Made by a program: the position numbers and the translations under genes | Notes under the pieces: model-generated | Told to the model about the DNA's origin: nothing | Databases searched by the model: none | Seen by the model: only the letters and a program-made list of their open reading frames with translations | Part shown: positions 1-64,000 of the stretch, piece after piece | How positions within the stretch are numbered: position 1 is the stretch's first letter | Layout: every line of letters begins with the position of its first letter | Assembly (NCBI GenBank): GCA_902770045.1 | Contig: CACXRO010000008.1 | Location: 1,412 to 65,411 of the forward strand | DNA from: an uncultured bacterium | GTDB taxonomy: Bacteria > Verrucomicrobiota > Kiritimatiellia > RFP12 > UBA1067 | Length of the DNA stretch: 64,000 bases | Reading direction: 5' to 3'

Positions 1-1087
1 TGCGGTGCAGCGGATTGAAGTCGCGGGGACCGCCGTCTCCCTGTCCGAAATCGGATTTTCCCGCATATTCGACATCGTAGGGCTCGCCGACTTTCCGGCA
101 TAAGCGCTCGCACGCCTTGCGGTGCACGGCAATGCAGCGATTCGGCTGGAGCGAATACTGGACATACCCAGGAAACGCGGTCAAGAACACAGTAAGGAAG
201 CGTCTCTCCAGTCCCTTCCACTTCAGCCACGAAAACGCTTTGACATCACCAATCCCCTCTTGGAGCAGAACGTTCGTCCTCGGCGCACGTCCGCAAGCCA
301 GCGCGAGCCCCAGCACCATTGCGCGATTCGTAGAACAGACTTCGCCAAAGAGCTGCCAATATTCGCCCGGACTCCTCTGCGCTTCAAGGCGAACATGGTC
401 AACGTCGTCTGCAAGCAGGTCTCGGTAATGCTGGCGCAGGCTGCCGCGCCATTCCTCGTCGCCGTTGACAAACAGCGGTTGTGACGCCGTATCGAGCGCA
501 CTCACCGCAATTTGATATCCGACCAACTGCGAAATTCCGGCCAGATGCGATTCATTATCCATCACCATGACGCCGATCTTGACCACGCCCATCAGAGTTT
601 GACGCCCTTTGTCGACGTCGCCTTGCGAAGCTTCGAAGACGGCCTTGACCCTGCTCATGTTTAAGATGCGAGTCAAGTGCCAGACCGGGGCCGTCTCGAA
701 ACGCGGAACATCAAGAGCCTCGCAGTCGAGCAGACGGGCAGCGCATGCGAACGTGTTGGATTCCGCCGCGATGAGTTCCTGCGCCGCGCCAGCAAGCGCC
801 AGACGGTTTGTCGTGCCATCCAGATATGCGCGCTTTAGTTGGTAGTTTGAGAATGTCAGAGTCGTATTGGTCGGCATGTTTTCTTCCAGCCACTTCAGGT
901 GCGTCAGGGCGTTCTTCTCCGGCGGCAAGGCGCGAACACGGTCGTGGTCGTCGCCGTCCGGCGAATATTCGCGGAAGCTGTCGTCCCGCAAATCGAGTCC
1001 GGCGACGGTGAAATACGCCGACAGCGCAGCCCACGCAATCACAAAAACCGAAAAAGCTCCAAGTATCACCTTCGCCGGCTTTTTCAT
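1..1087 (-). CDS. hypothetical membrane-anchored protein (partial; 3' end lies beyond window start)
   Basis: Not in the supplied ORF track because there is no in-window stop. Read by hand: ATG at 1087-1085, and no TTA/CTA/TCA triplet in that frame down to nt 2. The N-terminus MKKPAKVILGAFSVFVIAWAALSAYFTVAG is a single TM or signal anchor. Its ATG overlaps the stop of 1084..1497 (ATGA). Confidence 0.5.
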   Translation of the reverse strand, partial: MKKPAKVILGAFSVFVIAWAALSAYFTVAGLDLRDDSFREYSPDGDDHDRVRALPPEKNALTHLKWLEENMPTNTTLTFSNYQLKRAYLDGTTNRLALAGAAQELIAAESNTFACAARLLDCEALDVPRFETAPVWHLTRILNMSRVKAVFEASQGDVDKGRQTLMGVVKIGVMVMDNESHLAGISQLVGYQIAVSALDTASQPLFVNGDEEWRGSLRQHYRDLLADDVDHVRLEAQRSPGEYWQLFGEVCSTNRAMVLGLALACGRAPRTNVLLQEGIGDVKAFSWLKWKGLERRFLTVFLTAFPGYVQYSLQPNRCIAVHRKACERLCRKVGEPYDVEYAGKSDFGQGDGGPRDFNPLHR

Positions 1088-1497
1088 CGCGCGAACCCTC
1101 CGTCGGCCATCAGCACCGCTATGTATGAGGCGAGCACCGCATCCCACGCAACCAACAAGACGTATCCAAGCCAAACAAGGACGAACCGCCAGCTCCGCCA
1201 ACACGAGGCAAACAGCAACGCAAACGCGACTGGCGCCACTATCCCTGCGAAGGCAAACAAGGCGTTGGACCACGACATCAGCCCATGAGCGCTGGCGAAC
1301 AGTCCCAACAACGCGATATTGCCGAACGGCATCATCACAAACTCAAAGAAGCAACACCTCCCGAAGCTCAAAATGAACCCGTCAAGGCACTGCGCCGGCA
1401 ACGCCACTGCACAAAGCCACGGCACTATGATTACCGCGACCTTCACCATGTTCCCGCACCGGAAGGACATTATGGCTTTTCGCGTAGATGGTTTCAT
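1084..1497 (-). CDS. small integral membrane protein, unknown function
   Basis: ORF track, 137 aa, about 4 hydrophobic helices (VAVIIVPWLCAVALPA, FGNIALLGLFASA, ALFAFAGIVAPVAFALLFA, FVLVWLGYVLLVAW). The stop TGA overlaps the next ATG. Confidence 0.5.
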   Translation of the reverse strand: MKPSTRKAIMSFRCGNMVKVAVIIVPWLCAVALPAQCLDGFILSFGRCCFFEFVMMPFGNIALLGLFASAHGLMSWSNALFAFAGIVAPVAFALLFASCWRSWRFVLVWLGYVLLVAWDAVLASYIAVLMADGGFAR

Positions 1498-1602
1498 TGT
1501 TTTTATGAGCCTGCGTTCATGCCATGCCCAGCCTCCGCCGACGCGGCGGAAACGGCGAACGGCGCAGTAGCGCGCATGGTGTTGCTATGTCTCACGTCGC
1601 GT

Positions 1603-1611
1603 ATTATATCA
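1603..1611 (-). promoter_or_regulatory. extended -10 promoter candidate (TGATATAAT)
   Basis: The reverse complement of attatatca gives TGATATAAT, preceded by an A/T spacer. It lies about 100 nt upstream of the 1497 start. Confidence 0.3.
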
Positions 1612-1628
1612 TAAACCGCCGCGGCGCT

Positions 1629-3884
1629 CTACAGCAGGTTGCGCTGGATCTTGCCCGAGATGGTCTTGGGGAGCTCGTCCTTGAAGACCACGATGCGCGG
1701 ATACTTGTAGGGGGCGGTGTGCTCCTTGACGTACCGCTGCACCTCCTGCTTGAGGGTGTCGGTGCCCTGCACGCCCTTCACCAGCACGATCGACGCCTTC
1801 ACCACCTGTCCGCGCACCGGGTCGGGCGCGGCGGAAACGCCGCACTCGAGGACGAACGGCAGCTCCATGATGACGTTCTCGATCTCCGCCGGGCCGATGC
1901 GGTAGCCGGACGACTTGATGACGTCGTCGGCGCGGCCGACGTAGTGGTAATATCCGTTCTCATCCTTCCACGCCAGGTCGCCGGTGTGGTAGAAGCCGCC
2001 GCGCCAGACCTCGTCGGTCTTCTCCTCGTCCTTGTAGTAGCCGAGGAAGATGCCGGGATGCGGGTTCTTCCGGTCGGTGCGGACGACGATCTCGCCGTTC
2101 TCGCCAGGAGGCACCGGGTTGCCGTCTGCGTCGACGAGGTCGACTCCGTAGTCCGGCACCGGCTTGCCCATCGAGCCGGGCTCGAGCTCGTCGCCGAGCA
2201 AGTTGGCGAGCGAGAGCGTGGTCTCGGTCTGGCCGAAGCCCTCCGCGATCTCCAGCCCCGTCGCGCGCTCGAACTGGGTCCACACCTCCGGGTTCAGCGC
2301 CTCGCCGGCGGTGGTCGCGTGCCGGACGGAGGTGAAGTCGTACTTCGAGATGTCCTCCTTGATCAGCATGCGGTAGATGGTCGGCGGCGCGCAGAACGTC
2401 GTGATGTTGTACTTCTCGAACATCGGCAGCACCTTCTCGGCGTCGAAGCGCTCGAAGTCGTAGGTGAAGACCGCGCCCTCGCAGAGCCACTGCCCGTAAA
2501 ACTTGCCCCAGAGCGCCTTGCCCCAGCCGGTCTCGGAGATGGTGAAGTGGAGCCCGTCGCGCTCCACGAGATGCCAGTACTTCGCGGTCACGAAGTGCCC
2601 CAGCGCGTACTTGCAGCTGTGAAGCGCCATCTTCGGGTAGCCGGTGGTGCCACTGGTGAAGAACATGAGCATCGGGTCGCTGCCGCGCGGCGAGTCCGCC
2701 GTCCGCTCGAAGACGTCGGAGAAGCCCGGCACCTCGGCGTTGTAGTCATGCCAGCCCTCGCGCTTGCCGTAGACGAGCACCTTGACGAGCTTCGCGCCGA
2801 TCTCCTTCTCCGCGGCGTCCGCCTCGATCGCGACGTCGCCGTCGCCGGTGCAGAAAATCGCCTTCACGTCGCCCGCCTTGAACCGGTAGGTGAGGTCGTG
2901 CGCCTTGAGCTGGCTCGTCGCGGGAATCGCCACCGCGCCGAGCTTGTGGCAGGCGAGCATCGTCGGCCAGAACTGGAAGTGGCGCTTCAGGATCAGCATC
3001 ACCTTGTCGCCCTTGCCGATCCCGAGCGACTTCATGTAGTTGGCGACGCGGTTGGACTGCTCCATCATGTCCTTGAAGGTGAAGCGCCGCTCGCGCATGT
3101 GCGCCGAGACGTGCAGCATCGCCAGGCGGTTCGGGTCCTTCTTCGCGATCTCGTCCACGATGTCGAACGCGAAGTTGAACTCGTCGTCGTGCTCGTAGCG
3201 GATGTGGACGAGCTTGCCGTCGCCGTCCTCCTCGCACTTGACGAACTTCTCGGCCAGGAGCGGCTCGTTCGGCTTGCGGCGGCGCATCCTGACCATCGTC
3301 TGCGCCTGCTCCTCGGCGTCGCCGGCCATGATCATCGCGATGAAGGAGCAGCTCTTGCCGCCGACCGCCACCATGCCGTGGGGCGTCGAGGACTTGTAGA
3401 AGATCGAGTCGCCCTCCTTGAGCGTCTCCTCGTGGTCGCCCACCTTCACCCGCATCGAGCCGGAGACCACGAAGTCGAACTCCTGTCCGGCGTGGGTGGT
3501 GGTGTGGATCGGCGCGCGCTGCTGGCGCTCGTCGTAGTCGTAGGTCACGTAGTACGGCGTGGCGAGCCGGCCCTTGAACATCGCTGCCATGTTGCGGATG
3601 AGGATGCCGCGCTCGTTCACGGTCACCGGGCCCTGTCCGGCGCGGCAGACCTGGAAGTGCGAGAGCTTCGCGGTGTGGCCCTCGAGAAGCGCGTTGATGT
3701 CCACGCCGAACGCCAGCGAGCACTTGTGCAGGAAGGTGAACGGGGGGTCCATCGTCCCCGCCTCGATCGCGAGGTAGTCCCGCTCGTCCACGCCGGTCAG
3801 GCGGGCCATCTCCGACGGCGACTTGCCGCCGATCTCGCGCAGTTCCTTGATACGCGCGGCCATGCCCCTGAGTAGTTCGTTCAT
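1629..3884 (-). CDS. XRE-HTH + cupin domain fused to AMP-forming acyl-CoA synthetase
   Basis: 751 aa. HTH: SPSEMARLTGVDERDYLAIEAG. Cupin: GQEFDFVVSGSMRVKVGDHEETLKEGDSIFYKSSTPHG. Adenylate-forming motifs: FFTSGTTGYPKMALH, YHTGDLAWKDENGYYHYVGRADDVIKSSGYRIGPAEIE, SGKIQR. SD AAAGGAAAGG precedes the ATG at 3884. Confidence 0.85.
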   Translation of the reverse strand: MNELLRGMAARIKELREIGGKSPSEMARLTGVDERDYLAIEAGTMDPPFTFLHKCSLAFGVDINALLEGHTAKLSHFQVCRAGQGPVTVNERGILIRNMAAMFKGRLATPYYVTYDYDERQQRAPIHTTTHAGQEFDFVVSGSMRVKVGDHEETLKEGDSIFYKSSTPHGMVAVGGKSCSFIAMIMAGDAEEQAQTMVRMRRRKPNEPLLAEKFVKCEEDGDGKLVHIRYEHDDEFNFAFDIVDEIAKKDPNRLAMLHVSAHMRERRFTFKDMMEQSNRVANYMKSLGIGKGDKVMLILKRHFQFWPTMLACHKLGAVAIPATSQLKAHDLTYRFKAGDVKAIFCTGDGDVAIEADAAEKEIGAKLVKVLVYGKREGWHDYNAEVPGFSDVFERTADSPRGSDPMLMFFTSGTTGYPKMALHSCKYALGHFVTAKYWHLVERDGLHFTISETGWGKALWGKFYGQWLCEGAVFTYDFERFDAEKVLPMFEKYNITTFCAPPTIYRMLIKEDISKYDFTSVRHATTAGEALNPEVWTQFERATGLEIAEGFGQTETTLSLANLLGDELEPGSMGKPVPDYGVDLVDADGNPVPPGENGEIVVRTDRKNPHPGIFLGYYKDEEKTDEVWRGGFYHTGDLAWKDENGYYHYVGRADDVIKSSGYRIGPAEIENVIMELPFVLECGVSAAPDPVRGQVVKASIVLVKGVQGTDTLKQEVQRYVKEHTAPYKYPRIVVFKDELPKTISGKIQRNLL

Positions 3885-3926
3885 CTTCTCTTGCCTTTCC
3901 TTTTTGACTGAATTTCCGTTGTGTAG

Positions 3927-3962
3927 AAAAAACGCAGACCACCGGTCTTCCGGTGGTCTGCG
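3927..3962 (-). terminator. intrinsic terminator inside the 5' leader (attenuator candidate)
   Basis: Perfect 13-bp stem CGCAGACCACCGG/CCGGTGGTCTGCG with a 4-nt loop, followed on the minus strand by U6 (A6 at 3927-3932 on +). It sits between the promoter at 4083-4091 and the ATG at 3884. Confidence 0.6.
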
Positions 3963-3992
3963 TCCTGCCCTTCGGTTTCGCCCTGCCTGTCT

Positions 3993-4070
3993 TCAGGCGA
4001 CGGAACACGCGGCTGGCGTTAGACCACCAGGCCGTGTAATAATAATTCGAATGGCGAAACGGTTTCTCAT
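3993..4070 (-). CDS. candidate leader peptide MRNRFAIRIIITRPGGLTPAACSVA (25 aa)
   Basis: Hand translation. The ATG is 12 nt after the -10 hexamer. Four ATT Ile codons fall within five positions (I-R-I-I-I). The sORF covers the antiterminator segment at 4021-4031. No SD. Confidence 0.2.
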   Translation of the reverse strand: MRNRFAIRIIITRPGGLTPAACSVA

Positions 4071-4082
4071 CTGTTGGTGCGT

Positions 4083-4091
4083 ATTATATCA
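4083..4091 (-). promoter_or_regulatory. extended -10 promoter (TGATATAAT)
   Basis: The reverse complement of attatatca gives AATA-TGATATAAT. It is the only promoter-like element upstream of the acyl-CoA synthetase gene. Confidence 0.5.
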
Positions 4092-4132
4092 TATTCCGTT
4101 CACCCCGTGCGTAACAAAATGCTACATGACGC

Positions 4133-4190
4133 AATCTGCCGCGGAATCTGCCGCGGAGATTACTGTGCGAACGAAACCAAACTGCCGCGG
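4133..4190. repeat. CTGCCGCGG motif cluster (AATCTGCCGCGG x2 plus one more copy)
   Basis: AATCTGCCGCGG occurs twice in tandem at 4133-4156, and CTGCCGCGG again at 4182-4190. The same ATCTGCCGCGGAA(A/T)CTGCCGCGG block recurs at 59814-59838 and in degenerate form at 18565-18589. Confidence 0.6.
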
Positions 4191-4420
4191 GGCAGCAGGC
4201 ATGTGACGTAATCGCTCGGGGTGACGCATTGAAGTGCCGCCTCCGGGTATGCTCCCCGAAACGCCTTGCTGAACGCGCCGAAAGACGACAAATGCCTTTT
4301 CGTTCACCGACACCTCTTGCCCGATCTGGAGTGCCAGCGACCTCAGCAGCTTGTCCAGCAGCTCCGGCCGCTTTGTCACGTTCCTTGTCGGTGTTGTTTG
4401 TTGGTGCTGAAACTGTCCGC
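4160..4420 (-). pseudogene. degraded remnant of a DUF4143/AAA_14-type ATPase gene
   Basis: One minus-strand frame reads TRNVTKRPELLDKLLRSLALQIGQEVSVNE. Compare the intact paralogue at 18679..19827: RDVRRIVNIQDLDAFTVFMRLLAGRVGQLLNKDSLA. A second frame then reads FSKAFRGAYPEAALQCVTPSDY and stops at 4160 (compare LARFLKLSPNAVDPRVVYAGG). About 90 of 382 codons survive. Confidence 0.35.
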
Positions 4421-4454
4421 GACGACTCCCCAGGCCGCCGCGGAAAGCGCCGCG

Positions 4455-7400
4455 CTACTCGGCGAGCTTCAGGAAGTAGCTGCGGACGAGGTCGCGGTAC
4501 TCGGCGGGGATGTCCTTGAGGTCGCGCTCGCCCAGGCCGTCCTTCGCCGCACCCTTGATCTTGAACCAACCCAGGCGCTCCAGCAGCTGCCGCGCCGCCT
4601 CCGGGTCGTCATGGCGCTCCAGCTTGCGCGCAAGTTCCGAAATCTCCGCCGCCACCCCGCCGCCGCCGGACTGCGACTCCTCGCCAGACTGTCCTCTGGA
4701 CTCCATCTCGCCCTGCGACTGCCCCGACGACTGCTGCTCCTCGGGCATGCCCAGCGCCTTCGCCTGCCGCGCCGCCTCGCGCCGCATCGCCTCCGCCGCC
4801 TCCGCCGCCTTCGCGCCAACGGCACTGCCGCGGCAATCTGCCGGCGCGTCTGACTGCGACGGTTCAGAAGACTGCGACTGCTCAGAAGACTGTGACTGCT
4901 CAGAGGACTGCGACGACGCCGAAGATTGCGACTGTTCCGAAGACTGCGACTGATTGGCTGGCTGTGACGGCTCGGCGCGGGACTTTTCGCGCGCGGCGAG
5001 CTCCGCCTCGGCCGCCTTCCTCGCCTCGGACTGGCTGGCGACGGCGTCGTTCTTGGCGCTGTCGGCCGACATCGCGCCCTTCCTTTCCTCGGTCGCGGCG
5101 TGCTGGGCTTCCTTGGCCGCCTCTCCCGCCTCTGCCTGCTCCAGGAGGTCCTCGGCGCGGGCCTGCGCGGCGGCGGCCTGGCGCATAAGCTCTTCGCGCG
5201 CCTTGGCGTCGCCGTTCGCGCTGGCGTCGGCGATCTTCCTCTCCGCCTCCTTCTCGGCGGCGACGGCCTTGGCGAGCGCTTCGTCGCGGCGACGGGAGAG
5301 CTCGCTCTCCAGCCTTTCGAGCGCCTGGGCCTTCTTGTCTTCACTGAGGTTCCTGTTCGCGGCGGTCTGCAGCCGGCTCTTGAGCTCGTCCATCAATTCG
5401 GTGGCCCTGGACATCTTCCGGCGCGCGGAGTCGAGGTCGCCGTCCGGGACCTTCCGCGCGAGGTCGTTCGCCTGCATCGCCGCCGCCGTCTCCATGCGCT
5501 TCCACGCCTCGAGCTTGTTGGCGTCGGTGGGCTGTTCGCGGACGATGTCCTCGGCGGCGCGGGCAAGGGCTTCCTGGCGGGCCGCGAGGTCCCTGGTCTT
5601 CTCCAGGTTCTCGAGCTTCTGCACCCGCTCGCGGATCGGCGCGTCCATCTTCTGAAGAGCCTCCATCGCCTCGCGCATCTCTGCGGCGGCTGCCTCGAGC
5701 GCGTCGGCGCGGCGGGAAACCTCGTCGAACTGCGCGGACTCCAGCCGCTCCTGCGCCGGGGTAAGCTTCTCCTCGCGCACCGACTTGAGCATGTCGGCGA
5801 TCGGCTCGAAGCGCCGGTCCTCGCGAAGCCGCTCCTCGAGCTCGTCGACGCGGCGGCGCGCCTCGGACGCCTCGTGCACTGCGTTCTCAACGGCCCGGTC
5901 GGCGTTCTCCCTCACCTTCTGCTCGCGGCGGATCTGGTCCTTCGCCAGATTCGCCTGGCGGACCGCGTCGGAGAGCCGCCGACGCGCCTCCTCCAGCAGC
6001 CTGCGCGCGGCGGCGGCCTCCTCGGAAAGGCTCTGCATGTCGGGGCTCGCGGCGTTCATCTCGAGCTGCACCACGACCGGCGTCGACGTGGCGGCGTGGG
6101 GGCCGCCGCGCTCGACGGGGAAGCAGTCGCGCACCACGACGTCGAACGCGACTGTGCGCACGCCCGAGAGGTCGAGGGTGGAGAGGTCGATCTCGTCCGC
6201 CCCCTTCCAGAGCGAGGCGCCGGTCTTCGCGAACGAAGCCAGCGGCCGCAGCTCTTGCCAGCCGCCGCCGTCCGCCCGCCAGCGCAGCACCGCGTCGTCA
6301 ACTCCGATGTCGTCGCTTGCCGAGACCGCGAGCGGGAACTTGACGTACGGCGCGAGGCGCAGGGTCTTCGCCGCGGGTCGCTCCACGACCACGGTCGGCG
6401 GGGTGTCTAGGAAGCTCCTGAGCTGTCCGCCGCGGCGCGGCGCGGCGAAGCCCTCCTCGCCGACGAGGTCGAGCGTCCAGGACGACACGCGGTTGGAGAC
6501 CATCTCGTGGGCGTCGGCCGGGCGGCCGTCGACGCGCAGCGACGCCTTCACCGCGCGGCCGCCGAGGTCGAGCGCGAAGGAGACGCGCGAGCCCTCGACC
6601 GCCTCCATGGCGGACACGTCGTCGTTGGAGACCACGCTCGGCGAGCGGCCGGTGTAGGCGGGGTAGTCGATGCGCGCCGTGAACGACTCGTACCGCGGCA
6701 TTTCGCAGACGCGCACGGTGTAGTGGCGCGTGACCGCGGGCCCCGCGCTCACCCGGTAGCGCCACTCCGGCTCGGAGAGGTCCGCGATTGCCTCGTAGAC
6801 GCCGTCCTTCATCTCGTCGGCGAACTCCTCGCCCCAGCCGAGCGCGGTGCGGCGCGAGATGCGGATGCTCGGCGAATAGTGGAGGCCGTCGGCGACGGCA
6901 GCCTCGATGCGCACGACCGTGCCGGCGAGCGCGACGACGTCGCCCGGCTTCACGGCGATGTCGCCGGAGTAGAGGTTGCCGACGTCGACCCACGGCGCGA
7001 CCGCGCGCACGAAGAGCCGTCCCGCGAGATGCGGCGCAAGCACGAAGGAGAGGAGGAGCAGCAGCGCGATCGCGCCCAGCGCCTTCAGCCGCCGGATGAT
7101 TGTGCGGGAAGTGAACTCGCGCTCCGCGTCGACTGCCGCGGCCGCGACGGCGGCCTTGGCGGAGAGGATGCCGACCAAGGCCTCGGAGAAGCCGGGCCTC
7201 CCGTCGCCGCGCGCGGCGGAGTCCACGAGCTCGACCAGAGTCGTGAGGCACTCCTCGTGCTCGGGGTGGCGCGCGTCGAGGATCTTCGCCATCCGCCGCA
7301 CGTCGAGCCGGCGCGAGAGCGGACGCGCGAGGAAGAGCCACGCCGCCGCGAGGACGCAGGCGTATAGCGCGGCGGAAAGCAGCCAGCGCGCGGCGTCGGA

Positions 7401-7556
7401 GTAGAGCGTGAAGAAGGCGTCGACGGACATCGCCGCCAGCGTCGCCGCAATCGCCGCGGCCAGCGTCGCCGCGATTCCGCGCAGCAGGTAGATGCGCCTG
7501 ACGCGCCGGACCGACGCGTCGAGCAGCGCCTTGACTTTGTCGGGCATTGCGATCAT
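4455..7556 (-). CDS. membrane protein with long coiled-coil and SQ-rich low-complexity region (DUF4175-like, last gene of Bat-type operon)
   Basis: The true start MIAMPDKVKALL is at 7556 (ATGA overlap with the BatA stop). The track ORF 4455..8942 is an upstream read-through in the same frame. Two N-terminal TM helices, an E/A/R-rich coiled coil, and a C-terminal IPAEYRDLVRSYFLKLAE. Confidence 0.6.
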   Translation of the reverse strand: MIAMPDKVKALLDASVRRVRRIYLLRGIAATLAAAIAATLAAMSVDAFFTLYSDAARWLLSAALYACVLAAAWLFLARPLSRRLDVRRMAKILDARHPEHEECLTTLVELVDSAARGDGRPGFSEALVGILSAKAAVAAAAVDAEREFTSRTIIRRLKALGAIALLLLLSFVLAPHLAGRLFVRAVAPWVDVGNLYSGDIAVKPGDVVALAGTVVRIEAAVADGLHYSPSIRISRRTALGWGEEFADEMKDGVYEAIADLSEPEWRYRVSAGPAVTRHYTVRVCEMPRYESFTARIDYPAYTGRSPSVVSNDDVSAMEAVEGSRVSFALDLGGRAVKASLRVDGRPADAHEMVSNRVSSWTLDLVGEEGFAAPRRGGQLRSFLDTPPTVVVERPAAKTLRLAPYVKFPLAVSASDDIGVDDAVLRWRADGGGWQELRPLASFAKTGASLWKGADEIDLSTLDLSGVRTVAFDVVVRDCFPVERGGPHAATSTPVVVQLEMNAASPDMQSLSEEAAAARRLLEEARRRLSDAVRQANLAKDQIRREQKVRENADRAVENAVHEASEARRRVDELEERLREDRRFEPIADMLKSVREEKLTPAQERLESAQFDEVSRRADALEAAAAEMREAMEALQKMDAPIRERVQKLENLEKTRDLAARQEALARAAEDIVREQPTDANKLEAWKRMETAAAMQANDLARKVPDGDLDSARRKMSRATELMDELKSRLQTAANRNLSEDKKAQALERLESELSRRRDEALAKAVAAEKEAERKIADASANGDAKAREELMRQAAAAQARAEDLLEQAEAGEAAKEAQHAATEERKGAMSADSAKNDAVASQSEARKAAEAELAAREKSRAEPSQPANQSQSSEQSQSSASSQSSEQSQSSEQSQSSEPSQSDAPADCRGSAVGAKAAEAAEAMRREAARQAKALGMPEEQQSSGQSQGEMESRGQSGEESQSGGGGVAAEISELARKLERHDDPEAARQLLERLGWFKIKGAAKDGLGERDLKDIPAEYRDLVRSYFLKLAE
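4850..4953. repeat. 18-bp in-frame tandem repeat (about 5 units) encoding SEQSQS repeats
   Basis: Units of cagaagactgcgactgct repeat on the plus strand. The protein reads SQSSEQSQSSASSQSSEQSQSSEQSQSSEPSQS. Confidence 0.7.
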
Positions 7557-10500
7557 GCGAGACCCCTCCGTTTCCTCAGCGTCCAGACGGCGATCAGCGC
7601 CAGCGCCAGGAGGACGAGCCCGGCCGGGTGGTCCCACACCGCGTCGTCGACGCGCTCGACGATCTCGCTGCGGCCGGCGCCGAAGGCGTCGTCCAGCTCC
7701 GAGAGGTCGTCGCCCGCGGCGAACACCGAGCCGCCGGTAAGCCGCGCCATCGCCTTCGGCGCGGCATCGTCGGCCGCCGGGCGCGCGTACTCGACCGGCG
7801 CGGTGCCGCGGTCGACGGCGAAGCGGGTGGCGAGCGGCCGCGGCCATTCGTCGCCGAGCAGCTCCTCCACCTCCGGCGCCAAGACCGTCGCCTCGTACCC
7901 GCCCTCCTTCTCGGTGGCGTCGAACTCCGCCTCGTAGATTCCGTTCGCGCCGGGCCGCTCGACGAGGTCGACCGTGCGCAACGAGCCGTCGGGCAGCTTC
8001 ACCTCGGCCTTGGCCTTCGCCCCGGCGACCGGCATGAAGTCCTTGTCCGAGAACCTCGCCATCAGCTTCACCGTCTCGCCCGGCAGGCAGCGAAGTGAGT
8101 CGGTGCCGACGCGGGCGCGCTGGTTGCCGTCGCGCAGCTTCTCGCCCGCCCCCCAGCGCAGCACGTTGCCCCAGAAGCGGTGGTGGTAGGTGTCGCCGTG
8201 GCGGTAGCGCAGGAGCCACGTCTCGTCGGTCGAGAAGAACGCCACCTTGCCGCGGCCGGCCCCGCGCACGGTCAGAAGCGGCGCGGCGAGGGCGGTGGAG
8301 TCGCCAGCGAAGAGCAGCACCTCCGCGCCGGGCTTCGCGGCCACGCCCTCCACCCTTCCGTGCGCCGGCGGCAGCGAGCCCCAGACGCGCTCGTTCTCGG
8401 ACGGCGACGACGAGACCGCGGTCGCGGGGTGGCCGCGGCCGGACGGCGTCAGCGCGAACGGCGTCTTCGCGGCGACCCAGCGGGCGGACACGGCGCCCGA
8501 CTCGTTCGTCATGGCGAGCGGCAGGAGCCCGGACAGCGGGCCCGCGGCGTAGTCGTAAGGCATGTGCCGCTCGCCCGCGGTCAGCACGAGCAGCGCGCCG
8601 CGCTCTTCGACGCAGTAGCGGATGTCCTCGCAGACCTCGTCCGTCAGCACGTCGCGCCCGAGGTCGCCGAGCACGATCACGTCGAACTTGCGCCAGTCGT
8701 CGCGGGTCTTCGGCAGCGCGCCGGCCTCGGCCTCGCCGAACGGCCGCGTCGCGTCCGCCGGCGCCGTGTTCGCCGGAGCGCCGCCCGCCAGCTTGTCCGG
8801 TTCGGACAGCACGTACTGGAGGTGGACCGACTTGTCGCGGGCGAAAAAGAGGTTGCGCAGGTACCGGAACTCCCAGCGCGGACGGCGGTCGGCGACGAGC
8901 ACGTTGGTGCGGTCGTCGGAGACCGAGACCTCGAACGGCCATTCGTCGTTCCGCGGCTCGAGGTCGCCTTCCGGCGGCTCGATGGCGACGCGGTAGCCCC
9001 TGACGCCCTTCCCGCCAGGGTCGTGGACGAAGCGGACGTCCTTCGTCCAGGCGTCGGCGTCCACGTCGAGCTCGCGGCGGTCCAGGGTCTCCTCGCCCTC
9101 CATCAGCTTCACGACGACGCGCCGGCCCTTGAGCCCATCCGCGCGGATGCGTGCCACCGGGCGCACCTTGTCGCCGAGGAAGACGTTCTCGGCCACGGAG
9201 AGCGCCTCGACCGCGGCATCCGTGCGGTTGGTGGGATTGCCCACGACGACGCTCGAGACCTTGGCGCCGAGCCGGGCGAAGCGCCGCGCCGCCGCCGAGG
9301 GCCCGGCGTCCGACGTGTCGCGGCCGTCGGTCACGAACACCGCGCCGGCGAGCTCCTCGGACGGAATGCGCGCGAGGGCGAGCTCGAGCGCGGCGGAGAA
9401 GTCGGTGGTCCGGTCGCCGAACTCGAACGGCTCCACGTCGTACCTGCCCAGAAGCCGTTCCTCGAGCCCGGCGGCGATGTTCGTCGCCGCGGCGTAGCGC
9501 GTCGCCTGGACGCCGTCCTCGCCCGCTCCCGCGTCTGCGCGCTGCATCGAGAGCGAGCGGTCGGCGAACACCGCGACGCGGCGGTGCAGGCTGCGGGTGA
9601 CGTCGTGGGTCCAGGAGACGTGCGCGAGCATCCAGAGGAGCGAGAGGAGCGCGACGGCGCGGAGCGCGGCGCGGGGGAGCGAGGGGACGTGGCCGCCGCG
9701 CTCGGCGTCGATCCGCCGGCAGAGCAGCATCTCGGCGAGGAGCAGGACGAGCGCGAGGACGGCGAACGGACGCCAGATCTCAACACCGAAGCTGCGGCCG
9801 ACGACGGCGGCCATCAGGTCGTCGAGGCTGCGCGCGAAGCCGAGATCGACCGAGACGGCCAGGGTGTCGAGCTCGTCCTGCGTGAGCGGCTTGAGCTCGC
9901 CCTCGCGCGAGCGCCAGCGCGTGTCGACCGCCGCGGAGACGGAGTTCGTGGCCGCGACCGAGTAGACGAGCTCGTGCGCGAACGGCACGAAGAGCGGGCG
10001 GGCCGGGAAGGTCGTCCACTTCAGGTCGAACGGCAGCGCCGTGACCACGGTGCGCCCCTTGCCGAACGCGGCGGACAAGACCGCCGGCGCGCCGTCGGAG
10101 AAGCGCGCGGCAACGTCAACGACCTTCCTGAGAGCGGACTCGTCGAACTCGGCGCGGCCGGAGACCGGAGCGCCCTCGAAGGCGACGTCCGAGAGGCTGT
10201 GGTTCCAGTTCGTCCAGGCCGCGGCAAAGAGCTCGTTGGTGTAGAATGACGCCTGGGCGCGCTCGCCGGGGACGACCACGAGCCCGCCGCCGCCGCCGAC
10301 CCACTTCGAGAGGTTCTGCACTGCGCGCGGCGAGAGGAACGGCACGTCGCAGAGCGCCACCGCCTCGACGCCGGAGAAGACGGCGGGGTTCTCGAGCTCG
10401 ACCGCGCGGACCGTGCGCGGCTTGACGAGGAAGACGGCGTTGGTGCCCTTCAGCTCGGGGCGCAGCGCGGCCTCGAGGAAGGCGGTCGGGCGGTCGAACC

Positions 10501-11572
10501 CGCGCGCCGACGGCCGTCCGTTGACCAGCAGCGCGTCGAGCGCGTCGACGACGTCGATGGCGTTGGAGACGGTGGAGTCGGAGGCGATGTCGTCGTCGGC
10601 GTCGAGCGACGTCACCACTTCGTGGCGGCCGGGCTTCGCGAAGGCGTGGGAGAACTCGAACGTGCGGGCGAGGCCGGGGAGGATCTGTCCGACCGGCGCG
10701 CGCGCCGCCTCGGCGCCGTCAACGCGCATCACCACGTCGCCGGGCGAGAACGGCACCGAGCCGGCGTTGACGACGGTCACGGAGAACGCGGCGGGGCGGT
10801 CGGTCCCGATCACCCGGCGGCTCGGGCGGACGGCGGCGATGGCGGCGTTCCTGACGTCGCCGGGCCGCTCGAAGGTGCGCCACACGACCGGAGGCCGGCG
10901 CGGGAAGCGCGCGAAGATGCGCTCCACGCGCTTCCACTCCGCCTCGTCGCCGCAGCGCCAGCCGTAGGCCTGGCCGTCGCCGAGCACCACCACCTCCTTC
11001 GCGGGGTTCGCGCCGCCGACAAGCACCTCGCCGGCCGCGGCCAGCGAGCGCGGCGCGTCCATCGCGTCGTCACCGGGCTCGAGCGAGTCGAGCAACTCCA
11101 GCACCTCGCGCTTGGCGGAGATCGGCGACGGAGTGAGAATGACGGGCGTGCCCTCGCCGACGACAATGCCGAACGCCGTACCCTTCGGAGAGTCCTCCAC
11201 CAGCGAGCGCGCCTCCTCGATCGCACGGTCGAAGGCGGTGCGCCCGGACGGGTCGCTAAGCTTCATCGAGGCCGAGGCGTCGACCACCAGGACGACGTCC
11301 TTGTCCATCCCGGCGCCGCCGAAGAAGTGCAGCTCGGGGAGGAACGGACGCGCGAACGCGATTGCCGCAAGGACGAGGACTAGCGTGCGCAGGACGAGCA
11401 GCACCACGTCCTCAAGCACGAGCCGGCGGCGGCGGCGCCTGAGCGAGTCGGCGAGGAACATCCACGCGCCCCAGGGCACGCGGTCGGCGGTGCGCCGGCG
11501 CAGGATGTGCAGGATGACCGGTGCCGCGGCGGCGGCGAGGCCAAGGAGCATCCACGGGGCGAAGAACGACAT
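7553..11572 (-). CDS. BatA-N-domain / double VWA / GATase1-like giant membrane protein
   Basis: 1339 aa. The N-terminus FFAPWMLLGLAAAAAPVILHILRRR is the aerotolerance-regulator N-terminal motif. VWA MIDAS-like VVLVVDASASM and a second VAVFADRSLSM. Internal and C-terminal TM helices. The start (GTG 11575 or ATG 11572) overlaps the DUF58 stop. Confidence 0.75.
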   Translation of the reverse strand: MSFFAPWMLLGLAAAAAPVILHILRRRTADRVPWGAWMFLADSLRRRRRRLVLEDVVLLVLRTLVLVLAAIAFARPFLPELHFFGGAGMDKDVVLVVDASASMKLSDPSGRTAFDRAIEEARSLVEDSPKGTAFGIVVGEGTPVILTPSPISAKREVLELLDSLEPGDDAMDAPRSLAAAGEVLVGGANPAKEVVVLGDGQAYGWRCGDEAEWKRVERIFARFPRRPPVVWRTFERPGDVRNAAIAAVRPSRRVIGTDRPAAFSVTVVNAGSVPFSPGDVVMRVDGAEAARAPVGQILPGLARTFEFSHAFAKPGRHEVVTSLDADDDIASDSTVSNAIDVVDALDALLVNGRPSARGFDRPTAFLEAALRPELKGTNAVFLVKPRTVRAVELENPAVFSGVEAVALCDVPFLSPRAVQNLSKWVGGGGGLVVVPGERAQASFYTNELFAAAWTNWNHSLSDVAFEGAPVSGRAEFDESALRKVVDVAARFSDGAPAVLSAAFGKGRTVVTALPFDLKWTTFPARPLFVPFAHELVYSVAATNSVSAAVDTRWRSREGELKPLTQDELDTLAVSVDLGFARSLDDLMAAVVGRSFGVEIWRPFAVLALVLLLAEMLLCRRIDAERGGHVPSLPRAALRAVALLSLLWMLAHVSWTHDVTRSLHRRVAVFADRSLSMQRADAGAGEDGVQATRYAAATNIAAGLEERLLGRYDVEPFEFGDRTTDFSAALELALARIPSEELAGAVFVTDGRDTSDAGPSAAARRFARLGAKVSSVVVGNPTNRTDAAVEALSVAENVFLGDKVRPVARIRADGLKGRRVVVKLMEGEETLDRRELDVDADAWTKDVRFVHDPGGKGVRGYRVAIEPPEGDLEPRNDEWPFEVSVSDDRTNVLVADRRPRWEFRYLRNLFFARDKSVHLQYVLSEPDKLAGGAPANTAPADATRPFGEAEAGALPKTRDDWRKFDVIVLGDLGRDVLTDEVCEDIRYCVEERGALLVLTAGERHMPYDYAAGPLSGLLPLAMTNESGAVSARWVAAKTPFALTPSGRGHPATAVSSSPSENERVWGSLPPAHGRVEGVAAKPGAEVLLFAGDSTALAAPLLTVRGAGRGKVAFFSTDETWLLRYRHGDTYHHRFWGNVLRWGAGEKLRDGNQRARVGTDSLRCLPGETVKLMARFSDKDFMPVAGAKAKAEVKLPDGSLRTVDLVERPGANGIYEAEFDATEKEGGYEATVLAPEVEELLGDEWPRPLATRFAVDRGTAPVEYARPAADDAAPKAMARLTGGSVFAAGDDLSELDDAFGAGRSEIVERVDDAVWDHPAGLVLLALALIAVWTLRKRRGLA

Positions 11573-12495
11573 CACCTTCCCCCTCCTGCGGCGCGGCGGT
11601 AGCGCACCAGGATGTCGGCGAGCGCCTCGTGGAACGGACGCGAGGTGTCGACACGCTCGTGGGTGACGCGCATTTCGCCGCAGCCGCGCGAAAGCTCGGC
11701 GAAGTGGGCGCCGATGCGCGCGAGGTAGTCCTTGCGCAGGGCGCGGGCGTCGACGTCGATGAACTGGCGGGTCTCCAGGTCCTCGAAGCGGCAGGCGCGC
11801 TCGAACGGGAACGTCAGCTCGTCGTGGTCGCAGACCTGGATGGCGATTACTTCGTGGCGGCGGAAGCGCAGGTGGTGGAGCGCCCGGAGGAGTTCCTTGG
11901 CGTCAGCGAAGAAGTCACTGACCACGAAGACGACGCTGCGCCGCGGGATGCGCTCGGCAATCTCGTGGAGGACGCCGGCCATGTCGGTCTCGCCGCCGGG
12001 CTTCAGCGCGTCGAGCCGCTCCAGGATGCAGCGCACCTGCGAGGGCTCGGCCTTGGCGGGGACGAAGTCGCGGACAGCCGTGTCGTAGGAGGCGAAACCC
12101 ACGGCGTCCTGCTGGTTGACGAGCAGGTAGGCGAGCGACGCGGCGACGTACTGGCCGTACTCGAGCTTAGAGAGGCCGCCAGCCGCGGCGCGCCCGCGGT
12201 AGCCCATCGAGCCGGAGGCGTCGAGGACGATCGTCGCGCGCAGGTTGGTCTCGTCGACGTACTGCTTGACGTAGAGGCGCTGGCGGCGAGCGGCGAGGCG
12301 CCAGTCGAGGGTGCGCGGGTCGTCGCCCGCGACGTAAGCGCGGTGCTCGGCGAACTCGGCGCTGGCGCCCTTCCTGGCGCTCTTGTGGCGCCCGGCGATG
12401 AAGCCGTCGACGGCGCCGTGCGCGAGGAACTCGATCCTGGCGAGCTTCCTCAGCGCCGCGTCCGGCAGCCACTTCATGTATCCAGGCAACGCCAT
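11572..12495 (-). CDS. DUF58 family protein (MoxR-associated, VWA-like)
   Basis: Internal start MALPGYMKW with SD GGACGGAG. Hallmark sequence GASAEFAEHRAYVAGDDPRTLDWRLAARRQRLYVKQY...VLDASGSM. Confidence 0.8.
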   Translation of the reverse strand: MALPGYMKWLPDAALRKLARIEFLAHGAVDGFIAGRHKSARKGASAEFAEHRAYVAGDDPRTLDWRLAARRQRLYVKQYVDETNLRATIVLDASGSMGYRGRAAAGGLSKLEYGQYVAASLAYLLVNQQDAVGFASYDTAVRDFVPAKAEPSQVRCILERLDALKPGGETDMAGVLHEIAERIPRRSVVFVVSDFFADAKELLRALHHLRFRRHEVIAIQVCDHDELTFPFERACRFEDLETRQFIDVDARALRKDYLARIGAHFAELSRGCGEMRVTHERVDTSRPFHEALADILVRYRRAAGGGR

Positions 12496-12515
12496 CTCCG
12501 TCCGCCAGGCGAACT

Positions 12516-13531
<1,016 letters not shown>

Positions 13532-13535
<4 letters not shown>

Positions 13536-15310
13536 TTCCTGTTCTCCTCTCCTGTTTCGTCCGCGTCGACGGTCTCGTCGCGCTGGTAGATTGGCAACAT
13601 GCGGTATGGCACCGTAAAGGCCAGCACCGCCATCGAAGTGCAGTAGACCTGCCCGATCTCGCCGTTCCACGAGCCGTCGGGCTGCTGCTTCTTGAAGTAG
13701 GTCTCGTACATCCACGGCTCGAACTCCGCCCACGCCTCGCCGCCGAGCTGGAAGAGCCCCTGCGCCGTGTAGTAGAGTCCGTAGAAGGCGTTGTTGCCGC
13801 CGGCTAGCGCGCGGCGGAAAGTCCTGCGGACGAACTGGGCGCCCTTGAGCGCGTCGGGGTCGAGGTGGTGGCCGCAGAGCTCGATGCAGAGGATTGCCGC
13901 GCCGGAGAGAGTCTCGCCGAAGTTGCCGGAGTTGCCCTGGTAGCTGAACGCACCGTCGCTCTGGCGCTGCGAGCGCTTGATGTAGAGCACCGCCTTCTCG
14001 ATCGCGTCGTCCGGCAGCGCCGCGCCGTTGAGCCTTGCGCTGCGCAGCGCCATCAGCGCCCAGCCACTGCAGGAAAGGTCGCTGTCGTTCGCATCCGGCG
14101 TGTAGCGCCAGCCGCCGAGGTGCGCCGGGTTGGACTTGCGCTGACCCTGCGCGTCGATAATCACCTTCACTGCATGTGGCAGCACCGCATCGATGCGCGC
14201 CTGGCGGGTGGGGTCCACCATGCCGCTCGCCTCGGAGAGGAACAGCGTCGCGATCGAGTGGGCGTACATGCGCCCGTTTCCCTTCAGGCCCATATAGCCC
14301 CTGAACTTTGCCTGCGGCCCCATGTCCGCGCAGTCGAGCACGTAGTCGACGCAGTTCTCCACCACCGCGCCGTAGGGCTCGCTACCCGGCAGGTGCCCCT
14401 TCGAGAGGAACGCCATGCCGACGAGCGCGGGGATCGCGGCGGAATCGCCGTACTGCCCCGGAAACGCCCCGCTCGGCAGCTGCTTCGACGCAAGGAACTT
14501 AAGTCCGCGCTCAATCGACCGGTCGACGTCGTCCGCCTCCGGAGAGAACGTCGATCCGCCGCCGACCGTGCGCCGCAGTCCGCCGCCGTCAACGACCACC
14601 GCGGCGGCGGACTCCGCCGCCGGCGCCTCCCCCCCGGACCGGAGCGCGGCGACCGCGCCCGCGGCAAGCGTGGCGAGCGAGAGAAACGCGGCGAAGCAGG
14701 CGGTCCAGCTGTGGCGGAAGAGCCACGCGTTGCGCGGCCGCGTCGCCTTGATCAGCCGCTCGGTGAAGTCCGGCGAAAGCTCCGTGTCGCAGAGCATGTC
14801 GCGAAGCGCGTCCTTCGCGTAATGGAGGCGGCTGCGGACCGTGCCTTCTGGAATGCCGACGATCTTGGCGATCTCCGGCGTCGAAAGATCCTCGAAATAG
14901 CGCAGTACCACGACGTCGCGGTAGTTTTCGGGCAGCTTCCTCACCGCCGTGCGCACCGCCTCGGCGCTGCCGCGGAAGGCGAACTCCTCGAACGGATTCG
15001 GCGACTTGTCCTCAACCTCGGGCAGCTCGTCGTTCGGGACTACGGTCTCCTTCCTCGCAGCGCGCTTGCGCAGGTCCATGCGGTGGAAGTTGAGGAGGAT
15101 GGTGTAGACCCAGTAGTAGAACGAGCCGGTGGGCCGGAAGTCGTCGATCCGCTCGATGGCGCGCTCGAAGGCGCGGAACACGAGGTCCTCGGCCTCGTGG
15201 GCGTCGCGGCAGAGCAGCATGGCGGCCGCTTCAAGGCGCGGACGGTACTCCGCCACCAGGCGCCTGGCGCCCAGCTCGCGGTCTGCCCGTATCTGTTCGT
15301 AGATTTCCAT
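13532..15310 (-). CDS. ECF sigma-70 factor fused through a TM helix to a prenyltransferase/squalene-cyclase-repeat (alpha/alpha toroid) domain
   Basis: Sigma region 2 ([33 protein letters not shown]) and region 4 ([41 protein letters not shown]). TM helix [22 protein letters not shown]. About 330-aa C-terminal domain with repeats such as [14 protein letters not shown] and QQPDGSW. The start is ATG 15310 or GTG 15337. Confidence 0.75.
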
Positions 15311-15410
15311 CTCCCAAATGTACAATGCGCACCCCACTCAAAACGTTCAATGGCGGCAGAGCAGCCCCCTCCTCCGCCGTCGGAGCGGACGGCATTCGAC
15401 ATCCGGCCGC

Positions 15411-16994
15411 TCAGCCGCGGAATCCGTCGAGCACGGTCTGGCGGGGACGCTTCGCCTGGCGGGGGTAGTCGAGGGTGTAGTGGAGGCCGCGGCTTTCGCG
15501 GCGCTTCTGCGCGCTCCTCACGATCAGCTCCGCGCAGACGGCGAGGTTCCTCAGCTCGAGCGTGTCCGGCGTCACCAGGTAGCGGAAGTAGTAGTCGCGG
15601 ATCTCGCGGCGGAGCGTGCGCAGCCGGTGCGCCGCGCGCGCGAGGCGCTTGTTGGTGCGGACGATCCCCACATAGTCCCACATCAGGCGGCGGATCTCGT
15701 CCCACATGTGCGAGACGAGCACCGCCTCGTCGGGCGGGACCGCGTTCCCGATCTTCCACGCCGGGATGCGCGGCAGGCGCGTCCGCTCAGGGTGCGGACC
15801 GAGCCGCGCCGCGGTGAGCCGCGCGCAGACGAGCGCCTCCATGAGCGAATTGGACGCGAGGCGGTTTGCGCCGTGGAGGCCGGTCGAGGCGCACTCGCCC
15901 ACCGCCGAGAGCCCGGGGATCGAGGTGCGCCCGTCGGTCGTCGCCTGGATGCCGCCGCAGCTGTAGTGGGCGGCCGGCACGACTGGGATGAGGTCGCTCG
16001 CCATGTCGATGCCGAACTCCATGCACTTCTGGTAGATGTTGGGAAAGCGCTTCATCAGGTAGGCGCGCCCCTTGCTGCGGATGTCGAGGAACACGCAGTC
16101 GTCGCCGGTGCGCTTCATCTCCGAGTCGATCGACCGCGCCACGATGTCGCGCGGCGCCAGCGACCCGCGCGGGTCGTACTTGCGCATGAACTCGCGCCCG
16201 TGGCGGTCGACGAGCACCGCCCCCTCGCCGCGCACGGCCTCGGAGATGAGGAAGCGCTTCGCCTGCGGGTGGAAGAGGCAGGTCGGATGGAACTGCACGA
16301 ACTCCATGTTCTCGATCTTCGCGCCGGCGCGCCAGGCGAGCGCCACGCCGTCGCCGGTCGCCGAGTCCGGGTTGCAGGTGTAGAGGTACACCTTGCCGCA
16401 GCCGCCGGTGGCGAGGATGGTGTTCGCGGAGCGCACCGCGTAGATCTCGCCCGTGGGCTTGTCGAGCACGTACGCGCCGACGCAGCGGTTCTCGCCCTTC
16501 AGCCCCAGCCGCCGCGTCATGATGAGGTCGACGACGATCGTCTGCTCGCGGATGTCCGCGCCCGAGCGGCGCACGCGGCGGATCATCGCCGCCTCGCACT
16601 TCTCGCCGGTGATGTCGCCGGCGTGCAGGATGCGCCGGGCGCTGTGGCCGCCCTCGCGCGTCAGGTCCCAGGAGCCGTCCGGCCGCCGCGCGAACTTCAC
16701 CCCGCAGTCGATCAGGTCCTGGATGCCGGCCGGCGCGTTCTCGCAGATCTCGTGCACCACCTCGGTGCGCCCGAGCCAGGCGCCGGCGATCATCGTGTCG
16801 CGCGCGTGGCGGTCGAAGCTGTCGGCCGGGTCCATCACGCAGCAGATGCCGCCCTGCGCGAAGTTGGTGTTGCAATCGGCGAGGCGGCCCTTGGTGACGA
16901 GCGTCACCCTGCCGTAGGCCGAAAGGTGCAGGGCGCTCATCAGCCCCGCCATGCCGGAGCCGACGACGAAGTAGTCGCAGTCGACCGTCTTCAT
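15411..16994 (-). CDS. nadB: L-aspartate oxidase
   Basis: Internal start MKTVDCDYFVVGSGMAGL (FAD GxGxxG). Also NFAQGGI, GGHSARRILHAGDITG and HYSCGGI. The track ORF 15411..18176 over-extends into the glnA region. Confidence 0.85.
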   Translation of the reverse strand: MKTVDCDYFVVGSGMAGLMSALHLSAYGRVTLVTKGRLADCNTNFAQGGICCVMDPADSFDRHARDTMIAGAWLGRTEVVHEICENAPAGIQDLIDCGVKFARRPDGSWDLTREGGHSARRILHAGDITGEKCEAAMIRRVRRSGADIREQTIVVDLIMTRRLGLKGENRCVGAYVLDKPTGEIYAVRSANTILATGGCGKVYLYTCNPDSATGDGVALAWRAGAKIENMEFVQFHPTCLFHPQAKRFLISEAVRGEGAVLVDRHGREFMRKYDPRGSLAPRDIVARSIDSEMKRTGDDCVFLDIRSKGRAYLMKRFPNIYQKCMEFGIDMASDLIPVVPAAHYSCGGIQATTDGRTSIPGLSAVGECASTGLHGANRLASNSLMEALVCARLTAARLGPHPERTRLPRIPAWKIGNAVPPDEAVLVSHMWDEIRRLMWDYVGIVRTNKRLARAAHRLRTLRREIRDYYFRYLVTPDTLELRNLAVCAELIVRSAQKRRESRGLHYTLDYPRQAKRPRQTVLDGFRG

Positions 16995-17002
16995 CGCGCC
17001 CT

Positions 17003-18502
17003 TCAGCCGCAGTGGAAGTAGGTCTTGACGAGGTCCGCCATCGCCTTGGCGTCCTTCGTCACCTTCGCCCGCAGCGAGCGGTCGTCGAAGGCCTTGAGCT
17101 CGCGGACGATGCCGTCGATCATCGCCGGCGAGAAGACGCCGCCCTCCTCGTAGACCGCGCGCTGCTTGAGCAGCGTGTCGGCCGAGGCCCAGCAACTGTC
17201 GGGCAGCGTCGCGAGCGAGGAGAGAAGCTTGGAGTTCTCCTTCTTGTGGATGTTCACGTTCACGTAGGTCGCGTCCGCCACCTTGAGCGCGTCCTTGAGC
17301 GCGAAGCCGTGGCGGCAGGCGACGCACAGGGCCGCCATCAGCAGGTGCACGTTCGCCGAGGCGTCGGGCGAGCGCATCTCGACCGTCTGCTTCTGGCGCG
17401 TGTCGGCGCGCGAGGAGGCCTCGCCCGGGTTCGCCTGGCGCGCCATGTCGCCGCGCCCGGCCCAACCGAGCGGCACGCGCACGAGGACGGAGCGGTTGCG
17501 GTCGCCCCAGCACACGTTCGTCGGCGCCTCCTGGTGCGGCACGAGCCGCAGGTAGCTCGTCGGGTTCATGTTGCCGAAGGCGGTGATGGACGGCGCGAGC
17601 TTCATGAGCCCGGCGATTGCGCGGCGCGCCGTCTCGGAGATCCGGCCGCCCTTGAGCATCTGGTTGACCCCGCCCTTCATGAGCCGCATGTGGATGTGCA
17701 GGCCCGAGCCCGCCTTGCCGACCGTGATCTTCGGCGCGAAGGTGACGTCGTAGCCGTACTTCGCGCCCATGTTGCGGATGATCCACTTCGCCACCGTGAG
17801 CTGGTCCGCCGCGTCCGGCGCCGCGCAGGGCAGGAACTCGATCTCGTTCTGCTCGTAGACGAGTCCGCCGGAGGTGAAGTTGCCGACCTCGCTGTGGCCG
17901 TACTTGATGAGGCCGCCGGCCTGGGCGATCGCGAGCATGCACTTCTGGCGGAACTCGCCGAACTTCGCGAACGGCGCGGACTCGTGGTAGCCGCGCTGGT
18001 CCTTCGCCGGGAAGCTCTCGGGGTCCTGCGCGATCACGTAGTACTCGAGCTCGCCCATCGCCTGGAACTCGAGCCCGGTCTCCTTGCGGAACGCCGCGCA
18101 CGCCTTGCGGAGCGTGTACTCGGGGCTGGACTCGAGCGGCGCGCCGTCCTTGTTGAAGAACGAGCAGAGCAGGCACAGCGTGGGCAGCTCGGCGAACGGG
18201 TCGACAAACGCCGTCGAGTAGCGCGGGATCACGTAGAGGTCGGAGCTCGACGCCTCTATGTAGGAGAAGAGGGAGCTTCCGTCCACGCGCTCGCCGCAGG
18301 TGAGGATCTCGTCCAGGTAGCCGGGCGAGTGGAGGATGAAGTTGAGCGTCTTCAGCCGCCCGTCGCCGCCCGGGTACATGAAGTTCACGTGGCGGATGCC
18401 CTTGGCCTTGACGAAGCGCTTGATGTCGGCCTTGGTGAACGCCGCGCGCTCCTTGCCGAGGAACGCGACGATGTCGGTGGTGTTGATCTCTACTGTTGCC
18501 AT
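17003..18502 (-). CDS. glnA: glutamine synthetase family protein
   Basis: 499 aa. GS motifs: VTFAPKITVGKAGSGLHIHMRL, NPTSYLRLVPHQEAPTNVCWGDRNRSVLVRVP. SD AAAGGAGAAGG. Confidence 0.75.
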   Translation of the reverse strand: MATVEINTTDIVAFLGKERAAFTKADIKRFVKAKGIRHVNFMYPGGDGRLKTLNFILHSPGYLDEILTCGERVDGSSLFSYIEASSSDLYVIPRYSTAFVDPFAELPTLCLLCSFFNKDGAPLESSPEYTLRKACAAFRKETGLEFQAMGELEYYVIAQDPESFPAKDQRGYHESAPFAKFGEFRQKCMLAIAQAGGLIKYGHSEVGNFTSGGLVYEQNEIEFLPCAAPDAADQLTVAKWIIRNMGAKYGYDVTFAPKITVGKAGSGLHIHMRLMKGGVNQMLKGGRISETARRAIAGLMKLAPSITAFGNMNPTSYLRLVPHQEAPTNVCWGDRNRSVLVRVPLGWAGRGDMARQANPGEASSRADTRQKQTVEMRSPDASANVHLLMAALCVACRHGFALKDALKVADATYVNVNIHKKENSKLLSSLATLPDSCWASADTLLKQRAVYEEGGVFSPAMIDGIVRELKAFDDRSLRAKVTKDAKAMADLVKTYFHCG

Positions 18503-18542
18503 TTTGCCTTCTCCTTTCGGGCGAACTTGCGTAGACTTGCGT

Positions 18543-18551
18543 ATTATAGCA
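18543..18551 (-). promoter_or_regulatory. extended -10 promoter (TGCTATAAT) for glnA-like gene
   Basis: The reverse complement of attatagca gives AATA-TGCTATAAT, leaving a leader of about 35 nt that contains the SD. Confidence 0.5.
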
Positions 18552-18564
18552 TATTCGCCGCGCT

Positions 18565-18629
18565 ATCTGCCGCGCAAACCGCCGCGGCCTTTCAACCTTT
18601 CAACTTTTCAACCTTTCAACCTGTTTAAG
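18565..18629. repeat. intergenic repeat: ATCTGCCGCG..CCGCCGCGGCC + (TTTCAACY)x4 + TGTTTAAG
   Basis: Four exact 8-bp units lie at 18590-18621. A near-identical 65-bp copy is at 59814-59878. The element lies 50 nt downstream of the DUF4143 ATPase stop. Confidence 0.8.
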
Positions 18630-18678
18630 GGTCAGGCACTTTCGCTACTGTGGCAACCATGTCCGACCCTGTTGACCA

Positions 18679-19827
18679 TCAGCACCAGCGCGAGACATCC
18701 GCGAAATTGACCGCCACGCCGTCGAACGTCCCGCCGGCATACACCACCCGCGGATCAACGGCGTTGGGCGACAACTTGAGGAACCTGGCAAGGCCATCCC
18801 CCATGCGCTGCGAATAGGTAGAAGAGCTCTTGATCTCCCGCGGACGAAGCTCCGCCCCGTCCTCCATCAGCAAATCGACTTCCGTCGTTCCCGACGAATT
18901 GCGGTAGAACCACAAGTCCGGTTCGCATCCCCGGTTCAGCCGGAACTTGACGGCCTCCATCACGACCATGTTCTCAAACAGGTTTCCGACCAGCGGATGC
19001 GTGAACAGCTGGTCCTTGTCCCTGATGCCGAGCAGATACGTGGCCAGCCCCGTCTCGGTGAAATATATCTTCTGGGCCTTAGTCTGGCGCTTCCCGAAAT
19101 TGCCGTGGTATGGCCGCAGCCGGTAGATTATGAACGAGGCTTCGAGCACGCTCAGCCATTTCATGACTGTCGGGGTGGAAATGCCGACGTCGCGCGCCAG
19201 CGAATCCTTGTTGAGCAGCTGCCCGACGCGACCCGCCAGCAGGCGCATGAACACCGTAAACGCGTCAAGGTCCTGAATATTGACGATTCGGCGGACATCC
19301 CGCTGCACGTACGTCTGGAAATAGTCGCGATAGAGCATTCCCGGTTCGATGGCGTCGTCGTACATGCGCGGCATGAACCCATGCCACATGAGGCCGTCCC
19401 GGTCGTCGACGGCGATGCCGCCTTCCTTCAGTTCCTCGATGCTCAGCGGCATAAGCGTGCATATTCCTGTGCGTCCGGCAAGAGACTCGCTTACCGCCGC
19501 CCCCAATTCCGGTTGATGCGAACCGGTCAGGACGAACTGCCCCTTGATGCGATTCGCGTCCACCATTTCCTGAATGTACGTAAGGAGCGAAGGGAAGCGC
19601 TGGATTTCATCTATCACCATGTTCGCACTTCCATTCATCAGGAATCTGCGGGGATCGGCCTTCGCCGCCGACAAAACATCCTCCGCCTCCAGATTGCGGT
19701 ATTGATGCGCGGGGAATTGCGCTTGGGCAAGCGTCGTCTTTCCGCTCTGCCGCGGACCCATTATGGTAACAACAGGGTAGCATTTCGCCACCTTGTCCAC
19801 ATATTCAGCAATCTTTCGCTTAATCAT
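18679..19827 (-). CDS. AAA+ ATPase, AAA_14 + DUF4143 architecture
   Basis: 382 aa. Walker A GPRQSGKTT, Walker B MVIDEIQ. The DUF4143-type C-terminal half includes FTVFMRLLAGRVGQLLNKDSLARDVGISTPTV. Visibly more A/T-rich than its neighbours. Confidence 0.8.
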   Translation of the reverse strand: MIKRKIAEYVDKVAKCYPVVTIMGPRQSGKTTLAQAQFPAHQYRNLEAEDVLSAAKADPRRFLMNGSANMVIDEIQRFPSLLTYIQEMVDANRIKGQFVLTGSHQPELGAAVSESLAGRTGICTLMPLSIEELKEGGIAVDDRDGLMWHGFMPRMYDDAIEPGMLYRDYFQTYVQRDVRRIVNIQDLDAFTVFMRLLAGRVGQLLNKDSLARDVGISTPTVMKWLSVLEASFIIYRLRPYHGNFGKRQTKAQKIYFTETGLATYLLGIRDKDQLFTHPLVGNLFENMVVMEAVKFRLNRGCEPDLWFYRNSSGTTEVDLLMEDGAELRPREIKSSSTYSQRMGDGLARFLKLSPNAVDPRVVYAGGTFDGVAVNFADVSRWC

Positions 19828-19840
19828 ATTGCCTAATATT

Positions 19841-19849
19841 ACTATAGCA
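19841..19849 (-). promoter_or_regulatory. extended -10 promoter (TGCTATAGT)
   Basis: The reverse complement of actatagca, 13 nt before the ATG at 19827, preceded by CCGCGGCAG-TTCTTT. Confidence 0.45.
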
Positions 19850-19876
19850 AAAGAACTGCCGCGGGGACAGTCCCCA

Positions 19877-21115
19877 TCATCTTTTTATGAGTTCCGGCAG
19901 GTTGACGGGCGGCATCTGCTCCAGCACCGAATGCGGCGGCCGTTGCATCTCAGCGCCCTTCTTCATCCGATCCGTGTCGGCGATCTTGAACCGGACGCTG
20001 ACCACCGACTGCTGGCGGGCATCGTCCCAGTACTTGACGTATGTGGTCGCCACGATCGTTCCGTCGGGCAGCAGATGAATGCCGGGATAGCCGCAGTCGC
20101 ATCCGGCATAGTTGTGCAGAAGCTTGATGCGGTAGGTATCGGCCTCGGCCTTCGACTTGATGGCGGCGTAAGGTCCTACCCACGCCACGAAGTGTCCGCG
20201 CGTGGGCGAGGCCGGCGCCATGTCGCGGAACGCGATCACGAGCCGTCCGTCCGGCAGGGTCACGCCCTGATGCCGGTCGCCGGTGAGCGCCCACGGCGTA
20301 TCCACCGCCGTGGACCAGGTCTTGCCCTCGTCCCGGCTGAACATCATCAAGCTGCATCCCTTGTGCGTGTTCTCGCGCATCAGGCAGCAGAGCTCATCGC
20401 CCGCCGGCGAACGGAACACGTAGGGTTCGCACGGGTTCTTGCCCTCCACGCGGCAGACGACCTGCGGTTCGCTCCAGGTGAAGCCACCATCGCGCGTCAC
20501 GCTCTGCAGAACCTCCAGCGGCGAACGGTCCCGCCCGCCCGGTCCACGATGGAACATCCCGAGATAGGAACCATCCTTCAGGCGAACAATCGACGAAAAG
20601 GTCATCACGCACCGGAACGCCGGACCGAGCGGCGGCATTTCCCGCCAGCTCCTGCCGTCGTCCTCGCTCATCACGGACGGCATGGGCGCGCCAAGCTCGC
20701 GGCGGTCGCTGTGGCTCTTGGCGTCCGGCGGCATCTTCACCTGGCTCCACACCCAAAGCCGCGCCTTGCCGTCCGGCCCCACGAGCCGGTAGATGCTCGG
20801 GCAGTTCGCGTTCCGCCCAAAGCCCGCCGGGAATCGGCCGTCGATGCGCATCCACGACTTTCCGCCGTCGCAGGATTCTGCGGCGGGACCGCACCAGCCG
20901 CCATGCGGCACGCACCACACCGCGATCAGCCGCTGATCGGGCAGCAGCACCGTGGTCGGATGGCCTTGATAGAGGTCCGGCCGACCTGCGGCGAGAAGGA
21001 CATCTTTCGACTTGTCGCCGGAAAGGTCCACGAGCGGGAACCCCGCCGCCGACCGAACACCCAGAACGGCGATGGCGAGGGCGAGCGCAAGCGCGGACTT
21101 GTCACGGTTGTTCAT
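19877..21115 (-). CDS. BNR-repeat sialidase-like glycoside hydrolase (secreted)
   Basis: 412 aa with a signal peptide ([18 protein letters not shown]). Four Asp-box motifs: [32 protein letters not shown]. Confidence 0.7.
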
Positions 21116-21122
21116 CGCGTGA

Positions 21123-21131
21123 ATTATACCA
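21123..21131 (-). promoter_or_regulatory. extended -10 promoter (TGGTATAAT), leaderless configuration
   Basis: TATAAT ends 7 nt before the ATG at 21115 (TATAAT-TCACGCG-ATG). Confidence 0.55.
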
Positions 21132-21151
21132 TTTTTGCCGCGCTCTGTGTT

Positions 21152-21169
21152 GGAGAAGCGAACTTCTCC
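21152..21169 (-). terminator. hairpin downstream of tRNA-Val (GGAGAAG-UUCG-CUUCUCC)
   Basis: Perfect 7-bp stem with a UUCG tetraloop on the minus strand. There is no U-tract, so terminator function is uncertain. Confidence 0.3.
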
Positions 21170-21186
21170 CTTTCGGTATCTTGGAT

Positions 21187-21263
21187 TGGTGGACGATGAG
21201 GGACTCGAACCCCCGACCTTGACCGTGTAAAGGTCCTGCTCTAACCAACTGAGCTAATCGTCC
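21187..21263 (-). tRNA. tRNA-Val (anticodon TAC)
   Basis: The reverse complement reads GGACGAT-TA-GCTC-AGTTGGTTA-GAGC-A-GGACC-TTTACAC-GGTCA-AGGTC-GGGGG-TTCGAGT-CCCTC-ATCGTCC-A-CCA. It has a 7-bp acceptor stem, D and T arms, U33, anticodon TAC, A37 and an encoded CCA. Confidence 0.9.
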
Positions 21264-21277
21264 GTGAAGGTGTGCGT

Positions 21278-21286
21278 ATTATACCA
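21278..21286 (-). promoter_or_regulatory. extended -10 promoter (TGGTATAAT) for tRNA-Val
   Basis: TTTTTT-TGGTATAAT lies 14 nt upstream of the mature tRNA 5' end. Confidence 0.55.
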
Positions 21287-21310
21287 AAAAAATCTTGCCC
21301 ACCCCTCTTG

Positions 21311-21326
21311 ATTAGCCGAGGCTAAT
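21311..21326. promoter_or_regulatory. perfect palindrome ATTAGCC-GA-GGCTAAT (operator candidate, box 1)
   Basis: Seen directly. It abuts the feoA extended -10 on the upstream side. Confidence 0.4.
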
Positions 21327-21328
21327 TA

Positions 21329-21337
21329 TGGTATACT
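21329..21337 (+). promoter_or_regulatory. extended -10 promoter (TGGTATACT) for feoAB
   Basis: TTA-TGGTATACT lies 66 nt upstream of the feoA ATG. SD AAAAGGGAGAAAGG. Confidence 0.5.
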
Positions 21338-21345
21338 ACGCACAA

Positions 21346-21361
21346 GTTAGCCGGGACTAAC
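21346..21361. promoter_or_regulatory. imperfect palindrome GTTAGCC-GG-GACTAAC (operator candidate, box 2)
   Basis: Same half-site as box 1, placed over the predicted transcription start of feoAB. Confidence 0.35.
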
Positions 21362-21402
21362 GGGTTCTGCCCCGGCGAAAGAAAAGGGAGAAAGGCCGAA
21401 AA

Positions 21403-21621
21403 ATGACATTGGCAACACTAAAGGAAGGCGAGCGCGCGCGGCTGGTCCACGTGTCCGGCGATGACGCCCTGAAACACCACCTGGGTGCGCTCGGATTCGT
21501 GGCGGGGACGGTCGTGAGGGTCGTTGGCGCGTCCTACGGCAACATGATTCTCGCCGTCCACGAGAGCCGCATCGCCGTCAACGAGGCTACGGCGAGGAAA
21601 ATCGAAATCGAGGCCGTCTGA
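21403..21621 (+). CDS. feoA: ferrous iron transport protein A
   Basis: 72 aa, FeoA/SH3-like sequence LATLKEGERARLVHVSGDDALKHHLGALGFVAGTVVRVV, directly upstream of feoB. Confidence 0.85.
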   Translation: MTLATLKEGERARLVHVSGDDALKHHLGALGFVAGTVVRVVGASYGNMILAVHESRIAVNEATARKIEIEAV

Positions 21622-21653
21622 CCGGTCATATTTTTTTGCAAAGGAGATTAGAC

Positions 21654-24080
21654 ATGGCTAACAGCGTGAAAATCGCCCTCGCGGGCAATCCCAACAGCGG
21701 CAAGACGACGCTCTTCAACGCGCTTACCGGGGCGGAGCAGTATGTCGGCAACTGGCCCGGCGTGACCGTCGAAAAGAAGGACGGCATCCTCGCCGGACAC
21801 AAGGAAGTGGTAATCCAGGACCTGCCCGGCATCTACTCGCTCTCCCCCTACTCGGCCGAGGAGAAGGTGTCGCGGCAGTTCCTCGTGGAAGAGGGCCCGG
21901 ACGCGATCCTCAACATCGTGGACGGCACCAACATCGAACGCAACCTGTACCTCTCGACGCAGCTCGCCGAGCTGGGACTCCCGATGGTGATGGCCGTCAA
22001 CATGATGGACGTAGTGAGGAAGAACGGCGACAAGATCGACTTCGAGAAGATCGCCAAGGCGCTGCGTTGCGAAGTCGTCGGCATCTCGGCGCTGAAGAAC
22101 GAGGGCGGGCAGAAGGCCGCCGAACAGGCGGTGGCGATGGCGAAGAAGGCCGTGGTCGACAAGGGCCCCGGCAAGCTCCCCGACGTTCCGCACGTGTTCA
22201 CGGGCTCGGTCGAGCACGCCATCGCCCACATCGAGGAGTCGATCCAGGGAAAGGTGCCGATCCGCTCGATTCGCTGGTACGCGATCAAGGTCTTCGAGCG
22301 CGACCGCGAAATCATCAGCCGCCTGGGGCTCGGCGTCGGCGAGATGAAGCATATCGAGGAGCACATCCGCGACTGCGAGAAGGAGCTCGGCGACGACGCG
22401 GAGTCGATCATCACCAACCAGCGCTACGACTTCATCAAGCGCCTCATGGACAATTCGCTCGCGCTGAACGAGAAGCGCAAGGGCAAGGCGACGCTCTCCG
22501 ACCGGATCGACAAGGTCGTCACCCACCGCATCTGGGCGATTCCGATCTTCATTCTCTCGCTCTGCGCCATGTGGTGGCTCGCCGTGGCCGAGAACGGCCC
22601 GGGGACGCTGCTCACCGACTGGGCGAACGACGGCTTCCTCGCGGACGGATGGCATCTCCCCTTCACCACCCACGAGTGCCGGGAGGACGGCAGGTACAAG
22701 GGCATGGAGTTCGAGGACGCGCAGGAGGAATTCGCCAAGGCCGAGGCAACGGTCGCAGCCTGGGAAGCGGGCGAGAAGAAGGCGTCCATCGAGGACGAGG
22801 AGACCGGCGAGGCATCCGATGAATGGGACGTCGACGAGGCGGCCTACAACGCCGCGAAAGACGCCGAGGAGCCGGATCCGTCGCAGTTCGGCGTGTGGGT
22901 GCCCGGCATCGGAGCGCTCATCACCGGCGCGCTGGAACGCTCCGGCGTCGGCGACACGGTGAAGAGCCTCGTCGTGGACGGCGCATGGGGCGGCGTCGCG
23001 ACGGTACTCGGGTTCGTGCCGGTCATCTTCATCGTGTTCCTCTTCCTCGCGTTCCTCGAGGACTGCGGCTACATGGCGCGGGTTGCGTTCATCATGGACC
23101 GCATCTTCCGCAGGTTCGGGCTCTCCGGCAAGTCGTTCATCCCGATCCTCATCGGCAAGGGCTGCGGCGTCCCCGCGGTCATGGCCACGCGCACGATCGA
23201 GAACGAGCGCGCGCGCAGGATGACGACCATCCTCGCCACGTTCATCCCCTGCGGCGCGAAGACGGTGATCATCGCCATGTTCGCGGCGTTGTTCTTCCGC
23301 GAGCAGTGGTATGTTGCCGCGCTCATGGACGTAGTCGGCATCGCGATCATCATCCTCGGCGGCGTCGCGCTGAAGAAGACGCGGCTGTTCAAGGACGAGG
23401 CCGCGTCGTTCGTGCTGGAGCTCCCGGCCTACCATCCGCCGACGGTCTCGGGCGTCTGGCACCACACCTGGAACCGGCTCAAGGGCTACATCCTCAAGGC
23501 AGGGCTCATCATCTTCCCCGCGTGCGTTTTCCTGTGGTTCGTGATGCACTTCGACTGGTCGCTCAACCTGCTGGCGGACGAGGAGATCGAAAAATCCATC
23601 CTCCACGACCTCGGCAGCTGGATAGCGTGGTTCTTCGAGCCGCTCGGCTTCGGCTCGTGGCAGGGCGCCGCGGCATCCGTCTCCGCGGAGATTGCCAAGG
23701 AGCAGGCGACCGCGACCCTGGGGCTCGTCGCGGCGAACATGGACGGCGCGACCACCGGCTCGCACATCCAGGCGCTGTTCGGCACGATGAGCGACTTCCC
23801 GAAGCTCGCGGCGCTCTCCTTCATGGTGTTCAACCTCTTCGTGCCGCCGTGCATGGTGGCGATCGCGGTGACGTTCCGCGAGATGGGCTCCCAGAAGTGG
23901 GGCTGGTTCGCGGTCGGTTTCCAGCTCTTCGTCGGGTATGCCCTGGCGCTCAGCGTCTACCGCATAGGCGTGCTCATCGCCGGCGGCGGCTTCGGAATCT
24001 GGACCGCACTCGCGATCGCCGTCGACCTCTTCTGCCTCTGGATGATCGTCCGCCCGGCGCGGAAGGAGGCGGCGAAATGA
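21654..24080 (+). CDS. feoB: ferrous iron transporter B
   Basis: G-domain GNPNSGKTTLFNALTG and DLPGIYSL followed by a polytopic membrane domain. SD AAGGAG lies 7 nt before the ATG at 21654; the track start at 21636 is an upstream TTG. Confidence 0.9.
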   Translation: MANSVKIALAGNPNSGKTTLFNALTGAEQYVGNWPGVTVEKKDGILAGHKEVVIQDLPGIYSLSPYSAEEKVSRQFLVEEGPDAILNIVDGTNIERNLYLSTQLAELGLPMVMAVNMMDVVRKNGDKIDFEKIAKALRCEVVGISALKNEGGQKAAEQAVAMAKKAVVDKGPGKLPDVPHVFTGSVEHAIAHIEESIQGKVPIRSIRWYAIKVFERDREIISRLGLGVGEMKHIEEHIRDCEKELGDDAESIITNQRYDFIKRLMDNSLALNEKRKGKATLSDRIDKVVTHRIWAIPIFILSLCAMWWLAVAENGPGTLLTDWANDGFLADGWHLPFTTHECREDGRYKGMEFEDAQEEFAKAEATVAAWEAGEKKASIEDEETGEASDEWDVDEAAYNAAKDAEEPDPSQFGVWVPGIGALITGALERSGVGDTVKSLVVDGAWGGVATVLGFVPVIFIVFLFLAFLEDCGYMARVAFIMDRIFRRFGLSGKSFIPILIGKGCGVPAVMATRTIENERARRMTTILATFIPCGAKTVIIAMFAALFFREQWYVAALMDVVGIAIIILGGVALKKTRLFKDEAASFVLELPAYHPPTVSGVWHHTWNRLKGYILKAGLIIFPACVFLWFVMHFDWSLNLLADEEIEKSILHDLGSWIAWFFEPLGFGSWQGAAASVSAEIAKEQATATLGLVAANMDGATTGSHIQALFGTMSDFPKLAALSFMVFNLFVPPCMVAIAVTFREMGSQKWGWFAVGFQLFVGYALALSVYRIGVLIAGGGFGIWTALAIAVDLFCLWMIVRPARKEAAK

Positions 24081-24265
24081 ACACCGCGTCCGCCATTGTC
24101 CTCGTCGCGGTCGTCGCGCTTGCCGCGCTCGCCGTCTGGCGCGTCATGAAGAAAGGTGCGCCGTGCGAGTGCGGCGGCACGCACAAGTCGTGCGGATGCG
24201 GCTGCGGCTGCTGCGGCGGCGCGGAGGGACGCGACCATGCCGCGCCCAAGGCGGTGCAGGACTGA
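24077..24265 (+). CDS. FeoB-associated Cys-rich membrane peptide
   Basis: MNTASAIVLVAVVALAALAVWRVMKKGAPCECGGTHKSCGCGCGCCGG..., i.e. one TM helix plus a Cys cluster. ATGA overlap with the feoB stop. It is hidden at the end of the spurious ORF 22823..24265. Confidence 0.65.
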   Translation: MNTASAIVLVAVVALAALAVWRVMKKGAPCECGGTHKSCGCGCGCCGGAEGRDHAAPKAVQD

Positions 24266-24315
24266 TTTACAGGCTCTTTGAAGTTTTTAGTGGAAAATGC
24301 TATCAGATCGTATTA

Positions 24316-24635
24316 GTTTAAAACTCCGATGGTTGGGACTCCCGCTACCGCTCCGTAGCTCCGCATCTCGCAACCCCGATTCAGGTCTACGGTGGTTTTT
24401 GTCAGCCGCAAAGAACGCAAAGGACGCAAAGGTTTTTTATCTGGGGGCAAGCCCCCAGACCCCCGAACAAGCCCCCACCCTGCGGCGAAGCCGCAGATAT
24501 AAAACATGGCAAGCACGGCCGTGGAGGACGAATGGCATGCGCGAAGCAAAGCACATTCTGCGGAGCGGGACAGCCGAGCGAAGCGAGACAGCCGAAGGCC
24601 GCGAGAGCCCCACGGATCGGAGTTTCATACACTAT
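24316..24635 (-). repeat. structured inverted-repeat element, copy 1 (MITE-like / candidate ncRNA)
   Basis: Termini: GTTTAAAACTCCGATGGTTGGGACTCCCGCTACCGCTCC ... GAGAGCCCCACGGATCGGAGTTTCATACACTA. Internal hairpins CTGGGGGC-AA-GCCCCCAG and CTGCGGC-GAA-GCCGCAG. Homologous in inverse orientation to 53483-53733. Confidence 0.75.
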
Positions 24636-24678
24636 GCTGTCGGCACTTCCACTAACATTCTTTGAAGAACCAATTTCC

Positions 24679-24687
24679 AACATACCA
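24679..24687 (-). promoter_or_regulatory. extended -10-like element (TGGTATGTT) reading into repeat copy 1
   Basis: The reverse complement of aacatacca, 43 nt from the TAGTGTATGAAACTCC end of the element. The geometry matches copy 2. Confidence 0.35.
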
Positions 24688-24716
24688 CAACAAACAAGGA
24701 AAGGCAAAACCAAACA

Positions 24717-25670
24717 ATGAAAACCAAGACCATCATGCTGGCGCTTGCGGCGGCCGTCTGCGGCGCCGCGTTCGCAGACGAGGAAACGACCGAGGAAAAG
24801 GCCGAAGGCTGGTCGTACACGCCCGGCGATGGCGTTTCGTTCAACGAGACTCCGATCGTCTCGGCCGAAGCATCGCTCTCGTTCGACTCGAAGTACCTCA
24901 GCTACGGCTTCGTTGACAACAAGGCGCCGATCCTGACGCCCGCCGGCGAGATCACCTTCTTCGACTGGCTGACGTTCGGAGTGAGCGCAATCTTCGACCT
25001 CACGAAGTACGGCAACCACGCCGGCTATACCAGCCGCCAGTTCAAGTACACCGAGCTGCACCCCACGGTCACCCTCGGCCACTCCTTCTCGCCGGAGGAC
25101 TTCGAGTGGCTTCCCACCACCGTCGAATTCGCCCTCGGCTACGACTACGAGTTCCACCCGAACTCCAAGAACAAGGGCGGCCTCAACGAATACGAAAACG
25201 GCTGGGACACCTCCATCGCCGAGGACACGCAGTTCATCACGCTGGAGCTGGGCCTGCCCGACCTCTGGCTGGAGCCCACGTTCCTCTACGAGCGCGACAT
25301 CATGCGCGACGACGGCACCTACCTCAACCTCGAGATCGGCCACACCTTCAACCTGCTGGGCGAGGAGGACGACACCCTGACGCTGCGTCCGTCGATCGCC
25401 CAGGGCTTCGGCAACGGGCAGCGCGTGAAGGCATACGCCACGAAGAAGGACGGCGAACCGCTAAACCACGCCGGCCTCATGGACACCATGATCAAGCTCG
25501 AGCTCGGCTGGAAGGTCTGCGACAACGTCTCGCTCAGCGGCTATGTGGGATACTCCGACTTCCTGTTCGACCGCAAGATCCGCGACGCCTCCCGCGACTA
25601 CGAGGCGACCGGCTCGTGGGACGACAGCTGGAACGTCGTCGCCGGACTGGCCCTGACGATCTCGCTCTGA
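24717..25670 (+). CDS. putative outer-membrane beta-barrel protein
   Basis: 317 aa. Signal peptide MKTKTIMLALAAAVCGAAFA, alternating amphipathic strands rich in Y/G/D. SD AAGGAAAGG. Confidence 0.45.
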   Translation: MKTKTIMLALAAAVCGAAFADEETTEEKAEGWSYTPGDGVSFNETPIVSAEASLSFDSKYLSYGFVDNKAPILTPAGEITFFDWLTFGVSAIFDLTKYGNHAGYTSRQFKYTELHPTVTLGHSFSPEDFEWLPTTVEFALGYDYEFHPNSKNKGGLNEYENGWDTSIAEDTQFITLELGLPDLWLEPTFLYERDIMRDDGTYLNLEIGHTFNLLGEEDDTLTLRPSIAQGFGNGQRVKAYATKKDGEPLNHAGLMDTMIKLELGWKVCDNVSLSGYVGYSDFLFDRKIRDASRDYEATGSWDDSWNVVAGLALTISL

Positions 25671-25696
25671 CACTTGCATAAACCCGACGTCTGCAG

Positions 25697-25722
25697 AAAG
25701 GGACCGCTTCCGCGGTCCCTTT
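25697..25722. terminator. bidirectional terminator hairpin between convergent genes
   Basis: AAAGGGACCGC-TTCC-GCGGTCCCTTT, a perfect 11-bp stem with A/T runs on both flanks. Confidence 0.7.
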
Positions 25723-25726
25723 CCTT

Positions 25727-26656
25727 TCATGACGCAGGCTGCGTCGGCTCAACATGGACGACCACGTCCTCAACGTCAAGACCGGCGCCAACGACCGCCC
25801 TCTTCACCGCATGGCCGATGTCATGCCCCTCGGCAACCGACAGCGAGCCGTCCACCTGGATGTGGATGTCGGCCTGGAACATCGACCCGTACCGGCGCGC
25901 CCGCGCCTTGTGGACGCTCCTGACGCCCGGCACCGCCGCGGCCGCCGCGGCGACGGCGGCGGCCTTGTCCTCGATCTGGGCGTCGGTCATCACCTGCAGC
26001 GCCGGACGGGCGAGCTTCCACGCGACATGGGCCACGAACGCGCTCACCACCAGCGCACCGGCGGCGTCGGCCCACCACAGCGACGGAAAGAACCACGCCA
26101 CCGCGATCGCCGCCACCACGGGCACGGAGCTCAGCGCATCCGACCGGTGGTGCCACGCGTTCGCCTCCAGCGCGGTTGACTTCGCCCGCCGCGCGGCCGC
26201 GCGGGTAACGACGAACAGCCCCTCCTTGAGAACAATGCTCGCCACCGCGACCGAGAGCGCGAACGCGCCAGGCGAGGAGTCCCCGCCGCCGCGCATCAGC
26301 GACACTACCGAGTTGCGCGCAAGTTCCCATGCGGCGAAGGCGAGCGCGACCGAGATGAAGAGGGTGACGAGCGCCTCGATCTTGCCGTGGCCGTAGGGGT
26401 GGTCCTCGTCCGCCGGCGCCACCCAGTACCGGACGCTGAAGACGAGCGCAAGGTCCGTGACCAGGTCCGACGCAGAATGGACCGCGTCGGCGACAAGTGC
26501 CTGCGAAGAGAACATGAAGCCGGCCACCGCCTTCGCCGCCGCGATCGCAACGTTCACCGCGATGCCGAGGAAGGTTACCCTCCTGACCAGCCGGACCCGC
26601 TCCTCCGCCGCAGGCACGCCGGAGGCCGCCCCAGGCATCTGTGCACTCGTCTTCAT
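25727..26656 (-). CDS. cation diffusion facilitator (CDF) family metal efflux transporter
   Basis: 309 aa. Motifs ALVADAVHSASDLVTD, DEDHPYGHGKIEAL and HHRSDALSS, plus a C-terminal cytoplasmic domain. Confidence 0.85.
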   Translation of the reverse strand: MKTSAQMPGAASGVPAAEERVRLVRRVTFLGIAVNVAIAAAKAVAGFMFSSQALVADAVHSASDLVTDLALVFSVRYWVAPADEDHPYGHGKIEALVTLFISVALAFAAWELARNSVVSLMRGGGDSSPGAFALSVAVASIVLKEGLFVVTRAAARRAKSTALEANAWHHRSDALSSVPVVAAIAVAWFFPSLWWADAAGALVVSAFVAHVAWKLARPALQVMTDAQIEDKAAAVAAAAAAVPGVRSVHKARARRYGSMFQADIHIQVDGSLSVAEGHDIGHAVKRAVVGAGLDVEDVVVHVEPTQPAS

Positions 26657-26663
26657 GGCGAGT

Positions 26664-26672
26664 ATTATACCA
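26664..26672 (-). promoter_or_regulatory. extended -10 promoter (TGGTATAAT), leaderless configuration
   Basis: TATAAT-ACTCGCC-ATG, a 7-nt spacer to the ATG at 26656. The palindrome CCTAA-N9-TTAGG at 26677-26695 lies just upstream. Confidence 0.55.
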
Positions 26673-26750
26673 TAAACCTAAACCGCGCGCTTAGGTCAAG
26701 TCACCCGCCCGCGCGGACGCCAGCACAGCCCCCGTTGTGTTAAACCCGTG

Positions 26751-28475
26751 CTACCGGATGAAGTACACAGACCCGGCCAGTCTCTGGGTCTCCACCGGGC
26801 CGTAGGCGAGGAACGCGGCGTCCGTCTGCGTCTTGTAGTCCGCCTGGGCATGGGCTTCCGAGGTCGCGCCGTTGCGGATGCGGAGTTCGTCGCTGCTGCC
26901 GACGAGGCCGCCGGCGAAGGTGAATTCAATTCCAGGGCTTTCTGACGCATAGACTGGTGAAGAACTTTTCTTGTTCGTCCCGTCAACCCACACAGTCACG
27001 TTGCCTCCCCAAGTGTAAACGCAGGTGAAATACCGCCACGTGGTTATGGAGGGGCAATCAAAATACCTCATGTTATTTCTGCCGCGGAAGGTGACCTGCG
27101 TGGCCTTGTTCTGCATATTGATTCCCCAGCCGTCCGTGTCAACACCACCTTTTATTGCCAGAATCGCATAGCCGCAGGAGGATGAATCGGCCTTCATCCA
27201 GCCGGAAATGGTGAAGTTCTGGACATTCGCGATGCCACCGAGAAGCGGCACCGTGATACCGGTCTTGTAGGCATTCGCGGTTGGGTGGTGGTATGTCTTG
27301 CCGACAGGCCCGTCGATCTGGGTCGTGTCGCTGGCGGTGGAGACGGCGTCGTAGTGGTTCGCTGACGAGTCCGAGGCATTGGTGGGATAGGCGTCACTGA
27401 AGTGCCAGACGCCGGCATGCCCCGGCCAAGTCAGCGCCGGCTCTACCACCGGAAGCTCCACCCCCTGCCGCGGCTTCCAGTACATGCGGAACTTTGTCGC
27501 GGCAGTCAGGTTCGTGATGTTCACCCAGACGAGCGACTCGCCGGAAGTGTTCCAGGTGTCGACCTCATGGGCGAGGAGCGAGCCATCCGGCAGGGTGAAG
27601 CGGACGTCCGAGCCGTTCTCGCCGCAGTCGGCGTAGCGGAAGCCGCTCTGCCGCGTCTCGCTCAGACGCACCAGCACCTGGAAGTTTGTATAGACATTCG
27701 CAGCCGGCAGCCTCCCCTCGCCTAACGAAATCTCCATCGTCTTCTCAAAGCCGTTGGTACTCGGCTTGTCGCCCGGCCAGGTCGGGGGTTCCAATATCGC
27801 GGGACCGGGATTGAACTTGCCGGTACCGGCGTTGGTCAGAAAGACATCTGTTTTGGTGTCGTAGAGGCCGAAAGCCGAATCGGAAACGCGGCGCGCCGGA
27901 ACATAGTCGTGTACGACGACGCCACCGTCGTAGATCTTACACGAATAGAACCGTATCTTCGAGCAGTTACTTGATACGCAGTTGTTCGCGAAGATGAAGA
28001 GAGAGCCATTCGTGCTCTTGGTCGGGGCCGTGCTGTGGGTGGTCATGGCCGTGCCGTCGATGTAGTACTTCCTATCGGTGCAGTCGAGCTTGTGGGTGTG
28101 CCTGTTCTTGTCGGCCGTGGTATTGGTCCTCACCCAGTCGCCTTTGTCTTCCGCCAGCGCCGACGCTAAATAGCCCTGACCCTGGATATAGATGTCGAAG
28201 TTCAGATGTCCGGTCCCGAGATCTCCGTCCGGGTCGGACGTGCCGTTGTGCGAGTTGCCGAAGATTCGCTGCTGCTTGGTGTCCTTGTCCGTGAACTGCA
28301 CGTCCGCCTCGACCGCCATTGTCGGCGTGATGACAACGCCAGTATCGATATACTGCGTGCCAGTCGACTCAAGGTATTCGTGTTCGGCGTAGCCAGCCGG
28401 AAGCGTGCCAGCCTCCGCTCCCAGCGCGACCGCAGCGCAAACGATACCACTCGCGAGTTTCTTCGCCATCTTCAT
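26751..28475 (-). CDS. secreted LamG/concanavalin-like protein P1, ends ...AGSVYFIR
   Basis: Signal peptide MKMAKKLASGIVCAAVALGAEA, N-terminal EYLESTGTQYIDTG module, LamG-like jelly-roll (WRYFTCVYTWGGNVTVWVDG). SD AAGGGGGA favours the ATG at 28475. Confidence 0.75.
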   Translation of the reverse strand: MKMAKKLASGIVCAAVALGAEAGTLPAGYAEHEYLESTGTQYIDTGVVITPTMAVEADVQFTDKDTKQQRIFGNSHNGTSDPDGDLGTGHLNFDIYIQGQGYLASALAEDKGDWVRTNTTADKNRHTHKLDCTDRKYYIDGTAMTTHSTAPTKSTNGSLFIFANNCVSSNCSKIRFYSCKIYDGGVVVHDYVPARRVSDSAFGLYDTKTDVFLTNAGTGKFNPGPAILEPPTWPGDKPSTNGFEKTMEISLGEGRLPAANVYTNFQVLVRLSETRQSGFRYADCGENGSDVRFTLPDGSLLAHEVDTWNTSGESLVWVNITNLTAATKFRMYWKPRQGVELPVVEPALTWPGHAGVWHFSDAYPTNASDSSANHYDAVSTASDTTQIDGPVGKTYHHPTANAYKTGITVPLLGGIANVQNFTISGWMKADSSSCGYAILAIKGGVDTDGWGINMQNKATQVTFRGRNNMRYFDCPSITTWRYFTCVYTWGGNVTVWVDGTNKKSSSPVYASESPGIEFTFAGGLVGSSDELRIRNGATSEAHAQADYKTQTDAAFLAYGPVETQRLAGSVYFIR

Positions 28476-28500
28476 ACGCATTCCCCCTTTATTGACGCAA

Positions 28501-28509
28501 ATTATACCA
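28501..28509 (-). promoter_or_regulatory. extended -10 promoter (TGGTATAAT) for P1
   Basis: ATT-TGGTATAAT, leaving a leader of about 19 nt that contains the SD. Confidence 0.5.
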
Positions 28510-28556
28510 AATTGTCGCGCGCGCGCAAGGGCGGCGCGCGGCAGATTAGAGGCCCT

Positions 28557-31465
28557 TCACCGAAGGTACCACACGGAGCCGGGCGGGGTGCCCCAGGTCC
28601 AGGTAAGGCGGACTTGACTGTCGCCGATGGCAGACTTGTCAATCGTGAAGGCATTGCCCCACCTCTGCCCGCTGACAACCCAAACGCCGTTGGTCAAGGT
28701 CTCGACGGTCATCCTCGGCGAATAGCAGCGGCCGCCGACGTAAACATAGCCGGCCTTAAGCGTCCAGATGCCGGAGACGAAATCGTAGTCGCCGTCCGGG
28801 ACTGCGCTGGTGCCGTTTACTCCGGTGTCAGCAATCTCTCCGTTCACAACCGTCACGTTGGGGCAGAAGCGCGCGTGGTCCACGGCGTTGTTGTGCTCAA
28901 GCTGCCAGCCCTCGAGCGCGCCAGCGGTCATGCGGACCGCGCAGATCTCCGCTCCGCTCCGGAGTATGGCGGCGTTCGAGTTGTTGTCGTTGCGTCCGCC
29001 AACACCAAAATTCGTCAAGGTCGCGTCGATTCCCGATACGGTTATCGAATGGAACCTGTTCGTGCCGTCGCAATAGCCGGTGGCCGTGTCGCCATCGCAC
29101 ACAACCGCAATGTACTGGCGGGTGTTCCACCTGGTCGGAGACTCGTCCGAGGCAGGGATCAAAGCGTCGTCGTTCCAGGCGGCAGAGAGATATTGAAGCC
29201 CCTGGACAAGCGGATGGGTAGAATAGTTTTTACGGATGTCAACTCCAAGCTGGCGATGGGTGAGGTCGCCTGCATAGAACCAGGTCTCGTAATCGGACGT
29301 GGGAGGATACGAATAGGAAATCATCATCTCCAGCGTGAACTTCTTCGCATACAGCGCGTTCATCACATCGACAGAATCGCCGCGGAAAATGGTTGAGCCG
29401 TTCGCCACCCAAGCGTCGTTCGTGAACCCGGCGACGCCACCGTATTTGCTCAGGTCGAAGCCGCCGGCGAGGTTCTTCCATGTCGTCAGGGAGGACGCGT
29501 GCGCGGCGTTGGTCCCGGCGTTGTAGATGCCATCGAAGTGGCCGATGAGTTCCGTCGTCTGGATGTAGTCGCCGACGCCATATTGCCTGACGTTGCCCGT
29601 CTGCGACCACAGCCAGGTAAGGCGCATCCGCCCGTTCTCTACGTTGTTCACGTAGGTAAACGAATTGCCCTGCTCGGTCTTGAAGTAGTCCCACTTGCCG
29701 GTGGCCGCATTCCACTTCTCCACCTTGTGGCCGACGGCAGACCACACGAAAAAGCCGTCCGTCACGTTCGTGGCGGCGAAGGTACGGCTCGCATTCACCG
29801 TGTAGGAGCCAGGAATCTCGACGCCCTCGAGCCCGCGCGCATTCGCCGCGATGACAAGGTCACCCCCGTGCTCGCCGGGAGCGTATGCGCCGTCGATCGG
29901 ACTTGCCGCCCATTGCCACTCGAGGCGGCGGAAGGATGCGGGCGTCGGATGCGTGTAGGTGAAGGCTGTCTCCACGCCGTTCGATAGCTCATTGCCGTCA
30001 TTGTCGTACAGCTTCCATCCCGTGTAGGAATAGGCGACTGACCCATACGCGTTCGTCCACGGCGTAGTACCGCAGGAGACGGCCACATGGTCGCCGGCGG
30101 CGAGACCGGAGACGTTGCCGTATCCCGGCGACGGCGTGGACACTTCCTCCGCGGCGGAAGTGGTGATGGCAAGCATGCCGAAGGTCGGGTCGGTCTCGAA
30201 CCAGGTCCAGGTGAGGCGGATTCGCCCGTCGCCAAGGACGTCCTTGTCCACGGTATAGGAGTTGACGAATTCCAGTATGTCTGTGACCACCCATGCTCCG
30301 TCGGTCAGCTTTTCCACGGTGAGCTTCGGCGCGTAGTAGGCGCCGGGCCGGTCAATGTCGTCCGCCGTGATCGTCCATGTGCCGGAAAGGAGATCGTAGT
30401 CGCCATTCGGAGCCGAACTCGCCCCGTTCTCGCCGGTTTCGCCGATGGCACCGTTCACCACCGTAACGTTGTTGCAGAAGCGCGCGTGGTCCACGGCGCT
30501 GTTGTGCTCGAGCTGCCAGCCCTCGAGTGCCTGGGAGGTCATGCGGAGCGCGCAGATTTCCGCGCCATTGATGAGTTTGTTTCCGCTGTCGGAGGCGCGC
30601 ACGCCGACGCCGACTTGCGTAAGCGACGGCGTCACGCCCGGGACCGTAATCGAATGGAACCGGTTGGTGCCGTCGCAATAGCCAGTGGCCGTGTTGCCGT
30701 CGCACACGATCGCAATGTACTGGCGGGTGTTCCATTTGGTCTTGGTGCCGCCCCAGTTCTGGACGACGGCGCCATCGTTCCAGCTGCCTCCGCCAAGATA
30801 CTGGATGCCCTGGATGAGCGGATTTTGGCTGTTGGCGCTGCGCATGTCCACGCAAAGCTGGCGGTCGTTGTTGTTCCCGAGGAACACCCAGGTGCCATAC
30901 GAATTACTGCCGATCTGCGGCGAGGAGATCATCATCTCCAGCGTGAACTTCCCCGCGATCAGCGCGTCCCGCGGACCGGCGGATGAACCGGTGTAAAACG
31001 TCGATCCGTTCGCGACCCAGGAGTCGGCCGAGAACCCGGAGGTGCCGCTTCTGGTCAGGTTGAACTTGCCGGCCAGGTCGACCCAGGTGCCGAGAGAAGC
31101 CGCGTGCGCGGCGCTGCGGCCGGCGTTGTAGATGCCGTCGAAGTGGCCGACGAGGCCGGCTGTCTGGATGTAGTCGCCGAGGCCGTACCGCCTGACGTTG
31201 CCCGTCTGCGTCCAGAGCCAGGTGAGGCGCATCCGACCGTTCTCGGCGTTGTTGGTGTAGGCGAAGGAGTTGCCCTGCTCGGTCTTGAAGTAGTTCCACA
31301 CACCGTTGCCGGCATCCCACTTCTCCAGGCTGTAGCCGACGGGCACCCACGAGATCGGGCCAATGGTCAGGTTGGTGGCGGAGAAGGTGCGGTTGTCGTC
31401 CACTATATATGGACCGGGCGGCTCGACGCCCTCCAACCCGTGCGCGTTCTGTTCTACGACAATGT
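28557..31465. repeat. intragenic tandem duplication: homologous 1.3-kb modules at about 28557-29866 and 30195-31465
   Basis: The protein halves align from (D[IL]V[VI]..NA.GLEGVE.PG.Y.V) through to (RLTWTW). DNA blocks are clearly alignable, e.g. 28875-28960 versus 30485-30570. Confidence 0.75.
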
Positions 31466-32088
31466 CGCTCGCCTGCTCGGGGGCGGTGAAATCGGCCCCT
31501 CCCGACAAGTCGCCGTAGAAGACGTCGTTCACCGTGTCCCAGAGCCCGTATTTCGACACGGACGTCCCTTCGTTCGCGTCGGCGATTGTCGCCCGGCAGG
31601 GACGGAAGTTGCGGATGAGCACGCCGTCGTCATGGATCGTCATGCCATAGAGACGCGCGGTAAGCGGACGGTTGGAACCCATGTCGAGTCCCGTCGCGGT
31701 GTTGAGGAAGAAGACTGTCATGGACAGCGACGAAGTGAATGTCTGGTTCCCCCCGTTGTGGATCTTCGTGGGGATGCCGCCTTCCGCAGCTACCCAGAGC
31801 CGGCCGTTCTCGTTGCTGACGACGCAGCGTGTGTTTTGGTAGGCAGACCCCACCTGCATAGAGTCAATGCTCCCGCAGTTCAAGGCGAACTTGTATTGGC
31901 CGCCGACCCAAAGGCCCAGTCTTTGGGACTTGTCGCTGGAACTCGCTCTCTCGCCGACGATGCAGCTTGAGCCTGCCGGACGACTGGATGTACTCGACAA
32001 AAAAATCGAAGTTGGTCGTAGTCGTCGCGCTTGCGATCATAGCCGCAAAACACATAACACCACATGCGAGTTTTCTCACCATGTTCAT
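28557..32088 (-). pseudogene. secreted LamG protein P2 (two 1.3-kb LamG modules), reading frame broken after the signal peptide; ends ...PPGSVWYLR
   Basis: The promoter, SD (AGGAGAGG) and signal peptide (MNMVRKLACGVMCFAAMIASA...FVEYIQSSG) belong to ORF 31864..32088. The remaining 1147 aa are in the +1 frame (28557..32000). Removing one nt near 31974 restores VEYIQSSG-GSSCIVGE... Confidence 0.6.
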
Positions 32089-32158
32089 CTTGCCTCTCCT
32101 GTTTGGTTAAATCCCATTTCCAGTTCAGGCATACACCCTCCCCCGAGATTTTGTCAGT

Positions 32159-32167
32159 ATTTTACCA
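32159..32167 (-). promoter_or_regulatory. extended -10 promoter (TGGTAAAAT) for P2
   Basis: The reverse complement of attttacca, about 70 nt upstream of the ATG at 32088. Confidence 0.45.
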
Positions 32168-32187
32168 AACCCCCGCCGCCCTGCCAA

Positions 32188-32205
32188 CCCCTACCAAAGT
32201 AGGGG
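32188..32205. promoter_or_regulatory. palindrome CCCCTAC-CAAA-GTAGGGG between divergent promoters
   Basis: Perfect 7-bp arms lying between the P2 and histidine-kinase -10 elements. Candidate site for the adjacent LuxR-type regulator. Confidence 0.3.
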
Positions 32206-32227
32206 GTGGGAATGCCGCGCGGTTTTT

Positions 32228-32236
32228 TGGTATAAT
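32228..32236 (+). promoter_or_regulatory. extended -10 promoter (TGGTATAAT), leaderless configuration
   Basis: TATAAT-ACGGGCAA-ATG, an 8-nt spacer to the ATG at 32245. Confidence 0.55.
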
Positions 32237-32244
32237 ACGGGCAA

Positions 32245-34029
32245 ATGGTACCAAGAATGCGATTGCTGCGCCGGTTGGCGGCCATGGCGGCCGGATGTGC
32301 GCTGGCCTTGACGGTGAGCGCCGAGATGATGATTCCGCGCGGTCAGGCGACGACGCTGTCGGGCACGATCGTCGACGCCTTTCAGGACGAGTTTGACGCC
32401 AACTTCCGCTTCCTGGTGATCCAGAACGAATCCGGGACGCACTACGCGACCTCGCCCAGCGACGACATCAGCAAGGAATTCGTAGACGGACTGGTCGGCG
32501 CCGAAGTCACGATCGACGGAATCCGCGACCCGGCGTCGCCGCCCAATCGGAGGTTCCTCGGGCCGACGGTCTTCATCAAGGGGTCCAAGGACATCCACGT
32601 CGTCAAGCCCGCGCCGACCGACCCCTTCGCCGTTCCCGAAGTCAATCAGGACTTCACCACGAACCCCGCCGGCATCGCCTACCGCGGGCGTCACCGCATG
32701 CGCGGACGCGTTCTCGCCGTCTGGCAGGGTCGCTCGGCGCTGCTCGGAAGGGATGGCCAGGCCCCCTTCTCCCGCATCGAATTCGCCGACGGGGAAGCGC
32801 CGCGGTGCGGCTCGTTCATCGAGGCCGTCGGCTACCTCGAGACCGACCTGAGCAGCCTCAACCTCACCCGCGCCAGGTGGCGGCCGACAGAAGCGGTGGA
32901 GCAGCCGGAGCCAGCCTTGACGAACATCACAGCCAAGGACCTTTTCAGTTTCGATGGACGACCGGCCCTCAACGCCACCTTCTACGGCAAGGCTGTCCGC
33001 ATCGTCGGCACCGTCCTCAACCGGACTGAGGGAGGGCGCTTCCAGATCGACTCCGGCGACATGCCGGTCACCGTGGACGTGAGCGCGCTGCCCGCCGAGG
33101 CGCAGACGTCGGAGATCGGCGCCAAAGTCGAGGTCGTCGGCATCTGCATCCTCGACCTGTCGAACTGGCGGCCGAACGACATGTTCCCGCGCGCGCGCGG
33201 GCTCTTCGTCGCCGCCCGCACGCCGGACGACATCCACGTCCTCGCGCGCCCGTCCTGGTGGACGATGAAGCGCCTCCTCTCGGTCATCGTTGTCCTCGTC
33301 GGCGGGCTGGTCGCAATCATCATCTGGAACCTGTCGCTGCAGGCGCTCGTCGTCCGCCGCGCCCGACAGCTCTATAAGGCCGACCTCAAGCGCGCGACTT
33401 CCGAGCTGCGCGTCAAGGACCGCACACGCCTCGCGGTTGAGCTGCACGACGCGCTTTCGCAGAGCCTGACCGGCGTCTCGATGGAGGTCGAGGCGGCGAT
33501 TCGCCACGGCGTAGGCAATCCCGGCGAGATGACGCGCCATCTCGCCGTGGCGGACAAGGTGCTCAAGTCGTGCCGGAACGAGCTGAGGAACAGCCTCTGG
33601 GACCTGCGCAGCGACGCGCTGGAGGCGCGCGACCTCGGCGAGGCCATCCGCCGCACGCTGCTGCCGCACGTCCGCGACGTCGAGCTCAGGATCCGCTTCA
33701 ACGTGCCGCGCTCGCTGCTGACCGACAACGCGACGCACGAGATCCTGCGGATAATCCGCGAGCTCGCCGTCAACGGCATTTCGCACGGCGGGGCTAAGGC
33801 GATCCAGGTCGCCGGCGGCGTCGACGGCGGCAGGCTGCTCTTTTCAGTGCGCGACGACGGCGCCGGCTTCGACCCCGACACCGCGCCCGGCGTCCTGCAG
33901 GGCCACTTCGGGCTCGAGGGCGTGCGCGAGCGCCTGCGCCAGCTCAAGGGGTCGCTGGTCTTCGAGCGCATGCCCGGCGGAGGCATGAGGGCGACGGTCG
34001 CGATTCCGCTTCCGGGGAGGAAACCATGA
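32245..34029 (+). CDS. sensor histidine kinase (HisKA_3/NarX-type) with large periplasmic domain
   Basis: Signal/TM segment, about 330-aa periplasmic region, TM LLSVIVVLVGGLVAIIIW, H-box ELHDALSQSL, ATPase boxes IIRELAVNGISHG, DDGAGF and GLEGVRERL. Confidence 0.85.
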   Translation: MVPRMRLLRRLAAMAAGCALALTVSAEMMIPRGQATTLSGTIVDAFQDEFDANFRFLVIQNESGTHYATSPSDDISKEFVDGLVGAEVTIDGIRDPASPPNRRFLGPTVFIKGSKDIHVVKPAPTDPFAVPEVNQDFTTNPAGIAYRGRHRMRGRVLAVWQGRSALLGRDGQAPFSRIEFADGEAPRCGSFIEAVGYLETDLSSLNLTRARWRPTEAVEQPEPALTNITAKDLFSFDGRPALNATFYGKAVRIVGTVLNRTEGGRFQIDSGDMPVTVDVSALPAEAQTSEIGAKVEVVGICILDLSNWRPNDMFPRARGLFVAARTPDDIHVLARPSWWTMKRLLSVIVVLVGGLVAIIIWNLSLQALVVRRARQLYKADLKRATSELRVKDRTRLAVELHDALSQSLTGVSMEVEAAIRHGVGNPGEMTRHLAVADKVLKSCRNELRNSLWDLRSDALEARDLGEAIRRTLLPHVRDVELRIRFNVPRSLLTDNATHEILRIIRELAVNGISHGGAKAIQVAGGVDGGRLLFSVRDDGAGFDPDTAPGVLQGHFGLEGVRERLRQLKGSLVFERMPGGGMRATVAIPLPGRKP

Positions 34030-34646
34030 AGCCGATCACCCTGCTGCTCGTGGATGACCACGCCGTGATGCGCATGGGGCTCGCCTCGCTGCTGGAGACG
34101 TGCCGGGACGTCAAGGTCGTCGGCGACACCGGCGACGGCGAGAGCGCGGTCCGCATGGCGCTCCGGCTGCGGCCGGACGTCGTCGTCATGGACCTGGTGA
34201 TGCCGGAGATGGACGGCGTCGAGACGACGCGGCGGATTGTTGCGGAATGGCCGGAGGCGAACGTGCTCGTCCTCACCACCTTCGCGTCGTCGGACGAAAT
34301 CAGCCACGCGTTTGACGCCGGCGCCAAGGGCGCGATCCTCAAGAGTGCCGACCTCGACGGGCTGCTCGCGGCAATCAGGGACATCGCCGCGGGCAATCGA
34401 CACTGCTCCGCGGAGATCGAGCAGATCATGGCCGATGATCCGCCGGTCCCGAAGCTCTCGGCCCGACAGCAGGAGATCCTCAACTCGATCGTCCGCGGGC
34501 TCTCGAACCCCGACATCGCCCGTCAGCTCGGCATCAGTCTGCCGATGGTGAAGGAGCACCTCACCTCGCTTTTCGCGAAGCTCGGCGTCTCCAACCGCAC
34601 GGAAGCCGTCGCCGTCGCCCTCCGCAAGCAGCTCCTGAAGATCTGA
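34026..34646 (+). CDS. LuxR/NarL-family response regulator
   Basis: REC domain (LLVDDH, VVVMDLVMPEMDG, KGAILK) plus LuxR HTH (LSARQQEILNSIVRGLSNPDIARQLGISLPMVKEHL). ATGA overlap with the kinase stop. Confidence 0.9.
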   Translation: MKPITLLLVDDHAVMRMGLASLLETCRDVKVVGDTGDGESAVRMALRLRPDVVVMDLVMPEMDGVETTRRIVAEWPEANVLVLTTFASSDEISHAFDAGAKGAILKSADLDGLLAAIRDIAAGNRHCSAEIEQIMADDPPVPKLSARQQEILNSIVRGLSNPDIARQLGISLPMVKEHLTSLFAKLGVSNRTEAVAVALRKQLLKI

Positions 34647-34667
34647 CCCCCTTCTCCCCCGTCCGCG

Positions 34668-36650
34668 TCACTTCGCCCCGGCGGACGCGGGCAGAATCTC
34701 GCAAAGATGCACGTCGCACGGCGCTCCCGAGGAAAACGACGGCATCTTGAGCGTCTTCACCAGCCGGAGCTGCACCTCGTCCGCGTGCTCGCGGTAGTGC
34801 TGGAGGTTGTACGCGTGCTGGGTGTCGACGAGCGCGAAGAGCTTCGCGCCCGGATCCGCCTTGCGAACCGCCCTTACCACCGGCATCGGATCGCTGTTCG
34901 CCGGGAAGGTGGTCGCCGTGCGGATCGGCAGCGACATCAGCATCTGGTTGGAACGCTCGCCGACGACCACCGCGTTCTCCGGCACCAGCGCGGCAATTTC
35001 CTTCGCCGCCTGGGCGTGGAGGCGCGTCCCCGGACGCAGCAGCTCCGCCGCCGCCGCGCGCCAGCCCGGCACCGCGAGATACGCCGCCGCGAACATGAGA
35101 CCGGCACCGACCGCCACCGCGCCGCGCCGCACGACAGCGCGCCGCGGACCGAAGACTGCCAGCAGCGCCAGCGCCGAGACCACGGTCGAGACGGCAAGCG
35201 GCGCGAAATAGTTCCCCGCCGCCTTCTTCATGTACGGCGCGAGCTGCGCCGCCGGCCAGGCCGCGAACGCCACCGACCCCGCAACCGCCGCGGCGAACGC
35301 CCACGCCGCCGCCTTGACGGGCGTCGTGCCGCGTCCGTTCGCGAACGCCAGCACCGCCGTCAGCGCCAACGAAAACACGGCGACCACCGGCCAGGTCATC
35401 CCCCAGACGTTCTTCGCCGGCAGGTTGTACACCCGCGAATAGAACTGCTGCACGACCACAGGCGCGACGGACTGCATGGCGACGACCACCAGTCCCGCGG
35501 CGCAGAGCACCGCCACCGCGAACGGCATGAAGGCCCGGTCCTTCCAGCCAGGCTCCCGCCAGCCGCCGTCTGGCGCGGCGTCCGCCTCGAACTCCGCCAC
35601 CGCGGCGGACACGACCAGCGGCAGCGCCGCCACCGCCGGCAGGAAGTAGTGGGTGTAGATGGTGTTCATCACCGAAACCGCCGCGACGTAGGCGGGAACG
35701 GCAAGGAACAGGAGGAGATGCCCGTTCCAGCGCCGCAATAGCGCCGTCCTCAGCGCCAGCGCGAGCGGGACCGACAGAATCAGCGGCGCGAGCGGACCCA
35801 GCATCTGGATCGACGGGTCGCGCGGGAAGGACGAGACTCCCTTGAAGTGCGAGGCGAAGTCGAAGATCGGCGGCAGCGGATAGTGGGTGGTGGTGCGCCT
35901 GACGATCTCCCAGACCGAAAACCCGGAGCTTGCGGCCTCGGGCAGCAGCGACGCGGCCACGGCAAGTTTGCACACGAACACGGACGCGAGCGCCGCGGCC
36001 GCGAATACGACAAGCCGCCGCCAGCCTTCGCGAAATGTGCGGTCCTCCAGCGCCCCGGCCGCCGCGATCGGCAGCAGCACCCAGACCGAAGGCTTCACCA
36101 GCGAAATTGCCCCCGCGAGCGCGCCGGCGGCCGCCACCCGCCACCAAGCGCGTCCGGCCGCCAGCACGTACGCCGCCACGGTCAGCGCCGCGATGACAGC
36201 GTCGTTGCTGGCCGTCCGCTCGTATGCGAGCGTCATCGGCGTGAGCGACACCGCCGCGCAGAGCGCGAAGGCGAGTATGGCGCCCGCGCGCCGCGCGACA
36301 TGGCTGAACACGGCGAGCCACCCGCAGAGGAAGATCGCCAGGAACGGCAGCCGCCACGTCCAGGTCGAAAGCCCGAACGCGAGATGCGCCAGGTAGCTCA
36401 GCCAGTGCGTCAGCGCCGAGAAGCCGTAGGTGTACGCCTCGCTGCGCACCGGGTCCCAGAACTGCCCCCATAGAAACCTCTCCTTGCCGCCGTCGAGATA
36501 ATATCCCTCGTCCGTCGCGTTGTAGCCGTATTCCCACATCGACGGGACCCCGGGGTCGCACGCGATCCACGGCAGCCTCGCCGCGAGATAGATCGCCGCA
36601 AAGGCGAAGAAGAGCATCCAGAACCACCTGCGCCTATCGTCGGCTCCCAT
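34668..36650 (-). CDS. polytopic membrane glycosyltransferase, ArnT/PMT (GT39/GT83)-like
   Basis: 660 aa with 12 or more TM helices. N-terminal DEGYY loop motif and a soluble C-terminal domain. Overlaps the flippase stop by 17 nt. Confidence 0.55.
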   Translation of the reverse strand: MGADDRRRWFWMLFFAFAAIYLAARLPWIACDPGVPSMWEYGYNATDEGYYLDGGKERFLWGQFWDPVRSEAYTYGFSALTHWLSYLAHLAFGLSTWTWRLPFLAIFLCGWLAVFSHVARRAGAILAFALCAAVSLTPMTLAYERTASNDAVIAALTVAAYVLAAGRAWWRVAAAGALAGAISLVKPSVWVLLPIAAAGALEDRTFREGWRRLVVFAAAALASVFVCKLAVAASLLPEAASSGFSVWEIVRRTTTHYPLPPIFDFASHFKGVSSFPRDPSIQMLGPLAPLILSVPLALALRTALLRRWNGHLLLFLAVPAYVAAVSVMNTIYTHYFLPAVAALPLVVSAAVAEFEADAAPDGGWREPGWKDRAFMPFAVAVLCAAGLVVVAMQSVAPVVVQQFYSRVYNLPAKNVWGMTWPVVAVFSLALTAVLAFANGRGTTPVKAAAWAFAAAVAGSVAFAAWPAAQLAPYMKKAAGNYFAPLAVSTVVSALALLAVFGPRRAVVRRGAVAVGAGLMFAAAYLAVPGWRAAAAELLRPGTRLHAQAAKEIAALVPENAVVVGERSNQMLMSLPIRTATTFPANSDPMPVVRAVRKADPGAKLFALVDTQHAYNLQHYREHADEVQLRLVKTLKMPSFSSGAPCDVHLCEILPASAGAK

Positions 36651-37851
36651 TTCCCCCTCCTCCGTTGATTCTGCATTCGCACCGCGCGGCCACGTAGTTG
36701 ACCGCCGCCATGAAGATGGTCGAGACCGACTTCGCCGCGCAGAGCCAGCCGAGCCCGAACGGAACCGCCGCGAACACGAGCGCCAGCACGACCGGCTTCT
36801 CCACCGCCTCGAGCTTCAGCACCGTGTCGGTGCGGCCGCGCACGTAGAGGAGGTTCTGGAACAGGCACTGCGCCGGCTCGAACGCCGCGCCAGCGGCGAG
36901 GATGCGCAGGTACGGAACGCAGACGAGCCACTGCTCGCCAAGGACGACCCGGACGACCGGTTCGGCAAAGACCGCAAGCAGCGCAAGCGCCGGCACGAGC
37001 AGCAGAAGCGAAAGCGCAGAAAGCCGCTCGTACGCGCGCAGCAGCTCGCGCGGCGAGTTCTGTCTCTCCGCGAGCAGCGGATAGTTCACGTTGATCATCG
37101 TCTCCTGCACGAACTGCGGACCGATCGCCGTCCAGGACGCCGCGCGCGCAAACGCGCCAGTCGCAGCCGCGCCGAAGAACCTGCCGGTGGCGAAGGTGTA
37201 GACATGGTAGCAGACGGCGTTGACCGCCGACGAGCAGAGATGCCGCCAGCCGAACGAGAAGAACGAGCGGAACGACGAGCGGGAGAACGCGAGGCGCGGA
37301 AGCCAGCGCGTAACGGCGACGAGCAGCGCGAGATTGACGACATGCCAGGCGAGCCCCTGCCACACCAGCGCCCACGCGCCGAAGCCGCGCCACGCGAGCG
37401 CCACGCCGACGGCCGCCGAGACCGCGACGGACGCGAACAGCACCGCCGACTGCGCCGCAAACCTGAGGTTCACCCGCAAGAGCGCCTGCGGCACCGACGC
37501 CATCGCGCCGAAGACGAGCCCGGCCGAGACCACGCGCGTGATCGCCGTAAGTTCCGGCATCCCGAAAAACGCGGCAATCGCCGGCGCCGCGGCGAAGAGG
37601 ACGAGGTAGCACGCGGCCGCCGCCGCGAGCGAAAACCAGAAGACGGTCGAGGCGTCCTCGTCGGTTCGGTCGAGCTTGCGCATGAACGCGAGCGAGAAGC
37701 CGCAGTCGACGAACATCTCGGAGACGGCGATGAACACCGCGAGCACGCCCACGAGTCCGAAGTCGGCCGGCGTGAGGAGCCGCGCGAGGACGATGCCGAT
37801 GGCGAACTGCAGCCCCCTGACCGCGATCTTGCCGGCTGCCGTCCAGGCCAT
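36634..37851 (-). CDS. polysaccharide flippase (Wzx/MOP family)
   Basis: Internal start MAWTAAGKIAVRGLQFAIGIVLARLLTPADFGLVG, a typical Wzx N-terminus, followed by about 12 TM helices. Confidence 0.7.
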   Translation of the reverse strand: MAWTAAGKIAVRGLQFAIGIVLARLLTPADFGLVGVLAVFIAVSEMFVDCGFSLAFMRKLDRTDEDASTVFWFSLAAAAACYLVLFAAAPAIAAFFGMPELTAITRVVSAGLVFGAMASVPQALLRVNLRFAAQSAVLFASVAVSAAVGVALAWRGFGAWALVWQGLAWHVVNLALLVAVTRWLPRLAFSRSSFRSFFSFGWRHLCSSAVNAVCYHVYTFATGRFFGAAATGAFARAASWTAIGPQFVQETMINVNYPLLAERQNSPRELLRAYERLSALSLLLLVPALALLAVFAEPVVRVVLGEQWLVCVPYLRILAAGAAFEPAQCLFQNLLYVRGRTDTVLKLEAVEKPVVLALVFAAVPFGLGWLCAAKSVSTIFMAAVNYVAARCECRINGGGGNGSRR

Positions 37852-37871
37852 GCCGCGGGCGCTCTCGTCCC

Positions 37872-38777
37872 TCAACCCCACCGCGCCCCCTTCGCAAGCA
37901 TGCTGCGGCGGAGCCGAGCGAAGAACGCCGCCCTGAGAATCGAATCGGGGAGCGGCAGGAGGGAGAGGACCGGCTGGAGCAGCGCCGCCGCGGACCACAT
38001 CAGCCTAAGCCGCGCCGTCGGCCAGCGCGGGTCGGCGGCCACGATGCTAGCCGCGGCGGCGAAGCGGTACCAGATGTCGAACTGCGGCAGCCGCCCGCGG
38101 TCGCGTCCGTCGAAGCGCTGGCCGATGCCGATGATGTGCATGACGCAGTCGGGACGGCCCGATCTGAACGCCAGACGGGGACAGTCCCGGATGACGTTCC
38201 ACTTCGCCGGCAGCATTCCGCAGGTGTCGTGGCAAAGGGAGTTGAGGATGTCCTGGTCGACGTACTTGAGCACGCCCTCGCGGGCGGTGAACTCCACCGC
38301 GCGCCCGAGGAAGCGGCTCTCGCGCAGGCGCCTGAGGTTCATAAGCATCACGCCGCTGCAGCCGTACATGAGCGGGTCGAAGCCCGGGTTGATCCGCCGC
38401 TGCCACGCCGCCGCCTCGCGCCGGGTGGAGGGAATGTCCCGCACCCACATCACCTCGCGCGATTCGTCCCGGAGCTCCCAGAGCTCGCAGACGTCGGCGA
38501 ACCAGAGCGCGTCGACGTCGGAGTAGACCACCCAGTCGCAGTCCGGCAGCAGCTCCGGGAGGTAGAGGCGGAGGAACGCCATCGGCGAGCCCTTGTAGGT
38601 GCCGAAGTCGCGGCGGATGCGCTCGGCGAGCGCGGCGTCGGAGCCGAACTCGTGGAACTCGAGGCGCGATGGGTCAGAGCACGCGGCGGCGATGGAGGCG
38701 CGCGCTGCGGCAAGTCCGGGCAGATATCTGCCGTCCGCGACGAGCGCAACGTGTATCCTCTCCGCCGCCATCTTCAT
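37872..38777 (-). CDS. glycosyltransferase family 8
   Basis: IHVALVADGRYLPG, YLRLYLPELLP..VVYSDVDALW (DxD), GVMLMNLRRLR and DQDILN. Confidence 0.75.
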   Translation of the reverse strand: MKMAAERIHVALVADGRYLPGLAAARASIAAACSDPSRLEFHEFGSDAALAERIRRDFGTYKGSPMAFLRLYLPELLPDCDWVVYSDVDALWFADVCELWELRDESREVMWVRDIPSTRREAAAWQRRINPGFDPLMYGCSGVMLMNLRRLRESRFLGRAVEFTAREGVLKYVDQDILNSLCHDTCGMLPAKWNVIRDCPRLAFRSGRPDCVMHIIGIGQRFDGRDRGRLPQFDIWYRFAAAASIVAADPRWPTARLRLMWSAAALLQPVLSLLPLPDSILRAAFFARLRRSMLAKGARWG

Positions 38778-38929
38778 TCAATCACCCCACCTACCATTCC
38801 CATGGCAGGACCATCCGCACGCGCGACGCTTTTCCATAATGGCCACGACAAATTCACACTCCGTGTCGCCGCATACGCGACGACTGTAATCGGCTGCGAT
38901 GGCACGAAGATCCGTTTCATACACCGCAT

Positions 38930-38938
38930 AGTATACCA
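38930..38938 (-). promoter_or_regulatory. extended -10 promoter (TGGTATACT) for GT8-Wzx-ArnT-like operon
   Basis: The reverse complement of agtatacca gives ATTA-TGGTATACT, about 150 nt upstream of the ATG at 38777. Confidence 0.4.
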
Positions 38939-38989
38939 TAATCCGCAGGGCTTGAGGCATTGTAGGCGCCGCGGAGAGTCTGACGATGA

Positions 38990-39121
38990 TTAGATCAGGT
39001 GGATGGCCGTGCCCGGGGCGCGCTGCGTCTCCACCTTTCCGTAGGAGAGGAAGCCCGCATCGGTCTGCGTCTTATAGTCCGCCTGGGCATGGGCTTCCGA
39101 AGTCGCGCCGTTGCGGATGCG
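38990..39121 (-). pseudogene. orphan 3'-terminal fragment of a P1-like LamG gene
   Basis: Aligns to 26751-26882. The fragment reads IRNGATSEAHAQADYKTQTDAGFLSYGKVETQRAPGTAIHLI-stop; P1 reads IRNGATSEAHAQADYKTQTDAAFLAYGPVETQRLAGSVYFIR-stop. There is no upstream coding continuation. Confidence 0.8.
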
Positions 39122-39190
39122 AAGCTCGGCGTCTCCAACCGCACCGAAGCCGTCGCCGTCGCTCTCCGCAAGCAGCTCCTGAAGATCTGA
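39119..39190 (+). pseudogene. orphan 3'-terminal fragment of the LuxR response-regulator gene
   Basis: These 72 nt match 34575-34646 with 2 mismatches and encode AKLGVSNRTEAVAVALRKQLLKI-stop. They join directly to the LamG fragment at a shared GCG. Confidence 0.85.
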
Positions 39191-39212
39191 CTTCTCGCCC
39201 TGGCGCCGGGCA

Positions 39213-40319
39213 TCAGACCTTGATGAAGGCGTTCTTGCGGTAGAGGAAGTAGAGGATGAGCCAGCCGACGAGGAAGGTGGTGGCTCCCCACGCCAGCATC
39301 GACCAGGCGCCGGACCATTCGCAGAGCCCGCTGAAGCAGTACTTCCGGAGGGCGCCGACGACGCCGGTCATGCCCAGCATGTAGATTGCGATCGAGTTCA
39401 TGCCGACCACGCGGAGCGGGAAAGTCCACTTCCGCCAGCCCTTCACGTCGACGATCCAGTAGAAGGCCGCCAGCATCGCCAGCGAATACGCCGCCGTCGC
39501 CAGCACGAAGGAACTCGTCCACAGGCGCTTGACGACGGGCATCCCGAGGACATAGACGAAGAACAGCGCCGCGGCGAGCGCTGCCAGCGCCGCGCCAAAC
39601 AGCACCGCCGCCTTCCGCGCGCCCGGGAGCGACTGCGAGCGGAGCAGGTCGCCGGACATCACGCCTGCGAGCGCCAGCGCCGTCGCCGCCGGCACCGAGA
39701 AGACCGACTCGGGGTCGTAGAGCTTCTCCAGGATGTGGTTCGGCATCAGCGTGCGGTCAAGCCACGAGACGAGGTTGAACTCCATCGAGTAGGTGTCGGC
39801 GCCGGCCTGCGCGCCGGGCGCGGCGAAGAAGTTCAGCACCGCCCAGTAGCCGATCAGGATCGCCGCGGCGACGGCGCCGCGGACCAGGTTCCTCTTCACG
39901 TGCATCGAGATCAGCGCCGCCGCGCCCCAGGCAAGGCCGATCTGGCCGAGGACGCTCGGGATGCGGAAAGTCGGCTTGAACGCGAGGATGCCGCCGCTGG
40001 ACAGCCCCAGGAGAAACAGCACCAGCACCCGCACCAGCACCTTGCGGTGGATCTGCCACGGCGTCCGCCCGCGCGCCTCCTGCGAGGCGAGGGAGAACGG
40101 CCACGACACCCCCGCCAGAAAGAGAAACAGCGGAAAGATCGTGTCGTGGTGGGCGAGCCCCGCCCACGGCACATGGCGCATCTGCTGGACGAGCCAGCAC
40201 GAGTCGTCGCAGCCGAGCCCCAGGCACAGCCCGGAGACGATTGCCGCGCCTCCGGTGATGAAAAACATGTCGAAGCCCCGCAAGGCGTCGAGCGACATCA
40301 ACCGATCCTTTTTCTCCAT
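39213..40319 (-). CDS. membrane acyltransferase-like protein (DUF5009 / HGSNAT-like)
   Basis: Internal start MEKKDRLMSLDALRGFDMFFITG, about 10 TM helices. SD GGGAAGGCAAGGA. Confidence 0.55.
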   Translation of the reverse strand: MEKKDRLMSLDALRGFDMFFITGGAAIVSGLCLGLGCDDSCWLVQQMRHVPWAGLAHHDTIFPLFLFLAGVSWPFSLASQEARGRTPWQIHRKVLVRVLVLFLLGLSSGGILAFKPTFRIPSVLGQIGLAWGAAALISMHVKRNLVRGAVAAAILIGYWAVLNFFAAPGAQAGADTYSMEFNLVSWLDRTLMPNHILEKLYDPESVFSVPAATALALAGVMSGDLLRSQSLPGARKAAVLFGAALAALAAALFFVYVLGMPVVKRLWTSSFVLATAAYSLAMLAAFYWIVDVKGWRKWTFPLRVVGMNSIAIYMLGMTGVVGALRKYCFSGLCEWSGAWSMLAWGATTFLVGWLILYFLYRKNAFIKV

Positions 40320-40354
40320 GTCCTTGCCTTCCCTTTCAGTTCCCGCCAGCCGCG

Positions 40355-41257
40355 TCACTTCGCCTTGCCCTGGCGCGCGCAGAGCCGCAGGAACGCGACT
40401 GCCGCGGCGACAAGCGGGTGGCGCACGGAGAGCGGAAACGCCGCGAGCGCCTCTTTGACGCTCGCATCCGCGATGTACTCGCGCCAGCGGTGCCGCGCCT
40501 TCAGGAGCTCCAGCGCGGAAAAGACGCAGCTCGCCTCGCAGTAACGCCAGAGCGAGCCGCCGCAGCGCTCGTCGAGCCGGCGTCGGAAGTCGAGCGCGAG
40601 GAACTTGTAGTCCCAGTTGCGTTCGCCGCGCCAGCCGGTGGCGAGATTGCCGTCCGGCCGCGGACGGTAGACGTAGAGCCGGTCGGGAATCGACACCGCC
40701 TTCTCCGCGAACGCCGCGCACGCGGAAAGAAACGCGGCATCCTCGAAGAAGGTCATCCGCTCGTCGAACCTGAGCGCGTGGCGCTCGAGGAACGACCGCC
40801 TGAAGGCGCAGCGCCAGACCTGTCCCGGCTGCTTGCGCGCGGCAAGCTCGCCGCCGCGGTTCCAGCGCCGCACGTCGTCCATCGAATAGCCGAAGAAGGC
40901 GGGCAGGTAGCGCGCGCGCACCGCGTCGGCGCCGTCGTCGAGCGCGGCGGGGAAGTCCGGCCCGCCCTCGTAGCCGAAGAAGCAGAGGTCGGCGCCGCTT
41001 TCCGCGAGCGCGGCAACTGGGCGCGAGAGGAAGTCAGGCCGCGCCAGGTCGTCGGCGTCGCAGAAGAACACGTATTCGCCGCGCGCGCGGTCGAGGCCGC
41101 GGTTGCGCGCCCAGGAAGGCCCGTGGCCGTCCGGGTCGTCGACGACGACAATCTCCGACTCGCCGGAAAAGGCGGCACGGGCCGCCTCCACCGAGCGAAG
41201 CGTCTCCGGCAGCGTCGCTTCGGCGCGGTGCGCGGGGATGATTACGCTCGCATCCAT
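40355..41257 (-). CDS. glycosyltransferase family 2
   Basis: Internal start MDASVIIPAH. Motifs EIVVVDDPDGHG and YVFFCDADD (DxD). The track ORF 40355..44167 is a spurious extension. Confidence 0.75.
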   Translation of the reverse strand: MDASVIIPAHRAEATLPETLRSVEAARAAFSGESEIVVVDDPDGHGPSWARNRGLDRARGEYVFFCDADDLARPDFLSRPVAALAESGADLCFFGYEGGPDFPAALDDGADAVRARYLPAFFGYSMDDVRRWNRGGELAARKQPGQVWRCAFRRSFLERHALRFDERMTFFEDAAFLSACAAFAEKAVSIPDRLYVYRPRPDGNLATGWRGERNWDYKFLALDFRRRLDERCGGSLWRYCEASCVFSALELLKARHRWREYIADASVKEALAAFPLSVRHPLVAAAVAFLRLCARQGKAK

Positions 41258-41283
41258 GCTCGCCCTTCCGCCCTGCCGCGCGC

Positions 41284-43059
41284 TCACGCGCGCTTGCGCA
41301 CCTTGGCGATGATCTTCGACGCCCCGAGGTTCTTCATGCCCAGGAGGAGCATTATCCTGCCGAGCGGATGCCTGGACTCCGCCCGCGTCTCCACGATCTC
41401 GATCCCCTCCTTGTCGCAGAGCGCCTGGAAGTCCTTGAGCGTGATGAGGTGGATGTTGGGGGTGTCGTACCACTCGAACGGCAGCTGCTTGGAGACGGGA
41501 AGCCGCCCCTTGAACATCAGCGTCAGCCGGATCCGGTAGGCCGCGAAGTTGGGGAAGGTGACAATCGCCTCGTCGGCGATGCGCAGCGCCTCGTGCAGCA
41601 GCCCGCGCGGATTGCGCACCTCCTGGAGCGTGTCGGAGACGATGGCGGTAGAGTAGTGGCGGTCCGGGATCATGTCGATGCCGTCGTCGTCCACGTCGTC
41701 GTACAGCACGTTGTGGCCGTCGGCGAGCGCCTCCTCGAACTTCTCCACCTCGATCTCCACGCCATCGCCCTTTACGTTGCGGGTCTTGCGCAGCACGTTG
41801 AGGAGCGAGCCGTCGCCGCAGCCGATGTCCAGGACGCGCGCGCCGCGCGGAACCATCCGGACGATGTTCGCGTAGAGCCGCTCCTGCCACTTCATCACCT
41901 TCACCTCGCGGGAAGAGAGGAAGCCGCCCACGAGCTTGGAGAGCTCGTCGATGTGGGTGAGGAAGGCGTCGTGGCCGATGCCGTAGTCGAGATGGCAGTA
42001 GGAGACGTCCTTGCCCGCCTTCATCAGCGAGGCCACCATCTCGCGGCTCTGCCACTCGGTGAAGAGCACGTCGCCGCCGTAGGAGACCACGAGGCACTTC
42101 GCCTTCACGCGGGCGAAGGCGGCGTCGAGCGAGCCGTAGGCCTTGGCCGGGTCGGCCTCGTCCATGGAGCCGACGATGTGCAGGTAGCTGTTGGCGTCGA
42201 AGCGGTCGACGAACTTCTTCGCCTGGTAGTCGAGGTAGCTCTCGATCTGGAAATACGTCTTGAACAGGCGGTCGCGCTCGGCGCGGTCCGCCGCGGGCGC
42301 GTTGACGAAGTTCTCCTGCAGGCGGCGGTCGAACTTGCCCTGCAGGTGCTCGCGCGAGAGGTAGGAGATGTGGGCGAGCTGGCGCGCGGAGGCAAGGCCG
42401 TTCTTCGGCCCCTTGCCGTCGCCGTCGAGGTAGTAGTCGCCGTTCTTCCAGAGCGGGTTCTCGGTGATGGCGTTCTTGCCCATCACGTCGAAGGCGAGCG
42501 CCTGGGTGTTGAGCGAGGGCGAGGTGGCGACGAGGATCAGCCGGTCCATGTCGTCCGGGAAGCGCGTCGCCCAGTTGACGGCCTGCATGCCGCCGTAGCT
42601 GCCGCCGATGAGCGCGGCGAGGCGCTTCACGCCGATCTGGGCGAGGAGCATGCGGAAGACGTCCACCGCGTCGTCGAAGCTGTAGCGCGGGAAGGAGGAG
42701 CCGTAGGGGCGGCCGGTGTCGGGATTGATGGACATCGGACCGGTGGTGCCGCTGCAGCCGCCGAGCACGTTGGCGCAGACGACGTGGTAGCGGTTGGTGT
42801 CGATTGCGCGGCCGGGGCCGACCATCCCCTCCCACCAGCCGCTGGGCTTGGTCTCGCCGGGTCGGATGCCGGCGACGTGCGCGTCGCCGGTGAGCGCGTG
42901 GCAGATGTAGACGACGTTGTCGTCCTTCATCGGCGCACCGCACTCCTCGTAGGCGACCTCGACCTCCTTCAGCACGCCGCCATAGGCGAGCCTGAGCTCC
43001 CCCTCGGGCAGCTCCAGCTTCAGCCTCTTCGGCTCGACTATGCCTACGCCTGTGTCCAT
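41284..43059 (-). CDS. metX: homoserine O-acetyltransferase fused to MetW
   Basis: MetX: ICHALTGDAHVAG and GGSYGGMQA (nucleophile elbow). C-terminal MetW-like methyltransferase fold: RVLDIGCGDGSLL and NIHLITLKDF. Confidence 0.8.
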   Translation of the reverse strand: MDTGVGIVEPKRLKLELPEGELRLAYGGVLKEVEVAYEECGAPMKDDNVVYICHALTGDAHVAGIRPGETKPSGWWEGMVGPGRAIDTNRYHVVCANVLGGCSGTTGPMSINPDTGRPYGSSFPRYSFDDAVDVFRMLLAQIGVKRLAALIGGSYGGMQAVNWATRFPDDMDRLILVATSPSLNTQALAFDVMGKNAITENPLWKNGDYYLDGDGKGPKNGLASARQLAHISYLSREHLQGKFDRRLQENFVNAPAADRAERDRLFKTYFQIESYLDYQAKKFVDRFDANSYLHIVGSMDEADPAKAYGSLDAAFARVKAKCLVVSYGGDVLFTEWQSREMVASLMKAGKDVSYCHLDYGIGHDAFLTHIDELSKLVGGFLSSREVKVMKWQERLYANIVRMVPRGARVLDIGCGDGSLLNVLRKTRNVKGDGVEIEVEKFEEALADGHNVLYDDVDDDGIDMIPDRHYSTAIVSDTLQEVRNPRGLLHEALRIADEAIVTFPNFAAYRIRLTLMFKGRLPVSKQLPFEWYDTPNIHLITLKDFQALCDKEGIEIVETRAESRHPLGRIMLLLGMKNLGASKIIAKVRKRA

Positions 43060-43067
43060 TGGCGCGT

Positions 43068-43076
43068 ATTATAGCA
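43068..43076 (-). promoter_or_regulatory. extended -10 promoter (TGCTATAAT), leaderless configuration
   Basis: TATAAT-ACGCGCCA-ATG, an 8-nt spacer to the ATG at 43059. Confidence 0.55.
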
Positions 43077-43094
43077 TAAACCGGCGCCGAATTA

Positions 43095-43103
43095 TGGTAT
43101 AAT
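43095..43103 (+). promoter_or_regulatory. extended -10 promoter (TGGTATAAT) for hydE-mnmA
   Basis: Back-to-back with the metX promoter, 18 nt apart across CCGGCGCCG, and 29 nt before the ATG at 43133. Confidence 0.5.
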
Positions 43104-43132
43104 TCACGCCCAAGACGCAGAAGACGCAAAAG

Positions 43133-44188
43133 ATGACGACGAAGAAGACGGCCGCCGCCGACCACGCATCGCTGGTCCGGATGCTCCGCGACGAGGATTT
43201 CGCCTCGCTCGCGGCGCGCGCCTACGCGCTCAAGACCGAGGTTTGGGGGAAGCGCGTCGCCCTGCGCGGACTCGTCGAAGTCTCCAACGTCTGCGCCCGG
43301 AACTGCCTCTACTGCGGCATCCGCCGCGGCAACGCCAAGACGGCGCGCTACCGGATGGACGAGGACGAAATCCTCGCCGCCGTCGCCTGGGCCGCCGAGA
43401 ACCGCTACGGCAGCGTCGTGCTGCAGTCCGGCGAGACGGACGACGAGCCCAGCGCGCTCTTCTTCGAGCGCGTCCTCCGGCACATCCGCGCCGAACTCGG
43501 CGACGGCCTCGGCATCACCCTCTCGCTCGGCGAACGGCACCGCGACGTCTACCGCCGCTGGCTCGACGCCGGCGCCAACCGATACCTGCTCAGGATCGAG
43601 ACTTCCGACCCGGAGCTGTTCGCGCGCATCCACCCGGCGGAGCAGTCCTGGCGCACGCGCCTCGAATGCCTGCGCACGCTCCGGGACCTCGGCTACGTCG
43701 TCGGCTCCGGGGTGATGATCGGCCTGCCGGGGCAGGACGTCGACTCGCTCGCGCGCGACATCGAGTTCCTCCGCGACGAAGGCGTAGACATGGTGGGGAT
43801 GGGGCCGTACATCGCCCATCCCGACACCCCGCTCGCCGCCTATGCGCCGCGCCTCGAGCGCGAGCAGCTCCTCGACCTCTCGCTGCGCATGATCGCCGCG
43901 GTCCGCCTCGCCATCCCCGACGCCAACATCGCCGCCACCACCGCGCTGCAGGCAATCGACCCCGAGGGGCGCGAAAAGGGACTCCTCGCCGGCGCGAACG
44001 TCGTCATGCCGAACATCACCCCGCGGAAATACCGCGGCGACTACCTGCTCTACCCCGGCAAGCCCTGCACCGAAGAGGACTCCGAGCTCTGCCGCGGCTG
44101 CCTCGAGCGGCGCGTAAAGTCGATCGGCGAGGAGATCGCCTGGGGCGAGCGGTGCGACCCCGTCCACTTCGAGAGGAGGACGCGGTGA
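43133..44188 (+). CDS. hydE: [FeFe]-hydrogenase maturase HydE (radical SAM)
   Basis: Close match to the remembered T. maritima HydE along its length: VSNVCARNCLYCGIRRGN..RYRM, LQSGE, TLSLGE, AGANRYLLRIET, GSGVMIGLPGQ, MVGMGPYIAHPDTPLA, ATTALQ and GANVVMPNITP..YR..Y.LYPGK. Confidence 0.8.
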   Translation: MTTKKTAAADHASLVRMLRDEDFASLAARAYALKTEVWGKRVALRGLVEVSNVCARNCLYCGIRRGNAKTARYRMDEDEILAAVAWAAENRYGSVVLQSGETDDEPSALFFERVLRHIRAELGDGLGITLSLGERHRDVYRRWLDAGANRYLLRIETSDPELFARIHPAEQSWRTRLECLRTLRDLGYVVGSGVMIGLPGQDVDSLARDIEFLRDEGVDMVGMGPYIAHPDTPLAAYAPRLEREQLLDLSLRMIAAVRLAIPDANIAATTALQAIDPEGREKGLLAGANVVMPNITPRKYRGDYLLYPGKPCTEEDSELCRGCLERRVKSIGEEIAWGERCDPVHFERRTR

Positions 44189-45255
44189 AGGTCGCGGTCG
44201 GGCTTTCCGGCGGCGTCGACTCGAGCGTCGCCGCGCTCATCCTGAAGGAACAGGGGCACGAGGTGGTCGGCGTCACCATGAAGCTCTGGAGCGGCGCCTA
44301 CCGCGGCGGCGAGCGGGACGCGTGCTTCGGTCCCGGCGAGGCGGAGGACATCGCCCGCGCCGAAGCGCTCACCCGTGCGCTCGGCATCGGCTATCAGGTG
44401 GTCGACTGCTCGCGCGAATACGAACGCGTCATCGTGGGGATGTTCCGCGAGACCTCGCTGCGCGGCGAAACCCCGAATCCCTGCGTCTTCTGCAACGCCG
44501 CGTTCAAGTTCGGGCTGCTGCCGCGGCTGGTGCGCGAATCCGGCGTCGCGTTCGACCGCTTCGCCACCGGACACTACGCGCGGATCGTCCAGTCCGGCGG
44601 CAGGCTCGCCGTCGCCCGCGCGGCCGACGAGAAGAAGGACCAGAGCTACTTCCTCTACCGGCTTTCGCAGCGCCAGCTCGCGGAGGCAATGTTTCCGCTC
44701 GGCGAACTGGCCAAGCCCGAGGTGCGCCGCATCGCCGCGGAACATTCCCTTTCCTCGGCGGACAAGGCGGACTCGCAGGACTTCTACTCCGGCGACCGCG
44801 CCGAGCTCGTCGGCGCCGAGCCGCGCGAGGGCGAGATCGTCGATCTTTCAGGCAGGGTCCTCGGCCACCACCGCGGCTACTGGAACTTCACCGTCGGCCA
44901 GCGCAAGGGACTCGGCGCGTTCGGTCCCGAGCCGATGTACGTGGTGCGCATCGACGCGTGCCGCAACCAGGTGGTGCTCGGCCGGCGCAACGAGGCGATG
45001 ACGCGGGAGTTCCGGGTCGCGAACCTCGTGTGGCAGGCGCGCGAGCCTGGCGGAAGACCGTTCGCCGCGCGGGTGAAGATCCGCTCCACCGGCGCGCCGC
45101 TCGGTCCGGTGGAGTTCGACGGCGAGACCTGCCGCGCGCCCGGAGAGGGGCTCTTCGGCGTCGCCCCGGGCCAGTCCGCCGTGTTCTACGACGAGAGCGG
45201 CGCCATCCTCTGCGGCGGCGTGATTGAACCGCCAACCACAAACCACGAAATATGA
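44185..45255 (+). CDS. mnmA: tRNA 2-thiouridine(34) synthase
   Basis: GTG start overlapping the hydE stop (GTGA), with SD GAGAGGAGGA. PP-loop VGLSGGVDSSVAA, NPCVFCN, ATGHYAR and KDQSYFL. Confidence 0.9.
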   Translation: MKVAVGLSGGVDSSVAALILKEQGHEVVGVTMKLWSGAYRGGERDACFGPGEAEDIARAEALTRALGIGYQVVDCSREYERVIVGMFRETSLRGETPNPCVFCNAAFKFGLLPRLVRESGVAFDRFATGHYARIVQSGGRLAVARAADEKKDQSYFLYRLSQRQLAEAMFPLGELAKPEVRRIAAEHSLSSADKADSQDFYSGDRAELVGAEPREGEIVDLSGRVLGHHRGYWNFTVGQRKGLGAFGPEPMYVVRIDACRNQVVLGRRNEAMTREFRVANLVWQAREPGGRPFAARVKIRSTGAPLGPVEFDGETCRAPGEGLFGVAPGQSAVFYDESGAILCGGVIEPPTTNHEI

Positions 45256-45261
45256 TATAAT
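45253..45261 (+). promoter_or_regulatory. extended -10 promoter (TGATATAAT), leaderless configuration
   Basis: The TGA of the mnmA stop doubles as the TG motif. TATAAT-CCACCAGT-ATG gives an 8-nt spacer to the lgt ATG at 45270. Confidence 0.55.
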
Positions 45262-45269
45262 CCACCAGT

Positions 45270-46061
45270 ATGTTCCCTGACCTCATAGACCTCGGCTTCC
45301 TCCACATCCGCACCTACGGCGCGTGCATGGCGACCGGCTTCATCGTCTGCTGGTGGCTGGTGGAGCGCCTGAGCGGACGCAAGGACCTTTCCAACCTGAT
45401 GATGTACCTGATGGTCGCCGGCGTCGTCGGCTCCCGCGCCGCCTATGTAATCGAGCACTGGCAGGCCGAGTTCGCCGCGGATCCTCTCCGCGTCATCCGC
45501 GTCGACCAGGGCGGGCTTATGTTCTACGGCGGCCTCATCCTCGCGCTCGTCGTGTTCTTCGCCTGGTGCATCGTCAAGCGCGAGCGCACGCTCGCCCTCG
45601 CCGACCTGCTCGCCGTGGTGGTGCCGCTCGGCCACGCCTTCGGCCGCATCGGCTGCTTCTTCTACGGCTGCTGCTACGGGCGCGACTCCGACGCCTGGTG
45701 CGCAGTCGTCTTTCCGCCCGGCAGCCCAAGCTGGTTCGAGCACGGCCGCCGCGCAGTCGGGGTGCTGCCGACCCAGCTATTCGAGGCGGCGGCGCTCCTC
45801 GCGCTCTTCGGACTGCTCATGCTGGCGCGCTCGCGCGCCAAGCGCGGCGGCTGGGGCGCCGGCCTCGTGACCGGACTCTACCTCGTCGGCTACGCGGCGA
45901 TCCGCTTCGGCATCGAGTACCTGCGCGGCGATCCGCGCGCGGCGGTGGGCCCGCTCTCCATCTCGCAGGCGATCTCGGTCGGCATGGCCCTGCTCGGCGC
46001 CGTGATCATCGCCGTTGCCTGGATGCGCGGCCGCGCCGCCGCGGAGGGCGCCGCGCGATGA
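45270..46061 (+). CDS. lgt: prolipoprotein diacylglyceryl transferase
   Basis: IRTYGACMATGF, GGLMFYGGLI and GHAFGRIGCFFYGCCYG. Confidence 0.9.
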   Translation: MFPDLIDLGFLHIRTYGACMATGFIVCWWLVERLSGRKDLSNLMMYLMVAGVVGSRAAYVIEHWQAEFAADPLRVIRVDQGGLMFYGGLILALVVFFAWCIVKRERTLALADLLAVVVPLGHAFGRIGCFFYGCCYGRDSDAWCAVVFPPGSPSWFEHGRRAVGVLPTQLFEAAALLALFGLLMLARSRAKRGGWGAGLVTGLYLVGYAAIRFGIEYLRGDPRAAVGPLSISQAISVGMALLGAVIIAVAWMRGRAAAEGAAR

Positions 46062-47047
46062 GCGTCCGCATCATCATCGGCGACGACGACTACCTGGTCG
46101 ACGAGGCCGCGCGCAAGACGGTCGGCGACGGCGTCGGGCTCGAGCTCATCGACTCGATGACCGCCACCAACGAGGACCTCCAGCTCGCCGACCTGCGGCG
46201 CGCGGACGAGTCGTTCTCCACGCCGCCGTTCCTCGACCCGAAGAAGGTCACGTGGTGGCGCAACGTCCACTTCCTCCCCGGCGGCAAGTCGTCCGCCGCG
46301 GTCAAGGAGGCGCTCGAAAAGTTCGCGAAGAAGGTCGCCGCGCTCGCGCCAACGATGCCGCCGAACCAGCACTTCATCCTCTCCGGCCCCCACCTCCTGA
46401 AGAACTCGGCCTTCGCCAAGGCCCTCGCCGGCGTCGCCGAGCTGGTCTCCTTCGGCGGCGGCAAGCCGTGGGAGCGCCGCAGGGCCGCGGTCGCGCGCGC
46501 AGTGGAGCTTGCGGAGGAGGAGGGGCTCGCCTTCGCCGACGGCGTGGCGGAGAAGTTCGTCGCCGTCGTCGGCACCGACTCGCGCTCCATCGCCGGCGAA
46601 GTCGCGAAGATGCGCACCTACCTCGGGCCCGGCGCGAAGAAGATCGAGGCGAGGGACGTCGATGCGGTGACGAGCCCGGGAGTGAAGGACGAGCCGGAGA
46701 TCTGGGCGGTGACCGACGCAATCGGCAAGCGCGACGCCGCGGCGGCGATCGCCGCCCTCGAGCCGTTCGCGCTCATGAACGGGTTCGCCGTGTTCATGAC
46801 CGGCGTGATCGAGAAGTTCTTCCGCCAGCTGGTGGACCTGAAGCGCGGCGGGATCCCGGAGGACATGAACCCGTTCGTCGCGAAGAAGAGCGCCGCGTTC
46901 CTCGCCAACTGGTCCCTCCTCGAGCTGCGCTCCGCTCGCGCACGCTTCATCGCGCTGCGCGAGAAGGTGGTCTCCGGCACCACGGCCGGCGATGTGCTGG
47001 TCGTCACCGAACTGCTGCGCGCAGTTCGCCGGGCGCCGAGACGGTGA
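46058..47047 (+). CDS. holA: DNA polymerase III delta subunit-like
   Basis: Internal start MSVRIIIGDDDYLV (ATGA overlap with the lgt stop). 329 aa with delta-like features (PFLDPKKVTWW, the D..IW.V.DA...RD...A motif). Confidence 0.55.
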   Translation: MSVRIIIGDDDYLVDEAARKTVGDGVGLELIDSMTATNEDLQLADLRRADESFSTPPFLDPKKVTWWRNVHFLPGGKSSAAVKEALEKFAKKVAALAPTMPPNQHFILSGPHLLKNSAFAKALAGVAELVSFGGGKPWERRRAAVARAVELAEEEGLAFADGVAEKFVAVVGTDSRSIAGEVAKMRTYLGPGAKKIEARDVDAVTSPGVKDEPEIWAVTDAIGKRDAAAAIAALEPFALMNGFAVFMTGVIEKFFRQLVDLKRGGIPEDMNPFVAKKSAAFLANWSLLELRSARARFIALREKVVSGTTAGDVLVVTELLRAVRRAPRR

Positions 47048-47648
47048 CGTCGGCCGCCGCAAGCTCGTCCGGCCGCCCGTAGCCCCACTCCACCCCGACC
47101 GAAAACACCCCGTTCGCGGCCGCGGCCTCGAAGTCGCTCGCCGTGTCGCCCACCATCACCGATTCGCCCGGCGCGGCGCCAAGGCGCTGCATGACCACGG
47201 CGAGAAGCTCCGTCTTCGCGAGCTTGCGCCCCGGGAACATGTCGCCGGACCACACGCCGCCGGCGAAGACGCCGTTCCACCCGAACCTCCGCGCCATCGC
47301 GGTGGCGCCGGCGTGGCGCTTGTTAGTGACGATCGCGGCGGTGGCGCCGGCGGCGGCGACCGCGCGCACCTCGGCGAGCACGCCCGGGTACTCGAAGGTG
47401 TTGGGGAATCCGTCGTTGTCGTAGTGAAGCGCGAAGAGCCGGCGCACGTCGTCGGCGAGCGTGGGCGTGAAGCGGTCCGGGAAGAGCCGCCGCGTCATTT
47501 CGTCGATCGGCGGCCCGGCCACGAACACCTCGTCGAAGCGCGGGCAGTCGAGCCCGAGGTCGCGGAGCGCCGCCTTCCACGCCTCGCGGATGTCGCGGTC
47601 GGTGTCGGCCAGGGTGCCGTCGAGGTCGAAGAACCAGAACTTGCGCAT
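47004..47648 (-). CDS. HAD-IA family phosphatase (phosphoglycolate phosphatase-like)
   Basis: FFDLDGTLADT, TNK and MVGDTASD. Converges on holA with a 44-nt overlap. Confidence 0.75.
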   Translation of the reverse strand: MRKFWFFDLDGTLADTDRDIREAWKAALRDLGLDCPRFDEVFVAGPPIDEMTRRLFPDRFTPTLADDVRRLFALHYDNDGFPNTFEYPGVLAEVRAVAAAGATAAIVTNKRHAGATAMARRFGWNGVFAGGVWSGDMFPGRKLAKTELLAVVMQRLGAAPGESVMVGDTASDFEAAAANGVFSVGVEWGYGRPDELAAADVTVSAPGELRAAVR

Positions 47649-47658
47649 GTCCGTACTC

Positions 47659-48372
47659 CTAATGGCTGAACTCCGCCTCGCACTCCCCTATGGCCGCAAG
47701 CACCGCGTCGGCGTCAGCCGCCTCCTCGAGCCGCTTCACAAGGTCGGTGCCGTGCGCGAGCATCGCGAGCCGCGCGAGGATGTGCAGGTGGGCGGCGTGG
47801 TCGGTGGAGCCGATGAGGAAGAAGTGCCGCGTGCCGTCGCCGTCGGGCGCGCCGAAGAAGACGGGACGCTCGGCGCGGCCGTAGGCGATGAACGACTCGG
47901 AGAAAAGGTACGGGTCGTGGAAGCGCGGATGGAGGAGCGCCACGCCCTCGCCGATCGCGGTCGATGCGGCCTCTTCGCGCGCGACAAGCTCCTTGAAGAG
48001 CGCGTCGGCGTCGTTCACCTGTCCGCCGCGGTCGGCGAGGTCGGTCATGTCGCGCAGGATGCCGGCCTTCGCCTTGGCGGCTACGGCGAGGTCGATGGTC
48101 GCGGCGCTGAAGAGCCGGGCGACGCCCCAGTCGGAGATGTCGGCGCGGCGGTGCTCGTCCATCATCACGCGGTGGCGCTCGGCGAGCGTACGCTGTCCGG
48201 CGGCGAGCAGGCTGCGCTGCGCCCACTCGTCGAGGGCGCGGTGCTCGAAGTACCATTCGCCGCCGCGCTCGACCGCCTCAAGCTCGCCGCGCTGCGCGCA
48301 GTGCTTGAGTTCGTTCGCCGTCATGTGCACATGCTCGGCGGCCTGGTTTAGGTTTAGCGTTTCCCGTGACAT
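47659..48372 (-). CDS. excisionase/MerR-type HTH fused to PTS EIIA(Ntr/Fru type-2) domain
   Basis: Start MSRETLNLNQAAEHVHMTANELKHCAQRGEL (HTH). EIIA-2 domain with ASTAIGEGVALLHPRF (phospho-His context). Confidence 0.6.
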   Translation of the reverse strand: MSRETLNLNQAAEHVHMTANELKHCAQRGELEAVERGGEWYFEHRALDEWAQRSLLAAGQRTLAERHRVMMDEHRRADISDWGVARLFSAATIDLAVAAKAKAGILRDMTDLADRGGQVNDADALFKELVAREEAASTAIGEGVALLHPRFHDPYLFSESFIAYGRAERPVFFGAPDGDGTRHFFLIGSTDHAAHLHILARLAMLAHGTDLVKRLEEAADADAVLAAIGECEAEFSH

Positions 48373-48385
48373 CCTGGATGCGCGG

Positions 48386-48394
48386 ATTATACCA
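48386..48394 (-). promoter_or_regulatory. extended -10 promoter (TGGTATAAT)
   Basis: AAATTA-TGGTATAAT, 13 nt before the ATG at 48372. It overlaps the last codons of the DUF2851 gene. Confidence 0.5.
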
Positions 48395-49607
48395 TAATTT
48401 CGCCCCCAGCGGCAAAGACGGGCGGCGGATCTCCCAGCGAGCAGTCGGCGCACAAGGGATGGTGCGCAACGCAGAGCTCCCTGAAGAGGTGCAGCAGCCC
48501 CTGCACCAGCAGACCGTTGCCGGCGTAGAACGCGGCCGGGTTGTGGTCCCGGCCGAAGAGCCTGAAGGCCATTAGCCTCACCGGCTCCGAGATGTCCTCG
48601 GCCGGCAGCCAGTCCGGCGCGGCGTCGAGCCGCCCTTCCGCGACCGCGAACGGCACCACCACGTTGGCCAGCACCGCCGCCGCCCGTCCCGGGCCGATGA
48701 AGCCTCCGCCGCCACGGGACGCCGCCTCGCCGCGGCCACGCATCTCCGCCACCATCCCGCGGCAGCCACGACGCGAGAAGTCCGCCGCGTCGGCGAGCGA
48801 CATGGTGCCGGTCGAGGTGAAGACGTCCGCCGCCGCCGCCAGCCTGCGCTCGGGAGAGTTGTTCGGCCTCAGACAGCGGCGGTCCAGGTCCTCGAACGAC
48901 CCCGCGGCCAGAAGCGCGGCGCGGGCCGACGGCGGCTCGCGCGGCATCTCCGCGATCGGCACGCGCCCGGCGACGCGGCGGAACGCCTCCGCGTTGCGCG
49001 AGTACCCGAGCGCCGTCATCACCTCCTCGTAGAACACCTGCTCGCGTCCTCCGGCGCGGCTGGCGACCGCCTCGCCGAGCCGCCGCCGCACCCGCTCTGC
49101 CTTCGCCGCGAGCCGGCGGCGCCCGGCCTCGGCGAGAAGCGCCTGCGCCCGGTCCGGGTCGCCGCCAAGCGCGCGCGAGCAGGGACGCTCCTCGCCTGGA
49201 AGCCGGTCGTAGGGATATGCCGCGAGGTCGATCGCGTCAGCCGAGAACGCCGGGTTGGCGAGCGCGAAGCGCCCGAGCCAGATCGACACCGCGCCCGGCG
49301 GCAGCGAACGCGCCTCGGGACCGCACCCCCAGGTCACGTGGGCGACTACGCTGCGGTAGTTCGGGTCGGCGCCGTGCCCGTGGCGGTCCCAGTCCGCAGG
49401 GCGGATGTGCACCTCGACGTCGCCGACCACGCGGCGGCGCTCGGGTCCGAGCTCGAGCACCGCGCCGGTGAAGTCTGGCCCCGGGCCGAGGTTCCACTCG
49501 CCGGGACTCACCACCTCCACCGGAGTGCCGCGGCGGGTGGCGAGGCGCTTCGGACGCAGCGCCGCGTCGTACCACACCGCCTGGACGTGCCTCTCGGTGA
49601 TGTCCAT
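48387..49607 (-). CDS. DUF2851 family protein
   Basis: 406 aa. The N-terminus ERHVQAVWYD...G.W.LGPGPDF..A....G.....GDVEVH...DW..HGH is typical of DUF2851. Confidence 0.65.
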   Translation of the reverse strand: MDITERHVQAVWYDAALRPKRLATRRGTPVEVVSPGEWNLGPGPDFTGAVLELGPERRRVVGDVEVHIRPADWDRHGHGADPNYRSVVAHVTWGCGPEARSLPPGAVSIWLGRFALANPAFSADAIDLAAYPYDRLPGEERPCSRALGGDPDRAQALLAEAGRRRLAAKAERVRRRLGEAVASRAGGREQVFYEEVMTALGYSRNAEAFRRVAGRVPIAEMPREPPSARAALLAAGSFEDLDRRCLRPNNSPERRLAAAADVFTSTGTMSLADAADFSRRGCRGMVAEMRGRGEAASRGGGGFIGPGRAAAVLANVVVPFAVAEGRLDAAPDWLPAEDISEPVRLMAFRLFGRDHNPAAFYAGNGLLVQGLLHLFRELCVAHHPLCADCSLGDPPPVFAAGGEIMV

Positions 49608-49617
49608 CGCCGCCTCC

Positions 49618-50631
<1,014 letters not shown>

Positions 50632-50649
50632 TCTTGTTCTCCTTTCCTT

Positions 50650-51084
50650 TTACTCCCAGCGCACGAAGCGGCCGCGGCGGGCGAAAAGATCCACCTTGCG
50701 GATGTGGTCGATCACCGGCCTGCCGCCCTCCGGCACGCCGTAGATCTCGATGACGTCGAAGCGGTAGCCGCCGCGCCAGCGGTTCGCCCGCCGCCAGGCG
50801 TTGCAGGCCCGGCGCAGGTTGACGCGCTTGCGGCGGTCGACGCTGCGGAGCCGGCGCGCGTAGGGCGAGAGCGTCGCGTGCTGCTTCACCTCGACGAACA
50901 CCATGGTGTCGGTCGAGCGCTCCCAGGCGACGATGTCGATCTCGAGCCGCCGGTCGCGCGCCGACGGGCGCGAGTTGCGGTCGACGATCACGAATCCGCC
51001 GCGGCGGAGGAATTCCGCCGCGACGTCCTCGCCCCAGCAGCCGTGTGCCGCCGAGACGCTCGCCTCCTCACGCGGCCGCGGCAT
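50650..51084 (-). CDS. yraN: YraN family (UPF0102) endonuclease-like protein
   Basis: GEDVAAEFLRRGGFVIVDRN....EIDIVAWE..TMVFVEVK...RFDVIEI. Overlaps the upstream gene by 17 nt. Confidence 0.75.
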   Translation of the reverse strand: MPRPREEASVSAAHGCWGEDVAAEFLRRGGFVIVDRNSRPSARDRRLEIDIVAWERSTDTMVFVEVKQHATLSPYARRLRSVDRRKRVNLRRACNAWRRANRWRGGYRFDVIEIYGVPEGGRPVIDHIRKVDLFARRGRFVRWE

Positions 51085-51664
51085 CGACGGCCTCCTTTCC
51101 GCGCCTTGCCGCGGCGGACTCGGCCCGCTCCGCCGACGCCGTCTGCGCCATCGGGATGCCGAAGCAGATTACCGTCATCGAACCGCACACCGCCTCGGTC
51201 AGCCCGAGCGCCTCGGCCGGCGAGAAGAAGAACCGCGAGGACGTCTCCTGTCCGCCCGGCAGGGTGCGGTAGAGGTCGAGCGAATAGCCGACGATGGGCT
51301 CGACGAGGTGGCGGAGCGTGATGCGCGTCTGGCCGCAGCCGGCGCGGTGGAAGAGCCCCTGTCCGTCGCCGATCGACTCGCATTCGCCGCGGAAGACCTG
51401 CAGCATCTGGCAAAGGTCGGTGAAGCCGAGCTTGACGACGATCTTGTTCTCCCAGTCGAAGCGGGCGTACGTCGGCGTCGGCGCGCGGCGGTCGCCGACC
51501 GCGCTCTGTCCGGCGATGGTGAGCATGATGCACCCCTCCGAGTCGTCCGTCGCCGGCAGCAGCTCGAGCCTGACGGCGCTGCCGGTGCCGCGGGCGTTGG
51601 GGTGGTAGAGCGCGAGCTTCGGACGGTACGCGCGGCTCTCGGTCTGGTTTCCTGTTGTGTTCAT
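51068..51664 (-). CDS. hypothetical protein with Whirly-like (ssDNA-binding) sequence pattern
   Basis: 198 aa. By eye it aligns with plant Whirly: YRPKLAL (YKGKAAL), ARFDWENKIVVKLGFTDLCQML (RQYDWSRKQVFSLSVTEIGSII), GLFH (EFFHDP) and FFFSPAEALGL (IYIPVTKAEFAVL). Confidence 0.4.
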   Translation of the reverse strand: MNTTGNQTESRAYRPKLALYHPNARGTGSAVRLELLPATDDSEGCIMLTIAGQSAVGDRRAPTPTYARFDWENKIVVKLGFTDLCQMLQVFRGECESIGDGQGLFHRAGCGQTRITLRHLVEPIVGYSLDLYRTLPGGQETSSRFFFSPAEALGLTEAVCGSMTVICFGIPMAQTASAERAESAAARRGKEAVDAAAA

Positions 51665-51730
51665 CCTGTATTTCCTTTCCTTTGGTGTTGTTGTCCTTTC
51701 GTTCCGGCGCGGCGGACCTCGCCGCCCCGG

Positions 51731-53278
51731 TCAGATCCAGTAGGAGTTCTCCGCGCCGTCGAGGTGGCGCATCCTGAGCGCGGCGTTGATGTGCTCCTCG
51801 CCGACCGCCTCCTCGCCGTCGAGGTCGGCGCAGGTGCGCGCGACCCTGAGCACCTTGTCGTAGGCGCGGGCGGAGAGCCCAAGCCGTTCGATCGCCCTGA
51901 CGAGCCGGTCGCGGTCGGCGGAGGAGAGCCGGCAGACGTCGGCGAGGTCGCGGCTCTTCGCCTCCGCGTTCGTGTACACGCCGGCGACGCCGCGGTACCG
52001 GGCCGCCTGCACCGCGCGCGCCGCCACCACCCGCGCGCGCACCGCCGCGCTCGATTCGCCGCGGCCCAGGGTCGGCAGTCGCGCGGCGTCCACCGGCGGC
52101 ACCTCGATCTGGATGTCGATGCGGTCCAGGAGCGGACCCGACACGCGGCTCTGATACTTGATGATGGCCGACTGGCTGCAGCGGCAATGGCGGCGCGGGT
52201 CGTTGAAGTAGCCGCAGGGACACGGGTTCATCGCCGCGACGAGCATGAACTTGGACGGGAAGTCGTGCGCGGCGGCGGCGCGGGAGACGCCGACGTGGCC
52301 GTCCTCGAGCGGCTGGCGGAGCACCTCGAGCGCCGAGCGCGGAAACTCGGCGAACTCGTCGAGGAAAAGGACGCCGCGGTGCGCGAGCGACACCTCGCCC
52401 GGCACCGGCTTCGCGCCGCCGCCCAGGAGGCCAATCGAGCTCACGGTGTGGTGCGGCGCGCGGAACGGGCGCGAAGTGACGAAGGTGCCGGCGCACTTCT
52501 CGCGCCCGGCCACGGAGTGGACGCGCGACACCTCCAGCGCCTCCTCCACCGTGAGCGGCGGCAGGATGGACGGAATCCGCCGCGCGAGCATGGTCTTGCC
52601 CGAGCCCGGCGAGCCGATCATCAGGATGTTGTGTCCGCCGGCGACGGCCACCTCGATCGCGCTCTTCGCGTCCTGCTGGCCCTTCACGTCCGCGAAGTCG
52701 TCGCCCGCGTCGCTGTTCTCGCGGATGAGACGGGAGAGGTCGTTGCGGCGCGGCTCGATGGCGCGCTCGCCGTTCAGGTACTGCACCGTTTCCTGGAGCG
52801 TCCGCACCGGGATGATGTCGATCCCCTCCACCACGCTCGCCTCGTCGGCGTTCTCCTCGGGCACCAGCATCGCGCGTCGGCCGATGCGCTTCATCTCGAG
52901 CGCCATCGGCAGCACCCCCTTCACCCGACGGATCTCGCCCGAGAGCGCGAGCTCGCCGGCGAAGGCATAGTCGTCGAGGCTCTCGCTGAACACCTTGCCC
53001 GTCGCCTTCAGGAGCCCGACCGCGATCGGCAGGTCGTAGACCGGCCCCTCCTTCTTAACGTCCGCAGGCGCGAGGTTGACCGTAACGTCCAGCTCTTTGC
53101 GGGACGAGAGGCCCTGGCTCTTGAGCGCGGTGGGGATGCGGTCCTTCGCCTCCTTCACCGCCTGGTCCGGGAGGCCCACGATCGCGAACTGCGAGTTCCC
53201 CAGGGTGGAGAACACCTCGATCTCCACCGTCCGCGCCTCCACGCCGCTCACCGCGGCCGAATAGCATTTTGCCAGCAT
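51731..53278 (-). CDS. comM: Mg-chelatase-like AAA+ protein ComM/YifB
   Basis: N-terminal Lon-protease-like domain (DLPIAVGLL), Walker A GSPGSGKT, Walker B VLFLDEF and a C-terminal ChlI-type domain. Confidence 0.9.
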   Translation of the reverse strand: MLAKCYSAAVSGVEARTVEIEVFSTLGNSQFAIVGLPDQAVKEAKDRIPTALKSQGLSSRKELDVTVNLAPADVKKEGPVYDLPIAVGLLKATGKVFSESLDDYAFAGELALSGEIRRVKGVLPMALEMKRIGRRAMLVPEENADEASVVEGIDIIPVRTLQETVQYLNGERAIEPRRNDLSRLIRENSDAGDDFADVKGQQDAKSAIEVAVAGGHNILMIGSPGSGKTMLARRIPSILPPLTVEEALEVSRVHSVAGREKCAGTFVTSRPFRAPHHTVSSIGLLGGGAKPVPGEVSLAHRGVLFLDEFAEFPRSALEVLRQPLEDGHVGVSRAAAAHDFPSKFMLVAAMNPCPCGYFNDPRRHCRCSQSAIIKYQSRVSGPLLDRIDIQIEVPPVDAARLPTLGRGESSAAVRARVVAARAVQAARYRGVAGVYTNAEAKSRDLADVCRLSSADRDRLVRAIERLGLSARAYDKVLRVARTCADLDGEEAVGEEHINAALRMRHLDGAENSYWI

Positions 53279-53323
53279 CTTTCTACGTTCCTTTCCGCCC
53301 TCCAGTCCGGGAGGACGGTGCGT

Positions 53324-53332
53324 AGAATAGCA
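53324..53332 (-). promoter_or_regulatory. extended -10-like promoter (TGCTATTCT) for comM
   Basis: GGCG-TTT-TGCTATTCT, leaving a leader of about 40 nt with SD GGAAAGGAACG. Confidence 0.35.
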
Positions 53333-53346
53333 AAACGCCGGAAATC

Positions 53347-53414
53347 GAACCTTAATGGAACCTTAATTGAATCTAAAGACGAATTTAGATTCGCTTAAGG
53401 TTCCATTAAGGTTC
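53347..53414. promoter_or_regulatory. 68-nt nested palindrome: (GAACCTTAA)x2 ... GAATCTAAA-GACGAA-TTTAGATTC ... (TTAAGGTTC)x2
   Basis: The 20-bp outer arms are exact reverse complements, and so are the 9-bp inner arms. The palindrome lies exactly 14 nt from each of two divergent extended -10 elements. Confidence 0.7.
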
Positions 53415-53428
53415 AGCGTCGGGAAATC

Positions 53429-53437
53429 TGGTATACT
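53429..53437 (+). promoter_or_regulatory. extended -10 promoter (TGGTATACT) reading into repeat copy 2
   Basis: AAATC-TGGTATACT. No plus-strand ORF lies downstream; the element starts 45 nt later. Confidence 0.45.
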
Positions 53438-53482
53438 AATTGAATTTTGGCTTTTTTAAGTTTCGTGTGTGCTCTAGCAACG

Positions 53483-53733
53483 TAGTGTATGAAACTCCGA
53501 TCCGTGGGGCTCTCGCTACCGCTCCGCTGTATGGACTATGCATAGCATTTGACATACATCTTACACGGCCAATCTTGTTTTATATCTGATATCTGCGGCT
53601 TCGCCGCAGGGGTCTTGGGGGTCTGGGGGCGAGCCCCCAGATATAAAACCAGATAATGCTGTCTTCTGAATTGAGGTTGTTGAGTGCGAAGCAGTGGAGC
53701 GGTAGCGAGAACCCCAACCATCGGAGTTTCAAC
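53483..53733 (+). repeat. structured inverted-repeat element, copy 2 (MITE-like / candidate ncRNA)
   Basis: 35-nt terminal inverted repeats: GAAACTCCGATCCGTGGGGCTCTCGCTACCGCTCC at 53491-53525 and GGAGCGGTAGCGAGAACCCCAACCATCGGAGTTTC at 53696-53730. A 12-bp helix GTTTTATATCTG/CAGATATAAAAC encloses hairpins at 53593-53609 and 53623-53640. Confidence 0.75.
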
Positions 53734-53915
53734 TATCCCGAAACACACTCTCCACAATAACTTCGAAGAGCCTTGTTTTCTACGACAAGGCGCCAGCGCC
53801 TCAATCGACGGCGGGGATGGGCGAGCGACTGCGATGTCGTCCGCCTCGTGCGCCAGGGTCCCGAAGCGCTGGACGAGTACACCACGGGGACTGTCCCAAT
53901 TATTGTATTGCCGCG

Positions 53916-56900
53916 TTACCGGAGGTAGTAGACCGAGCCGATGCCGGTCGCGGCCTCCCAGCAGCCGATGTCGATGATCTTGCCCTGAATGCGAGGGGCG
54001 CCATCAAGGTCAGTCGTCGAAGTCGCGTAGGACGAGTAGAGCGTATTGTCGCCGGCGTTGTAGAGCGCGCCATCGCGCTTCGGGCGGTAGTTACCGTTCG
54101 CGGCATCCCTAAAGGCCGCGTCCGTGAGGTCCTTCACCGTGGAGTTGGCTCCCGTGAAGGCAGCGTCAGCCGAGAATGCGCAGCTGTAGAACCTCGCCGG
54201 GTTCTTGTTGGCCCATTCGGCCAAGGCCGTGCCGCCGTTGTTGTAGACAACACAGTTCACGACGAGCGCCGATGCGTTGTTCACATAGACGCCTCCAGTG
54301 CCGCCGCCGGTGCCACCATCTGGATTGTTGCCGACGATGGTGCAGTTTACGGCCCTGGCGGAGGCGGCATCCAGATAGATCGCGCCCTTTCCGGCGTGGT
54401 TGTCGCGAACGAGGCAGTTCTCGATTACACCGCCAGCCAGATACGCGCCGGAACCAATCGGCAGCCAGGTGCCGGTCTTAGCTGGCGCCTTTTCGATGAT
54501 GCAGCGCGAAACGACGCCGCCCGCGATGTACGCGCCCGGGCCAAGCGGTCCGCTCCCTACCAACGGACTCGTCAGCAGGCTGTCAACGGCCACGCCGTTG
54601 CGGATGTAGAGGTTTAGCCCCTTGCCGTCCTGCACCGTGGAGGAGCCTCGGGCAAGAACGCAGTTCGTCACGGTTCCGTTTTCCAGTCGGACGTTGCCGC
54701 CGGCGTAGGATATGTCTGCGGCCGTCACCGTCCCGTTCGTGACGGTGAGGTTCCTGAGCACCGCGTCCTCGTCAGTGAGGCAGAAGATCCGCGCCCCCGA
54801 CTTGCCGATCTTGACGGCGTTGCGGTCAGAGGCAATGCCCTCGACCGTCACCCGAGACCCGATGGCAGGAAGTCCGTTTTCCTCGTATGTCCCAGCGGCG
54901 ATGTGAACCGTGACCCCGTCAACGTCGGTTGCGCACGAAGAGTTCACATTCGTAAGCGTGGCAAGGGCATGGAAAATCGTAAGGAATGGCGCGGCGGCGG
55001 TGCCGGCGTTCGCGTCGTTGCCTTCTGGCGACACGTAGATGTCGGTTTCCGCCACGCAGATGGGCACGCTCACGGTAATCCAGTTGCCATATTCTCCGCT
55101 TCCATCCCGACCCCTTACCCTCGCTTGGAACAAGCCAGCAATATCGAATCGGCGGGAAATCTGGGGATTGGTCGTCACGAGGTGGGCGGAACCGTCCCCG
55201 AAGTCCAGTTCGTACGTCACCGCACCCGCAGCGCCGGCCGCATGGCAGACAAAGTCAACCATACTGCCCTTCAATACCGACGGATAGGACGCCACCGTGG
55301 CAACGACGTTGAAGCTGCTCTGGTCGAGCTCGCTGCATCCAATGTCGATGTGGCGGCCTGAAATGCGCGCATTCCCGGCAATGTCAGTCTGGGAACTGGT
55401 GGACGGATAGCGCGAGTCGTCGCCTGCGTCAACCATCGGCGACCCGAGCAGCGGCGTCCAGTATTCGTCGTCATCGAAGTAGGACGACCTGTTGGTGAAC
55501 GGCAGCGTGGTCCAGTTGACGCCATTGGCGTTTTCGACGGTCGAGACGCAGTTGAAGAAGCGCGCGCCGTACTGGTTCGCCCACTCGGCGGTCGCCGTGC
55601 CGCCATTGTTGAAGATGACGCAGTTCACGACGGACGCAGAGTTGTTGTTCACATAGACGCCGCCAATGCCGCCGCCAGTGCCGCTATCAGGATAGTTGCC
55701 GACGATGGTGCAGTTTACGACCTTGGCGGCGCCGTTCAAATAGATCGCGCCCTTTCCGGCATGGTTGTTGCGAACGAGGCAGTTCTCGATGACGCCGCCA
55801 GTCAAGTACGCACCAGTGCCAATCGCCAGCCAGGTGCCTTTCTTCGCCGGCGCGTTTTCGATGACACAACGCGAAACAACGCCGCCAGCAATGTAGGCAC
55901 CCGAACCAAGCGATCCGCTCCCGACTAGCGGACTGGTCAGAAGGCTGTCAACAACCATGCCGCCGCTGATGTAGAGGTTCCCGCCCTTGTCGTCTGTAAG
56001 CGAGTTTATTCCGCCTCCCGTCAAGACGCAGTTCGCCACGGTTCCATTTTCCAGGCGGACGTTGCCGCCAGCGTAGGCTATGTTTACAGCCGTCACCGTT
56101 CCGTTCTGGACGGTGAGGTTCTTGAGCGCCGCGTCGGCGTGGGCGACGCGGAAGACCCGCGCGCCGGACTTGCCGATCTTGACGGCAGTGCGGTCTGCCG
56201 CGTTGCCGGCGATGACAATCGCGTTCGTGACCACGAGGCCGTTTTCGGGATAGGATCCGTCCGCGGCATTGATTATCACGTGCTGCGCGCCGCCCGCGAT
56301 GGCCGCATCCGCCTTCTCGATCGCGTTGGAGATGGTGGCGAAGGGATGCTCCGCCGAGCCGTCGTCGTCGTCACTACCGGTCGTCGCCACGTAGAATCCC
56401 GCGCCGAAGTTCGCCGTCATCTCGAACGGCGCAGTCGGCGTGAAGGTGGCGGACGCCGAGGTGTCGGTGATGCCCGAAGGCAGCGTTCCAGTCCAATTGA
56501 TGAACGCCTTGCCGGAATCCGGCGTCGCCGCCACGGTGATCGGCGTGTCGGTGGCGTACCAGGCGGTGCCGGACGGCGAAACCGAGCCGTCAGCGCCGGC
56601 GACGACATTCCCCTTCACCGCCGACGGCTGCCACACCCACTCGAGCCGGCGAAACGCCGCTGGCGTCGGATGGGTATAGACGAAAGACAGGGTGTTGCCG
56701 CTGTCGACGATGCTGTCGTTCGCGTCGTAGAGCCTCCAGCCCGCGCAGGAATATTCGATGGTCTCCGCGGCGTTCGTCCAGGTAATCGCGCCGCCGCAGG
56801 TGACGATGTGGGTGTCGCCGGCCACGAGGCCGGTGACGTAGCCGTCGGCGGGACTCGGCCTGCCGGCGCCCTCGGGCGTGCTGGAGATCGCGAGCCGCGA

Positions 56901-58577
56901 ATTGTCGACGGCCTGGGTGAAGCGCTGCTGGTCGAGAGTCTGGTTTTCGATGATTTCCAGGTCTGTCAGCCGGCGGCTGTAGAGGCGGATCGCGTAGATT
57001 GAACCGACGAATCCGTTGCCCTTGTTTTGCCTGTTGCCAAGGAAGGTCTCCTGTCCAGGGACCGACCAGCTACTGCCGCCAGATGCAGTCAGCGCCGTCC
57101 CGTTGGCGAGCGCGGAGATGGGCGCGCCGGACGAGTAACGCACCGCGACAAAGTTGTTCGAAGTCCCCGACGCGAACGGGAACATCATCTGCGATCCTTG
57201 CGAAGCATCGGTGTAAGGAATGATACTGGAAGTATTATATATTCCGAATGCCAATCCAGAAGCTGCCGTGGACTGCAACATAACCTGGCTGCCGGAGCCG
57301 GTGTTAGAGCGATAGACAATCTCCAGCGTGCCGTTCTTCGCGGCAACGAAAGTGGAAGCCGTGTCGGCGGAGGAGAGGGTGCCGTATGACGATGACGTTC
57401 CGTCGAAGATCATGCTGTCGTCGCCCACGGTGGTATTGTTGAGGCTGAACTCGTAGCCGCCCACAAGATCCTTCCAGACATTCGTGCCGTCGACGTGGAC
57501 GCCGGAACCGGCGTTCTGGATACCGTCCCAAAATGCAATCAGCCCGTCACTGACGTAGCCGGTAGGCGGGGAAGTCATCTCCCACTGCCATTGAAGTTCG
57601 CAGTATTCAGCCGGCGACGAATGCGTGTAGGTGAAGGAGGTGTCGGATCCGCTTGAAACCTGGGTGCCGTCCTCGTCGTACGTCTTCCAGCCGGTGCAGG
57701 AATAGACGGAGCCGTTGGCGTTCGTCACGACCGCATTGCCGCAAGAGACGGAGACGGTCTCTCCGGCCTCAAGGCCCTGGACATATCCGTAAGCGGGCGA
57801 CGGCGAGCCTATGCCTTCCGCCGAGGACGTCACATTGAGCGTGTCGGCACCGATGTGGAGAATGAAGCGCTTTTGGTCTACCGCCTGGTTCGCGGCAATT
57901 TCCTCGTCCGTCAGCTGGCGGCTGTAGAGTCGGATGCAGTAGATGGAGCCGTCGAAATGGGTGTTGGCCGCTTGGCTGGCCCTGTTGCCGATGAATGTCA
58001 CCGTTCCCGGACTGCCCCAGGTGTCGTTTGCGGAGGATATCAGCGACAATCCGTTGGCGATTGCGGCGGCTGGCGCTCCGGCGGTGTAGCGCACGGCAAC
58101 GGTGTTCGTAGCTGCCCCGGATGTGAACGAATACTTCGGTTTTGTAGCTCCTGAACTGGTGTATGGAAGGATTAGATTGCCGCTAAGCAGACCGAATGCC
58201 AGCCCAGCGCTCGCTGTGGACTGGAGGAGAATCTGGGTTCCACTGCCTGTGCGCGAAGCATAGACGATCTCCATCGTGCCGTTCTTCGCGGCGACGAAGG
58301 TCGAGGTGGTGTCGGCGGCGGAGAGGGTGCCGTAGGAAGAGGACGTTCCGGCGAAGGTCATGCGGTCGTCGTCCACGGTGACGCCGGTGAGGCTGAACTC
58401 GTAGCCACCGACGACGTCCTTCCAGACCGTCGCGTTGTCGTCGTGCGTCCCGGTGCCCGCGTTCTCGATGCCGTCCCAGCAGGCGATCAGCCCGTCCTGG
58501 ACATAACTAGAGGTGGAGGCAGCCGACGCATTCAGCGCGGCGCAAAGGCATACGGCGACGATGGATGGACTTTTCAT
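53916..58577 (-). CDS. giant secreted protein P3: 2x LamG + InlB-B-repeat-like + 2x parallel beta-helix + PKD; ends ...GIGSVYYLR
   Basis: Start MKSPSIVAVCLCAALNASA (leaderless geometry). YVQDGLIACWDGIENAG LamG modules occur twice. Beta-helix repeats (NCTIVGN, NCVIFNN, NCLVRNN) occur twice. PKD-like YELDFGDGS. Confidence 0.8.
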   Translation of the reverse strand: MKSPSIVAVCLCAALNASAASTSSYVQDGLIACWDGIENAGTGTHDDNATVWKDVVGGYEFSLTGVTVDDDRMTFAGTSSSYGTLSAADTTSTFVAAKNGTMEIVYASRTGSGTQILLQSTASAGLAFGLLSGNLILPYTSSGATKPKYSFTSGAATNTVAVRYTAGAPAAAIANGLSLISSANDTWGSPGTVTFIGNRASQAANTHFDGSIYCIRLYSRQLTDEEIAANQAVDQKRFILHIGADTLNVTSSAEGIGSPSPAYGYVQGLEAGETVSVSCGNAVVTNANGSVYSCTGWKTYDEDGTQVSSGSDTSFTYTHSSPAEYCELQWQWEMTSPPTGYVSDGLIAFWDGIQNAGSGVHVDGTNVWKDLVGGYEFSLNNTTVGDDSMIFDGTSSSYGTLSSADTASTFVAAKNGTLEIVYRSNTGSGSQVMLQSTAASGLAFGIYNTSSIIPYTDASQGSQMMFPFASGTSNNFVAVRYSSGAPISALANGTALTASGGSSWSVPGQETFLGNRQNKGNGFVGSIYAIRLYSRRLTDLEIIENQTLDQQRFTQAVDNSRLAISSTPEGAGRPSPADGYVTGLVAGDTHIVTCGGAITWTNAAETIEYSCAGWRLYDANDSIVDSGNTLSFVYTHPTPAAFRRLEWVWQPSAVKGNVVAGADGSVSPSGTAWYATDTPITVAATPDSGKAFINWTGTLPSGITDTSASATFTPTAPFEMTANFGAGFYVATTGSDDDDGSAEHPFATISNAIEKADAAIAGGAQHVIINAADGSYPENGLVVTNAIVIAGNAADRTAVKIGKSGARVFRVAHADAALKNLTVQNGTVTAVNIAYAGGNVRLENGTVANCVLTGGGINSLTDDKGGNLYISGGMVVDSLLTSPLVGSGSLGSGAYIAGGVVSRCVIENAPAKKGTWLAIGTGAYLTGGVIENCLVRNNHAGKGAIYLNGAAKVVNCTIVGNYPDSGTGGGIGGVYVNNNSASVVNCVIFNNGGTATAEWANQYGARFFNCVSTVENANGVNWTTLPFTNRSSYFDDDEYWTPLLGSPMVDAGDDSRYPSTSSQTDIAGNARISGRHIDIGCSELDQSSFNVVATVASYPSVLKGSMVDFVCHAAGAAGAVTYELDFGDGSAHLVTTNPQISRRFDIAGLFQARVRGRDGSGEYGNWITVSVPICVAETDIYVSPEGNDANAGTAAAPFLTIFHALATLTNVNSSCATDVDGVTVHIAAGTYEENGLPAIGSRVTVEGIASDRNAVKIGKSGARIFCLTDEDAVLRNLTVTNGTVTAADISYAGGNVRLENGTVTNCVLARGSSTVQDGKGLNLYIRNGVAVDSLLTSPLVGSGPLGPGAYIAGGVVSRCIIEKAPAKTGTWLPIGSGAYLAGGVIENCLVRDNHAGKGAIYLDAASARAVNCTIVGNNPDGGTGGGTGGVYVNNASALVVNCVVYNNGGTALAEWANKNPARFYSCAFSADAAFTGANSTVKDLTDAAFRDAANGNYRPKRDGALYNAGDNTLYSSYATSTTDLDGAPRIQGKIIDIGCWEAATGIGSVYYLR

Positions 58578-58584
58578 ATCGTAT

Positions 58585-58593
58585 ATCATACCA
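58585..58593 (-). promoter_or_regulatory. extended -10 promoter (TGGTATGAT), leaderless configuration
   Basis: TATGAT-ATACGAT-ATG, a 7-nt spacer to the ATG at 58577. The track start at 58589 lies inside the -10. Confidence 0.5.
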
Positions 58594-58675
58594 TATCTAC
58601 CGCATTCTGCCGTCCGTTATGCGAAATTGCCTTGTTGCAGATTGCGAAACACACTTGCACCCGAACCCTCTGCTG

Positions 58676-58684
58676 TGATATACT
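58676..58684 (+). promoter_or_regulatory. extended -10 promoter (TGATATACT), leaderless configuration
   Basis: TATACT-GCCCTCC-ATG, a 7-nt spacer to the ATG at 58692. TTGCAC lies 18 nt upstream as a possible -35. Confidence 0.5.
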
Positions 58685-58691
58685 GCCCTCC

Positions 58692-59807
58692 ATGTACAGC
58701 GTTCTGAGATTTCCGCGCGGCGAAAAATCGATCACCCCAAACTTCCATGACGCGACGAACCTCTACGAGAGATACGGCCTCTCGGTAAAGTTCGCCGATG
58801 CAAATGTCAGCAGCGCGAAGGAGGTGGCGGAGCTGATTGAGTTCTGGCAGCCCGACGGCTGCATCGTGAACAACGACAAGCTGCCGGAGAAGTTGTTCGC
58901 CGGACTGCCAACCGTGTTTCTCCACCGCGACATCAAACCCGGCAATCCCCGCCACGCCACCGTCAGGCTCGACGAAAAGGCCATCGCCGCCGCTGCCGCG
59001 CACCACCTGCTGTCGCTGGAGCTGGCCTCGTACGCATACGTGCCGCCGGATATCGAGGAGAACTGGAGTCGTCTGCGCGGGCGGCACTTCGTCAGCATCC
59101 TCGGACTCAACGGGCGCGGCGTTGCGTGCTATGCCCATCCGAAGCGACGCGTCTCCGCCACGGGCCGTCTGGCGCATCTTGCCTCATGGATAGAGAGCCT
59201 TCCGCGTCCGGTCGGCATATTTGCCGCGAACGACGCCGTGGCCGCCGCGGTAAACGCCGCTTGCGACCACAGTAAGCTGGCGATTCCCGACGACGTCGCG
59301 CTGCTCGGGGTCGACAACGACGAATCGATCTGCGAAGTCCTGCGGCCGACGCTGTCAAGCATCGCCGTCGACGTCCCTTCCGCGATATGCGAAACCGCGC
59401 ATCTGCTCTGGATGCTCATCTCCAGAAAGCGGATCAAAGAACGCAATTCCACCATCGCGCCGATTGGAGTCGTGCGCAGGGCCTCGACTTTCCGCCTGAA
59501 AAGAAGCGACCCTGCGGTTGTCGCCGCCTGCGAACTCATCCGGAAGAAGGCATGCTGCGGACTCAAGGCCCGCGATGTCGCGGCGACTTTCCCGTGCGGA
59601 CGGCGCATGGCGGAGATCCGCTTCCGCGCCATGCTTGGCCATTCGATTCTCGACGAGATTCGCGCCGTGCGGCGAAAACGAGCCATGATGGCCGTCACGC
59701 CCTTCCGCACTATGCTGTACGATGAAGTCGCCGCGCTGTGCGGCTATCATTCACGCAGTTCCGTCCACCGCCTGCTGCGCAAACCACCCAACCACCCAAC
59801 CACCTGA
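58692..59807 (+). CDS. XylR-like regulator: periplasmic-binding-protein-type sensor domain + AraC HTH
   Basis: Internal start MYSVLRF. LacI/PBP1-like core (VGIFAANDAVAAAVNAACDHSKLAIPDDVALLGVDND) and a C-terminal AraC-type HTH (ILDEIRAVRRKRAMM...VAALCGYHSRSSVHRLL). Confidence 0.65.
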   Translation: MYSVLRFPRGEKSITPNFHDATNLYERYGLSVKFADANVSSAKEVAELIEFWQPDGCIVNNDKLPEKLFAGLPTVFLHRDIKPGNPRHATVRLDEKAIAAAAAHHLLSLELASYAYVPPDIEENWSRLRGRHFVSILGLNGRGVACYAHPKRRVSATGRLAHLASWIESLPRPVGIFAANDAVAAAVNAACDHSKLAIPDDVALLGVDNDESICEVLRPTLSSIAVDVPSAICETAHLLWMLISRKRIKERNSTIAPIGVVRRASTFRLKRSDPAVVAACELIRKKACCGLKARDVAATFPCGRRMAEIRFRAMLGHSILDEIRAVRRKRAMMAVTPFRTMLYDEVAALCGYHSRSSVHRLLRKPPNHPTT

Positions 59808-59813
59808 CCATCA

Positions 59814-59878
59814 ATCTGCCGCGGAAACTGCCGCGGCCTTTCAACCTTTCAACCTTTCAACTTTTCAACCTGTTTAAC
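59814..59878. repeat. intergenic repeat: ATCTGCCGCGGAAACTGCCGCGGCC + (TTTCAACY)x4 + TGTTTAAC
   Basis: Second copy of the 18565-18629 element. It fills the gap between the convergent stops at 59807 and 59886. GCCGCGG-N6-CCGCGGC can form a 7-bp GC hairpin. Confidence 0.8.
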
Positions 59879-59885
59879 CGCCGCG

Positions 59886-62800
59886 CTACCTTATGTAGTA
59901 CACCGAGCCGGTGCGTTTGGTGAACGCCGCCTCGGGCGAGTTGCCGGAGAAGCCCAGGTTCACCCTGCCGCCGTTGCCGCCGATGCCGACCACGGACGGC
60001 TCCTTCGAGTAGTCGCTCGTCGGATCGCCCTTGTCGATCGTCGGCGACTCCACCCGCTCCGGATCACGGATCAGCACCCCGTCCTGGTTGAGATACCCCG
60101 TCCGCGTGCGCGGATGTACGTCGATCTTGGCGCAGTCGCCGCGCTTGGCCTGGGCAATGTAGACGGTCTCATTGTATTTCGTGAAGAGCTTCCAGAAATC
60201 GTTCGTAGTCGTCGCGAGGAGCGGGTCGATGTCATAGATGACGCCGGGGCCGATGGTCAGGTTCTCGGCATTGACGGAGTGGATGTAGTTCGACGTGAGG
60301 CCGGTGACGAGGGTGTACGACATGTTCAGGCTGCCGTCCGCCTTCACCTCGATGTCGGCGCCGGCGATCTCGGCGATGTTGGTGCGGCCGCGGACGTTGC
60401 CGTAGATGACCGAGTTCTTCAGGTTGACCGTGCCCTTGCCCACGTTGATGCCGGCACCCGCCCACTTGCCCTGCGTCAGGTTGTACGCAATGGTGCAGTT
60501 CTCGATGTCGAGCGTCGCGGCCGCCGAGGACATGAGGCAGTAGACCGCGCCGCCGCCGTAGGCTTCCGTGGACGACTGCGAGCCTTCGAGATCGGCGTTG
60601 CCGACCAAAGTGCAGTTGATCATCTTCGACCCGCCGCAGGCGCCGTTGAAGAAGACGGCGCCGCCGCAGCCGGTCTGCTCCATTACCGCCGAGCCGTTCG
60701 ATGCAAAGCGGCAGTTGCGGAAAATCGTCGGCGTCGCGTTGACGTAGACGGCGGAGCCGGGGTGACGCGCCTGGGAGCCCTTGTTCCGGTAGAACTGGAC
60801 GCCGTTCGTGGCGAAGAGGCAGTCGTCGATGTACGCCTGGGTGCAGGAGCTGAGGTAGATGCCGTCGCCGCCGTTGGATGCATACGACAGCGCGTTGACG
60901 CTGTAGTCGATGAGATGGACGAACTGGCAGTTGGCGACCGAGACCGTGCCGCCCGAGGCGTAGATGCCGCCGCCAAGGAGGTTCCAGTCGCTTTGCTTGC
61001 GGTCCGTGAAGTAGCAGTCGCGGACAGTGAGGTCGCCGGAGCCGGTCTTCCTGAGCCCGGGGCCGGAGGAGTGCGAGAAGCGGATGCGCTCGACCGTCAG
61101 GAGCGCGCCGGACGGAACGCTGAAGTCCATCGTCTTGTAGTTGCTGCTAACGCCATCGAGGGTCGAGAGCAGCCCTTCTGGACGCTCCGCCGCCGAGTTC
61201 TCGACGCCGGTAAAACCGCCGCGGACCGTGATCGAGCCGACAAGCGTGACCGCCGTCTTCATGTAGTCGTTCGTCACCGAGAGCCATATTTCGGTCTTGG
61301 AGGCGTCAGGCGCGGACGCGAGCGCCGTCCTGAGGTCGGGGTATGCGTCCATCCAGTTGCTGCCATCCATCTTGCAGTCCGCACCGGTGCGCACGTGGAT
61401 GACGTTCGGCCCGCCGCCCTTGCCGTAGAACGGCGGCACGTTGCCCGTGACCGTCTCGGAGACTCGGTATTCCACCGGTCCCGAGCCGGGAGAGGAGATG
61501 AACACCGCCACGTCAAGTGCGTCGCCGGGAACCAGGTAGGTAGGCAGCGTGCTGTACTCCAGGATGTCGCCGGAGGAGACGAACCTGTAGCTCTGCGAGG
61601 CGATGACAAGGCCGTTGGTGGAGCAGACGACCAGAACCGTCGCGTTGTAGCCTGTCCCCGACGCAAGTCCCATCGTGACCGTGACCTTAGGGCGCGTCAG
61701 GCCGTCGGGGAACGTCACCCCAACGCTCGCGTTCGGCTGGCCAGTCGCGGTGCAGGACGCCTCCGCGGTGTTGCCGTAGGCGCCGAGGTTGAGCCTCGAG
61801 CCGTTCGGCGCCGGCTCGTTCGAGTAGTCGGCCTCCGGGTCGCCGAGGTCGATCGCCGTGGAGTAGTCGCTCGTCGCCGGGCCAACCGCGCCGCCGTTGA
61901 CGAAGTAGCCGGCCGGAGAGAGGAGATGCGCGTCCATCCCCGCCAGGTCTTCGTAGACGGTGGGGTTGGCGGTAGTGGGCTTGAAGTACGGCCCGGTGGC
62001 GTTTTGCGTCAGTAGGGACTCGAAGACTGCCGTCGAGGTGACGAGCTTTGGATCAAGCGCGAACACCGATTCCTCGTCCACGGTCGCGCCGACGACGCAC
62101 TCGTCGCTTGGGTCGAGCGACGTCACGGTCGAATTGCGGATGGTCGCCGAGGCGGAGGAGGATGCGACATGCAGGTCCTTGCCGTAGCCGGCCGAGGTGG
62201 TGTGGTACCTGAGGTTCTTCCAGAGAACCGTGTTCGAGATGTCGGCGGAGCCCTTGTAGACGGTGATGCCGCCCGACGAATAGGGGCTTTGCGTGAGGTT
62301 GTAGGCGATGGTGCAGTTACGGATGTCAACCTTTGCCGAGCCGGTGTTCAGCCGGATCGCGATCGCTCCGCCGCTGTTGGAACCTTCGTCTCCAGCACTC
62401 ACAATCTCTGTGTTGCCGATGAGCGCGCAGTGGTCGATCACCGAACCGCCGCACGCGCCGTTGAGCGCGATCGTGCCGCCGCACCAGTAGGTGTCGTCCT
62501 TCTTGCGCACCGGGCAGCAGTTGCCGGCGAAGCGGCTGTTCCTGATCGTTATTGGGGTGCTGTCGACGAGGAGCGCGGATCCGCGCGCATTGAGGTAGCC
62601 GACGTAGGCGCTGGACGGCGTCTTCGTCAGGTCGTAGCCGTTGGTCAAGAAGAGCGAGTCGTCGACAAGTGCATCGTTGAAATTCTTGACATAGAGGCCG
62701 AAGCCGCCCCACTGCTTGTCGCTGTTGACGCTACGGTTGCCGGCGAAGACGCAGTTGGAGACGACGAGAGAGCCGTAGCCGTCGGACTGCGCGTTCATGC

Positions 62801-64000
62801 CGCGCCCGTATACTTCCGACACGTTCCTGCCGTTCGTCTCGAAGGCGCAGTCGTATGCCTTCAGCCCGCCCTTGCCGGTCTTGACGAGGCCGTTCGACCT
62901 GGCGCGGCAGAACTTGATCCGGTCGATGAAAATGTCGTCGTCGGTCGCGTTGTTGATGGTCAGGAGGATGCTCGAGGTGCTTTCGCCGTCAAAGACAGTG
63001 AGCGCGCCAGGCTGGCGGTCGGCCAACGTCGATTCCGTCCCCGCGAATCCGCCGCGGATCGTGAGCGCACCGCTGTTGGCGATAGAGATCGCAGGCTGCG
63101 AGACCGTCCCCGACTTGATCCAGACCTCGCAGAGACCAGTCTCCGCCGCCGCCGCCGTCAGGGCGTCGGCCACGGACATCGCGGTCGCCCAGCTGCTGCC
63201 GTCGCCGCTGACGGCGACCGACGGATCCGCGAAGAGACGCGACACGATCCTGAAGCTCACCACGACGGACTTGCCGGCATAGTCGTTGATGCCGGTGATC
63301 GTAATCAGGGCGATTCCCGGCGCGTCGTTGTCCGTGTAGGCAACCGTGTAGTCAGAGTCCTTCACGAGCAGCGTCTCGCCGTCGTGCACGACGGGCAGCG
63401 GCTCGCATACGCCAGCCGTCAGGAACTGGTCGGGAACCGGATCGACCTCAAAGTCGGCACCAACGACGGCGAAAATCACCGTGCCCGAGCCGCCCGAACC
63501 GCCGCAGCCGGCGATCGCGGAGCTGTAGCCGCCGCCGCCACCGCCACCACCGAGGCCGTCGGTGCCGGGATACCCATCCTCCGTCCGGCTGCCGTCGCCG
63601 CCGCCGCCAAGGCCGCCGAGGCCAGCGGTGTAGTTATTGTAGCCGTTGTTTGATCCGCCGCCACCACCGCCGCCGCCGTAGACGACCCACGCTCCGGTGA
63701 TGTTGTTGGAGACGCCTTCGCCGCCGTAGCCCGCGTGCTTGGCGGTCGTGTCCGCCGCGTAGCCGGCGTGTCCCGCGCCGCCGCCGCCGCCGGAGGCGGA
63801 GCTGTTCTGACCGCCACCCGCCGCGCCGGCAAAGCCGTATCCAGCAATGCCAGCGCCGCCGGAGCCGTTCTGGGCGGCGCCGCCGCCACTCGCCCCTGCC
63901 GAGCCATTCTTGACTTCCCAGCTGCCGCCGGCACCGCCGCCAGGAGCGGAGACGGAGAGCGCACCGAACTGAAGCGACGATATGCCGCCCTTGCCGCCAT
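59886..64000 (-). CDS. giant secreted protein P4 (partial, 5' end beyond window): Gly-rich region + MBG/Ig-like + 2x parallel beta-helix; ends ...RTGSVYYIR
   Basis: The track starts it at GTG 63479, but I read the frame codon by codon and it stays open to nt 64000 (...GGKGGISSLQFGALSVSAPGGGAGGSWEVKNGSAG...GGGGGGGGYSSAIAGCGGSGGSGTVIFAVVG). Beta-helix repeats NCTIAYNLTQ occur twice. Confidence 0.8.
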   Translation of the reverse strand, partial: GGKGGISSLQFGALSVSAPGGGAGGSWEVKNGSAGASGGGAAQNGSGGAGIAGYGFAGAAGGGQNSSASGGGGGAGHAGYAADTTAKHAGYGGEGVSNNITGAWVVYGGGGGGGGSNNGYNNYTAGLGGLGGGGDGSRTEDGYPGTDGLGGGGGGGGYSSAIAGCGGSGGSGTVIFAVVGADFEVDPVPDQFLTAGVCEPLPVVHDGETLLVKDSDYTVAYTDNDAPGIALITITGINDYAGKSVVVSFRIVSRLFADPSVAVSGDGSSWATAMSVADALTAAAAETGLCEVWIKSGTVSQPAISIANSGALTIRGGFAGTESTLADRQPGALTVFDGESTSSILLTINNATDDDIFIDRIKFCRARSNGLVKTGKGGLKAYDCAFETNGRNVSEVYGRGMNAQSDGYGSLVVSNCVFAGNRSVNSDKQWGGFGLYVKNFNDALVDDSLFLTNGYDLTKTPSSAYVGYLNARGSALLVDSTPITIRNSRFAGNCCPVRKKDDTYWCGGTIALNGACGGSVIDHCALIGNTEIVSAGDEGSNSGGAIAIRLNTGSAKVDIRNCTIAYNLTQSPYSSGGITVYKGSADISNTVLWKNLRYHTTSAGYGKDLHVASSSASATIRNSTVTSLDPSDECVVGATVDEESVFALDPKLVTSTAVFESLLTQNATGPYFKPTTANPTVYEDLAGMDAHLLSPAGYFVNGGAVGPATSDYSTAIDLGDPEADYSNEPAPNGSRLNLGAYGNTAEASCTATGQPNASVGVTFPDGLTRPKVTVTMGLASGTGYNATVLVVCSTNGLVIASQSYRFVSSGDILEYSTLPTYLVPGDALDVAVFISSPGSGPVEYRVSETVTGNVPPFYGKGGGPNVIHVRTGADCKMDGSNWMDAYPDLRTALASAPDASKTEIWLSVTNDYMKTAVTLVGSITVRGGFTGVENSAAERPEGLLSTLDGVSSNYKTMDFSVPSGALLTVERIRFSHSSGPGLRKTGSGDLTVRDCYFTDRKQSDWNLLGGGIYASGGTVSVANCQFVHLIDYSVNALSYASNGGDGIYLSSCTQAYIDDCLFATNGVQFYRNKGSQARHPGSAVYVNATPTIFRNCRFASNGSAVMEQTGCGGAVFFNGACGGSKMINCTLVGNADLEGSQSSTEAYGGGAVYCLMSSAAATLDIENCTIAYNLTQGKWAGAGINVGKGTVNLKNSVIYGNVRGRTNIAEIAGADIEVKADGSLNMSYTLVTGLTSNYIHSVNAENLTIGPGVIYDIDPLLATTTNDFWKLFTKYNETVYIAQAKRGDCAKIDVHPRTRTGYLNQDGVLIRDPERVESPTIDKGDPTSDYSKEPSVVGIGGNGGRVNLGFSGNSPEAAFTKRTGSVYYIR

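Follow-up and report, generated by a model that had tools for sequence, protein, structure and literature searches.

A 200-nucleotide stretch in a rumen Kiritimatiellae glycan locus as the probable deletion scar of a sensor-regulator and LamG cassette

Spontaneous deletions between short direct repeats, which proceed by short-homology-dependent illegitimate recombination or by replication slippage, were reportedly described in lacI by Albertini et al. in 1982. Homology-facilitated illegitimate recombination takes place in naturally transformable bacteria and is described for Acinetobacter and Streptococcus pneumoniae. In Salmonella, the junctions of spontaneous deletions carry short direct-repeat microhomologies, with a verified cut-off of at least 8 bp, and short direct repeats of about the size met here are the usual substrate of spontaneous deletions in bacteria (PMC3411829). 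The kind of event proposed below is a known one, an ordinary deletion remnant in a hypervariable locus of glycan and surface-protein genes.

The window, that is the whole stretch of 64,000 nucleotides that was analysed, covers positions 1412-65411 of contig C8 of a metagenome-assembled genome. Our results make it probable that 200 nt of it are a non-functional deletion scar, left by a cassette of sensor-regulator and LamG genes that was once present at an insertion site named here site 1; a second cassette lies intact at site 2. Under this reading, the scar (or relic) and its surroundings are composed of the following features:

38990..39121, minus strand: A', last 43 codons and stop codon of a lost LamG gene of the P1 family, tail type T2, in frame
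39119..39128, no strand: deletion junction GCGAAGCTCG, from comparison of the relic with the regulator, P1, L025 and L027
39119..39190, plus strand: C', last 23 codons and stop codon of a lost NarL/LuxR-type response-regulator gene
39191..39212, no strand: original 3' flank of the lost regulator gene, reaching the stop codon of the DUF5009 gene
39213..40319, minus strand: DUF5009 / NagX-like membrane acyltransferase gene (368 aa, true start 40319)
stop codon at 40355, minus strand: GT2
38778..38989, minus strand: non-coding leader and promoter region of the GT8-Wzx-660aa operon (promoter scan)
34668..38777, minus strand: segment D, between the intact cassette and the relic (660-aa gene, Wzx, GT8)
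37872-38777, minus strand: GT8 glycosyltransferase, complete from 38777, backbone gene
36634-37881, minus strand: Wzx-type flippase (Pfam; P0241, 415 aa), backbone gene
34668-36650, minus strand: 660-aa protein with no family assigned, arrived with insertion 2
26751..34646, no strand: intact cassette at site 2 (P1, P2, histidine kinase, response regulator)
34026-34646, plus strand: response regulator (Response_reg and GerE)
32245-34029, plus strand: histidine kinase (HisKA_3/HATPase_c)
28557-32000, minus strand: P2, frameshifted at about 31975
26751-28481, minus strand: P1 (576 aa)
25727-26656, minus strand: CDF cation exporter (Pfam/NCBIfam)

The original prediction had recognised in the relic the 3' ends of P1 and of the LuxR-type regulator gene, and both matches were recovered, far beyond chance, when 38900-39300 was searched by blastn in the complete assembly (87 contigs, 2.27 Mb, 64.7% GC). 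The LamG half (39023-39131) matched the P1 3' end (26784-26892) with 86.2% identity over 109 nt (E 1e-30), and the regulator half (39119-39191) matched 34575-34647 with 97.3% identity over 73 nt (E 4e-29). The alignments therefore hold under formal scoring, including the claim that 39119-39190 resembles the last 72 nt of the regulator gene with two mismatches, and no better copy of either half was found by blastn elsewhere in the 2.27-Mb assembly. A repeat search returned the two pairs as direct repeats (26784-26892 / 39023-39131, 86%; 34575-34647 / 39119-39191, 97%). The two differences between C' and the intact regulator copy are each synonymous. Read on the minus strand, 38990-39121 keeps the P1 frame and has TAA (38990-38992) at the position of P1's TAG; over the full 132 nt its identity to the window's P1 is 74.2%, as its final 11 codons are those of another tail type. 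The order of the halves, a LamG 3' end on the minus strand followed by a response-regulator 3' end on the plus strand, is that of the outer ends of the intact cassette, and both halves have the orientation expected after removal of the interior.

P1 has about 38 near-full-length homologues (P0001-P0038, 56-96% identity), which carry PF13385 (Laminin_G_3) and whose last 20 residues belong mainly to three recurrent types:

T1: ...AYGPVETQR..GSVYFIR, the type of the window's P1
T2: ...SYG[KP]VETQRAPGTAI[HY]LI, without the terminal Arg, in at least 14 intact homologues
T3: ...AYGPVENQGGVGLVIYVR, with the end GLVIYVR

The relic peptide is of type T2. It is identical at 44 of 45 positions to each of four proteins (P0007, P0018, P0019 and P0020), each single mismatch being a polymorphism present in other intact proteins, so that A' has no relic-specific amino-acid change; the corresponding count against the window's P1 is 35 of 45. 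At the nucleotide level, the 132 nt of the relic are 95.5% and 90.9% identical to the intact T2 genes of L027 and L025, respectively, and 94.7% (by eye) to that of genome RUG14537. The resemblance of 38990-39121 to the last 44 codons of P1, stop codon included, is thus genuine, but the tail that had been described as decayed is not: the LamG half is an alternative tail allele, T2, free of decay, rather than a degraded P1 tail. A difference in divergence between the two halves, for which gene conversion had been suggested, is also real (34 mismatches in 132 nt for the LamG half versus 2 in 72 nt for the regulator half, Fisher p = 1e-5). Allele classes suffice to account for it, since the LamG tail is polymorphic in classes (70-95% identity between LamG 3' ends across alleles) and the regulator is uniformly conserved (93-100% for the 3' ends of its eight alleles). 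For run X1, gene conversion of the relic with the intact regulator was also considered and rejected, the X1 contig being identical to the window's intact regulator copy, with 0 differences.

By eye against the printed alignments, at most four relic substitutions are rare or absent in the other compared alleles: the codons ACT and TAT of A' and, in C', a C at 39145 and a T at 39163 (the latter also in L036). All of them are synonymous in the former frames and are for this reason most likely older than the deletion; the scar itself is probably young. In RUG14537 a window-like P1 body (98%) is combined with a T2 tail, which places breakpoints within the last ~100 nt. Past the stop codon, the 25 nt of relic flank (38965-38989) weakly resemble the flanks of other T2 genes. 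Taken as a whole, the short C-terminal tails of these exported LamG proteins represent discrete, recombining types, and the T2 type, without terminal Arg, is relevant to tests of the proposed C-terminal heptapeptide tag as a sorting signal.

At the join, gapped local alignment places the switch of homology at 39119-39121, where the two pieces abut at GCG(AAGCTCG). A junction on a shared GCG within imperfect homology, as first proposed, is what is obtained if the parent was close to the window's P1 or to L027 (overlap of 3 nt, 8 of 10 positions matching). It does not apply to an L025-like parent: at the join, L025 has GAGCTTCGC in its intact T2 allele, as the relic does, and such a parent gives a perfect 10-nt overlap with the regulator gene (CGAGCTTCGC) and moves the end of A' to 39128. 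The microhomology at the junction may consequently be a perfect one of 10 bp.

Comparison of strains, made from protein look-ups in public assemblies, distinguished four states of the locus. In the backbone state (L044), the order is radical-SAM, hydrolase/MetW, GT2, GT8, Wzx and CDF, with genes that abut or overlap. This contig aligns with window positions 49442..40355, 38772..36651 and 26615..24673 at 89-94% identity, and the gaps of the alignment identify window 38773-40354 (site 1) and 26616-36650 (site 2) as insertions. In the second state, site 1 is empty and site 2 occupied: L040 and L042 have 660aa-RR-HK at 99.65% identity, and their GT2 stop lies one base ahead of the GT8 start, like in L044. 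In the third state, site 1 is intact. L028 has the order GT2-DUF5009-23 nt-RR-HK at 96% identity and no relic; its positions 1-2339 correspond to window 41457..39119 and continue as window 34647..32898, and its intact regulator gene is followed by TGACTTCTCGCCCTGGCGCCGGGCATCAGACC, as in the window. The same arrangement was found in three further Logan runs (L047, L049 and L050) and in contig C22 of the GTDB genome RUG14537 (L061). The bovine-gut samples with the L028-type arrangement are SRR24639054, SRR29908376, SRR29908346 and SRR34723488. All these intact-site strains share 96-99% nucleotide identity with the window and have a complete regulator and kinase at the position of C', with a 3' flank (TGACTTCTCGCCCTGGCGCC...) identical to that of the window and adjoining the same DUF5009 gene. 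The fourth state, in which site 1 is scarred and site 2 occupied, is that of the window and of near-identical strains.

As the regulator is alive at this exact position in sister strains, the regulator half is the stump of that gene. The search in related strains for an intact second cassette thus succeeded for its kinase-regulator side (L028, L047, L049, L050 and RUG14537), and this pair, together with the empty-site strains, supports the original prediction that a cassette once occupied the relic site and lost its interior. The contigs of L028, L047, L049 and L050 stop at the 5' end of the kinase gene. RUG14537 has a site-1 cassette that consists of RR-HK, a 451-aa ORF, which in L025, L030 and L036 corresponds to ORFs with AAA_14/DUF4143, and, as last gene, a 1278-aa exported protein that is not of the P1 type; the start of its contig C22 does not encode the P1 N-terminus. 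Since the content of the site-1 cassette varies in this way, the deletion may have removed more or less than 7.7 kb. No contig has an intact T2 LamG gene immediately ahead of the GT8 leader of 213 nt, the T2 genes found by the GTDB scan (RUG10963 and RUG14537) lie in other contexts, and junction 23-25-mers had no match in two JGI metagenome scans. Empty, intact and scarred states of site 1 all circulate in cattle-gut populations.

Several observations concern the genes that surround the scar. The leader of GT8 contains a sigma-70-like site (-35 at 38986-38981, -10 at 38964-38959), a TGGTATACT motif and a 57-nt element, and it is absent (38778..38989) in L044 and L040; being absent from backbone strains, it is part of the inserted island. 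The promoter-like element of ~57 nt with TGGTATACT (38899-38958) is also present at C57:6515-6571 (84%, E 1e-10), upstream of unrelated genes, as well as in RUG10963 and RUG14537 (78-83%). GT8 was considered as a pseudogene with an in-frame stop codon (38778-38780); this was rejected, the 301-aa protein beginning with a normal GT8 N-terminus and the upstream 60-codon ORF being unrelated leader. The DUF5009 gene is lacking in backbone strains and is part of the inserted island that also held the lost cassette. The DUF5009 product matches NF046061 (NagX) with E 2e-67, below the cut-off, and the sources name its homologues as DUF5009, Kiritimatiellae. The longest ORF (39213-40721, 502 codons) runs into the GT2 gene, but the alignment with relatives begins at residue 135, where an ATG has GGGAAGG as ribosome-binding site; the true protein accordingly has 368 aa. 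The 92% match between G019 and residues 2-119 of the false extension arises from the overlap of this extension, in another frame, with the conserved GT2 gene.

On the side of site 2, the 5' end of P2 (31864-32088) lacks, at 31975, 74 nt (CACAGTGGATGG...ATACCGCC) that are present in L027 and in L037 and L038, the last two being 99.85-99.98% identical to the window. With these 74 nt, P2 is a single ORF of 1202 aa including a signal peptide; in their absence, the signal peptide and the remainder of P2 are in different frames. Either P2 is frameshifted in the window's genome or the segment was dropped by the assembly. Wzx and the CDF exporter overlap by 4 nt in backbone strains and hence form one operon there; with insertion 2, they are now 10 kb apart and CDF has gained a 5' end of ~14 codons and its own promoter (26616-26656, 36634-36650). 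Finally, an intergenic element of ~240 nt, seen in L025 at 2871-3110 and 4316-4571, has about 20 matches in the window's genome (70-88%), of which two, 24321-24568 and 53492-53728, are within the window.

From these data, we propose that in a species of rumen or cattle-gut Kiritimatiellae the backbone operon GT2-GT8-Wzx-CDF offers two alternative insertion sites to a module made of a NarL-type two-component system and one or two exported LamG-type proteins. Site 1 lies between GT2 and GT8; where occupied, it has a DUF5009/NagX-like gene and then the cassette, whose regulator has its 3' end toward DUF5009 and whose LamG gene would have its own toward the GT8 promoter. Site 2 lies between Wzx and CDF. 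The lineage of the window would have possessed a site-1 cassette with a T2-tailed LamG gene and would have lost all that lay between the last 43 LamG codons and the last 23 regulator codons. The loss probably occurred by a RecA-independent deletion between short direct homologies, GCGAAGCTCG in the regulator and the same or a similar decamer in the LamG gene, illegitimate recombination at short homology being the natural mechanism. A functional cassette, whose LamG gene has a T1 tail, stands at site 2, 4.3 kb from the scar. The relic itself suggests that a T2 LamG gene, next to the GT8 leader, closed the lost cassette, and the size of this cassette would have been ~7-8 kb. The order of events is an inference: a single genome may or may not have carried the two cassettes intact at the same time, and site 2 may have been filled, through recombination with an L040-type strain, only once the scar was in place.

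The locus might also have arisen in one step, by homology-facilitated illegitimate recombination between an L028-like recipient and a donor with the order [T2 LamG 3' end]-GT8 leader-GT8-Wzx-660aa-RR-HK. One end would have been anchored in RR-HK and the other joined at GCGAAGCTCG in the resident regulator, duplicating its last 73 nt, and no interior would have been deleted here. Indeed, the window differs from L028 by a single insertion of 4544 nt bounded by a 73-nt direct repeat (C...C'), and cassette flanks are freely swapped between strains. We nevertheless regard such an origin as unlikely. In the donor, GT8 would have to be preceded by a T2 LamG gene and the 660-aa gene followed by a regulator, that is, there would be cassettes on both sides of segment D, so that the two-cassette state is merely moved to another genome; this requirement makes the scenario less parsimonious than a deletion. 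Moreover, the recipient would have to be without GT8-Wzx, which are backbone genes, and neither such a recipient nor such a donor was seen.

The original prediction had also considered the cassette as a duplicating unit, a view that our data do not support. No genome with two intact cassettes was found. Among 117 genus representatives, with the best two candidates per genome scored, RUG10963 and RUG14537 alone have the kinase-regulator pair at 95% identity besides the window's genome, one copy each. The site-2 pair of the window is 96.5% identical to the site-1 pair of L049, compared with 99.0% for the adjoining DUF5009 flank, which argues against a recent duplication within the genome. In a test for segmental duplication, the LamG half of the relic was 74% identical to the neighbouring P1 and 95.5% to the T2 gene of another strain. 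With LamG tails of different classes, the site-2 cassette does not appear to be a recent copy of the site-1 cassette.

The kinase-regulator pair was found at 93-97% identity among many different neighbours. There are at least three contexts on the regulator side (the 660-aa gene, the DUF5009 gene and a 416-aa/DegT/helicase region) and at least five on the LamG side (CDF, NadA, GH28, hydrolase-NusA and another LamG gene). The middle slot by the kinase gene, beside the divergent promoter (28557-32244 in the window; compared in L025, L030, L031, L036 and L061), varies too: it is filled by P2 in some strains and in others by an ATPase (AAA_14/DUF4143), by a toxin gene with a HipA domain, preceded by a small ORF, or by a Gly_rich_2 protein of 1500 aa. 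Homology between contexts stops at, or within ~25 nt of, the two stop codons. A promoter region of ~170 nt (32042-32209) stays directly before whichever exported protein comes next. Neither integrase nor transposase was present among the Pfam and NCBIfam matches (kinase, regulator, LamG-type and glycan genes), and the repeat search gave no inverted or terminal repeats bracketing the cassette or the relic; nothing in these searches points to a mobile element, be it IS, transposon, ICE or MITE. The locus is recombination-prone and flexible. It is quite improbable, in our opinion, that the two-component and LamG module is more specifically a relocating unit, bounded nearly exactly by the stop codons of its outward-facing genes and provided with an exchangeable middle slot and T1/T2/T3 tails, the relic being then either a footprint left by an excision or exchange, which might be programmed, or a T2-tail reservoir.

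It is very unlikely that the relic has been kept for a function, either as a silent T2-tail donor for gene conversion (a C-terminal tag switch) or as a 63-codon plus-strand ORF (38999-39190). A' keeps its frame and its stop codon, all its residues occur in living alleles and, as RUG14537 illustrates, LamG tails are mosaic between strains. However, such a fragment is single in the genome, 132 nt are too short for an absence of decay to mean anything, and the T1 tail is kept on P1 in all window-type strains (99.85-100% identical); in the silent-cassette test, the P1 T1 3' end was unchanged in these strains and, in L037 and L038 as in the window, matches the relic at 86.2%. The ORF on the plus strand is open and ends in the last 23 residues of the regulator, but this part of the GerE helix-turn-helix would not be able to fold as a DNA-binding unit, gene callers made no call over the relic in four assemblies, and open antisense frames are common at high GC, of which this frame is most likely a by-product. 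A structured RNA was ruled out, with no Rfam match in the relic at E <= 1. No terminator-like site was found in the relic, and the sole promoter-like site of the promoter scan lies just outside it (38959-38986, GT8 side). We infer that the scar is without function.

The junction was confirmed at the assembly level. The relic stretch of 291 nt is present at 100% identity, with gene order kept, in four assemblies (L037, L038, L039 and L041, i.e. ENA ERZ27280189, ERZ28613671 and ERZ27280221 and Logan ERR3220201) that share 99.85-100% identity with the window over 8-21 kb. From the source study, the Logan contigs of X1 (7559 nt) and X2 (3125 nt) show 0 differences over 38600-39600, and unitigs from two further studies (X4 record 18, X5 record 27) span 39119-39121. 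In total, 20 runs from ~13 studies contain the stretch, with labels, where given, of bovine gut or gut metagenome. At the join, the halves have no common k-mer and each differs from its intact copy, so that a de Bruijn chimera cannot yield this junction; its identity in four independent assemblies likewise speaks against an assembly error. Although the window comes from a metagenome-assembled genome of 87 contigs and the locus contains repeats, an assembly chimera or a chance similarity can practically be dismissed in view of the E values of 1e-30 and 4e-29, of a relic that differs from both intact copies with at most 10 nt common at the join, and of a junction that is identical in at least four independent assemblies from different studies and assemblers.

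To conclude, the deletion scar is a textbook by-product of genome flux, and its value is that of a marker of locus evolution: in an uncultured rumen species of Kiritimatiellae, two neighbouring sites of a glycan-export operon gain and lose a LamG module regulated by a two-component system and exchange it with each other. Compared with silent cassettes of the pilS or vls type, the relic is likewise a promoterless 3' fragment of a surface-protein gene near an expressed gene, with tails that are mosaic between strains, but it is a single fragment and not an array, with no evidence of conversion in strains that are 99.85-100% identical. To our knowledge, such systems are never fused to a regulator fragment, as is the case here. 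With homology-facilitated illegitimate recombination, the locus shares a microhomology junction beside a long homologous anchor, a configuration in which a short stretch can be duplicated; in contrast to it, a donor with a two-cassette arrangement would be required here, and we rank this rival below the deletion. The locus also resembles the remnants of island loss in flexible glycan loci of the O-antigen or capsule type, with its glycosyltransferase/flippase operon, its strain-specific insertions and its empty, occupied and scarred states in one species. Unlike these islands, its cargo is a two-component system with exported LamG proteins instead of sugar-modifying genes, and it is without integrase, transposase, tRNA gene or terminal repeat as a marker. 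With respect to the deletions between short direct repeats obtained in experiments, the difference is that the event is deduced from a natural population and that more than one parent allele, and hence more than one length of the microhomology, comes into consideration. The likeness is close in other respects: two sites in direct orientation share 3-10 nt, all that lay between them is lost, one copy of the homology is left, and the size of several kb is in the range reported for deletions at short repeats.

Follow-up and report, generated by a model that had tools for sequence, protein, structure and literature searches.

A bacterial member of the Whirly/MRP branch encoded between comM and yraN in gut Kiritimatiellia

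Between the genes comM and yraN, a cattle-gut Kiritimatiellia bacterium encodes a 198-residue protein, here called X, whose predicted fold and remote sequence similarity support its assignment, within the PC4-like superfamily, to the Whirly/MRP branch. With a rough probability of 0.55, we read X as a Whirly-type accessory protein that binds single-stranded DNA (ssDNA), has become fixed in the comM–yraN operon and acts at the D-loop made by RecA. The gene evolves under purifying selection, is kept in the same order across many species and belongs to a large, partly phage-borne family.

The comM–X–yraN locus

X (51068..51664; N-terminus MNTTGNQTESRAYRPKLALYH) lies on the minus strand of the 64-kb stretch of DNA that we analysed (the window), as do comM, yraN, recA and a gene for a DUF2851 protein, and the remaining genes of the window are housekeeping genes. 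Upstream of X, across a gap of 66 nt, comM (51731..53278, 515 residues) is assigned by a full-length Pfam match (ChlI, Mg_chelatase and Mg_chelatase_C, E value 2e-94) to the MCM-type branch-migration helicase of natural transformation, and its Walker A motif, GSPGSGKT, can be read from the translation. The yraN gene (50650..51084, 144 residues) encodes a UPF0102 PD-(D/E)XK ssDNA endonuclease that is matched over its full length by Pfam UPF0102 (E value 6.5e-18) and also by the NCBIfam YraN models, with the signature LEIDIV...FVEVK legible in the translation. Intact ComM and YraN, which make up the ComM/YraN D-loop resolution system, are thus encoded together. After a spacing of 18 nt, yraN is followed by recA (49618..50631, 337 residues; Pfam RecA, E value 8e-127, and RecA_C), and the DUF2851 gene (48387..49607, 406 residues; Pfam DUF2851, E value 4.9e-31) is the last of the co-oriented cluster.

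An initial annotation made from the sequence alone had placed comM directly upstream of X, with yraN and then recA on the other side, and had noted that the stop of X overlaps yraN by 17 nt; coordinates and Pfam matches bear out the first statement, and the second is exact (51068..51084, minus strand, the stop of X lying over the start of yraN). We read this overlap as translational coupling. None of the gaps between the cluster genes contains a promoter- or terminator-like site, and a single 3.2-kb metatranscriptome contig, which may have originated from contaminating DNA, covers the start of recA, yraN, X and comM. The best explanation is that X is cotranscribed with comM and translationally coupled to yraN. 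The tail of X ends in -AAAA, a stretch that overlaps the start of yraN; its conserved -AA C-terminus was considered as an ssrA-like degron and dropped, as it is inseparable from the constraint on the overlapping start codon.

Upstream of comM lies a nested palindrome of 68 nt (53347..53414, no strand assigned), an inverted-repeat structure built from four exact copies of TTAAGGTTC, where 0.05 would be expected. It is kept at the equivalent place in three related loci (L005-L007) and is a candidate for the operator of the operon. At the other end, at least 31 related loci have the DUF2851 gene downstream, and four of them lack recA. A nuclease or glycosylase fold was tried for its product and rejected, with an AF2 model (pLDDT 84.9) that has no significant match in the PDB (best E value 1.2); a helical-domain likeness to the AGOG glycosylase has a probability of only 0.23.

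Related loci number 57 at the species level, almost all from Kiritimatiellia, and the clade of X is chromosomal in gut and rumen members of this group. The order comM–X–yraN is kept in roughly 50 species-level genomes. Wherever the flank is long enough, comM stands directly upstream of X, except in L059 and L060, in which a xenologous, phylogenetically different X adjoins yraN without comM, and in the frameshifted L061. Of 53 distinct related loci, 51 have X overlapping yraN, and in 35 the overlap measures exactly 17 nt. As the X proteins of the conserved loci are only 43-60% identical, we take gene order and coupled overlap to be under selection rather than accidental. In most related loci, yet not in all, recA comes after yraN; it is absent from the operon or divergent in L035, L039, L042, L047, L025 and L040. 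Of the comM–X–yraN–recA arrangement that the initial annotation had singled out, the first three genes therefore hold and recA is missing in some lineages. ComM and YraN are the firmest genomic partners of X, and its link to RecA is weaker because several lineages have no recA, or a divergent one, in the operon. X itself has a dN/dS of 0.08-0.40, a GC3 of 0.92 that matches the neighbouring and host genes, and a host-like codon usage.

Fold, sequence relationships and wider family

The AF2 model of X (pLDDT 85.3, pTM 0.75) has the topology beta4-alpha-beta4-alpha, with a first repeat made of strands 16-21, 29-36, 45-55 and 75-79 and helix 81-91, and a second made of strands 104-108, 111-120, 126-134 and 140-147 and helix 149-168. 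The core, approximately residues 13-172, has a pLDDT >90 and is followed by a low-confidence C-terminal tail (173-198). In a Foldseek search against the PDB, ranks 1-17 are all occupied by WHY1, WHY2, WHY3, PBF-2 p24, StWhy2 and MRP1/2 (probability 1.00, E value 1.3e-7 to 3.7e-5, target-normalised TM score 0.63-0.77), after which the matches fall steeply, to Pur-alpha as the next (E value 9e-3) and to an E value of only 0.45 for Borrelia Pur-alpha. With 17 Whirly/MRP chains at E values of 1e-7 to 4e-5 and such a sharp fall behind them, the resemblance is beyond chance. Model and search together find in X the two beta-beta-beta-beta-alpha repeats in one chain, building two antiparallel sheets of four strands each, that define the Whirly/MRP fold, type I of the PC4-like superfamily. 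The fold search thus agrees with the initial annotation, which had proposed a Whirly-like protein, and leaves Pur-alpha second. X is not an OB-fold single-stranded DNA-binding protein (SSB), as its fold is that of Whirly and searches of Pfam and NCBIfam found no SSB domain in it. Its top viral fold match is a phage protein annotated as 'Whirly transcription factor' (E value 7e-8).

At the sequence level, X belongs to no obvious bacterial family, as had been remarked at the outset: nothing in Pfam exceeds threshold, and direct sequence searches gave zero matches in NCBIfam, PHROGs, PDB chains and 50,697 deposited phage genomes. Against Pfam Whirly (PF08536), X scores 13.8 bits (E value 0.052), below the gathering threshold of 23 bits, whereas P0249, a member of its family (E value 3e-35 against the family profile), passes with 25.9 bits in an alignment that covers profile positions 28-133 of 136. 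By the curated rule, X thus falls outside Pfam Whirly and ranks as a remote homologue. Pfam Whirly is matched at E < 0.01 by 9 of 123 family representatives, and three close family members have weak Pfam MRP matches. When the family profile was searched against the whole PDB, MRP1 (E value 0.0049) and StWhy2 were the only matches, and hhalign aligned X with StWhy2 over 97 columns (E value 2e-4, probability 47% against a single-sequence template). The profile of the close clade (A1) returned only noise from the PDB (isoamylase, SDO1, coatomer), and a recurrent weak match to Pfam 'Coatomer_b_Cpla', which spans 27 residues around the FDW motif, was treated as spurious. Taken together, profile searches gave weak but exclusive Whirly/MRP matches and a transitive link through P0249. 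The blocks that the initial annotation had aligned by eye with plant Whirly proteins are in the same register as the HMMER and hhalign alignments (in HMMER, FDWen..vkL with YDWEKRQLFAL and spaEAlgL with TTAEFAVM of StWhy2), and they map to beta1, beta3, beta4-alpha1, beta5 and beta8-alpha2 of the model.

In land-plant Whirly proteins, the motif KGKAAL sits in beta1, and its second lysine drives the assembly of 24-mers. X has YRPKLAL instead, within a Kiritimatiellia-clade consensus of YRPKLxFYH from which the wider family retains P.L..YH alone. Algal Whirly-like proteins also lack KGKAAL (PMC9070903). With a pI of 6.3, X is mildly acidic rather than basic, and it has 11 conserved aromatic or histidine and 8 conserved basic positions on or beside its strands. 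It most likely binds single-stranded nucleic acid.

X is part of a prokaryotic, unannotated family, which forms 672 clusters when grouped at 50% identity, is in large part carried on phages and mobile elements and is covered by no Pfam or PHROG model; IMG/VR was scanned with a tighter sub-alignment of this family. The 'bacterial homologue' of the initial annotation is accordingly a Whirly relative, but one clade of a large and partly phage-borne family rather than an isolated protein. Phage copies lie near PcfJ-like and DUF2800/PD-(D/E)XK nuclease genes, and the short phage-type members have no second C-terminal helix, as their chain stops right after alpha2. A sister chromosomal clade lies among housekeeping genes, with neither a recombination context nor yraN, and phage members also occur without yraN. 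An acidic stretch with a PF-COOH end, like the C-terminal tip of SSB, was found in 5 of 150 representatives; these tails belong to another clade and are absent from X. By their sequence, they suggest that this subset may follow the hub logic of SSB, in which an ssDNA coat recruits partner enzymes. In the sister clade, which has the SSB-like tails, the upstream gene was considered as a paralogue, by comparison with the MRP1/MRP2 pair, and was found not to be one.

Proposed role and alternative readings

Only in 2026 were ComM and YraN defined as the helicase and nuclease that together resolve the D-loop of transformation (Hardy et al., PNAS 2026, PMC13663708). YraN is an ssDNA endonuclease that has co-evolved and interacts with ComM; alone it cuts any ssDNA and therefore needs targeting. 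As published, the system comprises two components, with ComM recruited by DprA, and includes no third, ssDNA-binding partner (PMC13663708). Plant WHY1/2/3, for their part, promote the strand exchange carried out by bacterial-type RecA proteins and work together with the branch-migration helicase RadA (preprint 10.64898/2026.10.24.761589). X is probably a hitherto undescribed accessory of the machinery by which imported DNA is recombined; it is not a universal requirement, as most bacteria run ComM/YraN without any X.

In the reading that we prefer, X would act at the D-loop made by RecA, in natural transformation or recombinational repair. ComM would extend the D-loop and X would coat the exposed single strand, whether the displaced parental or the incoming one, and this coat could stabilise the intermediate and stimulate strand exchange in the way that bacterial-type RecA is stimulated by plant Whirly proteins. 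X may in addition guide YraN to the right strand, or keep the wrong one out of its reach. Whirly and MRP proteins form homo- or hetero-tetramers in a whirligig arrangement; for X, we infer ssDNA binding, the oligomeric state, physical interaction with any of ComM, YraN and RecA, and what it does at the D-loop. More ambitious, and put forward tentatively, is the possibility that the ComM/YraN transformation machinery has X as a third, unrecognised subunit, a clamp on ssDNA of the Whirly type that would mark or hold the displaced strand for YraN and boost strand exchange by RecA, and that the 'plant-specific' organellar Whirly proteins were recruited from its prokaryotic and phage family (about 670 clusters). 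Other parts of the organelle DNA machinery are phage-derived.

X might, on the other hand, serve as a guard or regulator of YraN, binding it or sequestering ssDNA so that the nuclease is inactive except at a ComM-bound D-loop, in an immunity-like pairing whose stoichiometry is fixed by translational coupling. The link between X and yraN is the tightest of all, with the overlap seen in nearly every locus and the xenologous X of L059 and L060 again adjoining yraN without comM, and a nuclease that cuts any ssDNA needs to be aimed. We nevertheless find such a guard unlikely: most bacteria have YraN without X, so unguarded YraN is tolerated, no nuclease inhibition is known for the Whirly fold, and family members in phages and in the sister chromosomal clade are not accompanied by yraN. 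Less likely still is a general alternative SSB or nucleoid-associated ssDNA binder, once the SSB of a phage, which would have a broad role in replication and repair and a place in the comM operon through an accident of capture. The phage- and mobile-element-borne bulk of the family, the SSB-like tails of some members and the housekeeping surroundings of the sister clade would fit this idea, but X has no such tip, and its strict gene order and coupled overlap are conserved, hence selected.

An RNA binder or annealing matchmaker like MRP1/2, working as a single-strand annealing protein instead of a passive coat, is improbable. MRP1 is the best sequence-profile match in the PDB, MRP1/2 are among the top fold matches and Pfam MRP is weakly matched by three close relatives, yet the genomic context is one of DNA recombination only and the similarity to MRP does not exceed that to plant Whirly proteins. 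We give a little less credence to a transcription factor or autoregulator of the operon, of the PC4 or PBF-2 'Whirly transcription factor' type, on melted or single-stranded promoter DNA: Whirly and PC4 proteins were first described as transcription regulators and a palindrome does precede comM, but this palindrome is of a duplex type and confined to the closest relatives, X is far more widespread, and it is rare for a regulator gene inside an operon to be translationally coupled to that of an enzyme. The relatives in phages could also make X a decaying or selfish phage remnant without host function, which is highly improbable and contradicted by what selection and synteny already show, with low dN/dS, host-like GC3 and an intact, syntenic gene in roughly 50 species; X is represented in RNA-derived libraries as well.

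If X does act as an ssDNA-binding accessory at the D-loop, it could explain how YraN is aimed at the displaced strand, for which a protein encoded between both genes and coupled to the nuclease is a concrete candidate. To our knowledge, Whirly proteins continue to be regarded as specific to plants; a prokaryotic and phage family of hundreds of clusters, with one member above the Pfam Whirly threshold, would revise this picture and offer a way to trace where the organellar proteins came from in evolution. Plant Whirly proteins were recently shown to stimulate bacterial-type RecA, and the operon would provide a much simpler system for studying the cooperation of a Whirly protein with RecA and a branch-migration helicase.

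Comparison with known systems

With plant Whirly proteins (WHY1/2/3, StWhy2, PBF-2 p24; PF08536), X shares the single-chain double beta4-alpha fold (TM score 0.63-0.77), a set of alignable motifs (F/YDW ahead of beta4, helix alpha1, G.FH where beta5 begins and AE..L in helix alpha2) and a biological neighbourhood made up of a bacterial-type RecA and a branch-migration helicase. It differs in an identity of only 16-19% and a score below the Pfam threshold, in having neither KGKAAL nor an organelle-targeting peptide, in being acidic rather than basic, and in being encoded in an operon with ComM and YraN, both of which are missing from plants. Trypanosome MRP1/MRP2 (PF09387) have the same Whirly-type fold (fold matches at E value 1e-5), but they bind guide RNA as a heterotetramer in mitochondrial RNA editing, whereas X lies in a DNA-recombination context without an adjoining paralogue.

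Among bacterial proteins of the PC4-like superfamily, YdbC/DUF2128, SP_0782, Borrelia Pur-alpha and the N-terminal domains of Shedu type 1A share the beta4-alpha unit, with ssDNA binding proven or proposed; theirs are single dimerising repeats ('type II'), whereas X, like Whirly and MRP, joins the two repeats in a single chain ('type I'). OB-fold SSB, with its DDDIPF tip, is unrelated in fold and resembles a subset of the X family in the acidic ...PF-COOH tail, which X does not have. Compared with the ComM/YraN system as published (PMC13663708), which has no ssDNA-binding third partner, the window encodes intact ComM, YraN and RecA, with X inserted between the genes of the interacting, co-evolving pair.

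A Whirly-type protein between comM and yraN

The 198-aa open reading frame X (51068–51664, minus strand) lies between two genes recognized by their domain matches, comM (51731–53278; ChlI, Mg_chelatase and Mg_chelatase_C domains, E = 2e-94) and yraN/UPF0102 (50650–51084; E = 6.5e-18, plus the NCBIfam YraN models), with recA (49618–50631; E = 8e-127) and a DUF2851 gene (48387–49607) following, all on the minus strand like X itself. This is the position and neighbourhood described in the initial annotation, and the coordinates reproduce its overlap of exactly 17 nt between the end of X and the beginning of yraN. The remaining gaps in the cluster, of 66, 18 and 10 nt, contain no promoter-like or terminator-like sites; the sole minus-strand terminator-like match sits within comM, and such matches are fewer than expected from shuffling. 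The window sequence is found in bovine gut metagenomes. Because the GC3 of X (0.92) is the same as that of host genes and the remainder of the window consists of housekeeping genes, X is a resident chromosomal gene and not a recent insertion.

X has no above-threshold match in Pfam, NCBIfam, PHROGs or PDB sequences, in keeping with the earlier remark that it belongs to no obvious bacterial family, and by itself it scores 13.8 bits on Pfam Whirly (cut-off 23). Among 43 close homologues, five have Whirly matches and three match MRP (MRP1/2 are trypanosome RNA-binding proteins of Whirly fold). An exhaustive profile search over 1.84 billion representatives yielded 672 clusters at E ≤ 1e-3, of which 169 reached E ≤ 1e-30. 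The family representative P0249, which aligns to the X profile with E = 3e-35, exceeds the Pfam Whirly gathering score with 25.9 bits over profile positions 28–133 of 136, and 9 of 123 representatives match Whirly at E < 0.01. Searched against the whole PDB at E < 10, the 123-sequence profile found three sequences only, MRP1 (0.0049) and two entries of potato StWhy2; hhalign of this profile to StWhy2 as a single sequence gave E = 2e-4 and a probability of 47% over 97 columns. The profile alignments pair FDW.n..vkL with YDWEKRQLFAL, G.FH with EFFH and s.aEAlgL with TTAEFAVM (X family and Whirly, respectively), the register first proposed by eye. The land-plant KGKAAL motif, sought in the alignments of X and its homologues, is absent, as it also is from algal Whirly-like proteins (PMC9070903).

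An AlphaFold2 model of X, built from an alignment with 42 homologues, has a mean pLDDT of 85.3 (core above 90) and the order beta4-alpha-linker-beta4-alpha, the same ‘type I’ PC4-like arrangement as that of Whirly and MRP proteins (PMC7549692). When 350,542 PDB chains were searched with Foldseek, the top 17 matches were exclusively Arabidopsis WHY1/WHY2/WHY3, potato PBF-2 p24 and StWhy2, and Trypanosoma MRP1/2 (probability 1.00, E values of 1.3e-7 to 3.7e-5, target-normalized TM scores of 0.63–0.77), bearing out the suggested Whirly likeness. Human Pur-alpha ranks next (E = 9e-3), followed by noise, and the top match in a viral structure library is a phage protein named ‘Whirly transcription factor’ in UniProt (E = 7e-8). 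We conclude that X is truly, if remotely, homologous to Whirly/MRP while lying outside Pfam's curated rule, and in this fold and homology, taken alone, we have high confidence.

Synteny and selection in the chromosomal clade

A scan covering one genome per prokaryotic species gave 57 loci, nearly all of them in rumen and gut MAGs assigned to Kiritimatiellia/Kiritimatiellota. Wherever the flank suffices, comM lies directly upstream of X, except in loci L059, L060 and L061, and yraN directly downstream. The comM–X–yraN–recA order holds for its first three genes with these exceptions and for recA only in part: recA comes next in most loci, is missing between yraN and DUF2851 in L035, L039, L042 and L047, is short in L001/L018 (275 aa, lacking the C-terminal domain) and matches poorly in L025, L040 and L043 (32–56% identity). 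Of 53 distinct loci, 51 show an overlap between X and yraN, which measures exactly 17 nt in 35. X evolves faster than its neighbours, with a typical identity to the window protein of about 55% compared to 63% for YraN, 72% for ComM and 80% for RecA, and is under clear purifying selection (dN/dS of 0.08–0.40 in 13 pairs). These selection and synteny data exclude a selfish phage remnant.

Maximum-likelihood analysis places 50 of the 53 comM-linked proteins in one weakly supported cluster and the phage-borne members in the other half of the tree. At L059 (4926–6077) and L060 (2815–3965), X stands beside yraN across a gap of 128–135 nt, with a two-component system upstream instead of comM, and falls within a well-supported clade with phage members (SH-aLRT 96), not the main chromosomal clade. 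Either X was acquired beside yraN a second time or it was replaced in place; in both cases, the arrangement suggests that X and YraN are functionally linked.

A gut metatranscriptome contig of 3,177 nt covers 50407–53437 at about 97% identity, taking in the recA start, yraN, X and the whole of comM, and further RNA-derived libraries cover X piecewise; the contig is compatible with a polycistronic mRNA but may also stem from DNA carry-over.

The cluster ends with the conserved DUF2851 gene, which is present downstream in at least 31 related loci and is retained where recA is absent. Its confident AlphaFold2 model (pLDDT 84.9) begins with a beta domain in which the residues GDVEVH...H.H are invariant, continues with a large domain of helices and carries a Cys/His cluster (C379, H383, C386, C389) at the C-terminus, with no significant match among PDB folds (best E = 1.2); the protein may be part of the same machinery.

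Other loci depart from the pattern in sequence or label. At L061 (4989–5405, a Verrucomicrobiota MAG), the homologue matches in its N-terminal half only, continues into unrelated Arg-rich sequence and lacks both comM and yraN in its vicinity; frameshift or decay of this copy is probable. Kiritimatiellia-type X also appears under the titles Faecalibacterium sp. CAG:74 (L033, with the complete comM–X–yraN–recA–DUF2851 set) and Rikenellaceae (L057, a MAG), most likely through MAG binning or labelling errors rather than horizontal transfer. Among 59 chromosomal orthologues, 39 end in -AA-COOH (51068–51085 in the window) and 25 carry a DT[ST]xY tail motif that is absent from the window's own subclade; as the -AA end is encoded where X overlaps the beginning of yraN, it could reflect a constraint of the overlap as well as an ssrA-like degron.

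Phage-borne members and a sister clade

No member of the X family carries a Pfam or PHROG annotation. The distant members, of about 155–175 aa, are found on phage-like contigs with an SU10 portal gene, runs of small open reading frames and phage-only PHROG families; four are on IMG/VR viral contigs of 48–70 kb, beside PcfJ-like, amidoligase and DUF2800/PD-(D/E)XK nuclease genes. Five of 150 representatives (P0176, P0177, P0191, P0209 and P0237) have an acidic stretch and a PF-COOH end (AEPF, AMPF, ELPF, PMPF and DVPF), where chance predicts well under one. Such tails, which X itself lacks, resemble the DDDIPF tip that bacterial SSB uses to recruit its partner enzymes. By this analogy, the tails support an SSB-like role for the family and suggest that some Whirly-fold proteins may act as SSB-like hubs.

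A chromosomal sister clade (L072–L076) lies among housekeeping genes, with no comM or yraN nearby. Its member always has, 115–130 nt upstream, the gene for a helical, conserved protein of some 167 aa (pairs at L072:5378–6618, L073:5382–6618 and L074:5372–6639); this protein shows the motif EVYKRAH.DRKLFSKIRSD, no Pfam match and, on comparison, no paralogy to its X-family neighbour.

A possible third component of the ComM/YraN system

Legionella, Acinetobacter and Vibrio depend for natural transformation on YraN, a ssDNA endonuclease of relaxed specificity that co-evolved with the ComM helicase and interacts with it; jointly, the two nick the displaced strand and so extend and stabilize the D-loop made by RecA (Hardy et al., PNAS 2026, PMC13663708). 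The authors stress that YraN, which cuts any ssDNA, must be directed to that strand; their paper names neither a partner that binds ssDNA nor a gene located between comM and yraN. In plants, WHY1/2/3 stimulate strand exchange by the bacterial-type RecA1/2/3, whereas canonical organellar SSBs do not, and cooperate with the RadA branch-migration helicase (2026 preprint).

We infer nucleic-acid binding, an oligomeric state, partner contacts and a D-loop role for X, and propose that it is a ssDNA-binding accessory of the ComM/YraN/RecA machinery, a chain to which, as a whole, we assign a probability of roughly 0.55. Produced in fixed proportion to YraN, X would coat the exposed D-loop strand, stabilizing the intermediate and favouring strand exchange, and may pass the displaced strand to YraN or protect the incoming strand from it. 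Against this count the mildly acidic pI of X (6.3), its lack of KGKAAL, the operons without recA and the fact that ComM/YraN run without X in most bacteria. X could instead be a guard or regulator of YraN, which is hard to tell from a D-loop accessory, or an MRP-like annealing or RNA-binding protein. It could also be a general alternative SSB captured at the locus by accident, but the conserved coupling of X to yraN speaks against this. X could also be a transcription regulator: a 68-nt nested palindrome (53347–53414), a candidate operator of this gene cluster, lies 50–110 nt ahead of comM and just before a -10-like TGCTATTCT. It contains four perfect copies of TTAAGGTTC, where 0.05 would be expected across the window, and is kept at this position only in the closest relatives (L005–L007).

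The Whirly/PC4-like fold is well established, as is its binding of ssDNA, and a small number of phage proteins already carry an automatic Whirly annotation. The searchable literature holds no counterpart to a large, unannotated family of Whirly-type proteins with two repeats in prokaryotes and phages, to a chromosomal clade of these fixed in a comM–yraN–recA operon, or to a third component, as X would be, of the newly defined ComM/YraN system. Whereas the bacterial relatives already described (YdbC, SP_0782, Borrelia Pur-alpha and the Shedu N-terminal domains) are single-repeat proteins, the X family is double-repeat.
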